Source: Octopus bimaculoides
Lineage: Eukaryota
Reading direction: 5' to 3'
Assembly (NCBI RefSeq): GCF_001194135.2
Contig: NC_069007.1
Coordinates: forward strand, 20,868,827-20,932,826
DNA: 64,000 bases
In this document: positions 1-64,000 of the stretch, piece after piece
Layout of the letters: each line of letters opens with the position of its first letter
Numbering within the stretch: the stretch's first letter is position 1
The notes under the pieces: model-generated
Databases searched by the model: none
The model's input: the letters and a program-made list of their open reading frames with translations, nothing else
What the model was told of the DNA's origin: nothing
Translations under genes and position numbers: made by a program

Positions 1-1839
1 TAGAGAAGTAGTATAAGACACAGAAAATATTTAAAATGTCGAGATTCAACATTTTCATAAAAACTGGTTCTCTGAAGACGAGTGTTCAGGTTGATCCGAT
101 GAAGGGAACAGCCTGTTTGTGAAATCAACAAGCAAGTAGCTGAGCACTTAACAAAAATGTGGACCCTTAATGTAGTTCTAGAGAGATTCAGTGTGATGAG
201 GATGGCCCTTAACTCATTTTTGCAGGCTGAGTGGACTGGAGCAGCATGAAATAAGGTATTTTGTTTAACTCTTGAAGCGCTGGGATTTGCACTTCCGTAG
301 CGTGGACTGCTGAACACATTTTATGAAAATGAGACTACCATGCACAGATAAAAAACAAAAAAATAGTTAAAATATCTTCTTAGTATATAATGGTGGCAAG
401 TTTTACATCATCTGAAAAGTCATTAGTTGAACTATTAGTCCTCTTACATTCTGCGAAATATTGGAGTGTTTGAGAGACATTAGACACCAACAAACATCCA
501 TAAATTAAATGCATCTATCTCGGCCATGATCGTTGCCTGATGGCTATGATCGTGACCTGTCTCGCCTTATGTGTTAAGGAAAAGCAATGTGCCACTGGGA
601 ATCGAACTCACAACCTTATAATCTGGAGCCTAATACCCTAACCACTAAACCATGCACCTTCACACCTTTTTATAAGAAGAAACTGTAGAATATAAACAAT
701 TGCTTCAACAAGTTCAAATCCTGCCGAGGCCGACTTTGCCTTTCATCCTTGATAAATTAAGTACTAGTGAGACACTGGGGTCGATGTAATTAACTAGTCC
801 CTTTCCCCCAAAATTTCAAGGCCTTGTGCCTTCAGAAGAAAAGATTATTACAAGGGTGAGTTAGGAAGTAATCCGATTTTTATTTGCACTACTTTTTAAC
901 TCAGGGCCGCAGTCCAATGACTGAAACAAAGATAATAAAAATTAAAAAAACAATTATAATTTATTCTTTTATTGGCCACAAGGGCTAATGTAAACAAACA
1001 TTAACGAACATGCAACAACATAAAGAAATAACACAAGACGACACAAAGGGTTTTACTGCGTGTAAAACAATAAAAACGATTAAAATTAAACAATGTAAAT
1101 CTCCCTAAAAAGGGAATCGCTTTAAGGTTACTCGTAGAAAAACCCCACAAAAGCCACGGGTGCCTGATCAAGAGGGCAAGAGCCCTTCTGCTATTTTTTT
1201 CACAGGTGTATACTCAGAAAAGGCAATTATAATTAAGAGCTTCAAGCACCTGCTGTATATGAATTCCCAGGAATTGTGTGGAAAAGAGCGATCAATAATG
1301 TTTACTTTGGTATTATTTGGCGACATAAAATATACACATATTTATGATTATATATACCAACTTTTAATTAAATTATATACACTGGAAGCCGTTTCGAAAA
1401 TAAGTAGCTGTTAAAGGAATAAGTTTGGAAACCTACTGAATTTGATCACAGTAACCAGTTGATGACATGATCTCCGATGCTAATAAGCGACTTCTTTTGT
1501 ATTAGTGTTCAATGTGTATTATATCTTACCTGTTGTGGTTGAAATAAATCGATATTTATTGTGAAATAACCTTTTAATTTTCATTTAACGTTTATGAAAT
1601 GTCACAAAAATCCGGAAGTGAAAGCTGTCACCTCACGTGACTTACCCTCTCTAATTAATAAAACCACAAAGCAACGTTGTTGTCAAAACAAAACTGAAAA
1701 CGCTTTGAGACGTTGTTACAGCATGGCCGCGGTCCATTGACTGAAACATGTAAAAAGACAAAAAGGAGCGCCATGGTTACTTACCATCTAATTCAAATGA
1801 GTTTTCGTAAATGTCGCTCCCGCCAACGTCGCCTTTTCT

Positions 1840-2030
1840 TCTTGGTGGTGGTGGATTTGGCGGTGAGAGTAATCATCGTGTTTGACAATCGAGGTGGGGA
1901 TAGTTGTAGTGGTGAAGGTGGTGGCAATGATTATTGTAGTGGTGGTGGTGGTGGTGTTGGTAGTAGGCAAAGGTGGTGATGACGATGGTTGTAGTGATGT
2001 TTGGTGGCAGTATAGAAACCATGCTAAAAC
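1840..2030. repeat. Imperfect (GGT/GAT)n low-complexity tract
   Basis: Visible directly in the sequence. Confidence 0.85.
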
Positions 2031-2185
2031 AGATGGTGGAGATTGATGCAGCTCCTGTCAAACTGTCCAACCCATGCCAGCATGGAAAACAGACGTTAAA
2101 TGATGAAGATAATAATTGTTTATTTCTACGTTTTTCTAAATGTAGTTTCTTGACCGAAGAGAGGTTATTACTATTATTATTGTTA

Positions 2186-2406
2186 AGCTGGCAGAATCGT
2201 TAGCATGCCGGGTGAAATGTGGTATTTCGTCTGCTGCTATGTTCTGAGTTCAGATTCAGCCAAGGTCGACTTTGCCTTTCATCCTTTGGGGTCAATGAAT
2301 TAAGTATCAATGAAATACTGAGGTCAATGTAATCGACTAGTCCCCTACCCACAAAAATTTCAAGGCCTTGTGCCTTCACTACAAAGGATTATTATTATTA
2401 TTATTC
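2186..2406 (+). mobile_element. tRNA-headed SINE, family 2, with (ATT)n tail
   Basis: AGCTGGCAGAATCGTTAGCATGCCGGG...GTTCTGAGTTC...GACTTTGCCTTTCATCC...GGCCTTGTGCC. Other copies at ~712-850, 15868-16045(-), 18112-18305, 30215-30450 and 53437-53610. Confidence 0.85.
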
Positions 2407-3222
2407 AAAGTAATATACATTCAATTCTTAACACACAAATCTAGAGATGGAGTGTATTTTATTTTTTTGTGTTGTGTGTCACATAAAGATATTGAATAAT
2501 ATTTTGTGCCAGTGTTTTGGTAATGTGTCAATTTTGTAAAAAATAATTTAAACTATTCAGATAATATTTTAATTAAAAAATATATATTTTCTCAAAATTT
2601 TTTACATACATTTCATAATTTCTTTTCACTTATTGAAAATGTTTACAAAACAATCATCTCAATAATAGTTTCTTCCAATAAATATTAGTTCATGTTTTAA
2701 CAACATAGTTTTTGAATGAAAATAATTCCACACACATTTCCCACATCTATAAGCTTTTACCTCTGCATTTTTCAGCCGTTATTAAAGAGAATATGTCTCT
2801 AAGAAACTTCAAAGACAAATGAGTGATTAGATCTTTCGCCAGGGTGAATTTCTGGATAAAATACCACGATTCAAAATATTATTTCCGAGATATTTCACAG
2901 CGAAAATTATTTCCCTCCGCATTCCACTTGCAGATTATAAGTGTTGTTGTGGTTTACAGTGAATGATTCCTAAATATTTCAGTGAGAATCCTTTTTTCTG
3001 TTTTTCTTCTTCTCTCTTTTTCAGTTCATTTGTATACTTCAAGTTAATGAGGACATCTTAAATATTTTATCGAAATGCTTTCTCTCAAGCAAGCACACAT
3101 TTATAGACTACAAAGCGAGAATTGAAGGAGAATGAACTTTGACATATTATATCAAGATAAATATTCTTCTGTGTACTTCTTGGGAGATAGGGAGCTGTAA
3201 GTTTCGGTTGCAAGAGAATTTC

Positions 3223-4212
3223 TCACGTTTCACAATTGGAAGAATTTCTTTTGGTATGTATACGTTTGTGTCTGTTTAAATAATCCCCAGTGACGAACGA
3301 TTTCTCACATATTTCACAGTGATAGGGTCGTTCGCCAGTGTGCCTCCGTATATGGATAACAAGACTAGAATTCTGAGTGAAAGATTTACCACATATTTCA
3401 CAATGAAACTGTTTTACTCCCGTGTGGATCAATTTGTGTCTACTTAAATCATCGTTTTTGACAAATGATTTTCCACATGTTTCGCAACGATAGGGCTTTT
3501 CTCCTGTATGTATTCTATTATGTTTTGTTAAGACACTGTTAGAGACAAAAAATTTCCCACATGTTTTACATTGATAAGGCTTTTCTCCGGTGTGACTACG
3601 AATGTGGGCAATAAGATTCGAATTATTACTGAAAGATTTACCACACACTTGACAGTGATAAGGCTTTTCTCCGGTGTGACTACGAATGTGGGTAATAAGA
3701 TTGGAATTATTACTGAAAGATTTACCACACACTTGACAGTGATAAGGCTTTTCTCCGGTGTGTATTAATCTGTGTGCTGTTAAGTTAGTATTAGCCACAA
3801 ACGACTTCCCGCAGATTTCACAGTGAAATGGTTTTTCTCCTGTATGGCTACGTACGTGGATAACAAGATTAGAATTCTGAAAGAAAGATTTCCCACAAAT
3901 TTTACAATGAGACGATTTTTCTCCGGTGTGTCTACGTTTGTGTCTTGCTAAATTACTTTCAGAGACAAAAGGTTTCCCACACACATCACAGTGAAATGTA
4001 TTCTCTGCTTTGTGTAAATCTGTGTGTTTGAACAATTCATCTTCGGATGAGAATGTTTTTCTACAAATATCGCAACGATATTCAGCAATATTTCTTTGTT
4101 CGGTAAATGTCTCGCTATATAAAGGTTTCTCACCATTGTATGTTGGTGTAATTGGACTTCCATCGTTAATTACCGTGTTATTAGAAGAATCCAAGTGATT
4201 AACGTCTTCCAT
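3223..4212 (-). CDS. C2H2 zinc-finger protein G1, family A (10 fingers, acidic N-terminus)
   Basis: 329-aa ORF starting MEDVNHLDSSN; 10 CxxC-12-HxxxH repeats with TGEKP linkers; ends NCET-stop. Confidence 0.93.
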   Translation of the reverse strand: MEDVNHLDSSNNTVINDGSPITPTYNGEKPLYSETFTEQRNIAEYRCDICRKTFSSEDELFKHTDLHKAENTFHCDVCGKPFVSESNLARHKRRHTGEKSSHCKICGKSFFQNSNLVIHVRSHTGEKPFHCEICGKSFVANTNLTAHRLIHTGEKPYHCQVCGKSFSNNSNLITHIRSHTGEKPYHCQVCGKSFSNNSNLIAHIRSHTGEKPYQCKTCGKFFVSNSVLTKHNRIHTGEKPYRCETCGKSFVKNDDLSRHKLIHTGVKQFHCEICGKSFTQNSSLVIHIRRHTGERPYHCEICEKSFVTGDYLNRHKRIHTKRNSSNCET

Positions 4213-4650
4213 ATTAATTAACCAGGAATTCTTAAAAGCTGTAGAAATGTCTGTTGCTATTTCGGACTTGTATCGAAAGATCGCCGGTTCAATTTGTTAT
4301 TAGATATCACGGGACTTTGTTTACATGCTGTAATTAATTTAGCTAAACCAATTATAATACAAGGTTGGCGGTGTTGTTTGTAATATTGTCCCTTCTTTAA
4401 ATTTACGATGTAGCGTAGTTTGTGATGTAAGGAGATATAGAATTAAGCAGATATAGAACACCAACAATGTAACATATAAGTCACTCCTATGCTATCCACA
4501 TTGTGACGTTTATCATACTACAATTCAGAATTAAATTAACCAAACTTAACACAATAAGGTAATGTCGGTGAGAATTTCCCCCTCACCTTATGTACAACGG
4601 TGATATAAATTAATAGTCCCTTACATAATTCAAGACATTCATAAAAAGCC
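4213..4650 (-). promoter_or_regulatory. Family-A upstream cassette of G1 (distal part duplicated)
   Basis: GGCGGTGTTG at 4367-4376; a second partial copy GTCGGTG..TTTCCCCCTCACC..ACGGTGAT..CCCTTACATAATT at ~4564-4630. Confidence 0.55.
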
Positions 4651-5464
4651 TTCCGATGATAAGAATTTAGTCTTTCAAGTGTATCCCAATTCATGGTAAA
4701 GCAAAATGACAATAACGTATCAACGAAAGAGCCTCAGTTTGGTCACTCGACCAGCATGAAATAACAGTCAATTCCCCTCAAACCAGACCCTTTTGCCTTA
4801 GAAAAGAGACGTTCGGCAGTGTCGTCCTATGTATACAAAAATGAGATCGACACGGTTGAAAATGCTTTTCATTTTAGCTCTGAGCGATCATGCTAATCTA
4901 ATAGTAAACAACAACGTTTAACTTTTCCCTCCAACGGTTATAGAGTTGATTTTAGGCACCAATTCGCAGTGTTGTAGACGTCACGCCGTAATGACTGTCT
5001 CCACCCCCGCCAAATCGTTTTAACAACTGCATGCTTAAACCGATATGCAAATATATATATATATATATATANNNNNNNNNNNNNNNNNNNNNNNNNNNNN
5101 NNNNNNNNNNNNNNNNNNNNNNNNNNNNNNNNNNNNNNNNNNNNNNNNNNNNNNNNNNNNNNNNNNNNNNNNNNNNNNNNNNNNNNNTATATAGTGAAGG
5201 CAGGCATCAGCCAAATTAATTAAAAACAATGTGAATAAACAAGTATTACATTTAACAGAATATTCTGAATGCTAAAGGGATATTGAGAAAGAAAATAACA
5301 TTAACAAATATAGCTTAAACATTTTAATTTAAAATGCATACAATTATTATAAAGAAATATTTCAATTTATATGTAAATTATTTGAACATTTTGTCGTAAA
5401 TTTAAGAGGTAATATTTTACATAAATTTCTCATATTTCTGTTTATGAAGCATCTTTTTAAGAAG

Positions 5465-5750
5465 TCATTTCAGTAACGTTTTTCACCTGTGTATATTTTA
5501 CTTAAATTCAAACATGGCTTTTCAACAGAATTAATTTCCCCCTCATTTCAAATTTATAAAGTCATTTTTTAACTTTGTGTCTTTCCAATGATAATGAGAC
5601 AAACAGTGAATGATCTTCCTCCAAGGTATATTCTTGGATTGTAATACTAGAATTTAGAGAATGATGATAGCATATTTCACAGTGAAAGGTTTCTTCTGTC
5701 TGTGATCAGCTATGAATCACATATGAAGATTTACTTAATCCAGTTATTTC
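5465..5750 (-). pseudogene. Heavily decayed C2H2 finger remnant
   Basis: Minus strand reads E-E-T-F-H-C-E-I-C at 5671-5696 and K-I-Y-T-G-E-K at ~5477-5497, with no open frame between them. Confidence 0.55.
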
Positions 5751-6275
5751 CCTTTGATATAGATTTTATCTAATGTATATTCCAGTCGTGGGCAACCTGC
5801 AAAACTTTCTGAATGGCACCCCTAATGAAAACTGGTCTTGAATTTGTTTTAGTAGTGTGGCCCACCTTATGATGAGTTGCATTTCATGCAGTCTTGCTTC
5901 ACAAGAACGATTTCCAATGTCTGGTGTGTTCACTTGTCAAAGTTCACAAATAATGATTTCCTAGTTAAAGATGTAAAAGACACCCAGTACACTTTGTGGA
6001 ATGGTTGGCGTCCAGCTGTTGAAACCAAGCCAAAACAGGCTGGAGCCTGGTGCAACTCTCTGCTGGCTTACCAGCTCCAGTTAAACTGTCTTACCCATGC
6101 TAGTGTGGAAAACAGACCCTAAATGAAGATGATTCTCTTTCAAAGAACATATTTGTGGGCCTACATGATACGAATTCAAAAAGAAAGTGATTTCTGGTAT
6201 TTTATGCCCACATATGTTCTCCAATGAATACTTGTTGACACATTATAGGTTTAGATTAAAAAAGAGACACATGTC

Positions 6276-7991
6276 TTATGTTTCACATTTGAGAGGCTTC
6301 CCTCTAGTGTGCAATCGTTCATGTCTTTTTAAAAGACTGCTAGAAATGAAAGATTTCCCACATATTTCACAACAATAGGGTTTTTCTCCCGTGTGTTTCC
6401 GTTTGTGTATGTTTAAATCACTGTTATTAACAAAGGATTTCCCACACACTTCACAGGCACAAGGTTTTTCTCCAGTGTGTCTACGCTTGTGACTCATAAG
6501 ATCAAAATTTCGAGAGAAAGATTTCCCACACATATCACAAAGATATGACTTTTCTCCCGTGTGTATTTGCTTGTGCACAACAAGGGAAGAATTTTTACCG
6601 AACGACTTGTCACATATATTACAATGGTAAGGTTTCTCTCCTGTATGACTACGTACGTGGATAACAAGTTTCGAATTGTGAGTGAAAGCTTTTCNNNNNN
6701 NNNNNNNNNNNNNNNNNNNNNNNNNNNNNNNNNNNNNNNNNNNNNNNNNNNNNNNNNNNNNNNNNNNNNNNNNNNNNNNNNNNNNNNNNNNNNNNNNNNN
6801 NNNNNNNNNNNNNNNNNNNNNNNNNNNNNNNNNNNNNNNNNNNNNNNNNNNNNNNNNNNNNNNNNNNNNNNNNNNNNNNNNNNNNNNNNNNNNNNNNNNN
6901 NNNNNNNNNNNNNNNNNNNNNNNNNNNNNNNNNNNNNNNNNNNNNNNNNNNNNNNNNNNNNNNNNNNNNNNNNNNNNNNNNNNNNNNNNNNNNNNNNNNN
7001 NNNNNNNNNNNNNNNNNNNNNNNNNNNNNNNNNNNNNNNNNNNNNNNNNNNNNNNNNNNNNNNNNNNNNNNNNNNNNNNNNNNNNNNNNNNNNNNNNNNN
7101 NNNNNNNNNNNNNNNNNNNNNNNNNNNNNNNNNNNNNNNNNNNNNNNNNNNNNNNNNNNNNNNNNNNNNNNNNNNNNNNNNNNNNNNNNNNNNNNNNNNN
7201 NNNNNNNNNNNNNNNNNNNNNNNNNNNNNNNNNNNNNNNNNNNNNNNNNNNNNNNNNNNNNNNNNNNNNNNNNNNNNNNNNNNNNNNNNNNNNNNNNNNN
7301 NNNNNNNNNNNNNNNNNNNNNNNNNNNNNNNNNNNNNNNNNNNNNNNNNNNNNNNNNNNNNNNNNNNNNNNNNNNNNNNNNNNNNNNNNNNNNNNNNNNN
7401 NNNNNNNNNNNNNNNNNNNNNNNNNNNNNNNNNNNNNNNNNNNNNNNNNNNNNNNNNNNNNNNNNNNNNNNNNNNNNNNNNNNNNNNNNNNNNNNNNNNN
7501 NNNNNNNNNNNNNNNNNNNNNNNNNNNNNNNNNNNNNNNNNNNNNNNNNNNNNNNNNNNNNNNNNNNNNNNNNNNNNNNNNNNNNNNNNNNNNNNNTTTT
7601 CACACTGAAACCGCCTCTCGCCAGTATGTATCGTTTTATGTCTTGACAAAATAATATTAGAAACAAAATATTTCCCGCATATATTACAATGGAAAGGTTT
7701 CTCTCCTGTATGACTACGTACGTGGATAACAAGTTTCGAATTGTGAGTGAAAGCTTTTCCACATATTTCACACTGATATGGTTTCTCCTTCTTATGTATG
7801 TCTTTGTGTGTGATTAATTCATGCTCTGAAAAATATGTTTCCTTGCAAATCTCACAGCTATATTCAGTAATATTTCTCTGTCTTGATCTCTGTTCAGTGA
7901 ATTTTTCATTGCGTGCAAGTTTCTCACAGTTGTATGTTTGTGAAGCTGAATCTACATCGTTAGAAGATCCCAAGTGATTAACATCCTCCAT
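6276..7991 (-). CDS. C2H2 zinc-finger protein G2, family A (middle lies in an assembly gap)
   Basis: MEDVNHLGSSN start at 7991 in the same upstream context as its paralogues; fingers on both sides of the N-gap 6695-7597; ends KCET-stop. Continuity across the gap is unproven. Confidence 0.8.
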   Translation of the reverse strand: MEDVNHLGSSNDVDSASQTYNCEKLARNEKFTEQRSRQRNITEYSCEICKETYFSEHELITHKDIHKKEKPYQCEICGKAFTHNSKLVIHVRSHTGEKPFHCNICGKYFVSNIILSRHKTIHTGERRFQCEXXXXXXXXXXXXXXXXXXXXXXXXXXXXXXXXXXXXXXXXXXXXXXXXXXXXXXXXXXXXXXXXXXXXXXXXXXXXXXXXXXXXXXXXXXXXXXXXXXXXXXXXXXXXXXXXXXXXXXXXXXXXXXXXXXXXXXXXXXXXXXXXXXXXXXXXXXXXXXXXXXXXXXXXXXXXXXXXXXXXXXXXXXXXXXXXXXXXXXXXXXXXXXXXXXXXXXXXXXXXXXXXXXXXXXXXXXXXXXXXXXXXXXXXXXXXXXXXXXXXXXXXXXXXXXXXXXXXXXXXXXXXXXXXXXXXXXXXXXXXXXKAFTHNSKLVIHVRSHTGEKPYHCNICDKSFGKNSSLVVHKQIHTGEKSYLCDMCGKSFSRNFDLMSHKRRHTGEKPCACEVCGKSFVNNSDLNIHKRKHTGEKPYCCEICGKSFISSSLLKRHERLHTRGKPLKCET

Positions 7992-8608
7992 AATTAATGA
8001 CCAGGAATTCTTAAAAGCTGCAGAGGTGTATGTTAATATTAATCTAAAATAATTCAGTTTCATTTAACTGTTTACATCATTTTATGGAATTTGCTGAACT
8101 AATTACAATAGCAAGTTGGCGGTGTCGCTAATAGTTTCCCCTTGCTATAATTATTCCGGTGTTTTAAGTTAAAAGTTCCTAATATAGTTTAATCGATTCA
8201 TATACAGTTCCAATTCGATCTGTTTGATTCTTCAGTTTCATCCAGTCTGCTATTAGTTCTGATGAGAAGAACTCTGATTGAAGAAGAAAAAACAAAACAA
8301 ACTTGATGAATATCGTTGTTACATTTTGAAAGCAACGAGAAAGATATTCGGAAAAAAATTCGCCTGGCAGATGCCAGCAGCGGAATTCTGTTTTAAGCAT
8401 CGCATATAACCCAGAAAAAGACCCTTAAATGTGTTTACGGGGAGAACGATATTGAAAAACATAATAACGTCAGAACCACACCTGGAAATGGCACCATCTT
8501 TTGGCTTACCAACCTCTTGTCAAACCATCCAACCCATGTCATCTTGGAAAACAGACGTTAAATGATGATGTTTTGCCAGTCATAATTAATGAGATTGTCT
8601 TATAAACT

Positions 8609-8828
8609 TTAAACCTTTCATTACTGTATTTATTTTGAGATGCTCTGTGTTTCTTTCAATTAATTTTAAATATAACAAAGAATTTAGTAAAATAACTTAG
8701 CTATCATTCAGCTAGTGTTAAGAACATAAATTGTGACTAAGGTTTGGTGGAAGATTTTAATTCAAAACTTATGAAAACAAGACATTTGTACTACAGAGCC
8801 AGAGGTGGGTTGGTAACAAAAGGGTTAA
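8609..8828. mobile_element. Second TTAA-flanked MITE family
   Basis: TTAA-ACCTTTCATTAC...GTAACAAAAGGG-TTAA; interior matches the tandem units at 62150-62570. Confidence 0.62.
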
Positions 8829-9168
8829 AGACAAATAAAATCAAAGAGATCTTTCTGCAGGGTGTATCTGTTAATTACAAGATAACAAACAAGAGGGAAT
8901 GAGTTCAAACATATTTTGATAATTTTCATGTAATTCACACGTTTTACAATGCTAACTTTAGTCGGATACATCAAGGAGCTGTCATGTTTTCAGTGAGCAT
9001 AAAGACTTCTCCTCTCTGCCTTATCTTATCTCTGTTCAGTTGTTCCCCAGCACCAGAGGGTTGTCTCCTCCCCCCCTCCTGCCACAAAAGGAAATTAACG
9101 AAAGAGAGGATACTAGAACAAGAACCTGAGAGCTGGTAGAAAACAGTTATACAGGGGAGAAACAAGCA

Positions 9169-9383
9169 GCACCTTGGGCAAGTGTCTCCTACCATAGCCT
9201 TGTGAGAGGATTTGATAGACGATGCTGGTGTGTTTATGTCCCCGTAACTTAGCAGTTCGGCAAAAGAATCCGATAGAATAAGTACTAGGCTTACAAAAAA
9301 TAAGTCCTGGGGTTGATTTACTCGACTAAAGGTGGTGTTCCAGTATGGCCACAGTCAAATGACTGAAACGAGTAAAAGAGTTA
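9169..9383 (+). mobile_element. SINE, family 1 (internally deleted)
   Basis: GCACCTTGGGCAAGTGTC joined through a deletion to GATGCTGGTGTGTTTATGTCCCCGTAAC and the 3' end. Confidence 0.78.
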
Positions 9384-9745
9384 AGATTTCTCTGAAATGA
9401 GATTCCATTTCTATATTAAAAGATGAGAATACAATGAGATTGAGTTCCAATATAATTACACTAAGATTAACCCTTTAAAATTCAGATTACCCTGTCAAAA
9501 TGTAAAGCTTATTTATTCACATTGCTTTGAATTAATGATGCATTATCTCATAACTTTCAGATTTTGATGATGGAATTATTCATTTTTAGAATGACACTGT
9601 AGGGTAGGTGTGAAAGGCTAAATCTAGCCAGTTTGTACACAAAACAGAAATATTATTTTTGCTGGTTCAAATGCTAAAGGAATAAATGGTCTCCAGTGTT
9701 TACTTGTTACTGGTCTATAAATTTAGACTTACAAGCAAAAACCTC

Positions 9746-11521
9746 TCATGTCTCACATTTTAAAGACTTCCCTCCAGTGTGTATGCGTACATGTCTCTTT
9801 AAAAGACTGCTTGTAATAAACGATTTCCCACATATTTCACAGTGAAACAGCTTTTCTCCCGTGTGTTTCCGTTTGTGTATGTTTAAATCACTGTTATTAA
9901 CAAAAGATTTCCCACACACTTCACAGGCACAAGGTTTTTCTCCAGTGTGTCTACGCTTGTGACTCATAAGATCAAAATTTCGAGAGAAAGATTTCCCACA
10001 CATATCACAAAGATATGACTTTTCTCCCGTGTGTATTTGCTTGTGCACAACAAGGGAAGAATTTTTACAGAACGACTTGTCACATATATCACAATGGTAA
10101 GGTTTCTCTCCTGTATGTATTTGATTGTGACGTTTTAAATCGTGGTTTTTAAGAAAAGCTTTCCCGCAGATTTCACAGTGATAAGGTTTCTCTCCAGTGT
10201 GTATTTTTTTGTGTGCTTTTAATAAGCTATTAGTCAGAAAAGATTTCCCACAAATATCACAAGAATAAGGATTTTCACCAGCATGCATCATTTTATGAAC
10301 TACAAGTTGTGAATTCACATAGAACGATTTCCCACATATATCACAGTGGAAAGGTTTCTCTCCAGTGTGGATTCGTTCATGTGTTTTTAAATCACTGTTA
10401 TTTACAAACGATTTGCCACAAATTTCACAATGATGTGGTAATTCTCCAGTGTGTCTACGTTTGTGAACTACGAGATTAGAATTATCAGAGAAAGATTTGC
10501 CACATATGTCACAGTGAAACGGGTTTTCTCCAGTGTGTATCCTACTATGTCTTTTCAAATTACTGCTATAGAGAAAAGACTTGCCACAAATTTCACAACT
10601 GAAGGGTTTTTCACCACTATGTATTCGTTCATGAGTTTTTAAATCACTGTTATTTACATAAGATTTGCCACATACTTCGCACACATACGGTTTTTCTCCT
10701 GAGTGCCGACGTTGGTGGATTGTAAGCTTAGCATTTTCAATAAAAGACTTCCCGCATATTTCACAATGAAACGGTTTTTCTCCAGTGTGTCTACGTTCAT
10801 GGATGACAAGTTTCAAATTATTTATAAAACTTTTTCCACATATTTCACAGTGTAACAATTTCTCTCCAGTGTGCAGCCTTTTGTGAATTGCCAAACTACT
10901 ATTGGAGACAAAACACTTCCCACAAACATTACAATTGCATGGTTTCTCTCCAGTATGACTACGTATATGAATGACAAGTTTCGAATTATTAATAAATGAT
11001 TTTCCACATATTTCACATTGAAATGGTCTCTCACCAGTATGTATCGTCTTATGACGTGACAAAATAATATTAGAAACAAAATATTTCCCGCATATATTAC
11101 AATGGAAAGGTTTCTCTCCGGTGTGACTGCGTACGTGGATAACAAGACTGGCATTCTGAGTGAAAGATTTTCCGCATATTTCACACTGATATGGTTTTTC
11201 TCCAGTGTGTATCCTTTTGTGAATTGCAAGATGAGAATTATTTACAAACGATTTCCCACATATCTCACAGTGAAATGGTTTCTCTCCTGTATGTGTTCTT
11301 GTGTGTGTTGTTAGAAAAACGTTCGATGGGAAAGATTTCCCGCATATTTCACAGTGGTAGGGTTTTTCTGTCTTGTGTATTTCTTTGTGTGATAATAATT
11401 CCTCTTCCGACGAGAATATTTTACTACAAATCTCACAGTTTTTTTCAGTAATATTGCTATGAAATGATTTTCCTTCAGCAAATGTTACGTTGGAAGTGTC
11501 CAAGTCCTTAACGTCTTCCAT
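9746..11521 (-). CDS. C2H2 zinc-finger protein G3, family A (20 fingers)
   Basis: 591-aa ORF, MEDVKDLDTSN start, 20 fingers, ends KCET-stop. Confidence 0.94.
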   Translation of the reverse strand: MEDVKDLDTSNVTFAEGKSFHSNITEKNCEICSKIFSSEEELLSHKEIHKTEKPYHCEICGKSFPSNVFLTTHTRTHTGEKPFHCEICGKSFVNNSHLAIHKRIHTGEKPYQCEICGKSFTQNASLVIHVRSHTGEKPFHCNICGKYFVSNIILSRHKTIHTGERPFQCEICGKSFINNSKLVIHIRSHTGEKPCNCNVCGKCFVSNSSLAIHKRLHTGEKLLHCEICGKSFINNLKLVIHERRHTGEKPFHCEICGKSFIENAKLTIHQRRHSGEKPYVCEVCGKSYVNNSDLKTHERIHSGEKPFSCEICGKSFLYSSNLKRHSRIHTGENPFHCDICGKSFSDNSNLVVHKRRHTGELPHHCEICGKSFVNNSDLKTHERIHTGEKPFHCDICGKSFYVNSQLVVHKMMHAGENPYSCDICGKSFLTNSLLKAHKKIHTGEKPYHCEICGKAFLKNHDLKRHNQIHTGEKPYHCDICDKSFCKNSSLVVHKQIHTGEKSYLCDMCGKSFSRNFDLMSHKRRHTGEKPCACEVCGKSFVNNSDLNIHKRKHTGEKLFHCEICGKSFITSSLLKRHVRIHTGGKSLKCET

Positions 11522-12427
11522 ATTAATTAACCAGGAATTCTTAAAAGCTCTAGAAATATCTGTGATTATAATCTATAACGGTCCAGTTTCTTGTCTTAGA
11601 TGTAATGAGACAATGTTTACATGATCTAATTAACTCACCTGAAGTAATTACAAAGATACGGCGGTGTCGTTCATATATTTTCCCCTCACCTCAATGATAC
11701 CGGCGACAAAATTGAAAGATGCCTAACATAATTTAAAACATTCTGAAATGCTAGAAAATTTCTTCGCATTGTTCTGTATATTTGTGTTGTTGTTGATGCC
11801 CGATCAATAATGTATATATGTATAATACATTTCAATTGTTTCATTTATTTTAAATAGTTTATTTCCTCACTTCAAATAGCGAAGAAGTGCCCTAATTTTT
11901 AGACAGCAAATAAGTCAAAATCTTCCTTTTATTGTACTACAGAAACAAAATCTTTCCCATGTCGCTTTGTTTGACAAAGTGAAATACAGTTGGCGTCTTA
12001 AAAAAGCTAATACAGCAAGCCCTGCTAACTGAACAGTAACCTTTTATTTTTTTTTCATTACATACAAACATTTGACTGCTATTTCTAGCAAGTCAAATGA
12101 TAACTTAAGAGGTCCTTCGTTGATACGTATAAGATATTTATGTGGATGTTGTATTTTAGATTCACAATGGATTAGACACAATGCAAAGAACAAACTGATA
12201 TAACTGAATGTGATGCTGGATGTAATAAATTGTATTAAGGACAGTTTAATTACGTCACCGGTATAATTGCGGTTTGGGAAAGTTTCTCAACGTCGCGAAC
12301 TTGTCATCTTCATAATTAATTTAATTTATATCATGTTAGCGAAATCTCATTACTCAGAAACACTGAACCATAATGGATTATAGATACTGACATTTCTTAG
12401 CTGTTTACGAATTCCCTATCGGTTAAA
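11522..12427. promoter_or_regulatory. Divergent promoter region G3/G4 with mirror-image cassettes
   Basis: Minus cassette GGCGGTGTCG 11660, CCGGCGA 11700, CCTAACATAATTT 11722; plus cassette ATTGTATTAAGG 12229, TCACCGGTA 12255. Confidence 0.6.
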
Positions 12428-13837
12428 ATGGAAGACGTTAATCAGTTGGACACTTCTGGTAAGACAATTCTTAACGATGTAGATTCGGTTGTGCAAACAT
12501 ACGATGACGAGAAACCTTTATATGGTGAAACAGTTATTGAACAGAAATCAATACAGAGAAATATTGGTGAATATAGTTGTGAGGTTTGTAAGAAAACATT
12601 TCCTTCACAACACGAAGTCTTCACACACAAGGAAACACACAAGAAGAAGTTAAAACCATATCGGTGTGAAATTTGCGGCAGATCATTCAAGCAGAATTCT
12701 CATCTTGTAGTTCACAAAAGAATTCATACTGGGGAAAAGCCTTTTGGCTGTGAAATATGCGGGAAATCATTCATTAAGAAACTGAATCTTGTCATTCACC
12801 TCCGTAGCCATACAGGCGAAAAACCCTTCCACTGTAAAATATGTGGCAAATCTTTCGTCTCCAAGAGTAATTTAGCAAGGCATGAAAGAATACACACTGG
12901 AGAAAATCCGTTAAACTGTGAAATATGTGGGATATCTTTTCATCATATTAATGATTTAACTACGCACAAAGGAAAGCACAATGGAAAAGAACCATTTCAC
13001 TGTGAAATATGTGAGAAATCTTTCGTCTCTAATAATCATTTAATAAGGCACCGAAGGATACACACTGGAGAAAAACCTTCTTCTTGTGATATTTGTGGGA
13101 AATCTTTTCTTGATAGAAGTAATTTAACAACTCACAAATTAATACACAGTGGAGAGAAACGGTTTCAGTGCAAAATGTGTGGAAAATCTTTTACCCAAAA
13201 TAATCATCTTGTAGTTCATAAAAGAAGACATACAGGAGAAAAGCCTTATCACTGTGAAATCTGTGGGAAGGCCTTTGTATCTAACAGTGATTTAAAAACA
13301 CATAAAATAACGCATACTGGAGAAAAACCTTTTCATTGCGAAACGTGTGGAAAATGCTTTACTCAGAAGTCCAGCCTTGTTGTTCACAGAAAAATACACA
13401 CTGGAGAAAAGCTGTTTCATTGTGAAGTGTGTGGAAAGTCTTTCATTAATAATTTTAATTTTGTTATCCACGTCCGTAGTCACACCGGAGAAAAACCTTT
13501 CCATTGTGAAATTTGTGGAAAGTCGTTTGTCTGTAAAAGTAAGTTAGTGACACACATAAGAACACACACTGGAGAAAAACCGTTTCACTGTGAAATCTGT
13601 GGGAAATTTTTTCTTGATAGTAGTAATCTAACAATACACATAAGAATACATACTGGAGAAAAGCCTTATCGTTGTAAAACTTGTGGGAAATCGTTTCTTA
13701 ATAGTAGTAATCTAACGACTCACAAAAGAATACACACTGGAGAGAAACCTTTTCAGTGCGAAATTTGTGGAAGATCTTTCCGTGACAGCCGTAATTTAAC
13801 ACCTCACAAAAGAACACATTTGAGAAAAAAAGTTTAA
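12428..13837 (+). CDS. C2H2 zinc-finger protein G4, family A (15 fingers)
   Basis: 469-aa ORF, MEDVNQLDTSG start, 15 fingers. Confidence 0.94.
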   Translation: MEDVNQLDTSGKTILNDVDSVVQTYDDEKPLYGETVIEQKSIQRNIGEYSCEVCKKTFPSQHEVFTHKETHKKKLKPYRCEICGRSFKQNSHLVVHKRIHTGEKPFGCEICGKSFIKKLNLVIHLRSHTGEKPFHCKICGKSFVSKSNLARHERIHTGENPLNCEICGISFHHINDLTTHKGKHNGKEPFHCEICEKSFVSNNHLIRHRRIHTGEKPSSCDICGKSFLDRSNLTTHKLIHSGEKRFQCKMCGKSFTQNNHLVVHKRRHTGEKPYHCEICGKAFVSNSDLKTHKITHTGEKPFHCETCGKCFTQKSSLVVHRKIHTGEKLFHCEVCGKSFINNFNFVIHVRSHTGEKPFHCEICGKSFVCKSKLVTHIRTHTGEKPFHCEICGKFFLDSSNLTIHIRIHTGEKPYRCKTCGKSFLNSSNLTTHKRIHTGEKPFQCEICGRSFRDSRNLTPHKRTHLRKKV

Positions 13838-14321
13838 CTGAAATTTGTGGAGAATCTTTCCGTGACAGCCGTAATTTAACACCTCACAAAAGAACACATT
13901 TGAGAAAAAAAGTTTAACTGAAATTTGTGGAGAATCTTTCCGTGATAGCCGTAATTTAACACCTCACAAAAGAACACATTTGAGAAAAAAAGTTTAACTG
14001 AAATTTGTGGAGAATCTTTCCGTGATAGCCGTAATTTAACACCTCACAAAAGAACACATTTGAGGAAAAAAGTTTAACTGAAATTTGTGGAAAATCTTTT
14101 TGTGGTAGCTGTAACTTAACAAGTCACAAAAGAACACGTGAGAAGAAAAAAATTGTTTAACTAAGAAATTTGTGGAAGATATTTTCAAATCAGCCGTAAC
14201 TTAACATCTTACAAAAGAACACATGTGAGAAAAAAAGTTTAACAAAGAAATTTGTGGAAAATCTTATTGTGACAGCTGTAACTTAATACCTCACAAAAGA
14301 GCACATTTAAGAAATTTGTGG
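13760..14321 (+). repeat. 80-bp minisatellite derived from the last finger of G4 (~7 units)
   Basis: GAAATTTGTGG recurs at 13760, 13840, 13920, 14000, 14080, 14165, 14247 and 14311; the first four units are near-identical. Confidence 0.95.
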
Positions 14322-14609
14322 GAAAATTTGACTCTGAAATCCCATTTTGTAGTTTACAAAAAAAATTAAAAATACATACCAAGAAACCTCTACCTCATCA
14401 CATCGACACAGTATTTACTTCACCAACTCGAAGCAAGTTGGTAATATCATGTAATGGATTTCCTTGTGTATACAACACATAAATGCAAATGTTGATTAAA
14501 TAAATTAATTAAACCACAATCCGATGCTTTCCAATTGTTTTACTTTGATGTCATCCACATGCCTACTTCATCTGCTACCTCAACAACATCTTTTGCTACA
14601 CACCCCACT

Positions 14610-14980
14610 ACAGGGCTAACAGAGAAAAATGCCTTTGTTACCAGCAAAAATAGTAGTTCCCTCAACTTTCTCCATCCCATTCTTACTCTGGCAATTAAAC
14701 CTTTAGTATTTAAACCGGCCATATCCGGCCAAAATATTAAATCTGTTTTATGTTCAAACTGACCAGATCCAGGCTCTCACACCTACCCTACAATGTTATT
14801 CTACATTAAGTAGTTACACCATCAAGATCTTGAAGATATGAGATAATGCATGATTAATTCAAATCAATGTGAATCAATAAGCATTATGTTTGATAGAATA
14901 ATCTGAACACTAAAGGGTTAAACCTTCAAAACATCCACTTTCACTGTTCATAAGATCGCCTAGAAAATAAAAAAACTCTC
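14610..14980 (-). mobile_element. RTE-like LINE reverse-transcriptase C-terminal fragment, split by a MITE
   Basis: Removing the MITE gives FYFLGDLMNSESGCFEGL|IARVRMGWRKLRELLFLLVTK, homologous to 29787-29985. Confidence 0.7.
14695..14921 (+). mobile_element. piggyBac-type MITE with TTAA target-site duplication
   Basis: TTAA-ACCTTTAG...CTAAAGGG-TTAA; related copies at 9467-9680, 18447-19081 (interrupted), 24825-25035 and ~54240-54370. Confidence 0.78.
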
Positions 14981-15684
14981 AACTATATGAGAGGAGCAAA
15001 CGTGAACACCAAACCATTAATCGTTAAATTAATGAAGTTAACATTTTCATAAATGATTTTAATTTCTAAGTTGACTTTGGAAATCATTATTGGACTAATT
15101 AACTTCTGTTATATTTAGCTTCTGTTAACTCAAGTCAACTTTAGTTAACTTCAATTCAATTAAAATTAACGGATCTTATAGTTTTGGCACTTTTTAAAGG
15201 TGGTTTTAGAGCAAAAACTGATTTTTTGTTGTTTATAATAAAAATTAATGTTAATAGTTTATCGATAACTTCCATTACATTAGGAAATAATTAACTGATT
15301 AATGGTTATTGAAGTTAACTTTTTGGTTAACAGATTAACAGTTAACTTTTCAATTAACGGTGCCCATCTTTGCCATGGAGCCTTCTAGTTATTTGAAAGG
15401 ATCTACTTCCAATGCACTCTTACTGTGCAGCTATATGTAAAGCCTACCTCCTCCATTAGCTTATCTCTGTTTCCACGACACATTTTGTACTTATGTAATT
15501 TATACTGAGTATAGTCCTCACAGGGCCAGTTTCGCCCTGGACAGGATGCCAGTCCATCGTAGCATTACTCATTTTTGCCAGCTGAGTGGATTGGAGCAAC
15601 GTGATAAAATAAATACCAGCAAATTCAATAGCATTTTTGGAAATTTCAAAGTCAATATAAATAAATACCTTGACGCTTTTGTAC

Positions 15685-15748
15685 GTCGCTTACGACGTCG
15701 AGGGTTCCGCGAGTCCGCTGCCCTAACCACTGGGCCATTGCGCCTCCA
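15685..15748 (-). mobile_element. 64-bp head-to-tail deletion derivative of the family-3 SINE
   Basis: tRNA head ..GGACTCGCGG fused directly to the 3' end AACCCTCGACGTCGTAAGCGAC. Confidence 0.8.
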
Positions 15749-16292
15749 CTATATGTTATATATAAAAATAAGATTATACATAATGTAAATCATGATTAGA
15801 ACATCAACCAACCAACGGAGATATGTATATAAATATATCTGAATATCTACATGTTTATTCGTGTAATAGTTCAGCAGGGGATGGGGCTAGTCGATTACAT
15901 CAACCCCACTGCTGAACCAGTATTCGTTTCATCGACCTCGAAAGGAGAAATAAAAGGCAAAGTCGGTGGAATTTGAACTCAGAACGTAAAGACGAGCAAA
16001 ATGCCGCATTTTGCCTGGCGCGCTAACGATTCTGCTAGATCACCGCCTTAATCAACTTGATTACAAATGTTTGTGATTGTATTAAATTATATGAGGGAAA
16101 TTCAACTAACGACGCCGTTGTCATTAAAAGAAGGGAAAAATTATCAACGACACCGCGCACTTTGTATGGGAGAAATTGATTTGCTGAAATCGTGTTAAAC
16201 ATTGTGTTAGGATATCTAAGAGAAGCAACGGAACCGTAATACATTATATTTATAGACATTTGTGAACCTGTAAGCATTCCTGGTTAATTAGT

Positions 16293-17864
16293 ATGGAAGA
16301 CGTTAATCACTTGGATACTTCTAACGATCTAGATTCAGTTCCACAGACATACAAGAGTGAAAAAGCTGTGTGTGATGAAACGGTAACTGAAGAAAGATCA
16401 TCAAACAGAAATCTTACTGAATATAGCTGTGATATTTGTAGCAAAACATTTCCTTCCGAACAGGAAGCCTTCACGCACAAAGAAATACACAAGACAGAAA
16501 AACCTTATTGTGAAATTTGTGAGAAATTTTTCTTAAGAGATTCTCATTTTGTTATCCACAAACGTATCCACACTGGAGAAAAACCGTTTCATTGTGAACT
16601 ATGTAAAAAATCTTTTATTTCTAACAGCGATTTAAAAAGACACAGACGAATACATACCGGGGAAAAACGGTTTCACTGCGAAATATGTGGAGAAGCATTT
16701 ATAGAAAGATCAAAACTTGCTATTCACATACGTCGTCATACTGGAGAAAAACCGTTCGAATGTGAAATATGTAAGAAATCGTTTGTTACTAACGGTGAAT
16801 TAACAAAACACACCACTTCACACACTCGGGAAAAACCATTCCACTGTAAAATATGCGGGGGAACTTTCATTGATAGTTCAAAACTTGTTATTCACATACG
16901 CCGTCATACGGGAGAGAAACCATTCCATTGTGAAATATGTACGAAATCATTTGTCAGTAACGGTGAGTTAAGAAAACACGAGGCTGTGCATACTCCACAA
17001 AAACCATTTCACTGTGAAATGTGTGGGAAAGCTTTCGTTAGTGATGCAGATCTTGTTATTCACACATGTAAGCACGCTGGGGGGAAACCTTATCACTGTG
17101 ATGTGTGTGGGAAATCGTTTAAATCTGACAGTTACTTAACAAAACACAGAATCAGACACACTGGAAACAAACGCTTTCACTGTGAAATGTGTGGGAAGTC
17201 TTTCGCCTCTAAGAATAATGTAGTAAAACACGAAAGAAGACACACTGGGGAGAATCTGGTTTACTGTGAAACGTGTGGAAAATCGTTTGTCACCAAAGAC
17301 GACTTAAACAAACACAAAAGAATTCACACTGGAGAAAACCCTTTTCCCTGTGAAATCTGTGGGACCTATTTTCTCGATTTTAGTCATTTAACAACGCATA
17401 AAAGAATACATACGGGAGAAAGGCCGTTTCTCTGTGACATTTGTGGAAAATCTTTTGCTCAGAATTCCTATTTTATCGTTCACAAAAGAATTCATACTGG
17501 AGAAAAACCTTACCGTTGCGAAATCTGTGGAAAGTGTTTTGTATGTAAAAGTGATTTATCAACTCATGAAAGAACACATACTGGATTAAAACCGTTTGAT
17601 TGTAAAATATGTGGCAAAGCATTTGCTCGGAATTCGAATCTTATAGTTCACAGAAGAATACATACTGGGGATAAACCTTTTCATTGCGAAGCTTGTGGGA
17701 AACCATTTACCTCAAACAGTGATTTGACGATACACAGACGAATACACACTGGGGAAAAACCCTTTCACTGTAATATATGTGGGAAAAAATTTATTGCACA
17801 CAGTCACTTAAAAAGACATGTACAAGTACATACAAGCGAGGGGCCTATCATATATGAAACGTGA
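16293..17864 (+). CDS. C2H2 zinc-finger protein G5, family A (17 fingers)
   Basis: 523-aa ORF, MEDVNHLDTSN start, 17 fingers, ends IYET-stop. Confidence 0.94.
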   Translation: MEDVNHLDTSNDLDSVPQTYKSEKAVCDETVTEERSSNRNLTEYSCDICSKTFPSEQEAFTHKEIHKTEKPYCEICEKFFLRDSHFVIHKRIHTGEKPFHCELCKKSFISNSDLKRHRRIHTGEKRFHCEICGEAFIERSKLAIHIRRHTGEKPFECEICKKSFVTNGELTKHTTSHTREKPFHCKICGGTFIDSSKLVIHIRRHTGEKPFHCEICTKSFVSNGELRKHEAVHTPQKPFHCEMCGKAFVSDADLVIHTCKHAGGKPYHCDVCGKSFKSDSYLTKHRIRHTGNKRFHCEMCGKSFASKNNVVKHERRHTGENLVYCETCGKSFVTKDDLNKHKRIHTGENPFPCEICGTYFLDFSHLTTHKRIHTGERPFLCDICGKSFAQNSYFIVHKRIHTGEKPYRCEICGKCFVCKSDLSTHERTHTGLKPFDCKICGKAFARNSNLIVHRRIHTGDKPFHCEACGKPFTSNSDLTIHRRIHTGEKPFHCNICGKKFIAHSHLKRHVQVHTSEGPIIYET

Positions 17865-20800
17865 GGAAGCTTTCCCTTTGAAATCTAAATTTATAATCCA
17901 CCAATAACTTGATTTCAAATTACCCTAAATGTAGCAATTTCTGTGCAGATTACTTCCTGGTAACTTAGTCACATTCAGATTTCCAGGTGGTGAGAGGAAA
18001 CTGATTTTATGTGCAGGGCGTAGTTTGAAATTGGTTTCAGATTGCTCCTCCCTCCCCACTCACATCTTTTCCCAAATGCTCGTCACCCTGGTGGTAAATG
18101 AAAGAATTATTGGCGAGCTGGCAGAACCTTTCAAGCATCAAACCGAAATGCTTAGTGGTATTTCTTTCGGGTCTTTACATTCTGAGTTCAAAATCTTCCG
18201 AAGTTGACTTTGCCTTTCAGAGTTGATAAAATAAATACAGTCAGACTGGTTTTCATCTGCAAGCAACTTTCCACACTTCCTTAACATTGCAGGCCTTGTG
18301 ACAAAATTTGAAACCGTTATGGGTATTCAGTAAATTATAATAAGTGTGCCAACATCTTGTTTTGTATGGAAATATTGTTTGCATTTAAAGTGTATAAATA
18401 TATTTTGTTTTGTATATAAATATATTTCATTTGCATTCAAACTGTATTAACCCTTTAGCATTCAGATGGTTTTGTCAAATGTAATACTTATTTATGCACA
18501 ACCATTCATCATCATCATCATTTAATATCTGTGGTCCATGCTGGCATGGGTTGGACAGTTTGACCAAGGCTGGAAGGCTGCACCAGACTCCAGTCTGATT
18601 TGGCATGGTTTCTACGGCTGGATGCCCTTCCTAATGCCATCCACTCTGAAAGTATAATTGGTGCTTTGACATGTCACTAGCACAGGTGCCATTTGTGTGA
18701 CACGACTGCAATTTTACTTGGCTTGATGGGTCTTCTCAAGCATAGCATAATGCCAATAGTCTCGGTCATTCGTCATTGCCTCTGTGAGGTCCAGCACTCA
18801 GAAAGTGCTTTTCACATGCAACCGGCATCAGCCACACAGCCTCCATGAGGCTCAACGCTCAAAAGATGCTTTTTACATTCCACTGGCACAGGTGCCAATT
18901 ATGTGACACCAGCATCGTTTTGAATAAATGATGCATTATCACTTGGCTTCCAGATTTCAATGATGTGATTATTTTTAGATGACATTGCAGGGTAGGTGTA
19001 AAGGGCCGACTCTGTCCAGTTTGAACATAAAACATAGAATATTTGGGCCAGTTATGGCTGGTTTAAATGTTAAAGGGTTAATATATTTTGATTTGTACAA
19101 TATACAATTTGATTGCATTTGAAATGTATAAATATACGTGTTTAATAAATTTGAACTTTGGCAACAGTTTTAAATTTTCAGCAAGTAAAACAAAAAAAAA
19201 AAGTTTCAAATGCTTCCAAATGCAAACAAAATATAAATTTACACACTGCAAATTCAAATGAAATATATTTATGGAAAAAAATAAATTAAGAGTACAGTTG
19301 TAAGCCCTCTAATACAAATCGTTTTCTCTTTCTATATATATGTTTGTTTTTGTTCCTTCTTGAGCCATGCCTGGCTCATAAGGGCTAGTTTCCTGGTTTC
19401 ATATAGGTTCCCCACCTGGACGAGACACAGGTAAGCTGCAGAAGGAAAGAGTGAGAGAAAGTTGTGGCAAAAGAGTCAGCAGAAGTTCACCATTACTTTC
19501 TGCCGGAGCTGCATGGAGCTTAGGTGTTTCACTCATAAACACACACACATCACCTGGTCTGAGATTTGAACCTGTGATCCCGTGACTGCGAGTTTGCTGC
19601 TCTAACTACTAGGCCATGTGCCTCTAGTTTATTTATATATCTATATAATTATGATGATATAGAACATGGAGACTTGTTCATTCTCAAAATTTAATTTCTT
19701 TTATTTTACAATTTTATACATCATATTATTTATGGTCTTGATGACATACGTGTGTTTCTACTGCATGTATTACGGGCAGTTGCAGATGCAATCGGGCATG
19801 ATTTTTGGTGCAGCTTCTTCAGAATCTCTCCGTTTGGCTTATATATCATTATCATTTAACGTCCACCTTCCATGCTAGCATGGGTGGGACAGTTTGACAG
19901 TGACTGTTTTGGCAGGATTTTTACAGCTGGATGCTCTTCCTCACGTCAACCAGTTAACAGTGCAGTTTCTACCCTATTGCTGGTATCAGCTGGATGTTGA
20001 GCTGAGACACACCTGTCCAGCTTGTGCCATCATGAAAAATGGATACAAGACTAAATGATGGAACAGGTGCCACATAAAAAGCATCCAGTCCACACAGTAA
20101 AGTGGTTGGCATCCAGCTGTAAAAACCATACCAAAACAGACACATTAGCCAGCTGTGGTCTTCTACCTGGCTGGCTCCTCCTGTCAAACCATTCCACTCA
20201 TGCCAGCATGGAAATCGGACATTAAGTGATAATGACGATGATAAAAATTACTTTCCAAATTTTTTTTTTTAATACATTTGAAAACACTAGAGACATTTTT
20301 AAATAAAATATGTTGGTGATATAAAGGAAAAACTAGTAACCAAGTTTTAAAAACAGAAATTAAGGTTTATTTGGATAAAAATGTTGAATTTCAATTAGAT
20401 AACATTATGTAGGCAACAACGTTCACTTGTGATGTTTCAAATTCAATGAAGGCTGTAACATCATAAATTACCAGTCTCTGAGGATAGAGGGGCAAGCAAT
20501 AAAAAAACCATATTCATAAATAAAATAGAAACACAAGCAATACTTTCATTATTATACAAGTCCTGTATTTTCCAGCATATCAGTCGACATAGCAGAGAAT
20601 GTAAATATATAAACATCTAAACACCACCAGGTATCTTTCCAAGTCTTGCTGCATTTCACAAGGAATTTTTGGTCCTACAAAGTAGTCTTGGTGTAGGAGT
20701 CATCCTACCTTTTCTGGTTGTAAACAGGGATGGAGTTAATGCTTGTGGGGCCCTGGGCACTTCAAGTTCAGTGGGTCTCTCATACACAAATTAAAATCCA

Positions 20801-20959
20801 TGAAAAATTATCAAATTTACATCTCAAAATCAGTCTATTGCATTTAATTGAAATTGATTAATTAGTAGTTCTTAGGAAATTTAAATGCATCTGTCAGTGC
20901 AAAATGTCATCTCGACAAAGTACTGCAAGTTCCATCAATTTACCATTCTATACTACAAT

Positions 20960-21400
20960 ATTATCAAAACAACTTTCTTTTTATACTTTGCATCTGAAAA
21001 ATCTTTAATGAATTTCTCAAACTGTATATCATCATCATCGGTTAACATCCGCTTTCCATGCTAGCATGGGTTGGACGATTTGACTGCAGACTGGCGAACC
21101 AGATGGCTGCACCAGGCTCCAATCTGATCTGGCAGAGTTTCTACAGCAGGATGCCCTTCCTAACTGCTCTCAACATCGAAAAGGCACAGAATGTTTATTC
21201 TTTCATGGGTCACTGGAGATAATTCTTTATCAGATCCAATTTACTGAATGACTGTCCTCCTGAATAACTATTAGACATCAAGCTGATATATATATTCTAA
21301 GAACTACATCAACAGCTGGAAAACTATGAGCAAGCCCTTCATTACCGATTCAAAGAGCTTCTTCAAATGAGGTGAAATATGACCCAAGCTTACAAAAGGC
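20960..21400 (-). mobile_element. hAT transposase C-terminal (dimerisation domain) remnant
   Basis: With frameshifts it reads SFPAVDVVLRIY..SLMSNSYSGGQSFSKLDLIKNYL (hAT consensus FP....LRI.L.LPV.N.SGERSFSKLK.IKNYL), then FEKFIKDF after the retroelement insertion at 21033-21162. Confidence 0.6.
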
Positions 21401-21792
21401 TGTAAACTACAATTTCTGCTATGAACACCTTACTAAAACCACAGGAAAAATCGATGAAACATCAGGTCTCTCTCAGCCAGAAATACTGCAATGACAACAA
21501 AATACCAGGTCCCAGCTAGAAATACTGCAACGACCACGATACAATACTTCAGTCCAGTCGTTCTTGGAACTTTGGGTTCATAATTGCAGAAATTTCCATG
21601 TGTAGAACACAAATTCGCAAACATTTTCCTGAAAATTCCAAAAAATAAAAAGTGATGATGGGTTACTTAAACCAGAAATTCCACTCATTTCCCCATATAT
21701 TTGACAATAATAGAAGTTCCATCACCACAAACTTTATATTCTTTTGAGTGTTGTTAAATCATTAATGACAAATGATTTCTCCACATATTTCG

Positions 21793-22941
21793 CTATAAAA
21801 CAGTTTTGTCTCTTGTGTGTATTTTTTTATGTAAACTAAGAGCTGAACTGTGAGAGAAAGATTTCCCACACAGCTCACAATGGAATGGTTTTTCTCCAGT
21901 ATGTACTCTTTTGTGAGATACAAGATGAGCATTTTGAGTGAAAGATTTACCACAAGTATCACAGTGAAACCGTTTTTCTCCAGTGTGTGTTCTTTTATGA
22001 GTTCTTAAATTGCTGTTATCGAGAAAACTTTTCCCACAAATCTCACAATGAGAAGGTTTTTCTCCTGTATGGACTCTTATGTGTTTGACTAAATCGTTTT
22101 TAGAGAAGAAAGACTTCTCGCATACTTGACAGTGAAACGGTTTCTCTCCTGTGTGTATTCTTCTGTGTCTGGCTAAATTACTTCTAGAGACGGAAGGAAT
22201 TCCACATAGTTCACAGTGGAAAGGTTTTTCTCCGGTGTGACTCCGTATATGGATAACAAGACTTGATTTCCAACAGAAAGATTTTCCACATATTTCACAA
22301 TGAAACGGATTTTCTTTAGCTTCTGTTTCTAAATCACCACTTATATCAAATTGTTCCCCATCTGTTTGATTTCCGGAGGTCTCCTCTCCAGTGTGGCTAC
22401 GCATATGGAGAAGAAGATTCGGTTTATGAACGAAAGTATCACCACAGATTTCGCACCGAAACAGCATTCTTCTCGTGTGTACTTTTGTATGTGTTTTTAA
22501 GACAGAAAGATAAGCGAATGATTTTCCACACGTTTCGCAATGGAACGGTTTCTCTCCAGTGTGACTTCGTACGTGGATAATAAGTCCTGAATTATGGAAG
22601 AAAGACTTCCCGCATATTTCACACGGAAACAATCTTTGTCTACTGTGTCGTCTTTTGTGCCATGTTAATTTTTTTCTAGAGGCAAAACACTTCTGACATA
22701 TTTCACACTCATTTGTCTTTTCGCTCTTGTGTGTGCGTGTGTGCATAAATAATTCGTGTTCTGAAGAGAACATTTTCTTACAAATCTCACAGCTATATTC
22801 AGTAATATTTCCGTCTAATGATTTTTGATCAGTAAATGTTTCATCACATAAGGTTTTCTTACCGTTGTCTGTCTGTGAAATTGAATCTACATCGTTAAAA
22901 ACAGTTGCGTTAGAAGAATCTATGTCATCAACGTCTTCCAT
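21793..22941 (-). CDS. C2H2 zinc-finger protein G6, family A (11 fingers split by an acidic spacer)
   Basis: MEDVDDIDSSN start at 22941 within the 400-aa ORF; 5 fingers, then the spacer TSGNQTDGEQFDISGDLETEAKE, then 6 fingers. Confidence 0.92.
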   Translation of the reverse strand: MEDVDDIDSSNATVFNDVDSISQTDNGKKTLCDETFTDQKSLDGNITEYSCEICKKMFSSEHELFMHTRTHKSEKTNECEICQKCFASRKKLTWHKRRHSRQRLFPCEICGKSFFHNSGLIIHVRSHTGEKPFHCETCGKSFAYLSVLKTHTKVHTRRMLFRCEICGDTFVHKPNLLLHMRSHTGEETSGNQTDGEQFDISGDLETEAKENPFHCEICGKSFCWKSSLVIHIRSHTGEKPFHCELCGIPSVSRSNLARHRRIHTGEKPFHCQVCEKSFFSKNDLVKHIRVHTGEKPSHCEICGKSFLDNSNLRTHKRTHTGEKRFHCDTCGKSFTQNAHLVSHKRVHTGEKPFHCELCGKSFSHSSALSLHKKIHTRDKTVL

Positions 22942-23476
22942 ATTAGCTGAACTGGAATTCTTGCAAGCTATAGAATTATCTCTAACTCTAATCAATTACA
23001 GAGCTGTTTCTAGTATTAAATATAATGGATATGCTTCAACTAGATATGATCACATTAGTCGAAGATGGCGGTGTCGGTAAAAAAATTTTCCTGCTTCTCA
23101 GTGTTACCGGTGATATACACTTTAGTTCGCCTCATATAATTCAATACAATCAGAAAATGTTTCAGTTTTATTAACGTATTCGCTTCTGGTTTGATAAATT
23201 TGATAAATCTGGTGTATTCGCTTCTGGTTTGATAAATTTGATAGTGTTTCTGGTGTGTTAAATTATGTTAGGGACCTTTATCATCTGTCACCGATGTTAT
23301 TCAGGAGAGAACAGTTTTTCAGTGACACCGTACTCTTAGTATTTTTATAATTAGTTCAGTTAAATTAATTAAATTACGTAAAGAAAGTTTCATGATATCG
23401 AAGACATAACACTTAACTATAATAGATTATAGCCACAAACATTTCTACAGCTTTTAAGAATCCCTGTTCAATTAAT
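22942..23476. promoter_or_regulatory. Compact divergent promoter region G6/G7
   Basis: Two mirror cassettes within 535 bp; AAGATGGCG (YY1-type) at 23062-23070; 30-bp direct repeat at the centre. Confidence 0.65.
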
Positions 23477-24577
23477 ATGGATTCAGTTGCACAGATATAC
23501 AATGGTAAGGAATCTTTATGTAATGAAACATTTACTAAACAAAGATCATTACGCAAAAATATTACTGAATATCTCTGTAATATTTGTAAGAAAACATTCT
23601 CTTCAGAAGATGGTTTATTAACGCATAAGAAAATACACAAGAGTAAAAAACCATTTCGCTGTGAAATATGTGAGAAATCTTATGTATCTAAAAGTAATTT
23701 AACAAGTCACAAGAGGATACATACTGGAGAAAGACTATTTCGTTGTGAAATATGTGGGAAATATTTTATCCACAATTGTAAACTTGTTGCCCATATGAGT
23801 AGTCACACTGGAGAGAAACGGTTCCATTGTGAAATATGTACGAAATCGTTCGTGAGTATAAGTAACTTGAAGGAACATAGGAACTTACACACTGGAGAGA
23901 AACGGTTTCACTGTGAGATATGTGGGAAATCTTTCTTTTGGAAAAAGAGTTTTGTTATCCACGTGCGTTGTCATACGGGAGAGAAACCCTATCGTTGTGA
24001 TATATGTGGAAAATCTTTCGTATCTAGTAGCAATTTAGTACATCACAAAAAAATACATACTGGCGAAAAACCATTTCACTGTGAAATATGTGGTAAATCG
24101 TTTGTCGCTAATGACGAATTGACAAAACACAACAGAACACATACTGGAGAAAACCCTTTCCACTGTGATATATGCGGGGAATCGTTTCTTGACAGTAGTA
24201 ACTTAACAACTCATAAACGGACACACACCGGAGAGAGACCTTTTCACTGTGAAATATGTGGGAAATCTTTCAGACAGAATTCCCATCTTATATTTCACAT
24301 AAGAAGGCATACTGGAGAAAAGCCTTTTCATTGTGAAATGTGTGGTTTATCTTTCGTTTCTAACAGTGACTTAACAATGCACAAAAGAAGACATACTGGA
24401 GACAAACAGCATCACTGTGAAATATGTGGGAAATCTTTTGTCTCCAGCAGTGAACTGACATCTCATAAAAGAACTCACACTGGAGAAAACTGTGTTGTTT
24501 GTATGAAATCTTTTGTGTCTAAGAAAGAATTGCTGGCACATAAAAATACACACTTGAGTGATACATATTCCCCGTGA
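23477..24577 (+). CDS. C2H2 zinc-finger protein G7, family A (12 fingers, N-terminally shortened)
   Basis: 366-aa ORF starting MDSVAQ that keeps the ETFTKQRS...NITEY segment; family-A upstream context present. Confidence 0.93.
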   Translation: MDSVAQIYNGKESLCNETFTKQRSLRKNITEYLCNICKKTFSSEDGLLTHKKIHKSKKPFRCEICEKSYVSKSNLTSHKRIHTGERLFRCEICGKYFIHNCKLVAHMSSHTGEKRFHCEICTKSFVSISNLKEHRNLHTGEKRFHCEICGKSFFWKKSFVIHVRCHTGEKPYRCDICGKSFVSSSNLVHHKKIHTGEKPFHCEICGKSFVANDELTKHNRTHTGENPFHCDICGESFLDSSNLTTHKRTHTGERPFHCEICGKSFRQNSHLIFHIRRHTGEKPFHCEMCGLSFVSNSDLTMHKRRHTGDKQHHCEICGKSFVSSSELTSHKRTHTGENCVVCMKSFVSKKELLAHKNTHLSDTYSP

Positions 24578-25529
24578 AATAGGTGACGAGTCTTTCATCT
24601 CTAAATCATATTTTAATAATACACAAACATACACACTAGCGAAAAATCGTATCATTGTGAAGTATATGGAAAATTACACAGTGTAACACGATTTTTGTGT
24701 TTGGGTAGCAACTGCTATTTCTTATTTGCTTACCCCTACAAAGTATGAAAATTGGCAAAAAAATTAATTTTTCTTCAGACATGCATCATCATCATCATCA
24801 TCAAAAGTCTGAGATTCTGTCAGATTAACCCTTTAGCACTTAAACCACCCATATTTGGCCTAAATATTCTGTTTTATGCTTAAACTGGTTAGATCTGGTT
24901 TCTCACACCTATCATACAATGTCATTCTTAAAACTAAACAATCACATCATTGAAATCTTGAAGCTAAAAGATAAATTCGAAACAGTGTGAACAGGTAATC
25001 ATTACATTTGGAAGAGGAATCTGGAATGCTAAAGATTTTATGACCCTTTAACAATTTTGGAATTATATACATCTTTTATTTCCTTTACAAGAAACTGTAA
25101 TATTACAAATAACACAAAAAAAAAAAAATGTCAATGTTCACAATTAGCTTCAATAAAATTAAGATATCTGCAAATTTGATTAAAATTCTTTTCGAAGAAA
25201 GGACTGTTGATGTTTCTTAACTGCCTAGATCATGTCTTACCTATCTGTCGTGACAATAGCTCCAACAACCTAACAATAAGTAAAATCTGTTCTTTTAACC
25301 CTTTCATTACCAACCCTGCTAAAACTGGTTCTGGCTCTGAGTACAAACTGGAATATGAGACAAGTTCTACTCATCAAACATCTACTCGTATTTCTGTTAC
25401 AGTTTGTAAAGGACTGAGTACAAAATGTGGTATTGCTTGGGAATATGAGATGGCACAACAGGCAGAGAATGGACTAAGGTTGGAGAAAAATTAGGTGAAT
25501 GTTCTGCTTAATATGTAATGACAGGATGA

Positions 25530-25690
25530 AGAGGCACGTGGCTTAGTGGTTAGGGATGTTGGACTCTTGATCGTAAGGTTATGGTTTTGATTCCTGGACC
25601 GGGTGACACGTTGCATATTTGAGCAAAACACTTCATTTCATGTTGCTCCAGTCCACTCAGCTGGCAAAAATGAGTAATCCTACAGTGGAC
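25530..25690 (+). mobile_element. tRNA-headed SINE, family 4
   Basis: GGCACGTGGCTTAGTGGTTAGG...GATTCCTGG...GCTCCAGTCCACTCAGCTGGCAAAAATGAGT; relatives at ~592-660(-), 15520-15605(-) and 19380-19625(-). Confidence 0.7.
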
Positions 25691-25875
25691 CGGCATCCAG
25701 TCCAGGTGGGGAATCTACATGGCTGAGAAATGGAGCCGCAAATGCAGAATATAAGTTAGTCCTACAGCGAAAAATGTTCCTGAAGGTCAGCAATGGTCTT
25801 CCTAAGTCACGAGTGGACAGCCATCATCATATATATGTGCGTATATATGTATATATAGATGTGTGTGTGTGTGTA

Positions 25876-27240
25876 TTAGCGTGTGGAAGATTTAAGCGTC
25901 TTCCGTCTTGTCCAAATCTCGGGGATTTTGGCTTCGAAAATCTTCAGTCTCTTTCAACCTTTCACGGTGATTAGAGGCTAGGGAATGTGTGCACCAGGGG
26001 ATGTACCCAGGCAGTTGAAGTGAGAGTCATCTTCACCTTGTTTTCAGTGTTTGTGGGGGGATGTTTTATGCACCTTTAAGTTCTTAAACACCCAATGTAA
26101 CGTGCTGGTTGGTCGTATAACATAGTTACAAGGTGTACGGTAGTTTCACTGTAACCGTATGAACTTTTAGCCAGGCGATTCCAGTACAGGAAACCTGGGG
26201 GGCCCAACCAGAAACATTCCTCACTCTTCGTACATTTCCGCAAAATAATTTGTCTTGAAGAATTCTGTGACAATAAATGGAAGTAACAATAGCGTTAAAT
26301 AATCAAAACGAGGAACACGAAATAATTGTCATTTAACATATAATTTATGCGTATGTCAACAATATAACTATGGACATGGTGAATATTTTAATAAAGATTT
26401 GGTTTGTTGCTTTCAAAACGTTTGCGCTTCTTCTCAAGTTACTTCTATAATACTGGACCCTAGCAGCGGGAAATTTAGACAGTGTCACGTGACAACTTGC
26501 TGGGGGTAGCCTGCTGGAGCCTAGCAGCAGGTATAAAAAAGGGGAATTTGACAAGGCAGTCAGTCGGAAGCTGACACTCGTTGATGCTACTTCGAAGAGG
26601 CCAGGGAATAGAAGAAAGAAGACATGCACCCAGCACCAGAGCTGAAGACACCTCCGAAGGGGGGGGGGGGCTGCCACGTCAAAACGGCAGAGGAGTAGGG
26701 GCCGAAACCGGACGTGGTTCCTCCTGATGATGTCTTGAGCTAACTGGATCCTATAAAGGAGCTGTTGTGGTAGAAGACCACGAAACATGGTTAAAATTCC
26801 TGTATTATTCATTCAGTGAACATGGTGAGCATTTGGCGGAGGTAAAGAATACGTACTTCACCTGTTTTCGGCAGAACAAAAACCCAAACCCCAAACACCA
26901 GGTGTACGTATTTACTTTCGCCGAGCTTTTTAATAAAAAATACAAGTTTTGCAATTAAACTGTTTGAGCATTTCAGATAATTGTAACAAAGCAACATTTA
27001 TTCTTCATTCGATGTTCGATATACTGCATATGTAGGGTGAGTACTTTCATTAAAAATGTTTGTTGCTCAAAATTGGTGAGAAACACAAGAGAATCAAATC
27101 TGCTCGTCTTTTTAATGGGAAGTTTGGTATAATCGGAACGGGAATTAGCTGCTATGTCTAGCGGGTGAAGCAATCCTATTGAGGTTCCATCGTTAAGCAA
27201 TATTTTACTGGATGATAGTTTTTCTTTTTTAATCAATGTT
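25876..27240 (+). other. Unclassified GC-richer insert with a Pol II promoter and broken ORFs
   Basis: GTCACGTGAC 26484, TATAAAA 26532, TCAGTC 26560, AATAAA 26932; not similar to any other repeat in the window. Confidence 0.45.
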
Positions 27241-27254
27241 GGATACAGTGGAAC

Positions 27255-27484
27255 AGAGTAAATTGATAAAATTGATGATTCTGAAGGTGTTAAATTATGT
27301 TAGGGAACTTTTATTTATGACACCGGTGTCAGTGACAAGAGGAAAATATTTCGAACAACACCGTTGATTAGGAACCTTTATTATTTGGTTCGATTAATTT
27401 AATTATAATTAATAAACAACTAAACCACAGCAACTAAGACATGAAACTGAAACATAAGAGATTATAGTAATCGGGTGAATTAAC
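27255..27484 (+). promoter_or_regulatory. Family-A upstream cassette of G8
   Basis: AAATTATGTTAGGG 27292-27305, CACCGGTG 27321-27328, GAGGAAAA, AACACCGTT. Confidence 0.6.
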
Positions 27485-28540
27485 ATGGATCGCGTTAATC
27501 ACCTGAACACTTCTAACGATGTTGGTTCAGTAATAGAAGCACACAATGGTAAGAAAGCTTTATGTAATGAAACATTTACTAAACAAAGATCAACGCGTAA
27601 AAATATTACTGAATACAGCTGTGAAATTTGTAAGAAGACTTTCTCTTCGGAGCATAAATTATTCGCGCACAAAGACACACACAAGAAGGGGAACCCCCTC
27701 GAGTGTGAAATGTGTAAGAAATCGTTTGTCTCCAAAATTAAATTAACAAGACACAAGAAAATACACGTCTGCGATAAACCGTTTCAGTGTCAGATCTGTG
27801 AGAAATCTTTCTTTCAGAATGCAGAACTCGTTATCCATGTACGTAGTCATACTGGAGAGAAACCATTCCATTGTCAAACATGTGGGAAAACATTCGTCAG
27901 TGGTCTTGTGTTAAGAAGACATATGAAAATACATACAGGAATAAAACCGTTTCGGTGCGAAATATGTGGGGAGTCTTTCGTTCGTAATCCGAATCTTCTG
28001 ATCCACATACGTAGTCACACTGGAGAGAAACCCTATCATTGTGATATTTGTGAAAAATCCTTCGTTTCCAGAAGTAATTTGGCGATACACAAACGACGGC
28101 ATACTGGCGAAAAACTATTTCACTGTGAAATATGTGGTAAATCGTTTGTCACTAATGGCGAATTAACAAAACACAACAGAACACATACTGGAGAAAACCC
28201 TTTTCAGTGTGACATTTGTGGGGAATCGTTTCTTGACAGTAGTAACTTAACAACTCATAAACGAATCCATACTGGAGAGAGACCTTTTCCCTGTGAAATA
28301 TGTGGGAAATCTTTCACCCAGAATTCCCATCTTGCAGTTCACAGAAGAATGCACACTGGAGAAAAGCCTTTTCATTGTGAAACTTGTGGGAAATCTTTTG
28401 TGTCCAACAGTGATTTAACAACTCATAAAAGGATTCATACTGGAGAGAAACCTTTTCATTGTGAAATATGTGGCAAATCTTTCAGACAGAATTCTAGTCT
28501 TGTTGTTCACAAAAGAATACACACTGGGGAAAAAGTTTGA
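27485..28540 (+). CDS. C2H2 zinc-finger protein G8, family A (11 fingers)
   Basis: 351-aa ORF, MDRVNHLNTSN start, 11 fingers. Confidence 0.93.
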   Translation: MDRVNHLNTSNDVGSVIEAHNGKKALCNETFTKQRSTRKNITEYSCEICKKTFSSEHKLFAHKDTHKKGNPLECEMCKKSFVSKIKLTRHKKIHVCDKPFQCQICEKSFFQNAELVIHVRSHTGEKPFHCQTCGKTFVSGLVLRRHMKIHTGIKPFRCEICGESFVRNPNLLIHIRSHTGEKPYHCDICEKSFVSRSNLAIHKRRHTGEKLFHCEICGKSFVTNGELTKHNRTHTGENPFQCDICGESFLDSSNLTTHKRIHTGERPFPCEICGKSFTQNSHLAVHRRMHTGEKPFHCETCGKSFVSNSDLTTHKRIHTGEKPFHCEICGKSFRQNSSLVVHKRIHTGEKV

Positions 28541-29282
28541 TTATGAAATATAGCAGGAATCTTCCTTTCATTTGTGTAATTGCATAAAAACTCCTACATT
28601 GTGAAATCTTTTGTCTCGAAAGGGATATCGCATGTCACAACTGCCTCCTCCCCACCAAAAGAAACATAACTGACACATCATCATCATTTGATGTCTGTTT
28701 TCCATCCTGGCATGGATTGGATGGCTTGACAGGATCTTTCAAGGCCAGGGGCCACACCAGATTCCATAGTCTGTTTTTTGGTTGCCTTCTACAGTTGGAT
28801 GCCCTTCACGATGCCAATCACTTTACAGCGTGTACTGGGTGCTTTTTATGCAGCTCTATCACCAATGCTTTTTATGTGGCACCATTTCCAGTGGTTTTAC
28901 ATGGCACCAGCACCAGTGCTTTTAATGTGGCACCTGCACCCAAGAGAAAAATTCATTCAGTGTAAAATATGTTCTTGAGCAAAAATAAAAAAATAGTTGC
29001 CTGTACAGCTCAAGAATAACAATTGCAGGCAAAACTAATGGACAAAATCTGCTGCATCTTATTTTTCTGTGTTCATTACCATGTTACTAAGAATCTGCTT
29101 GAGAGGACATTTGACCTATTTCCTGTAATAGTAGGAATTTGGTGTAATGGAATTCAAAGTGACCCTCAAACTGCATATAAGGTGTTGCAATCTTTATAAA
29201 ATCAAAAAACTGAACTGTCACAAAATCTTGTTTTTGAGAAATAATTCTGATATTATTGTGTAAACTACTACATTTGCCAGCG

Positions 29283-29506
29283 TATGTGAGGAAGTACTGA
29301 AAAGTTCCTTGCTTTAATGGTATCACGAAAGGCCTGGTTGGAGGCTCAACCTTTCAAGTTCTTTTACAGGGCATAAAGAAACTGAAGAACCTCTAATATG
29401 TGTGTAAACCTAAGCGAAGAATATGGTGAATAAAATTGTAATTAACTGAATCTTCTCCATTTTCTTTTACCCAAACCCAGGAACTTTTTAGCACCCCCCC
29501 CTCATA
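29283..29506 (+). mobile_element. Non-autonomous mariner-like element
   Basis: TA-flanked imperfect TIRs (GTACTGAAAAGTTCC / GGAACTTTTTAGCAC); interior reads FFYR(G)IKKL..V.L.EEYGE*, like a mariner transposase C-terminus; another 3' end at ~39310-39378. Confidence 0.6.
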
Positions 29507-29786
29507 TGATGCATGTTTTACAGGGATATTTTGTGGAAGAAATATAATTAATGTTTGGTCATACACCCATTGAAGGATACTTCGATGTGCTTTTGTTGGG
29601 GGGAAATGTCTGATTCTATGCATGTAAATACAATATTATGACTATTACAGGAATAAAAAATGAAACCATAAATTTATCAAATAAACTATGTTATAGGAGT
29701 ACCATGTTATAGGAGTACCATGTTGTAGGAGTACCATGTTTCAACTTTATCTTCTTTCAACTCAACTCTATAATTGTTTATATTAA

Positions 29787-29985
29787 CAGGGGCAATAAAC
29801 ACTGAAGATGTTCAGAAAACAGATTCCATCTCATGCCAGGGGAAGAAACTAGAAGTAGTTGATAGCTTCCGCTACCTAGGTGACCAAGTCTGTAGTGGGG
29901 GGTGGATGTTCTAAGAGCATTGCCACTAGAATAAGAATAGCCTGGGGAAAGTTCAGAAAACTCCTACCTCTGTTGGTAACAAAGA
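29787..29985 (+). mobile_element. RTE-like LINE reverse-transcriptase fragment
   Basis: KLEVVDSFRYLGDQVCSGG /frameshift/ GCSKSIATRIRIAWGKFRKLLPLLVTK. Confidence 0.75.
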
Positions 29986-30481
29986 GAAGTGGGTGTGCTT
30001 ACACTGTAAAACCAGGAAAAAAAAAAAAGGCACGATCAGGCTCAAACTTCAACCACCGAGGACAACTCTGCCTTTCATCCTTTCAGGGTCAATAAATTAA
30101 GTACCAGTGTCAATTTACTCCCCCTCCCCCACCCCCACAAAAAAACTTCTGGTCTTATACCAAAATTAATAAGAATTTTTATTGTTACATTTTATTATTG
30201 AAGAACATGTTGGAATTTGTTAGCACAGCGGGCAAAACGATTTGAGGTATTTCTTTCTGGTTTTTACGTTCTGAGTTCAAATTCTGATGAAGTTGATTTT
30301 TGCTTTTCATCCTTTCGAGGTCAATAAAATAATTTCGGCCTTTTGGCTAAGATCAAAGTGTAGTCAAGTTCTAGGATCAATGCAATCGACTGGTCAGCTC
30401 TCCTCAAAATTGCTGGTCTTGAAACCACTATACGGACAGAAGGGAGTGGTAGAATACAAAATTAGATTTGCACAAGATTTC

Positions 30482-31564
30482 TCACATTTCGCATTTAAAA
30501 GTCTCTCCTCCAATATGTATTTCTTTGTGTCTTTTTAAGCGACTGCTAGTGATAAAAGATTTTCCACAAATATCACAATGATAAGGCTTTTCTCCAGTAT
30601 GTATTGTTTTGTGAACTGCAAGATGGGAATTTTGAGTGAAAGATTTCCCACATATTTCACAGTGGAAAGGTTTCTCTCCAGTATGGATTCGTTTATGTGT
30701 TGTTAAATTACTACTGTCCATAAAACATTCGCCACACGTATCACAGTGAAACGGATTTTCTCCAGTGTGAATTCTTTTGTGTTTCGTTAAATCACCATTG
30801 GTGACAAAAGACTTTCCACATACTTCACAGTGAAACGGTTTTTCTCCCGTATGTATTTTTTCGTGTCTTACTAAATTACTTTTAGAGACGAAAGACTTGT
30901 CACATGTTCCACAATGATAAGGTTTCTCTCCGGTATGACTACGTATATGGACAACAAGACTCGAGTACTGAATGAAAGATTCCCCACATATTTCACAGTG
31001 GCGCGGTTTTTCTCCAGTATGTATCCTTTTGTGACTTACTAAATAACTATTGTGCACAAAAGATTTTCCACAGACATCGCAGCGAAAGGGTTTCTCTCCA
31101 GTATGTATAATTTTATGCGTTGTTAAGTGACCATTTGTGATAAAAGATTTCCCACACATTTCACAGTGATATGGTTTTTCTCCAGTGTGACTACGTACGT
31201 GAATTACAAGGTGAGAATTACTTATGAAAGATTTACCACATATTTTGCAGTGATACCGTTTTCCTCCGCTGTGACTACGTTTGTGTCTTGCTAATTGACT
31301 CTCAGAGACGAAGGATCTCCCACATATTTCACAGTAAGGTTTTTCTGGCTTGTGTACGTTACTATGTGTAAATAATTCATAGTCAGAAGGGAATGCTTTC
31401 TTACAGATGTCACAGCTATAGTTTGTAATATTTCTACGTAATGATCTTTGTTCAGTAAATGTTTCGTTATATAAAGCTTTCTTACCATTGAATGTCTGTG
31501 TGATTGAATCTATATCGTTAAAAACAGTTGTATTAGAAGTATCCAACTGATTAACGTCTTCCAT
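30482..31564 (-). CDS. C2H2 zinc-finger protein G9, family A (11 fingers)
   Basis: 360-aa ORF, MEDVNQLDTSN start, ends KCEM-stop. Confidence 0.93.
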   Translation of the reverse strand: MEDVNQLDTSNTTVFNDIDSITQTFNGKKALYNETFTEQRSLRRNITNYSCDICKKAFPSDYELFTHSNVHKPEKPYCEICGRSFVSESQLARHKRSHSGGKRYHCKICGKSFISNSHLVIHVRSHTGEKPYHCEMCGKSFITNGHLTTHKIIHTGEKPFRCDVCGKSFVHNSYLVSHKRIHTGEKPRHCEICGESFIQYSSLVVHIRSHTGEKPYHCGTCDKSFVSKSNLVRHEKIHTGEKPFHCEVCGKSFVTNGDLTKHKRIHTGENPFHCDTCGECFMDSSNLTTHKRIHTGEKPFHCEICGKSFTQNSHLAVHKTIHTGEKPYHCDICGKSFITSSRLKRHKEIHIGGETFKCEM

Positions 31565-31800
31565 GTTAATTAACCAGGAATACTTACAATCTGTAGAAAT
31601 GCCTGTGAGTATAATCTATTATGGTTCAATTTCTTGCCTTAAATATCATAGGAATTCGTTTGTTTAAATGATATAATTAATTTCTTTGGACTAATTACAA
31701 AGATACTAAAGCGGCGGTGACGTTGAAAATTTTCCCTCGCCTTAACAACACCGGTGATAGAAAAGAAGGATCCCTAACACAATTTAATACATTCACAAAC
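31565..31800 (-). promoter_or_regulatory. Family-A upstream cassette of G9
   Basis: GGCGGTGACG 31713-31722, CACCGGTG 31749-31756, CCCTAACACAATTT ~31772-31785. Confidence 0.6.
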
Positions 31801-33721
31801 GTATTGTATGTAACCCACGGTAAATATATAAATTAAAAACAGCACCCAGAAAAAATTCAAAATAGCTACCACATATCAATGAATGAAATTCAACGTGATT
31901 GTTTGATGTCTTAGAAACAGTAGTCAAATCACCCTCGAATCACAGCCTACTAAAAAGTGAAGACCTCCTTTGACAGTGGTGGTAGTTCGAGACAAAAATA
32001 AATAAATAAAATGGACTGTCGCAGAAAAAACTCTATAATTATAGATCAATTCGATCAGGATCTAAAGAACTATTCTCTGATTTATATTTCGTTCAAAACG
32101 AACTATCATTAACGGAATATCTATACAAGTGTGCAGACCACCACCGACTTTGTTTCGTCATAACTTTCAGAGGATGGGAATTTTTTAATGTAATTCTCTA
32201 CAAGTATCTTGTAAAAAAATGGTGGGAATAGAAAACACTTCATTTCACGTTGCCCCAGTCCTCCTTCGATCAGTGGGGAATGTTAGCCTGCTCGCCTCGC
32301 TAGCAGAGTGGCGTCGTTTGAAGGTTAAAACAACGCAAAAGCACATTGTGACCAGCGATGTGCAATAACATCTGACAGCCTGGTCGGACACATAATAACG
32401 TGATGTGGGTGTGTGATCCGACCACCAGCACCATCACTTGACAACCGGTGCTGGTTTGTTTACTCGTAACTTAGCATACCGTATCTGACTTTGAAGAAAA
32501 CTATGTCGATTTGTTCGACTGACATACTTCAAAGCAGTAGACCAATATGGTTGCAGTTCAATAACTGAATCAACTAAAACAATGCTTATAACTATAACCA
32601 AATCAATAACGGCGAAATCGATCATTCATAAAGATACTCCTCACTCTTCCTTCCACGTTACTGCATGTCTTGTCACCTGACCAAAACTAACCAATGAAAA
32701 ACGTATACTTCGACTTCCGCCGGTACTTAAATTCTTCCATTCATTATTTTGTCTTTTAAAGGTTCTGAAGACGACGAGAAAATACGAGTAACGGATTTAG
32801 CTGTATACATCATATTGATTTCAATTACAGATTAGGATTGTACTACAGATATAGTCCATACTGAACATTGATGTATGTATATATACTATAGCAGGTAATG
32901 TTATACGTTTGAATACTAATTTACGACTTATAGTAAAATTCATATGCAATCATGAACTTGGTGTATATTTCATAGCATCAAATGATTCTAAGTAAACTTT
33001 AGTCATTGCTCTTCTTTTATACAATGCTTAGAAATTTGTGTATGGCAGGCGTCAAGGATCATTATTACGCGCTTTAGAGTAATTCGACTGTATGTGAAGT
33101 TTGGAAACAGGAACATGAAAAACCTACGTGGAGAAAACGAAACGAATTATGTGAATCTACAGAACATGTTTCTTTTGTACCTGCACGAAGACGATGTAGA
33201 GAACCGCATTTGCCATTACAATCTTATATATTGTAACAATGTCTTTAATTTAAAGCTGTTCACTACGTGCAATTTTAATTATATTTAACAATCAGTCGTT
33301 TTTTTGGAGGAAGGTGGTGGTCAATTGAAGTAAAATTGTCAAAAGTTTGATTTTGTAGTAAAAGTAAAAAAATATTTTTGTCTTTATAGTTAAGGAAAAT
33401 TTTTAGAATTCCATAGCATTCAATGGTGCGTTTCTTTCCTTTATTTATTTATTTTATTTTAAATTTAATTTTCAGAAATAATATATGTTCTTTTGCAGCG
33501 TACGAACATTTCGTTGTTTGCATCTCATTGTAGGTGGGGTCGATGTAATCGACTTCATCTCTTTGTCTGTCCTCTCTATGTTTAGCCCTCCGTGGGCAAT
33601 AAATAAATAAATATGAGTTTGTGATATAGTTTGTTCTAAAAGAACATCAACGTTTAAGTGGAGATAAATATTACCTCTCAGCGTCAATGCTGTCTCTGCC
33701 ACTAATAGTGTTTTCTCTCTG

Positions 33722-34162
33722 ATTTCAGAATAACAGACAACATTGCCATTAAAGAATGTTTAACTTCAGATGCGTCTTCAAAATCATCTTTTAAAGAATA
33801 AGAGAATGTCTGTATAGACCTGGAGTAGAACCAATGTGGAATATTTCCTCTGGACTGAGATTTTTAGCAGGATTTGTGTTTCACATTCAGAAGTGTGTAC
33901 AAGAAAATTTTTGCAGTCTAATTTAACTTGGCCAAATTTACGAAAGACTTTTGCGTCATCTTTAGCTGCTGACAACTGTTACAATTGATGGAATTGTAGT
34001 AGTAGAAATATTTGAGAATAAAATATAAAAATAAAAAAAAAAACAACAACATTCATATATTGTTTTGAGAGAAGAAAAGCTCTCCCAAATGACAGTGAGA
34101 ACAAGTTTAAGTGTAGAACAAAGCTTTATAAGATTGATCTTCTTGATGCGATCCTAAAAGAG
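33722..34162 (+). promoter_or_regulatory. Family-B splice acceptor and conserved leader of G10
   Basis: Pyrimidine tract + ATTTCAG ending 33728; homologous acceptors end at 39544, 41059, 50581 (minus) and 55277. Confidence 0.65.
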
Positions 34163-35602
34163 ATGGGGAAAGTCATGTACCACTGTGATATCTGTAAAAC
34201 CTCATTCTCCCAGAAATCTAATCTAACCACTCACAAACGTGTTCATACTGGAGAAAAACCATATCACTGTGATATCTGTGGCAAATCATTCTCTCAAAGA
34301 AGTCACTTAACTACTCACAAACGTACTCACACTGGAGAGAAAGCATATCATTGTAACGTTTGTGGTAAGTCATTCGCTCAGAATGGTGACTTAACCACTC
34401 ACAAGCGTATTCATACAGGAGAAAAACCATATCATTGTGATATCTGTGGTAAGTCATTGTCACGAAATCATAGCTTAACTAAACATAAACGTATTCATAC
34501 TGGAGAGAAACCATATGACTGTGATATCTGTGGTAAATCATTCTCTGAAAGAAGTGCCTTAACTACACACAAACGCATTCATACAGGAGAAAAACCATAT
34601 CAATGTCATATCTGTGGTAATTCATTCTCACAAAAATCTACCTTAACTAAACATAGACGCTTTCATACAAAAGAGCAGCCATATCATTGTGATATCTGTA
34701 ATAAAACATTTTCTTCGAGAAGTAATTTAACTACTCACAAACGTGTTCATACAGGAGAGAAACCATATTGCTGTGATGTATGTGGAAAATCATTCTCTGT
34801 AAAAAGTCACCTAACTGTTCACAGATACATTCATACAGAAGAGAAACCATATCACTGTGATATTTGTGGTAAATCATTTTCTCAAAGTGGTAACCTAACT
34901 AGCCATAAGCATATTCATACAGGTGAGAAACCACACAACTGTGATATCTGTGGTAAATCATTCTCTGTGACAAGTCATTTGACTACTCATAAACGTTTTC
35001 ATACTGGAGAGAAGCCATATCAGTGCGATATCTGTGGTAAGCCATTTTCACAGAAATCTAATTTAACTAAACACAGACGGTTTCATACAGGAGAGAGGCC
35101 ATATCGCTGTGATGTGTGTGGTAAATCATTCTCTGGAAGTGGTGACTTAACTAAACACAAGCGCTTTCACACAGGAGAAAAACCTTATCGCTGCAATATT
35201 TGTGGGAAATCCTTCTCTGGAAGTGGTGTCTTAACTACACACAAACGCATTCATACAGGAGAGAAACCATACGGTTGTGATATTTGTGGTAAATCATTCT
35301 CTCAAACAAGTCACTTAAGAATTCACAAACATGTTCATACAGGAGATAAACCATATTACTGTGATGCCTGTGGTAAGACATTTTCTTTAAGAAGCCACTT
35401 AACTAAACACAAACGTATTCATACTGGAGAGAAACCATATCACTGTGATATCTGTGGTAAATCATTCTCTGAAGGAAGTACCTTAACTAAACACAAGCGT
35501 ATTCATACAGGAGAGAAACCATATCAGTGTGATATCTGTGGTAAATCCTTCACTTCAGGAAGTAACTTGACAACTCACAAACACATTCATACAGGCCGAT
35601 AG
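34163..35602 (+). CDS. C2H2 zinc-finger protein G10, family B (17 fingers, finger-only)
   Basis: 479-aa ORF made almost entirely of [21 protein letters not shown] units. Confidence 0.93.
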
Positions 35603-37277
35603 CTTAACTCTACACAAATGTATTGTGTTAGGAGCAATGTTACATAACATTTTTGTAAAATCAATCTCCCATAAAAATAAAAAAAACAGAATTCCTGTTA
35701 AATACATGGATGAGTAGCCATATCAGAGTTCAGAGTTTCTCTGTGAGAAAAAGGCTTATATAAATGATAAATGTATCATTGGAAATATAACCATGTGATT
35801 GCAAACCCATTTTATATAACCACAGCTATATTACATTTGCAACACGATTTGCTACTGTGATCATCATCATCATCATCATCATTTTAAAATCCACGTTTTG
35901 ATGCTTGCATGTGTCAAATGGAATTCATTGAGGCAGGTTTTCAATGGCTGGATACTCTTCCTGTCACCAACTTTCACTTGTCTGTAAGTAAGGGAATATT
36001 TCCCCATGGTGGTCATATCTTCAATGAATATTGGAAATGAATAGTACCATTCATATGACTGGCACTCATTTACAACTATCACACGATATTAAGACAAGGA
36101 GGCACACACACACACACACACATTATATATGAAGGACGTCTTTCAGTTTCTCTCTACTTAATCCAGTCACAGGGCTTGGTTGGCCTGTGGCTACAGTGGA
36201 AGACGAATACCACTTCAAAGTGCCATGCAGAAGGACTGAAACTGAAAACCGAGTGTTGGGAAGCCAACTTAACCGCACAGCCATGCCTGTCCCTGTTATT
36301 CTTGATAAAAACATTCTTTCAGAATATTACTACAGAAGGACTATGTAGCATATTTTCAGATGGAAGGGAAGAGACTATCGGTTCATTGGACATTGAGAGT
36401 AAATAACTGCTCTGAACAAATGATCATCATCAGCTTTATTTTGTATCCGAGAGTTTAATTTCTTCTTTGCTTCTCTCATTCGTTTGTGGTGATGGCGTTG
36501 ATGACTCTAGACTGATTCTTGCATAGAAGAGTCATTGGTATTGGTTGCATGGCAATGTTGATGGAAGATGAGGTTGATTTTTGTTGCCTCTTTCTCTTCT
36601 GATGGCTCCAAAGATTTCGGTTCTGATGGTGATGAAACACCACCACTTGGTATGCTCTCAGGCTTGTGTTTCAAACCATAAACCCTGATTCTTCAATAAA
36701 ATTGGTTTACTCTTAAATTATTCTACTGTTATTTAATATATCTGTAGTGGATCTTGTATGCATGAAGTGGATTCAATCCACCATAGTGTTAATTTAAATT
36801 AACACTGCAACAGAACTTTTCCCACGGTGGAACAATAGTTTTTCTCTGACAGCAGTTTCGCATTTTCCAGATGCCTTATCAGGGGAAAAATCCAGGTGGA
36901 ATATTGAAGAATAATGGGGTGATCAAAACGGGACAACGGATGTAAAACAAACAAAGTAAGGGGTTAATTTAGTTAAGTTTTATTTGTTAAATGCTGTTGT
37001 TTGGAATTTTCTGCAGAAAATAGTCTGTGATGGTGAGTGGGGTGGCACTAGGATTGTGGCTTTAAAACCAAGGGGGCAGCAGCCTGAAAAAGCTTGGGAA
37101 GCACTGCTATAAAGTATACCATATACAGCAGTATATAGTTATTGGATACACCAATTTTACTTATTAAGTGCATTCCTGGAAGCTATTGTTTTCATCTTAT
37201 ATCTCATACACAAAATGTAGCAACAAAAATCAGTGCTGGCCACAATTTCTAGAGAATATCTGTAGAGATAACCTTAT

Positions 37278-37645
37278 TTGTTGGCACTCCGTCGCTTACG
37301 ATGTCGAGGGTTCCAGTTGATCCGATCAACGGAACAGCCTGCTCGTGAAATTAACGTGCAAGGGGCTTCACACTCCACAGACACGTGTACCCTTAACGTA
37401 GTTGCCGGGGATATTCAGCGTGACACAGTGTGACAAGGCTGACCCTTTGAATTACAGGCACAACAGAAACAGGAAGTAAGAGTGAGAGAAAGGTGTGGTG
37501 GAAGAGTACAGCAGGGTTCGCCACCATCCCCTGCCGGAGCCTCGTGGTGCTTTAGGTATTTTCGCTCAATAAACACTCAGAACGCCCGGTCTGGGAATCG
37601 AAACCGCGAGCCCGCTGCCCTAACCACTGGGCCATTGCGCCTCCA
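37278..37645 (-). mobile_element. Full-length tRNA-headed SINE, family 3, with 12-bp target-site duplication
   Basis: Head GGAGGCGCAATGGCCCAGTGGTTAGGG; GAGATAACCTTA at both 37265-37276 and 37648-37659. Confidence 0.9.
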
Positions 37646-38861
37646 CCGAGATAACCTTAACAAAGTAATGTAAAAGCACATTGTTAATGCAGTAGAATGT
37701 GGGATTGACTTATAAAAACGTTTAGTATATTATGCTTGCATAACAGAATACCACAAGTCATTATTATTTATGTACCAGCTTCCAGGAATGCATTTAATAT
37801 GATGTCTCGTATACAAAATGTAGCAACAAAAATCAGTGCTGACCATAATTTCTATAGAATATCTGTAGAGATCAGAAGTCGGCAAGCAGTCAGGAATGTT
37901 AGCACACAGATGGACGAAATGCCGTTTAGCATCTTGTCTAGTGTGCCAACGATTCTGCCAACTCGCCTCAAATTATTACCCACTGAAATACGTAAATTTC
38001 CCCCAACTTCGGAATTGTGCTTTTAAACCCCTAACTGTGTAAAGTGCCTCTGGAACCCTTAACTGTATTAAGAGCCTCAGGACTTATTGAGAGACTGCTG
38101 TTAAAAGTAGAGTTATTTCCCCTGTTACTTAATTACTAAATCTTCGGTTGTTTCACACACGTCTACGTAACTTGATCAGTTCCACTTTACAACTGATATT
38201 TAACGGGATCCAATTAAATCCACATGATTGGTAATTAACTGTGTAAAGAAAGAGATACAGCATTCATTATTACGTTGATCTACATCAACTTTTGTTATAA
38301 AAACCTAGAAATTCCCTCGAAACTGTTATTGTCCAGTCTGATTTAAGTTCAGACGTCTCGATCGCATCGTCACATTTTCCTCTTTAGCTTTATATACTAA
38401 TTATGTAAGTATTACATTTATATAAACACTTATATTGTATATATATGTCATGTTGATACATTTCTTTCTTATGATTTCGTATTACACTTGAAATAGCCTG
38501 ACATCTCCGAAAGAAGAAATCATTTTCGTCTTTAATAAACGTAAAATAATTTGTATATACACACAGTCACAGATCTGTGTGTATATGTTTACATGTATGT
38601 CTGTGTATAAATAAATAAAAATATATATCTATATATATATATACTGCTGGTATATAAAAATGTATTTTCTGAAATTGCAAATTATTTAAAATATAAATAT
38701 ATAATTTTCAACAGAGAGAATTTATCAAAATAGAGAACAAATGAAGTTTGAAGTTAAGTTTAAAAATAAATGTGATACTTATACTCTGGAATGGTGTCGA
38801 ATTTGTTCCAATAACTTTCCGAAGATTTCGTCCTTAAATTCATAACGCCACATGCATATAT

Positions 38862-39078
38862 TTGTGTGTGTGTGTCTGCATTTGTCCCCCCAACCTAAGT
38901 CGCTTGACAACCGATGTTGCATTGTTAACGTCTCCGTAACGTAGCAGTTCGGCAAAAGAAACCGATAGAGTACGTACTAGTCTTACAAAGAATAAGTCCT
39001 GGGGATCGATTTCTTTGACTAAAATCCTTGAAGACTGCTCCATCATGGCTGTAGCCAAATGACTGAAGTAAAAGAGTA
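38862..39078 (+). mobile_element. SINE, family 1 (3' portion)
   Basis: TCGCTTGACAACCGATG...AGAATAAGTCCTGGGG...GACTGAAGTAAAAGAG. Confidence 0.8.
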
Positions 39079-39954
39079 AAAAAATATATAGATATAGATA
39101 GAGGGAGAGAGAGTGTTCAAATTTAGTGAAAACAAAAGATAAAGAAAGGTGAGAGAAGGGGACAACAGGTATGTGTATTAGTTTAATGCTCTGGAAGAAT
39201 GGAAAAGTCATTGATGTTTCGAGGCTACACTCTTTGGTAGAAAGGATTAAGAGGGGGGGGGGATGAAAAACGATGATAAGTGTGTGAATCAGAGAGTGAA
39301 ATAAAATCATAATTAACTGACCCTCCTGTATTTTCTTTTACCCAAAGCCAGGAACTTTTTACATCACCTTGTACATATACACCTATCAGTCTTGTAAATG
39401 GAAGACTATATTGGTTAAGTTCATTTGTTCACATGAAGGAATATATCTACAGTTTATGAGTGTAGAAATAAAGTAAAATTTCACTGTTGTATCTCGACTT
39501 ATTAAGTAACCACTCCTTCTTATTCACTTCCTCTATTATTTCAGGACATCAGACGACGTTGACAGAAGCGAATTCTTCACTTCAGATGTATCATCTATAT
39601 TAGCTTTTAAGGATTCAAGGAGGTTGTTATACAGAGATATAATCCATGCTGAACTATTGNNNNNNNNNNNNNNNNNNNNNNNNNNNNNNNNNNNNNNNNN
39701 NNNNNNNNNNNNNNNNNNNNNNNNNNNNNNNNGGACAAATTTATGAAGGAGTTCACAGCATCTTTAAATACCAACAAAGATCTCATTTGGTGGAAGTATA
39801 GGAGAGGCATGTTCATTGTGATTAAACTATATATATATTAAAGAAAGAACAGTAAAAATATTCTCAATATCTATGTATTCTGGTGATAGAGAAAAACTCA
39901 TGGGAATATGAATTATATAAGAAGCTGAAAGGATTGATATCTTTTTCTTGGGAA

Positions 39955-40917
39955 ATGCCAAAAGTAACAGGAAAATCATCATACGACTGTGATATCTGTA
40001 AAAAGTCCTTCTCTCAAAAGTGTAACCTTAAGACGCACGAATGCATTCATACAGGAGAGAAGCCATTTCACTGTGATATCTGTGGTAAATCATTCTCTCA
40101 GACAGGTGGTTTAACTGCTCACAAACGTAGTCATACAGGTGATAAACCTTATCATTGTGATATATGTGATAAATCATTCTCTCATACAGGTAGCTTAACT
40201 ACACACAAATATATTCATACTGGAGAGAAACCATATCACTGTGATATCTGTGGAAAATTATTCTCTCAAAATGATACCTTAGCAAAACATAAACGTATTC
40301 ATACAGGAGAGAAACCATATCACTGTGATACTTGTGGCAAGTCCTTCTCTCAGACAGGTACTCTAACAAGACACAAACGTATTCATACAGGAGAGAAACC
40401 GTATCATTGTGATGTCTGTGGTAAATCATTTTCTCATACTGGTAATTTAACTATACACAAATATATTCATACAGGAGACAAACCATATCGCTGCGATATC
40501 TGTGGTAAATCATTCTCTCAGACAGGCAGCTTAACTACACACAAGTACACGCATACAGGTGAGAAGCCATATCACTGCGATATCTGTGGTAAATCATTCT
40601 CTCAAACCAGTCACTTATCTGCTCACAAGTATATTCATACAGGAGAGAAACCATATTGCTGTGATGTCTGTGGCAAAGCATTCTCAGAAGGAAGTAAATT
40701 AACTAAACACATACGTAGTCACACAGGAGACAAACCCTATCCCTGTAACATCTGTGGTAAATCATTCTCTGATGGAGCTGTCTTGACCAAACACAGACAC
40801 ATTCATACAGGAGAGAAACCATATCAGTGTGACATTTGTGGTAAATCATTCTCACGTAGTGGTGATTTAGCTAAACACAGACGTGTTCATTTAGAGATAG
40901 AAACCATAATGCTATGA
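39955..40917 (+). CDS. C2H2 zinc-finger protein G11, family B (11 fingers)
   Basis: [15 protein letters not shown] start at 39955, homologous to the G12 and G15 starts; ends ETIML-stop. Confidence 0.92.
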
Positions 40918-41543
40918 TGATTATCATCCAGTATTTTAAATCTGGGACTTGTCCCCGTTAACAGGTGTGGCTGGATCTACCTTGATGCCATAGCAACCAC
41001 CCTCACTTCTCAAACCAACCTTCCCAATCTCTTCCTCCACCTGTCCTCTATTATTTCAGGACATCAGACAACATTGACAGAAGCGAATTCTTCACTTCAG
41101 ATGTATCATCTATATTAGCTTTTAAGGATTCAAGGAGGTTGTTATACAGAGATATAATCCATGCTGAACTATTGTGAAATATTTCTTCTGAACTGCAATT
41201 TATAAATTTCTCAACTTCAGCATCTGGAATGTGTGTGAGATGCTTTTGTGTTCTACATAATCATGGACAAATTTATGAAGGAGTTCACAGCATCTTTAAA
41301 TACCAACAAAGATCTCATTTGGTGGAAGTATAGGAGAGGCATGTTCATTGTGATTAAACTATATATATATTAAAGAAAGAACNNNNNNNNNNGAGGCATG
41401 TTCATTGTGATTAAACTATATATATATTAAAGAAAGAACAGTAAAAATATTCTCAATATCTATGTATTCTGGTGATAGAGAAAAACTCATGGGAATATGA
41501 ATTATATAAGAAGCTGAAAGGATTGAAATCTTTTTCTTGAGAG

Positions 41544-42590
41544 ATGCCAAAAATGACAGGAAAATCATCATACGACTGTGATATCTGTAAAAAGTCCTTC
41601 TCTCAAAAATGTAACCTCAACACGCACAAATGCATTCATACAGGAGAGAAGCCATTTCACTGTGATATCTGTGGTAAATCATTCTCTCAGACAGGTGGTT
41701 TAACTGCTCACAAACGTAGTCATACAGGTGATAAACCTTATCGTTGTGATATCTGTGGAATATTATTCTCTCAAAAAGATAACCTAGCAAAACATAAACG
41801 TATTCATACAGGAGAGAAACCATATCACTGTGATACTTGTGGCAAGTCCTTCTCTCAGACAGGTACTCTAACAAGACACAAACGCATTCATACAGGAGAT
41901 AAACCATATCACTGTGATATCTGTGGTAAATCATTTTCTCATACTGGTAATTTAACTATACACAAATATATTCATACAGGAGACAAACCATATCGCTGCG
42001 ATATCTGTGGTAAATCATTCTCTCATACAAGTAGGTTAACTACACACAAGTACATGCATACAGGTGAGAAGCCATATCACTGCGATATCTGTGGTAAAGC
42101 ATTCTCTCAAAACAGTCACTTATCTGCTCACAAACTAATTCATACAGGGGAGAAACCATATTGCTGTGATGTCTGTGGCAAAGCATTCTCAGAAGGAAAT
42201 AAATTAACTAAACACATACGTAGTCACACAGGAGACAAACCCTATCCCTGTGATATCTGTGGTAAATCATTCTCTCAGACAGGTAGCTTAACTATACACA
42301 AGTACACGCATACAGGAGAGAAACCACATCAGTGTGATATCTGTGGTAAATCATTCTCTCAAACCAGTCACTTATCTGCTCACAAGTATATCCATACAGG
42401 GGAGAAACCATATCCCTGTGATATCTGTGGCAAAGCATTCTCAGAAGGAAGTAAATTAACTCAACACAAACGCATTCATACAGGCGAGAAACCATATCAG
42501 TGTGATATCTGTGAAAAATCTTTCTCACGTAGTGGTGATTTAGCTAAACACAGACGTGTTCATATTGAGATGGAAACCATAATGCTATGA
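41544..42590 (+). CDS. C2H2 zinc-finger protein G12, family B (12 fingers), recent tandem paralogue of G11
   Basis: 348-aa [14 protein letters not shown]...ETIML; leader nearly identical to that of G11. Confidence 0.92.
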
Positions 42591-43930
42591 TAGCTGTAAT
42601 AAATCTTTTTCTCAAAAAGCTAATTAACGTGTGTATGCATTTCTGCAGAAAAATAACAAATGATATCAAAAATCACTCCAGAATATTAACAGAATTTACA
42701 TAAATGTATATTTAAGGGAAACAAAATATATAGGTGTGATAACAATCTTCAAATGTTATATTTTATATAACCACGTCTGTATCTACACTGGTATATGAAC
42801 ATAACACTGTCATCATCATCATTGTTTAACGTCCACCTTCCATGCTAGCATGGGTGAGATGGCGTGACAGGGGCTGGTCAGGCAGATGTCTGCACCAGAC
42901 TTCTGTGACTGTCATATTTTGAACAAAAGTATTACTTAAATGGAATATATAAATAAAAGTATTTATTTGTATATTTGGTCTTACATATCTGCTGAAGGAA
43001 AAATAGATGCTTTGGATGTCTCTAGGCCATGATAATATATACATGTATCTAATATATATATCTTCTGGATTTTATATCAATTGTTTCCTTTTTATTCTGG
43101 TTTAAATTTTATAATGTATGCTTCCCATCAAAAGAATAATTCTATTTATAGTACGGTTCCTTCCCAATTTGATGGGTAGACTGAATGTTCATTTACAAGT
43201 ACCACTGCAACATTAACTTTTAAACGGCAGGAAAGGTTTGCATGAGTGTACAGTAATACCTCACTTTACAAGGACCCACTTTATGAGACCCAGGATTTAC
43301 AAGCTTTTCTGAGTTTTACTTTCTGTTTACGAGATTTTGCTTTATGAACGTTCTCCAAGAACAAATTAACTCATATATCGAGACATTACTGTATCTTGTA
43401 AACAGGTACAAAAAATAACAACACAACAAAAGGTATCTCTTTTTCTAAAGGACAATTCTTATATTTATTTTCATTTCAAACAAATTTTAAAAATTTATAA
43501 TCCTCGTTAGTCTCTCGCACAATAAAACTTACAATACCATTATGAATGAGTGTCATAAAGTATTTGTTTCCATTTGCAATCAGTGGATGGAGAAGAATCT
43601 GTACACTTTTCCCATTTAGAGCTGGTTGAAGCATCAGTTTTTTTTTTCTCTGCTGTGTAGAGTGTCATCACCATCTGATGATGAAGGAAGGTCAGAAAAA
43701 AAGAAAAGAACTTCATCGCTGTATAAATCTTCTGTTTGCAACCCGATTTCTGGTTTTGATAGGGCCGCCTATGCTTAGGCACATGTGAGGCAGTAGACAG
43801 TCAGGCATCAATTAATGATGAAACACCAGTTGATGGTGTCCAGAAATTAACATCTACATAAAGTGGTTGGTATAATTTGTGAATTACCACCATCGTCAAT
43901 GTTTTAATATTCATTCTGCATGCAAAGTGG

Positions 43931-44237
43931 TGAGCTGAAATGTTAGCATGCCGGGCGAAATGCTTAATGGTATTTCGTCTGTCTTTATGTTCTGAGTTCA
44001 AATTACGCTGAGGTCAACTTTGCCTTTCATCTTTTCAGGGTTGATAAATTAAGTACCAGTGGTGTACTGGGGTTGATCTAATCGACTGGCCCCTCTCACA
44101 AAATTTCAGGCCTTGTACCTAGAGTAGAAAAGAATATTCATTCTACATGTAAGGCGGCAAACTGGCTGAAACGTTAGGATGCCAGGCGAAATGCTTAGCG
44201 GTATTTTGTCTGTCTTTACGTTCTGAGTTCAAATTCG
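43931..44237 (+). mobile_element. Two tandem family-2 SINE copies (second truncated)
   Basis: GAGCTGAAATGTTAGCATGCCGGGCG at 43931 and GCGGCAAACTGGCTGAAACGTTAGG at ~44153. Confidence 0.8.
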
Positions 44238-44571
44238 ATGGTGGTTTCAACAGTTTCAAGAGAGGGGGTATCTGTGTAACGGAAAAAGTCCAGGACGACC
44301 ACAAGTTTCAGGAAATAAAAGTTGATTGTGAGTAAATACTTGTGACTTAGCTGGAGTTTTTCTATTGCTTTTCCTTATCAAAATATAGCGTAATGAAATT
44401 GGTTCATTCTTTTTGAATACCCCTGTATAATTCAACGTTAGGTGAAACAAAATCAGCCTAGGACATGCACAGGTGTCTTACTACAGAGGAAACACATGGC
44501 TAAAGCAAGACAGAGGAACATGCACAAGTATCTTGCTATAAAAGAAATACATGGCTATCATGATCAACGTT

Positions 44572-46053
44572 TCATGCAGTGTGCATTGTTGCATGTTTCT
44601 TTAAGCTATCACTTCTGGTAAACGATTTCCCACATATTTCACAAGGATGCGGTCTTTCTCCGGTATGTGTTCTTCTGTGAACTATTAGATTTGAATTATA
44701 AGAAAAAGATTTACCACATATTTCACAACACAGTTTTTCTCCAGTGTGGATTTTTTTGTGTTGTGACAAGACATTATTATTGGAGAAAGATTTGCCGCAG
44801 ATGTTACATTTAAAGGATTTCCCTCCAGTATGTGTCCTTCTGTGAGCAGAAAGATAAGATTTATGAAAGAAACTTTTCCCACATATTTCACAGTAACAAG
44901 TTTTCTCTCCACTGTGTATTCTCTTATGGACAGAAAGATTGAAATTATTAGAGAAATATTTGTTACATATTTCACAATGACTGAGTTTTTCTCCAGTGTG
45001 TGTTCTTCTGTGTCTTTTTAAAGAATTATTCAAACTAAAAGACATTCCGCATATCTCACAGACAAATGGTTTTTCTCCAGTGTGTGTTGTTTTGTGTCTT
45101 TTTAAAGAATAATTCAAGCTAAACGACTTCCCACAAATCACGCAGAGAAAAGCTTTTTCTCCGGTGTGTGTTCTTTTGTGTCCAACAAGATTGGCATTGT
45201 TAGAGAAAGATTTGCCACAAATTTCACAACAATATGGTCTTTCCCCAGTATGGGTCCTGTTGTGTATTTTTAATTTACTACTACACATAAATGCTTTCCC
45301 ACATATTTCACAGTGGAAGGGTATTTGTCCAGTATGGGCCCTGTCATGTAGTTTTAACTTACTACTAGATATAAATGCTTTTCCACATATTCTACAGTGA
45401 TACGGTTTCTCTCCTGTATGAGTCCTGTTGTGCTCTTTTAAGTGACAACTAGTTACAAATGCTTTTCCACATATTTCACAGTGATAAGGTTTTTCTCCAG
45501 TATGGATCCTTTTATGTGTTTTTAACTGAATATTAGACACAAATGATTTTCCACAAACTTCACAGCAGAAGGGTTTTTCTCCAGTATGAATCCTGTTGTG
45601 TATTTTCAAATTTGTTCTCGACACAAAAGTATTTCTGCATATTTCACAGTGATAGAGTTTTTTCCCAGCGTGTGTTTTTATGTGTTGTGTTAAATTACTT
45701 TTAGAGCCAAATGCTTTTCCACATATTTCACAGGGATAAGGTTTTTCTCCCGTATGAGTTCTGTTATGTATTTTTAATTGACTACTACACACAAACGACT
45801 TGCCGCATATTTCACACTGATATGGTTTTTTCCTATTGTGCATTTCTTTGTGTTCGAAGATTTCCTGTTCTAAAGAGAAAAGTTTCCCACAAACATCACA
45901 TTTATGTTTCGTAATATTTACCTGGAACAATCGTTTAGTAAATGTTTCCCCATGTAGAGATTTCTCATATTTCTCCGTGTCCCTAACTGTATTTGTATTG
46001 TTAAAAACAGTTGTGTTAGACGTATTGAAGTCCTTAACGTCCTCCATGTTCAT
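44572..46053 (-). CDS. C2H2 zinc-finger protein G13, divergent family A (16 fingers)
   Basis: 493-aa ORF (MN)MEDVKDFNTSNTTVFN; the MEDV ATG is at 46047. Confidence 0.93.
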   Translation of the reverse strand: MNMEDVKDFNTSNTTVFNNTNTVRDTEKYEKSLHGETFTKRLFQVNITKHKCDVCGKLFSLEQEIFEHKEMHNRKKPYQCEICGKSFVCSSQLKIHNRTHTGEKPYPCEICGKAFGSKSNLTQHIKTHAGKKLYHCEICRNTFVSRTNLKIHNRIHTGEKPFCCEVCGKSFVSNIQLKTHKRIHTGEKPYHCEICGKAFVTSCHLKEHNRTHTGEKPYHCRICGKAFISSSKLKLHDRAHTGQIPFHCEICGKAFMCSSKLKIHNRTHTGERPYCCEICGKSFSNNANLVGHKRTHTGEKAFLCVICGKSFSLNYSLKRHKTTHTGEKPFVCEICGMSFSLNNSLKRHRRTHTGEKLSHCEICNKYFSNNFNLSVHKRIHSGEKTCYCEICGKSFFHKSYLSAHRRTHTGGKSFKCNICGKSFSNNNVLSQHKKIHTGEKLCCEICGKSFSYNSNLIVHRRTHTGERPHPCEICGKSFTRSDSLKKHATMHTA

Positions 46054-46969
46054 TCACGAATTCTTCGAAGCTGGAGTACGTCTGTGAGTTAATTACGGTT
46101 TAGCTTTTTGTCACTAATATCAAGAAGGTCTGTTTAATTGCGTGGAACTACAACGATCGTTCCATGTATACATATTACTTAGCAGCAGAAAAACTGTTGC
46201 CGACTGGGTCCCTATATCCATGTAGAGGCAATCAATTTCTATTTACGTATTGTCAAAGTACTCGATACAAATAAGCGTGTGTGTATATATGTGGATCTAG
46301 ATATTAACCTATGTGTGTGTGTGCTGCTGAATGTAGTTTAGCAATGCGAAATGGCACAAGACAACGATAGATGGATAGTTAACTCTACAACGGATTCTTT
46401 GTTTCTTAAGAACCACAGAAAACGATTTAACTCTCGGACAAACAGGCTCGTAGGTTCAATACCTTCTTTAACTCTGTGTGTTAATTAGTGAGAGAGATCC
46501 TATTAAATTGTGACAGTTGTTTACGCTGGTGAGTAGAAGAAAAGTCCACAGTTTGTGATGTGTTTTGCCAATCCAAATAATTTGTGTTTTCGCTTTGAAA
46601 TCCAAACGAAAAGTGTGTCAGCAAAAGTTGAATGATTTGTTGGTCGTTAAAAGTTATTTACTGTCTTCTTCCTGTAAATTAGGGAACAATTAACGATGTT
46701 ATTTTTGTGATGAAATGAAATATCAATCATGAAGGTAATGGAAATCACCGATCCAGGAACACGCGGAGGTTCTCTTACCTTAGCCACAATTATTAACGTT
46801 TACTTTAACTTGAGATAATTACTACAGAAAACATTAATAAAATTGCTCCCCTTGTTTCAATGACATCGGTGACATACGTAAAAAATCCTGTATGTAATTT
46901 GATTTATACAGACATACGTACTACATACATATAATCAAGCAATATATTCCTGGTAATGTCATATAATCA

Positions 46970-47160
46970 GGAGGCGCAATAGCCCAGTGGTTAGGGCAGC
47001 AGACTCGCGGTTTCGATTCCCAGACCGGGCGTTGTGAGTGTTTATTGAGCGAAAACACCTAAAGCTCCACGAGGCTCCGGCAGGGGATGGTGGCGAACCC
47101 TGCTGTACTCTTTCACTACAACTTTCTCTCACTCTTTCTTCCTGTTTCTGTATTTCAAAC
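46970..47160 (+). mobile_element. Family-3 SINE (5' half), abutting the transposase remnant
   Basis: GGAGGCGCAATAGCCCAGTGG...CTTCCTGTTTCTG. Confidence 0.85.
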
Positions 47161-47162
47161 AT

Positions 47163-47790
47163 GAATTGCTTGATGAATCCGAGTTTGATGTGCAAAGGGT
47201 GGAAAATGATCTTATTTCACTCAACTAAAGGTTCTTCCAATATATTGGCAGTTCTACATGGAGCCATATTTGCTCAAAGCAGCCAGTCTGTCTTAACATA
47301 GTGATTTACTCGGTCTCTACTGTCTCACATGCAAGAAAATGCATGCGTATTTAGTATAACCAGATCGCTGTCCCATGAAAAAATTCACCATCCTTAAGTC
47401 AACGCAGAAGATCCATTTATGATCATGATACAATATCTTCTCTAAAACCAACTTAATTTCTTCATATTTTCCCTTCAGAGGTGTTGAGTGGCCGAGTGGA
47501 ACAGAGCCATACATATTTCCATTGTACAACAATATATATTTTAAATTACGCTTAGAGTTGTCTATGAAAAGACGCCATTCCTTTGGTTTGTATTCCTCAA
47601 TGCCAGGTTTATTAAGAAGCCCACTGACATCTCTGCAGTAAACCAGCTCTTCCTCTTTTGTGAAGAAAGAAAGGAACTCTTCATGCCAACTCCAATAGCA
47701 GGCTATATGGACACCATTCTCTGGAAGATTATTTTCTTTCAGTCGGGAAGCCAACAGTTCTGCAGAGTTTGACAGAAGTACTCACCAAGA
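47163..47790 (-). mobile_element. Decayed DNA transposase, Chapaev3-like (CMC)
   Basis: AELLASRLKENNL, WRLFIDNSKRNLKYILLYNGN, WIFCVDLRMVNFFMGQRSGYTKYAC, DSRDRVNHY and PLHIKLGFIKQF in order, across stops and frameshifts. The family name is from recall, not a search. Confidence 0.62.
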
Positions 47791-49220
47791 GGAATGGAGA
47801 GGCAAAGCTCCACCTGCGGGTGCTAGTTCAGGCACAACCTTATGCAATTCCCTTTAGACACAATAATCACCTTATGGGATATCTATTGAATGACTTAGCT
47901 CCAAGCCTGTCTTTGAAGCAATTTGATGGATTTCAATTGGTCTAAGTTGCAACAGTTTTGACCACTGCACCATGCTGGCTGTTCTAACTATAACCAGTTA
48001 CAGCCCAGTCTTCAGAAACTGGATGGTTACAATGTACGGCTGTATACATTTCATGGTCAAACTGAATGGCTACCCATCATAATTTTTTCAATTTACGGAG
48101 TCGCTCTGCCGAGGATAACACTCCTCTGTTTTTACTTTATTTTTGGCCTTGGACCTTGGCTGTGGAGGCTAGAGGTGTCCAAGAGATACGCTGCTTGACC
48201 TAGGACACAAGATAGCAGTGTGTGCATACAAGAACAATGTGGCTGTTATGGTGTTGAGACACATCAGGTACCGAAATGATCAGCACCATTCTGGGAGAAT
48301 AACAGGAATATGCATTGACTGGGAGAGGTGTTTGTGGGTCGCAACTAACACCTGGAGAGGTAGGTCAGAGTAGAAGTGAGGGTTCCTTTGTTGGATAGTA
48401 AATGTGCTTGAGGTCAGGTTCGAACAAGGTTCACAGGTGGATAAAAGCGAGGAAGAAGTTGCAATCTGAGTGGCCAGTGTCATCTAGGACTTCAACTGAG
48501 AGAGAAATGGGGAATCTGCAGTCTTAATGACCAAGTGAGGACATTTTAAACACACAAAATTTGAGAGAAAATCCTTTTACAAGAATATATTTTTGTTGAT
48601 TTAACTTTATTTAAAATTTAATTTTTCAAGTAATTGTGAATTTTATAAACATCTATTATATTTCTTTATTGACACTTCTTTAATCATAATTGTGTTTGAA
48701 AAAGAAATTAAAAAAAAAAAAAATTGTACTGCAGGCACTTTGAAATCTGGTGTTTAAAAAAGAATTGTCTTTAGAGGTTTTTGTAAATAATTATATTTTA
48801 TATTGTAGTAGATATAGCAGCGCAGACATGGATGTGTAGTTAAAAAGGAAAGTACAGCAAGATAGATTTGCCAGCAGATAGGAAACCCAGGTCAAGACCA
48901 AACAGGTGATGGTTGGATGACATCCATAGATGGAGTTGGTTATGCTTTGGAATCCAGTCAGAAAGTTTAATGATAGTTGCATTTGACAGGATCCAGTTCA
49001 GTAATGGGTAGAATAGAATGGCAGATGGATGGATCATGGCTGCATAGTTTCTCTTCTTTATATGAAAACATTTGTGTTAAGCTAAATCACAACTACAACA
49101 GAATGGAGTATCACGCATACTACACCGATGTGGTTTCTTAGCCGTATATATGTGTTTTTGTTTATTTAAGACAACTCCAAAAGAAAATGATTCACCAGAA
49201 ACATCACAGTGATATCCTTT

Positions 49221-50162
49221 CTATCCTGTGTGAATGCATTTGTGCCTAGATAAGCCTCCTGCCTGAGAGAAAAATTTACCACAGATATCACAGTGATATG
49301 GTTTCTCTCCTGTGTGAGTACGTTTATGTCTAGTTAAGTCACTACTTCTAGCAACTGATTTACCACAGATATCACAGTGATATGGTTTGTCTCCAGTATG
49401 AATGCGTTTGTGTCTAGTCAAATCACTACACCCAGCAAACAATTTACCACAAATATCACAATGATATGGTTTCTCTCCTGTATGAATGCGTCTGTGTCTT
49501 ACTAAAAAATCAATTTGAGAGAATGTTCTACCACAAATATCACAGTGATACGGTTTGTCTCCAGTATGAGTGCGATTGTGTCGTGTTAAAGCACCACTTT
49601 CAGAGAATGATTTACCACAGATATCACAGTGATATGGTTTTTCTCCTGTATGAATGCGTTTGTGTCTTGTCAAGAAATCACTTTGAGAGAATGCACTACC
49701 ACAGATATCACAGTCATATGGCTTATCTCCTGTATGAGTACGGTTGTGTCTTGTTAAAGCCCCACTTTCGGAAAATAATTTACCACAGATATCACAGTGA
49801 TGAGCTCTCTCTCCTGTATGAATGCGTTTGTGGTAAGTTAAGAGACTTTTTTGAGAGAATGATTTGCCACAGATATCACAGTGATACGGTTTCTCTCCTG
49901 TATGAATGAGTTTGTGAGAAGTTAAGTTATGATTTACAGAGAATGATTTTCCGCAGATGTCACACTGATATGGTTTTTCTCCTGTGTGAGTACGTTTGTG
50001 TTTAGTCAAGTTACTACCCCCAGCAAACGACTTACCACAGATATTACAGTGAAATGGTTTCTCTCCAGTATGAATGAGTATGTGAGTTTTCAGATTAGAT
50101 TTTTGAGAGAACGACTTGTGACAGATATCACAGTCATATGAATTTTCTGTTCCTTTCAGCAT
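49221..50162 (-). CDS. C2H2 zinc-finger protein G14, family B (11 fingers)
   Basis: 313-aa [17 protein letters not shown]; contains a duplicated finger pair ESGAL-QSDFL / ESGAL-QIDFL. Confidence 0.92.
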
Positions 50163-52163
50163 TCTTCAAGATAAATATATAAATTTTTTTCAATTTCTCA
50201 GAAAACTACTCTTACTCTATCACATGGATATTACGGGTGTTTTTCCTTCTTTATTTTAAAATTTTTTAATCACAATGAATATGTCTCAGCTAGAATTTCT
50301 TCAAATGAGATCTTCATAGCTATATAACAACGCTGTGTACTCCTATATAAATTTGTCCAAGCTTATTTAAAATACAGAATCATCTGCTACATATTCCAGA
50401 CAGTGAAGCTGAGAAATTTCTCAAGTAATTCCTGTTCAGAAGAAATATTTCACATTAATTCTTTGCAGATTTATGTAAATGGGATTTTCATCTGTTTTGT
50501 ACAATATCTTCCTTTAACCTTGAATTGATGACGGTGATAATGATGTATTAGAAGTTCTTCTGGCAATGTCATCCGATGTTCTGAAATGAAGAAACAGAAT
50601 AAGGTATAGAGAATACTTAAAAAGATGTGATTCAACATTGGAAATTTTACTTTAATTTCTATATTGGCAAACTGTAAATAAGAAACCAAGTTTTCTATGT
50701 TAGTGGAATCTTTGGAAGATAGATTCAAAAGAAGGCCTAAGTGGTGACGGCTAACCAGAAGATGCAGTATAGAGAAGTTACATAAGATAGTATTGATTGG
50801 TGATACATGGTACTACCAACCACAGTTTAACATGCATCAAAATGAGGGTAATTATAGAAACTGGTATATATATATATATACATATCAGTGGTGACTGTTG
50901 TTTGCTGCTTGCAACAGCTACTGTTGGCATGCCAACTCGCGTGCGTTCTCTCAATCTCTTTCGCGTCCTTTCCCACTTCCCTAACACAACATTTTTTACG
51001 GAGACTGCCGAATTGATGTAAATAAAGAGATGACAGAAAAAAGGATTAGTATCGAAAGATCGCCATTTTTTTTAACCGAAAATATTTCTCTCACGTGTTT
51101 TAAGTCCGGACTGGGGTGGTGAGAGTGACAAAAAAAAAAATCATAAATTTTCAAAATCTTTTTTCTTTTTTCCATGAAAAGATGCTTTCCATCATTCCGA
51201 AGACTGTGTTAAAAAAAAAAATTGGAAAAAATCGCCGTCAAAACGGAGAGATTCCAACTTATATGGACCGTCTAAACCAAAACTCCCCCACCCCACCCCC
51301 TTCCAAAAAATTTTGCCTACAAATTTCTTTGTCGTCGTATTCTGCACCATTTGAAAGGTATTTGTATAAAATTTCGTTAAAGAATACCCATTTTCAGCAA
51401 AGTTGAGTGTGGAGAATGTCGGGTCTTGTGAATATTCCGAAACTCCTCTCAACTCATCGGAAACATCTTTACATACTCTCTATCTACAGGATCGAAGCGG
51501 TTATTTGTTGCAAAAATTCGTTAAAAAGTATCCATTTCTTTTTTTCTGGAAGCAACAAAGTCGGGTCGGGTCGGGGCTGGGCTGGGGTGTACACCTACCT
51601 CATTACGTAGTAATATCGTTCTGACATTAAACGAAGATATCTCTCATAATGGTACCTCACTTTTTTTTATCAGTTTCTCTCCAAAACATCCACAAAAATA
51701 CATGCGTGTCCGCACACATATTATCTAGCAATACATTACTAGTTATGGCGTACGAATATTGCGTGCATTTTTCCTCACTGATGGACAACTTACTGGAAAT
51801 ATATATTAACATGTGCATTCCCAGAACACATACACACATATTAATAATACTTACTTAGATCCCAATAAGAAAGACGTCACTGCATATTCAAGTAGTCGTT
51901 CTATGAAAGTATATAAATAATACTTAGATACCAACATAGGCACAGTGTAAAATAGGTCACAGTGTTCTCTGCGATTTAACTGTTAGTTACCAGTTACCAG
52001 TCATGAATACTCAATTGGTGCCCGTTAAATAAGAGTTACGAAGATGAGATGCTTGTGAAACTGGAGCACAAAGGGCACTGACTCTAGCGCTGTTCCGGTG
52101 TAGCGCTTTCACAATACGTTCATTCATTTTATTTCCCGTTAACTTCAGATTACGAGAAGACAG

Positions 52164-52515
52164 TGGAGGCGCAATGGCCCAGTGGTTAGGGCAGCGGACT
52201 CGCGGTCATAGGATCGCGGTTTCGATTCCCAGAGCGGGCGTTGTGAGTATTTATTGAGTGAAAACACCTAAAGCCCCGCGAGGCTCCGGCAGGGGATGGT
52301 GGCGAACTCTGCTGTACTCTTCCACCACAACTTTCTCTCACTCTTTCTTTCTGTTTCTGTTGTACCTGTAATTCAAAGGGCCAGTCTTGTCACACACACT
52401 GTGTCACGCTGAATATCTCCGAGAACTACGTTAAGGGTACACGTGTCTGTGGAGTGCTCAGCCACTTGCACGTTAATTTCACGAGCAGGCTGTTCCGTTG
52501 ATCGTAAGCGACGGA
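52164..52515 (+). mobile_element. Family-3 SINE
   Basis: Collinear with the reverse complement of 37278-37645; small 3' deletion. Confidence 0.88.
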
Positions 52516-52659
52516 TATTTCTCTGATATTCAAATGACGTTTGCTAATTTTTCACCCAATATCTCACTTATTTCTATTTGAAATGTTATTTCGATCATTC
52601 CAGCATATTTCTAAGGTTGTTCATAAAAAAATTCCAGTTAATAGAATTATGGCAGGTAA

Positions 52660-52770
52660 TGGGTTAAAGCTCCGTGGCTCAACAGCGTGACACTGGAATT
52701 GCCATGGCAACAAATGGCTTTGGCTTCCGCTCGGGAGGACAATGGACTTGTTTGATTGGCTAAAATTACG
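52660..52770. promoter_or_regulatory. Candidate bidirectional promoter between G14 and G15
   Basis: RFX X-box-like ATTGCCATGGCAAC 52698-52711, CTTCCGC, and TGATTGG (CCAAT) at ~52753; locally GC-rich. Confidence 0.45.
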
Positions 52771-53636
52771 GAGATTTAATTGCTTCTAACTTTATTATTA
52801 TCAATTTCCCGGAAAAATTAATGCAGTTGTCTTTATCAGCAAGTAAGACTACATCGAAAGTACGTTTTCTGAACATTTTCAGGCTAACATTTGACAACAT
52901 ACGAATAACTGGAAGAAATGAAAAGATCCGCTCTGAATAATAAATAATTATCTTTGAGAAGCACCATTCCATTTACAGAAGCTTCTTTTCCTGCTGCTAA
53001 GTATATTCAACCTTAACCGTTTTATTCAACTGAGCATCCAGGGAATTAAGTGCCACTATATCTCCCGGTATCTCTTCAGTAAGTCGCATATTTTATGTTC
53101 TTGATGCTTATATAAATACCGTTTCCTTGTCGATACTGGGACAGCATTCACCCTAATTACAGAAATTACTCAAAACACATCTACTCAGTCCAAAACATTT
53201 ATGTTACTCAATGAGTTCCACTTTACAATTGATATTCAGTTGGAGATCGAAATAAATATACGTGGTTGGTAATTAACTGTGTAAAATAACGTTTAAATCA
53301 CAGAGCATGTTGTGACATATTCTACACTGGGTCCTATATTAATTAATATTTAAATATTATTATATACTGTCATAGAACGACTACTTGAAAATATAATTAG
53401 ATCTGAGTAAATATTATCGGAATCGTTGACACGCCGAGCAAAGTGCTTAGCGACATTTTGTCCATCCTTACGTTCTGAGTTCAAATTCCGCCTAGATCGC
53501 CTTTCACCCTTTCGGAATCGATGAGATAAGTAACAGTCGAGCCCTGGTTGGGTCCATGAAATTGATTTGTCCCCTTCCCCAAAATTTCAGGTCATGTGCC
53601 CTTAGTAAAAATGATAATACATAAATACACGCACAT

Positions 53637-53668
<32 letters not shown>

Positions 53669-54551
53669 TCTGTTAATATATATTATCAGTTGTCCATAAG
53701 TCAGAAAAAGTATAGAATATATTACTGGATGCATGCCATAGCCGGTAAGATATTATTTGCCTTTACACACACACACACAGTTTGTGGTATATGTTTCAAT
53801 TTACGTACATCTTTTAAGTTTGATGCGTTCAGTAAGATAAAAAAAAAAGGTGGGGGGAAATGGACACTGGGAACCACTGGTAAAGACCATTCTCCGAGGT
53901 ACCCTGGGTACTGTCAGATGATGGACAGGGGGGTAAAACCCTGTAGTTATGCCAAAGTATCTTAGTTGAATTAGGCATTATGTTCCTAAACGAAACTTAG
54001 CAACCCACGAGATTCATTCTTTATTAATTGGTTCTCCTCGAATTTGTTGCTTTTCTATCGAAAACTATTTTACAAACTGACGATATTTATTTAGTGTAGC
54101 AGCTTGTTGACATCACATGCTGCTGTTTTCATTGTTAATCAAATGTCAGTCCATTTTAGAATCACATTAACATAAATTATGTTAAATTTTATTAATTTTG
54201 CATGTATTTTGAATTGCATTATAATGCTATAACACGTATTTAACTCTTTAGCATTTAAACTCGTCGTATCAGGCCAAAATATGTGACTTGTTTTATGTTC
54301 AAACTGAACGAATCCGGCCTCTTACACTTACTCCTCAATGTCATTTTAAAAACGAGTAATCATATCAGCGAAATTTGTGTGTGTGTGTGTGTGTGGAGGG
54401 GGGCTAATGTAGTTTCACACCTCTCTTTGTAAAAAGGGAGTTTTTTTAAACAATTTTTTTCGGATTCCTACGTTTTAGATGTCGGAGATTACGAATATAA
54501 AAAAAAAAAAGAAAAAAAAAATTATGGAACGACCTGATATAATATTGCAGC

Positions 54552-54950
54552 TACTCTTTTACTTGTTTCAGTCATTTGACTGCGGCCATGCTGGAGCACC
54601 GCCTTTAGTCGAGCAAATCGACCCCAGAGCTTATTCTTTGTAAGCCTAGTACTTATTCTATCTGTCTCGCTTTTGCCGAACCGCAATGTTACGGGGACGT
54701 AAACACACCAGCATCGGTTGTCAAGCGATATTGATGGGGGGGGGGACAAACACAAACACACACACACATATGTATATACATATATACGACGGGCTTCTTT
54801 CAGTTTCCATCTACCAAATCCACTCACAAGGCTTTGGTTGGCCTGAGGCTATAGTAGAAAACTCTTACCCAAGGTGCCACGCAGTGGGACTGAACCCAGA
54901 ACCATGTGGTTGGTAAGCAAACTACTTAACCACACAGCCACTCCTACGCC
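54552..54950 (-). mobile_element. Full-length SINE, family 1
   Basis: Reverse complement of the 57935-58319 element. Confidence 0.88.
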
Positions 54951-55591
54951 AGCCAAATAACATATTTAGATTTATAAAATATTAGCTTTTATTAAAACTA
55001 AAAACTTGTTATTACTTGTTACTTGTATTAAAAAAAAAAAATAACTCAAAATATTTTTTGCACTTATTTCTCTTGCCTGCATTTTGCCAGATATATATAT
55101 ATATACACTCACATATAAACCTCTCAGTCTTGAAAATAGAGGAGTACATGGGCTTAGTCAATTTCTTCAGCTAAAAGTTGTTATCTACAGTTTATCAATT
55201 TAGAAATAATGTAAACTGTTGAATCTCATTTTCTTAAGTACCCTCTGTAATCTTATACTTTCTCTCTTTTATTTCAGAACATCAGATGACATCGACAGAA
55301 GAGAATTTTTAACTTCTGATGCATCATCACTATCGTCATATTTCAGTTAAAGGAAGATACCATACAGGACAGATATAACCCTGTCTATACAAATCTATGG
55401 TGAATTACTGTAGAATATTTCTTCTAAACTGGAACTAACAGGGAAATTTCTCAGCTTCTCTGTGTGGCAATGCTTACAAGATGATTCTGTGTTCTAATTA
55501 AGCTTGGCCAAATGTACAAAGGAATTTACAGCATCTTTACATAGCAACAAAGATCTCAGTTGAAGAAAATATAGCAGAGACATATTCATTG

Positions 55592-55602
55592 TGACACACA
55601 CT

Positions 55603-55660
<58 letters not shown>
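55592..55660. repeat. (CA)n(TA)n microsatellite running into an assembly gap
   Basis: Visible directly in the sequence. Confidence 0.95.
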
Positions 55661-56050
55661 NNNNNNNNNNNNNNNNNNNNNNNNNNNNNNNNNNNNNNNN
55701 NNNNNNNNNNNNNNNNNNNNNNNNNNNNNNNNNNNNNNNNNNNNNNNNNNNNNNNNNNNNNNNNNNNNNNNNNNNNNNNNNNNNNNNNNNNNNNNNNNNN
55801 NNNNNNNNNNNNNNNNNNNNNNNNNNNNNNNNNNNNNNNNNNNNNNNNNNNNNNNNNNNNNNNNNNNNNNNNNNNNNNNNNNNNNNNNNNNNNNNNNNNN
55901 NNNNNNNNNNNNNNNNNNNNNNNNNNNNNNNNNTCGAAGAGAAGTAGAATACGTTTAATTCCCACGTTCTCTGGTGATAGAAGGGGAAAAAATTATAGAA
56001 AAATGAATTTTGTGAGTAACTGAAAGGATTGGTATATTTTTTCTTGAGAA

Positions 56051-56650
56051 ATGCCGAAAGTGACAGGAAAATCGTATGACTGTGATATATGTGAGAAGTC
56101 TTTCTCACAAAAATGTAACCTGAAAACTCACATACTCATTCATACAGGAGATAGGTCGTATCACTGTGGTGTCTGTGGTAAATCGTTCTCTAAAAGTAAT
56201 TCTTTGAGAAGACATGTTCGTATTCATACAGGAGATAAGCCGTATCACTGTGACATCTGTGGAGAATCGTTTTCTCAAAAAGGCCACTTGACTCGACACA
56301 TGTATGTTCATACCGGAGAGAAGCCATATTCTTGTGATGTGTGTGGTATATCGTTTTCTCATACAAGTAGCTTAACTAGGCACAAGTACACACATACAGG
56401 AGAAAAACCATATCACTGTGATATCTGTGGTAAATCGTTTTCAGAGGGAAGTAAGTTAACAATACATAAACGTATACATACAGGAGAGAAACCCTATCTC
56501 TGTGATATCTGTGGTAAATCATTCTCTCAAAACGATTTATCAAGACACAAACGCATTCATACAGGAGAGAAACCTCATCGCTGTGATATCTGTGGTAAAT
56601 CATTCTCTGACAGCAGTGCTTTACCAAGGCACAAACGTACTCATACCTGA
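56051..56650 (+). CDS. C2H2 zinc-finger protein G15, family B (7 fingers, truncated; possibly pseudogenising)
   Basis: 199-aa ORF; TGA sits where the linker Gly codon is expected (CAT ACC TGA GAG); broken finger sequence continues to ~56745. Confidence 0.8.
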
Positions 56651-57934
56651 GAGGAAGCATATCTCTGTGATATCTTATCAAGTCACAAACACATTCATAC
56701 AGCAAGGAACCATATCCTGGCAATATTTGTGATATGTCATTCTCTTATATAGAAGATATACGTAGGAAGTATAGCTGACTTTAAGATTAGATACTGGGGG
56801 CACACAAATTCATTTATTAATCCAGATACAAAAAATTCAATTGCACCAACCACCCACATTAATAAGTTAAAAATGTGTAATAAAGAATTCAATCTGGATT
56901 GGTCTATTATAACAGAAACCATACCATATAATACACACACTAGAAGATGTAAATTATGCACAAAAAAAATCTATCAATGTACTCTGTGCTGACAAAAAAA
57001 CTTTACTTAATAAGATCTCGGATGTCATTATCCTTTTAAATTTTTTTCCAAAAATGTTTTATATGATTTTAACCTAGTTGCCCTTTGTGCATTTGGATTT
57101 ATCTTAAAACACTTATCAATAACTTCATAATCTATTTAAACATTTAATTTTAGCACGTTTTATATTATATATCATTTGCCTGAACCATATATCCCAACAC
57201 AGCATTCGAATGTTGCTTAAAACATTAAGACTTGAATAACTCTTTTATAAATCCTCTTAGATTAACTCTGATTATAGATGTTTGTTATGGCTGGAATTAA
57301 CTTGCCCATACCAACTTATATTTTCTTGAAACAGCCATAAGACTTTATACCTGCTGAAGTTTCTTCATAAAATCATTTTACACCACCATTTCATCTCTTT
57401 GGATTATCACTCCTCATTCACCATTTGCATATTTTAATATCCCCATTGATTTTAATACAGACATACAACCCTGCAAGTACATTTTTATGTATTTATATAT
57501 TTTTATATTATATCTTGTGCATGTGAGTACACCTATGTACTCATATGTCAAAAGTTGTGTCCCTTCGGCTCATTTGAATCACCATAATCGCTGTAAATTA
57601 ATTCAGGAGTGAGGTCTAAGTTTAATCTGCATGGTTAAGCTGACAGGGTTGTGTCCTCCAGTTAAACAAATCATCACCATCATCATTTAAGGTCTGTGTT
57701 CCATGCTGGCATGGGTTGGACAATTAGATAGGAGCTGGCAATGTTACACAGCCAAACTGGCGCATAATTGGAAAATACCTTGAAAGTAAAGTGGCCCTGA
57801 AATGTGAATATGAACGGAATAAAACAAATTTTGCATAAATTGGACCAGTGGTTATAGAGATATTCAGTGTTTGGAGTATAAATACCCACAAAACAGTGCA
57901 TAATGGGGAAAATACTCTAAAAAAAATATTTATA

Positions 57935-58319
57935 GGCGTAGGAGTGGCTGTGTGGTAAGTAGCTTGCCAACCACATGGTCCCGGGTTCAGTCCCACTGCG
58001 TGGCACCTTGGGCAAGTGTCTTCTACTATAGCCTCAGGCCGACCAAAGCCTTGTGAGTGGATTTGGTAGACGGAAACTGAAAAAAGCCCGTCGTATATAT
58101 GTATATATGTATGTGTGTTTGTGTGTCTGTGTTTGTCCCCCACCATCGCTTGACAACCGATGCTGGTGTGTTTACGTCCCTGTAACTTAGCGGTTCGGCA
58201 AAATAGACCGATAGAATAAGTACTAGGCTTACAAAGAATAAGTCCTGGGGTCGATTTGCTCGACTAAGGCGGTGCTCCAGCATGGCCGCAGTCAAATGAC
58301 TGAAACAAGTAAAAGAGTA
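57935..58319 (+). mobile_element. Full-length tRNA-headed SINE, family 1
   Basis: Head GGCGTAGGAGTGGCTGTGTGG..GGTTCAGTCCC, internal (TA)/(TG) tract, 3' end GACTGAAACAAGTAAAAGAG; many copies in the window. Confidence 0.88.
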
Positions 58320-58440
58320 TATGTGAAAATGACTTTAAAAATACGGTTAGTATTTCGTAGAAGATCCATTCATAATTTAGGTGTGAAATAGTTTTTTTTT
58401 CTTAGGCTTCTTTTGTGTGCATTCAACGTATCTCACCTCC

Positions 58441-58557
58441 AAAGATTTGGCTGCTATTTCTAGCTCGTCCTGCTACCATGTAACAGCTATTTGCGATAAA
58501 GGACCCAATATAACTTGCACGGTAGCAGGATATGGAAGAAATAGCAGCCAAATCTTT
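58441..58557. repeat. 117-nt fold-back inverted repeat
   Basis: Perfect 21-bp arms 58441-58461 / 58537-58557 plus perfect 10-bp inner arms 58468-58477 / 58521-58530. Confidence 0.9.
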
Positions 58558-60057
58558 CCTTTTCTCGGGGAAAAAGGAGCCGTTTACACATGATTTCGAT
58601 GTCACATTCGTTGAAAGCATGCGAAATAACATGTAAAAGAAAATAAACCCCACGAAACAAAATTCCACTTCTCCAGTGACCCAACGGGTCACCGGTACTC
58701 ATGGGAGAATGTACGAAAAAAAAAAACAACAGACGAGGACAGGTGGTGTAAACAACAAAAGGATGTATTAGTTTATATATGTATGTATATATACACAAAC
58801 ACAAAGTATGGGGGTTTAGTTTACAGGTGATCTAAACGAGTAGGTACACTAGGTAAATTCTGTAACGGATTACTAGGGCTCCAAGGTTATAGCCGAGACG
58901 GTAGTTGTGGAGCCATTGCAGATTTCCGATGCTACGGATATATAATTGTTAAAGAGAACAACAAACGTTAAGGCAAGACAAATATCTCAAGTTGTATACA
59001 TTATTTTTATTATTATTGGAAAAAAAATTCTGTTTCTTGGATATCCCCGTGTATGGGATATCCTGTCATCTGAGACAAATAGGGAAGATGAGAATGGTAT
59101 GTATTAATGAGACGACGATGTAGAGGGAGTAAAAGAATAAGGAGAAAAGAGAAGCATAAAAGTTCGTAATAAGTCCATAGGTGGGAATCTTGCGTAGATC
59201 CATTTACGTTAAGATCCTGATCGGATCGACTGGAACCCTCAACGTCGTAAGCGACGGAGTGCTCCTAGATACACACACACACATAGCTGTATGGGCACAT
59301 GCACGTATATTTGCGTGTGCAGCTATAAACTCTATATCGACCAGTTTTACAAAATCAAGGTACGTAACTCCTGTAAGTAAGAGTTATTTCCCTTGTACTA
59401 TCTTTAGAATTTATTCAACGAAGTTATAGCCAGGCAAGATTTATCTCGAAAACAGCAGGTTGGAACGTTAGAGTCACAGACAATTGCTGTTAATTTTTGG
59501 ACTCCGCTTTTACACCCTGAATTCAAATCCTGCTGTTGGGCGAGTTTGTTTTTCTATCTTTTCGTGATCGATGAATAAAATTCTCATGTAATAAAGTCAA
59601 TTCACTTGGCGCGTGCGCGTGTGGGTATATAACATATACCCACACACATACCCTACCGTTACGAAGGGCATCCAGTTGTAGAAACACTGCCAGATCAGTC
59701 AGGGGGACAGATAGATCTATCTATCCCCCCTCTCTGTCTGTCTGTCTGTCTCTCTCGCTATATATATATCTGTCTATTTATCTTTCTCTCCCTTTTATCT
59801 AACTCATGAACACACATACCCACACACACAAACCTCTACCTGTTATTCTTTTCTGTTCCACCCCACCCCTTCCTCCCACTTTCATATTAATCACTCTCCC
59901 TTTCACCTCCCTCCCTCTCTTTCTCATATTCTTCTTAGATTCTATCACACACACACTCTCTTTCTCTCTTTTACCTTCACTTTTTCTCATCTTCTTTCTC
60001 TCTTTTTTTACCACCTTGTCTATCTGCCTCACTCTTACTCACTCTCTCATATCCTTT

Positions 60058-60173
<116 letters not shown>

Positions 60174-60960
60174 ATCCTGTTACTGATGTGTTTGCACTCA
60201 ATATTTCAGCCATGGCTTCACTAACCATGATATAAATCTATATTGCAGTACATTCCTGGTGCATATGCAACGATGCAGAGTGCAGCACAATGCAGATAGG
60301 ACATAAACTATACCTACCGCTCTCTACATATCCCCCAGATATACCTACATCAACACAGGCCTGTCTCTATGCATACACACATTTTTAAAAATGTATAAGC
60401 TTAATGTTTAACTAAAGATATAAATATAGACCAGTGGTTCTTAACTGGGGGTCCACATGACCCCTAGGGGTCTGTATGAGATTTGGTCTTATGAGATTTG
60501 CAATAAATTGCAGATCATTTCTGTTTGAAATTTTAAAATTAAGTGAGAATTTTCAAATTTGGTGTATTGGTGTAATTTTTCATGCTGAATCTTAAAGCCT
60601 AATTCACTTGTTGCGGAAAAAATTTTTCTAAAGAGTTACAGAGGTTTAAAGTTTGATCATTTTTACCCAGGAAGGAGGATTTGGAAGTTGTCATTTTGTG
60701 TTGATTGCAATCGTAAGACGACAAAATAATTGTAGTTTTAAGCATTCAATATGAATTTATTGTGAATACAAGAGTAAACTACACAATTCGTAGTTTTAAG
60801 AGAAGAAAAAACAAACTAAAGTCCAGTTTGGAAAAAGAGTAAGCAGCACATTTTGTTTTGCATAAACACACATTAGTTTTGCTGGAGAGGGATAATGCTT
60901 GCCTTGTTACTATGGAAACAGGTACCTACGGTAACCTCCTGGTTAAGTAGGCACCCACGG

Positions 60961-61091
60961 AATGGTTAGGAAGGGCATCCAGCTGTAGAAACTCTGCCAG
61001 ATCAGATTGGAGCCTGGTGCAGCCATCTGGTTCGCCGGTCCTCAGTCAAATCATCCAACCCATGCTAGCATGGAAAGCGGACGTTAAACGA

Positions 61092-61138
<47 letters not shown>

Positions 61139-61140
61139 CA
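60961..61140 (+). mobile_element. 3' end of a (GAT/AAT)n-tailed retroelement (LINE/SINE tail family)
   Basis: AAGGGCATCCAGCTGTAGAAAC...CAACCCATGCTAGCATGGAAAGCGGACGTTAAACGATG + trinucleotide tail. Other copies at ~2046-2110, 5965-6135, 8515-8570, 18506-18918(-), 19845-19960(-), 20080-20200, 21033-21162(-), 28677-28940(-), 35863-36020(-), 42811-42905(-) and 57678-57765(-). Confidence 0.8.
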
Positions 61141-61741
61141 TCAGTAGTAGCAGCAGCAACATTATTATTATTATTTTTATTTAACAACAATGAGACAAGA
61201 GTCTCTATCTAACTGCAGTGAAATGATGGCTTAGATGAATTGGTGGGGTGGGTGGAAGCGGCGTGGTTGGAGAGGATAGTGGAAATTTAACAGACAGATG
61301 TTATTGACAGAGAAGCTGGCATAAATGAATAACTCAATATCCACAGATACAACACTGCTAATGAAATATGCTGCCATCATAAGTCAGGAGAAAATTGACC
61401 AAAATTTCAATAAAATTCCAATTAGATTTTCTTTTTCTTTTTTTCTATTTAACTTGCTATTGTTTAACTTTGAGTCAGTTCTAAAGAAGTAAGCCTAGAA
61501 TCAATGGCATTCCAACCGTGACCATCCTGTCTTTTTTGCTAAACATATCCTCCAATATGTCCGTTATTTTTTGTTTTTTATTTAATCCTTTTGATACCGA
61601 TTTATTTTACGTGTCACCAGCATGGGTGCCTTTTACGTGCCACTGACACAAGTGCCTCTAATGTGTCTCCAGCTCGGATCCCTTTTATAAGTCTCTGGCA
61701 CTAGCCTTGACTACGATTTTACTTGCTGTCTTCTCAACTAC

Positions 61742-61965
61742 AGCAAATTCTTTTCTACTATAGGCACATGGCCTGAAATTTTTAGGGAGGGGGACCAGTC
61801 GATTAGATCAACCCCAGCACGCAACTGGTACTTAATTTATTGACCCCGAAAGGATGAAAGGCAAAGTCAACCTCGACGGAATTTGAACTCAGAACGTAAA
61901 GACAGATGAAATACCACTAAGTATTTCGCCTGGTGTGCTAACGTTTCTGCCGGCTCACCGCCTTC
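61742..61965 (-). mobile_element. Family-2 SINE
   Basis: Reverse complement of the 2186-2400 type sequence. Confidence 0.82.
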
Positions 61966-62149
61966 TCGAATACAGCAAATTGCCAAAGGTCTCAATCATT
62001 AATTATCGCCTCCACCGACCTTAATATTTCTTTCTAATTTTGGAAAATGGCTGGCATTTGAGAGGAGTGGGGGAAGTCAAGTACATTAACTCCCAGTGCT
62101 CAACTGGTACTTATTTTATCAGTCTCTGAAATGAGAGAAGACAAAATAG

Positions 62150-62570
62150 ACCAGCTTAATAAGGACAAAGTTATATTACTAAATTCTTCATCATTTCCAA
62201 AATTAATTAAAACAAAGCAGTGTATTTCAGCAGAAATATGGTAACAAAAGGGTTAAAGTGATCAAAAAACCTCATATCATGATTTCATGTTAATTTATTT
62301 TCCAAACACCAGCTTAATAATGACAAAGTTATTTTATTAGATTCTTTGCTATTTTTAAAATTAATCGAAGCAAAATTAATTTATTGCAATAGAAATGTGT
62401 TACCAGAAGGGTTTAAACGATCTAGACACAAACCTCCAATCAAAAATTCATGTTAATTTATGTTTTAGATACCAGCTTAATAATAACAAAATTATTTCAT
62501 TAATTTTTTTTTTTTTCAAAATTAATTAAAGCAAAGTCAGTGTGTCTCAACAGAAATATGGTAACAAAAC
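62150..62570 (+). repeat. Three diverged ~160-bp tandem units of a MITE end
   Basis: CCAGCTTAATAA recurs at ~62151, ~62309 and ~62472; the first two units end AAGGGTTAA / AAGGGTTTAA. Confidence 0.7.
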
Positions 62571-62885
62571 TGTCAAAATAGTAATGTGATTTGAGGGAGA
62601 TTTGGCTGCTGTTTCTAGCTGGAGGATTTCCCTGGTTGCTTTCATCATTTAATGAGTATTTTAATGGATGAAATTGTAAAGACAAATTTTAAGAGTTTCT
62701 GATTGAAATATTTGCATTTATTTCACTGAATATCGTTTCCTATCATCAAGAGATCACAAAGTCAAGAAAAATCTGCAACGAAAATAGCTTTATTTACAGA
62801 TAATTATTGATTAACATTTTGTAACTATAGAAATAACAAAAAACTCCATCACTAAACCGCCATTAATATCGCAGCAGACGTTTTT

Positions 62886-63400
62886 GACAACCTCCACCTC
62901 CACCTCCACTTCCACCTCTACCTCCTCCTCCTCCTCCTCTGCCTTGTTTCTCACCACACCACCTTCTCCACCATCTTCTTTACTTCCAACTGCAGCACAA
63001 CCTCCTCTGCACCCTCCAACCTTCATTGTCTTCACCACTACCACCACCACCATCTTTATCAATATTTTTTCCTTCTCTCTTAACAGTTTTCAACAAATTT
63101 CCTCCTCCTCCCTCTCTTTCTTCTTCACTGTTGTCATATTTTTCCACTATTATTTCATCTCTCTACTACTAGCTCTTTCTTTACCTTTTTTTCTCCTGCT
63201 CTCTCTCTCTCTCTCTCTTTCACTCTCCTCTGTTCCTCACCCTATCTATCTCCCTTCTCCTCTCTCTCTTCCTCTCTCCCTCCCCTTCTCTCCCCTCACC
63301 TTTCTCAATTCCCTCCCATCTCCTCCTCCTCCTCTCTTCCTTCTCTCTCCCCTCTCTTCCCATTCTTTCTCACTTCCCTCCCTCTCTTCCCTGCTCTCAT
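62886..63400. repeat. Pyrimidine-rich low-complexity tract, (CCT/CAC)n and (CT)n
   Basis: Visible directly in the sequence. Confidence 0.9.
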
Positions 63401-63668
63401 TGACATAAACGGTGGGGTGAGGGGGCTTCAAGACACCACTGTATTTCAACCTAGTTGTGCCTCTTCAGTGAAAGCTCCCCCTTTGGTCTATGAACCTAAA
63501 CAACTAATGCTGTCTCTTGTTCATAGAATTCAGCAAATAAGTAAAAAGCACCAATGCTGGTGCCACAAGAAAAGCACCCAGTCCACTCTATAAAGTTTTT
63601 TATTTATCTATTTCTTATAAAGAAATAAATTTTTCCTATGTATGGTTACTTGAATCACCCTGTATATA

Positions 63669-64000
63669 TACTCTTTTACTCTTTTACTTGTTTCAGTCTT
63701 TTGTCTGCGGCCATGCTGGAGCACCGCCTTTTAGTCGAGCAAATCGACCCCAGGACTTATTCTTTATAAGCCTAGTACTTATTCTATCGGTCTATTTTGC
63801 CGAACTGCTAAGTTACGGGGACATAAACACACCACCATCGGTTGTCAAGCGATGTTGAAGGGACAAACACAGACACACAAACACATACACACATACATAT
63901 ATATATATACATATATACGACGGGCTTCTTTCAGTTTCCGTCTACCAAATCCACTCACAAGGCTTTAGTCAGCCTGTGGCTATAGTAGAAGACACTTGCC
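63669..64000 (-). mobile_element. SINE, family 1 (head lies beyond the window end)
   Basis: Collinear with 54552-54890. Confidence 0.87.

What the first reader, a model, noticed from the sequence alone, without database searches (positions are those of the whole stretch)
4075..4212. Conserved ~45-aa acidic N-terminal module plus an atypical first finger in all ten family-A proteins: candidate lineage-specific effector domain (KRAB/ZAD analogue)
Seen: the consensus MEDVNxLDTSN(TTVFN)DVDSxxQTYNGEKxLYxETFTEQRSxxRNITEYSCEICKKTFSSExELFxHKxxHK is kept in G1-G9 and G13, whereas the finger contact residues differ widely. All indels in it are in-frame: the 5-aa loss in G2/G5/G8, the larger loss in G3 and the N-terminal loss in G7. 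Finger 1 always has an acidic helix (SExEL), is followed by a non-canonical linker, and is unlikely to bind DNA. The YNGEKPLYxETF part resembles a fossil TGEKPFxCE linker. I do not recognise it as KRAB, SCAN, BTB or ZAD. Inference: a protein-interaction or transactivation/repression module that evolved from a dead finger.
Basis: partly seen in the sequence, partly recalled or inferred. Interest (0 to 1): 0.7.

Follow-up and report, generated by a model that had tools for sequence, protein, structure and literature searches.

The report
Octopus zinc-finger family's shared acidic leader
About 120 octopus zinc-finger genes, ten of them in this window, start with the same unnamed ~45-residue acidic, probably unstructured leader plus one constant finger, but it is only weakly constrained, so an effector role is plausible and unproven.

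Summary
All ten family-A ORFs start with MEDVNxLDTSN…ETFTxQRS…NIxEY, followed by a constant first C2H2 finger and a non-TGEKP linker.

The window is from Octopus bimaculoides. The same unit heads about 120 ZNF genes on at least 16 chromosomes and also occurs in O. sinensis. A search of 1.84 billion proteins found nothing outside Octopus. Pfam and PDB give no match to residues 1-47.

- **Structure:** AlphaFold2 with 73 sequences predicts residues 1-45 as disordered (pLDDT about 40); finger 1 folds normally.
- **Selection among paralogs:** ω is 0.67, against 0.33 for finger 1 and 0.17 for fingers 2-3. It is significantly below 1, but codon positions 1+2 and 3 evolve almost equally fast, and no residue is strictly kept.
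- **Selection between species:** the leader changes more than twice as fast in amino acids as the downstream fingers.
- **Why it looks conserved:** the middle of each array is scrambled by finger duplication and loss, while both ends persist.
- **Origin:** the GEKPL…ETF "fossil linker" resemblance beats 200 of 200 shuffles.

Best reading: a new, loosely constrained, acidic disordered leader derived from decayed finger sequence. A FiNZ/KRAB-like effector role is plausible but untested.

The parts
4081..4212 (-). G1 acidic N-terminal leader, aa 1-44 (the finding)
   Evidence: no Pfam hit
4012..4080 (-). G1 constant finger 1 (YRCDICRKTFSSEDELFKHTDLH), followed by the linker KAENT
4213..4375 (-). 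G1 conserved 5' flank: acceptor-like tttctacag at 4239-4247 and AACACCGCC at 4367-4375
7863..7991 (-). G2 leader, aa 1-43
7794..7862 (-). G2 finger 1
11444..11521 (-). G3 leader, aa 1-26 (22-aa internal loss)
11375..11443 (-). G3 finger 1
12428..12571 (+). G4 leader, aa 1-48
12572..12640 (+). G4 finger 1
16293..16421 (+). G5 leader, aa 1-43
16422..16490 (+). G5 finger 1
22798..22941 (-). G6 leader, aa 1-48
22729..22797 (-). G6 finger 1
23477..23569 (+). G7 leader, aa 1-31 (first 17 aa lost; the ATG is fused to DSV...)
23570..23638 (+). G7 finger 1
27485..27613 (+). G8 leader, aa 1-43
27614..27682 (+). G8 finger 1
31421..31564 (-). G9 leader, aa 1-48 (sequence used for the AF2 model and the genome search)
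31352..31420 (-). G9 finger 1 (AF2 beta-beta-alpha, pLDDT 84-87)
45907..46047 (-). G13 leader, aa 1-47 (most divergent copy in the window)
45838..45906 (-). G13 finger 1

Best explanation
This is the constant 5' unit of an Octopus-restricted subfamily of C2H2 zinc-finger genes, with about 120 members in O. bimaculoides.

The unit has two parts:
- An acidic leader of about 45-48 residues that starts at Met1. It is rich in Thr, Asn, Ser, Asp and Glu, has a net charge of about -4.6, and is predicted to be intrinsically disordered.
- One family-constant C2H2 finger. Its 'recognition' positions do not vary with the rest of the array, and it joins finger 2 by H-x-x-E-K-P instead of H-T-G-E-K-P.

At least the second half of the leader looks like a decayed finger plus linker: T-x-x-G-E-K-P-L-x-x-E-T-F-x5-L-x2-N...P-E-Y-x-C.

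All members inherited the unit by descent. It looks strikingly conserved next to the fingers because the middle of each array is rapidly rearranged by finger-unit duplication and loss, while the two ends of the array persist.

The leader is under real but weak-to-moderate purifying selection, typical of a disordered region that works through composition and short linear motifs. The most likely role (inferred, not shown) is a flexible partner-recruiting effector tail. That could be acidic activation or co-repressor recruitment, as proposed for the Glu-rich FiNZ leader of cyprinid ZNFs. Finger 1 would then serve as a constant adaptor rather than a DNA-reading finger.
For: SHOWN:
- Family membership and anatomy.
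- 86 and 106 genomic hits from two leader-only queries; adding leader-containing hits from a third, longer query gives about 120 loci on at least 16 chromosomes, nearly all without stops and at ORF starts.
- The genome is O. bimaculoides, and copies exist in O. sinensis.
- Four of the five annotated protein models found (two O. bimaculoides, two O. sinensis) start at this Met.
- No Pfam or PDB relative.
- AF2 with a 73-sequence alignment: residues 1-45 have pLDDT 38-46 and no secondary structure; F1 and F2 are beta-beta-alpha with pLDDT 77-87.
- Composition: D+E 18.5%, K+R 8.9%, net charge -4.6.
- Selection among paralogs: ML omega is 0.668 for the leader, and omega = 1 is rejected with 2dlnL about 36.5. 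NG86 on 36 independent sister pairs gives 0.67.
- Selection between species: three putative ortholog pairs give omega 0.44, from 19 synonymous and 38 nonsynonymous changes.
- F1 helix positions are conserved while those of F2 and F3 are not.
- Relic linker: hhalign aligns tqt~~~EKpL~~Et with [14 protein letters not shown], score 17.5, and 0 of 200 shuffles reach it.
- Members that lost exactly F1 join ...RNI directly to the next finger, as expected if NIPEY-x-C is a linker equivalent.
- Array scrambling with constant ends.

INFERRED: the effector or partner-binding role. This rests on position, charge, disorder and analogy with KRAB, ZAD and FiNZ (FiNZ as described in PMC10547256).
Against: - Constraint is weak. 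Positions 1+2 and 3 evolve at 0.80 and 0.90, and the adjacent 5' flank at 1.26.
- No leader column has synonymous changes greatly outnumbering nonsynonymous ones.
- Large in-frame losses are tolerated: G3 loses 22 aa and G7 loses 17 aa. About twenty further genomic hits match only the first 30-34 residues of the leader query.
- Between species the leader's dN (0.12) exceeds that of the fingers (0.05).
- No known motif, fold or partner was identified, and no expression or binding data are available here.
- The relic-finger match covers only 14 columns (hhalign probability 12%).
Confidence: 0.55

Rival explanations
1. Tolerated relic. The leader is decayed finger sequence with no function of its own. 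It persists because every copy inherited it, because it lies between the only start codon and the fingers and so must stay open, and because the first ~150 nt of the coding exon share nucleotide-level constraints with the start-codon context, the nearby 3' splice site and the promoter-proximal DNA.
For: - Near-equal rates at codon positions 1+2 and 3 (0.80 vs 0.90), and p(1+2) = 0.246 vs p(3) = 0.258.
- Four-fold sites are unusually conserved in the leader: p4 is 0.18, against 0.44 in F1.
- The 5' flank from -130 to -1 is also conserved among paralogs and orthologs.
- No strictly conserved residue.
- Large deletions are tolerated.
- AF2 predicts disorder.
- E2 conservation could reflect the +4 G of the start context (a direct reading of the sequence).
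Against: - Omega is significantly below 1 in paralogs and is 0.44 in orthologs.
- Measured against the fingers' dS, leader dN/dS would be only 0.22-0.27.
- Met1 and full length are kept in most of about 120 copies, and none shifts to a downstream start.
- No special RNA structure explains synonymous constraint: mean z is -0.04.
Confidence: 0.27
2. Concerted evolution. Gene conversion or unequal exchange between neighbouring paralogs keeps the 5' ends alike, so the similarity reflects homogenisation rather than selection.
For: In the tandem array at C28:15.90-15.92 Mb, the stretch from -100 to +250 is 99-100% identical between genes whose remaining fingers match at only 57-70% in register and 75-95% out of register. 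Neighbouring window genes G6-G9 cluster together in the 5' tree.
Against: - Copies on at least 16 chromosomes show graded, tree-like divergence down to about 40% identity.
- The same leader-versus-finger contrast appears between species.
- The mosaic is equally explained by scrambling of the arrays, for example a two-finger unit amplified about eight times in L042.
- Conversion does not explain omega below 1.
Confidence: 0.08
3. A DNA- or RNA-level element overlaps the coding sequence, for example a promoter-proximal or downstream regulatory element, or a shared small-RNA or editing substrate. On this reading, that element is what is conserved.
For: Synonymous divergence in the leader is lower than in the fingers, both in paralogs (dS 0.41 vs 1.02) and in orthologs (0.28 vs 0.54). 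Conservation runs continuously from about -200 into the leader. An upstream motif, GACACCGCC, is shared at -126 to -163.
Against: - No excess RNA stability from -40 to +170: z is -0.04, against -0.26 for the finger region.
- The fingers' dS may be inflated by non-orthologous finger alignment or inter-finger conversion.
- Omega below 1 shows that the peptide itself matters.
Confidence: 0.07

Closest known systems
[quoted passage not shown] 2023, PMC10547256)
   Same: Both are short N-terminal sequences that define a large, lineage-specific, tandemly clustered poly-ZNF subfamily. Both are acidic, have no similarity to named domains, and sit at the very start of the protein (for FiNZ; here).
   Different: FiNZ is 28 aa and described as highly conserved. 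This leader is about 45-48 aa, only weakly constrained (omega 0.44-0.67), and comes with a constant first finger. FiNZ-ZNFs have knock-down evidence for TE repression; this family has none.
KRAB domain of tetrapod KRAB-ZNFs (Pfam PF01352)
   Same: N-terminal position in front of a rapidly evolving finger array. The genes sit in clusters and the family is large.
   Different: There is no sequence match. KRAB is encoded on separate exons and binds TRIM28; here leader and fingers form one open frame. No helical element is predicted, and conservation is much weaker.
ZAD (zinc-finger-associated domain, PF07776) of insect ZNFs
   Same: A lineage-specific N-terminal module of a clustered ZNF expansion.
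   Different: ZAD is a folded, Zn-binding, four-Cys dimerisation domain. This leader has no conserved Cys (Cys 1.7% of residues, none conserved), no predicted fold and no Pfam hit.
Acidic, disordered activation domains (functional class, e.g. Gcn4 or VP16 type)
   Same: Net negative charge, Ser/Thr-rich, a few conserved bulky hydrophobic residues (L, V, F, I), predicted disorder, and tolerance of indels.
   Different: Activity was not tested. The same composition fits repression-recruiting tails such as FiNZ and KRAB.
Single C2H2 fingers used for protein-protein contacts (e.g. Drosophila dimerising fingers, PMC12774644)
   Same: Finger 1 is constant across paralogs, has an acidic helix, and lacks the canonical TGEKP coupling to the next finger.
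   Different: No flanking beta-strands were predicted. The CGx-Phi motif named in that paper's abstract was not looked for, and only the abstract was read. Dimerisation could not be modelled with the tools available.

Membership tests
KRAB (PF01352) | Match to the KRAB profile (A/B box) | tested here: not met
   hmmscan against Pfam-A of five leader+F1 segments, one leader-only segment and the ten leader-only sequences of A2 gave no KRAB hit even at E<=10.
KRAB (PF01352) | Binds TRIM28/KAP1 | not testable with these tools
   Needs a binding assay.
SCAN (PF02023) / BTB (PF00651) | Match to the profile; folded helical dimerisation domain | tested here: not met
   No Pfam hit. AF2 gives pLDDT below 50 and no secondary structure in residues 1-45.
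ZAD (PF07776) | Four conserved Zn-binding Cys and a profile match | tested here: not met
   No Pfam hit. No conserved Cys in the leader columns.
FiNZ | Sequence similarity to the 28-aa cyprinid FiNZ consensus | not tested
   The FiNZ sequence or profile was not available in the libraries used. The 1.84-billion-protein profile search with the leader returned no fish protein.
FiNZ | Short, acidic, extreme N-terminal leader of a lineage-specific poly-ZNF expansion | tested here: met
   Net charge -4.6 over 48 aa. The leader starts at Met1 in about 120 genes. This is a functional resemblance only.
C2H2 zinc finger (PF00096), for finger 1 | C-x2-C-x12-H-x3-H with a beta-beta-alpha fold | tested here: met
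   Pfam zf-C2H2 and zf-C2H2_6 hits at E from 3.5e-7 to 1e-4. The pattern is present in all ten genes. AF2 gives beta-beta-alpha with pLDDT 84-87.
C2H2 zinc finger, for the leader itself (relic finger) | Detectable profile similarity to finger plus linker | tested here: inconclusive
   HMMER/Pfam gives none. hhalign against the family's own F2-F3 profile gives a 14-column match to HTGEKPfxCE, P = 0.0025 and probability 12%; 0 of 200 shuffles reach it. The Cys and His ligands are absent.
Acidic activation domain (functional class) | Activates a reporter when tethered | not testable with these tools
   Only composition and disorder could be checked.

The most novel reading that the evidence does not exclude
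The leader plus finger 1 is a genuine, Octopus-born effector module, the cephalopod counterpart of KRAB, ZAD and FiNZ. It would recruit a specific cofactor (silencing or activating) to the targets of 120 or more rapidly diversifying ZNFs. That would give the first experimental handle on what part of the octopus ZNF expansion does.
Probability: 0.3. Interest if true: 0.7.

Novelty: new variant of a known kind. Interest (0 to 1): 0.45.

Why it matters
Octopus genomes carry one of the largest C2H2-ZNF expansions known. The two papers I could read on this say nothing about an octopus-specific N-terminal module: a 2025 study of cephalopod C2H2 expansions never mentions one, and a 2023 metazoan survey describes such a module only for cyprinid fish.

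A family-defining leader gives three things:
- A simple marker that splits off a subfamily of about 120 genes, concentrated on chromosomes 27 and 28.
- A small, portable piece to test for activation, repression or partner binding.
- A worked example of an N-terminal ZNF-associated region arising from decayed fingers.

The analysis also carries a caution. Conservation judged against finger arrays of paralogs is misleading, because the arrays are scrambled. By the usual tests the leader is only weakly constrained.

Tried and rejected
- **Word-indexed protein search:** tried twice with full-length members, restricted to the leader. It found nothing, so the index seems not to reach these proteins. 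I relied instead on the exhaustive HMM search.
- **Alignment query on the own genome:** not accepted, so single sequences were used.
- **Per-site substitution counts from ancestral states:** I did not try another route and used 36 independent sister pairs instead.
- **RNA-structure explanation for slow synonymous sites:** no signal, mean z -0.04.
- **Young tandem duplicates as a neutral yardstick:** the region is full of assembly gaps (7,276 N in 25 kb) and the arrays are rearranged. Only the stretch from -200 to +300 was usable.
- **Fourth cross-species pair:** L083, from a sequencing run of unknown species, against L015. The L083 frame breaks after finger 2, so it may be a pseudogene. It was not pooled, and the run accession appears in no paper held.
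- **Albertin et al. 2015:** could not be read in the library.
- **Fold search:** not run on the AF2 model, because the leader is modelled at pLDDT below 50 and the rest is ordinary fingers.

Full report
**What is there**

The window holds 18 ORFs of at least 150 aa; 15 of them are C2H2-ZNF ORFs that look single-exon. Ten of them have ATGs at 4212-, 7991-, 11521-, 12428+, 16293+, 22941-, 23477+, 27485+, 31564- and 46047-. Each of these begins with MEDVNxLDTSN(TTVFN)DVDSxxQTYNGEKxLxxETFTxQRSxxRNITEY. A C-x2-C-x12-H-x3-H finger follows (…CEICKKTFSSEHELFTHKxxH), then a linker lacking the T-G of HTGEKP. The finding's coordinates 4075-4212 are the G1 leader (aa 1-44 = 4081-4212).

**Where it comes from and how widespread it is**

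The window is G000:C27:20868827-20932826 of a 2.34-Gb genome. Exact look-ups identify it as Octopus bimaculoides: one hit is XP_052833736.1, on an 18,637,145-bp contig whose length equals that of C28.

- Residues 1-50 of G9 find 86 places in the genome.
- A more central leader sequence finds 106.
- Adding the leader-containing hits of a third, longer query (an O. sinensis leader plus F1-F2), the union is about 120 loci on at least 16 chromosomes. Most are on C27 and C28. Nearly all lie at the start of open frames of 250-900 aa without stops.
- A profile of the ten leaders, searched with HMMER against 1.84 billion representative proteins, found eight true hits. Six are attributed to Octopus by their names or accessions: O. 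bimaculoides, and O. sinensis XP_029652431.1 and XP_029645730.2. The other two come from an unnamed sequencing run and a metagenome. A ninth hit is a spurious bacterial repeat protein.
- How many other cephalopod proteomes that library contains is unknown, so 'Octopus-restricted' holds only as far as the data reach.
- Four of the five annotated protein models among the hits (two O. bimaculoides, two O. sinensis) start at the leader's Met.

**Not a named domain**

Residues 1-47 have no Pfam hit at E<=10 and no PDB sequence relative. Finger 1 matches zf-C2H2 profiles.

Two papers on ZNF expansions were checked. The 2025 cephalopod C2H2 study never mentions an N-terminal module (PMC12513265). The 2023 metazoan survey describes the analogous 28-aa Glu-rich FiNZ leader only for cyprinid fish (PMC10547256).

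**Family-wide anatomy**

From 75 non-redundant members the consensus is MEDVNHLDTSNTTVFNNIDSVTQTYSDEKPLCSETFTKQRSLQRNIPEY | RCEICRKTFSSEHEVFTHKEIH | NKEKP | YHCEICGKSF….

- The first 48 aa are acidic: D+E 18.5%, K+R 8.9%, net charge -4.6. They are rich in T, N and S.
- Helix positions -1/+3/+6 of finger 1 are 85/77/50% conserved. In finger 2 the figures are 36/21/24%, and finger 3 is similar. Finger 1 is therefore a constant finger, not part of the variable reading head.
- Seven members have lost exactly finger 1, joining …RNI to the next finger.
- One member (L019) has a stop at the first Cys of F1.

**Structure**

AlphaFold2 with a 73-sequence alignment gives pLDDT 38-46 and no secondary structure for residues 1-45. 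Fingers 1 and 2 are beta-beta-alpha at pLDDT 77-87. In the structural sense the leader is a disordered region, not a domain.

**Selection among paralogs**

| Measure | Leader | F1 | F2-F3 |
|---|---|---|---|
| NG86 omega, 36 independent sister pairs | 0.67 (dN 0.28, dS 0.41) | 0.29 | 0.23 |
| ML omega (GY+F3X4, fixed tree) | 0.668 | 0.333 | 0.170 |
| p-distance, codon positions 1+2 vs 3 | 0.246 / 0.258 | 0.174 / 0.293 | 0.212 / 0.387 |
| ML relative rate, positions 1+2 vs 3 | 0.80 / 0.90 | 0.52 / 1.02 | 0.70 / 1.85 |

- Omega = 1 is rejected for the leader (lnL -6138.8 vs about -6157.1, 2dlnL about 36.5).
- The codon-position signal is almost absent in the leader.
- The alignable columns of the 140 nt upstream of the ATG evolve at a relative rate of 1.26.
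- No leader column shows the 'synonymous only' pattern of the finger Cys, His and Phe. The best are E2 (21 identical / 9 synonymous / 5 nonsynonymous) and the E of GEKP (19/8/8).
The peptide is under purifying selection, but weakly, and it is only modestly more conserved than its 5' flank.

**Selection between species**

Two O. sinensis loci were paired with their best O. bimaculoides matches. Orthology is putative: it rests on best hit and collinearity, with upstream identity of 0.65-0.92.

| Segment | dN | dS | omega |
|---|---|---|---|
| Leader | 0.122 | 0.276 | 0.44 |
| F1 | 0.101 | 0.254 | 0.40 |
| Downstream fingers | 0.053 | 0.544 | 0.10 |

These values are pooled over three pairs. In amino acids the leader is thus the fastest-evolving part of the protein, the opposite of the impression gained from paralogs.

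**Why it looks conserved among paralogs**

- In the tandem array at C28:15.90-15.92 Mb, the stretch from -100 to +250 is 99-100% identical between genes. Their remaining fingers match at only 57-70% in register.
- Finger-by-finger comparison shows shifted best matches and internal amplification of a two-finger unit.
- About a third of complete members also share a constant C-terminus, …LKRHxxIHTGGKxFNCET-stop.
- So both ends of the array persist while the middle is reshuffled. This inflates the apparent contrast and the fingers' dS.
- Flanks beyond about -200 and 3' of the stop are unalignable in pairs with about 80% coding identity. The whole coding unit, leader included, is therefore conserved relative to the surrounding DNA.

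**Origin**

A profile of the leader, aligned by hhalign to a profile of the family's own F2-F3 region, places tqt~~~EKpL~~Et on [14 protein letters not shown]. The score is 17.5, P = 0.0025 and probability 12%. None of 200 column-shuffled leaders reaches this score (mean 7.7, sd 1.9, max 15.7).

Read directly, the consensus also keeps F-x5-L-x2-N, where a finger has F-x5-L-x2-H, and ends in P-E-Y-x-C, where a linker has K-P-Y-x-C. The 'fossil finger' idea is therefore modestly supported for the second half of the leader.

**Nucleotide-level rivals**

- Synonymous divergence is lower in the leader than in the fingers.
- Conservation runs on into the 5' flank, which carries an acceptor-like tttctcag at about -27.
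- Many paralogs have a perfect donor, tggtaagt, at about -135.
- In six of the ten window genes the motif GACACCGCC lies at -126 to -163.
- RNA folding from -40 to +170 shows no excess stability (mean z -0.04, 28 genes).
- Constraints from the start context, the splice site and promoter-proximal DNA may add to the conservation, but they cannot explain omega below 1.

**Verdict**

This is an undescribed, Octopus-restricted leader that defines a ZNF family. It is acidic, disordered, derived at least in part from decayed finger sequence, and paired with a constant first finger. It is under weak-to-moderate purifying selection. A KRAB/FiNZ-like effector role is the most likely function but rests on analogy. 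A tolerated relic remains a serious rival.

Noticed in passing
window 4367-4375(-), 8118-8126(-), 11660-11668(-), 16149-16157(+), 23067-23075(-), 31713-31721(-): The motif GACACCGCC (at most 1 mismatch) lies 126-163 nt upstream of the ATG, on the sense strand, in 6 of the 10 family-A genes. There are 9 hits in the window against 2.6 expected. It may be a shared promoter element.
   Followed up: partly
window about 25-30 nt 5' of each family-A ATG (e.g. 4239-4247, - strand); loci L006-L029 at about -135: An acceptor-like tttctcag/tttctacag sits just upstream of every ATG. Many paralogs elsewhere also carry a perfect donor-like tggtaagtagaaaata about 135 nt upstream, which suggests a conserved ~105-nt intron in the 5'UTR. 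The window's own genes lack the donor-like sequence. No transcript data were available.
   Followed up: partly
window 3223-3264(-), 6276-6317(-), 9746-9787(-), 30482-30523(-); many loci: Many family members end in ...LKRHxxIHTGGKxxKCET-stop. This is a constant last finger followed by a finger cut off just after its first Cys. Both ends of the array are constant and the middle is variable.
   Followed up: partly
window 34163-35602(+), 39955-40917(+), 41544-42590(+), 49221-50162(-), 56051-56650(+): A second ZNF family starts [15 protein letters not shown]..., with only about 10 residues before its first finger. It has very regular TGEKPY-x-CD-x-CGKSFS units and no leader.
   Followed up: no
window 11521/12428 and 22941/23477: G3/G4 and G6/G7 are head-to-head pairs with ATGs 907 and 536 bp apart, so each pair shares one short intergenic region. 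The G6/G7 spacer contains short tandem repeats (ttatcaaa/ccagaagcgaata).
   Followed up: no
window 5072-5187, 6695-7596, 39660-39732, 41383-41392, 55661-55933: These are assembly gaps (runs of N). The 902-N gap lies inside G2, so its finger count and its '595-aa ORF' are artefacts of the gap.
   Followed up: yes
G000:C28:15903000-15928000 (L071-L073; genes L042, L043, L048, L049): This is a young tandem array. The 5' units are 99-100% identical but the arrays are rearranged. L042 carries a two-finger unit amplified about eight times.
   Followed up: partly
G000:C27:14281877 (+) (L064): Here the leader heads an open frame reported as 2152 aa, which may be a giant poly-ZNF. Only the first 741 aa were seen.
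   Followed up: no
L019 (G000:C28:14663404-14663553, -): This family member has a stop codon exactly at the first Cys of finger 1, with finger sequence continuing in frame afterwards. It is a likely recent pseudogene.
   Followed up: no
L078 (O. sinensis CM016886.1), gene starting at locus position 20822: The F1-F2-F3 block is duplicated inside the array, so the 'constant' finger 1 occurs twice.
   Followed up: no
L077 1-2918 (O. sinensis CM016873.1): A gene with a DDE_Tnp_IS1595 transposase domain lies about 7 kb upstream of a leader-bearing ZNF.
   Followed up: no
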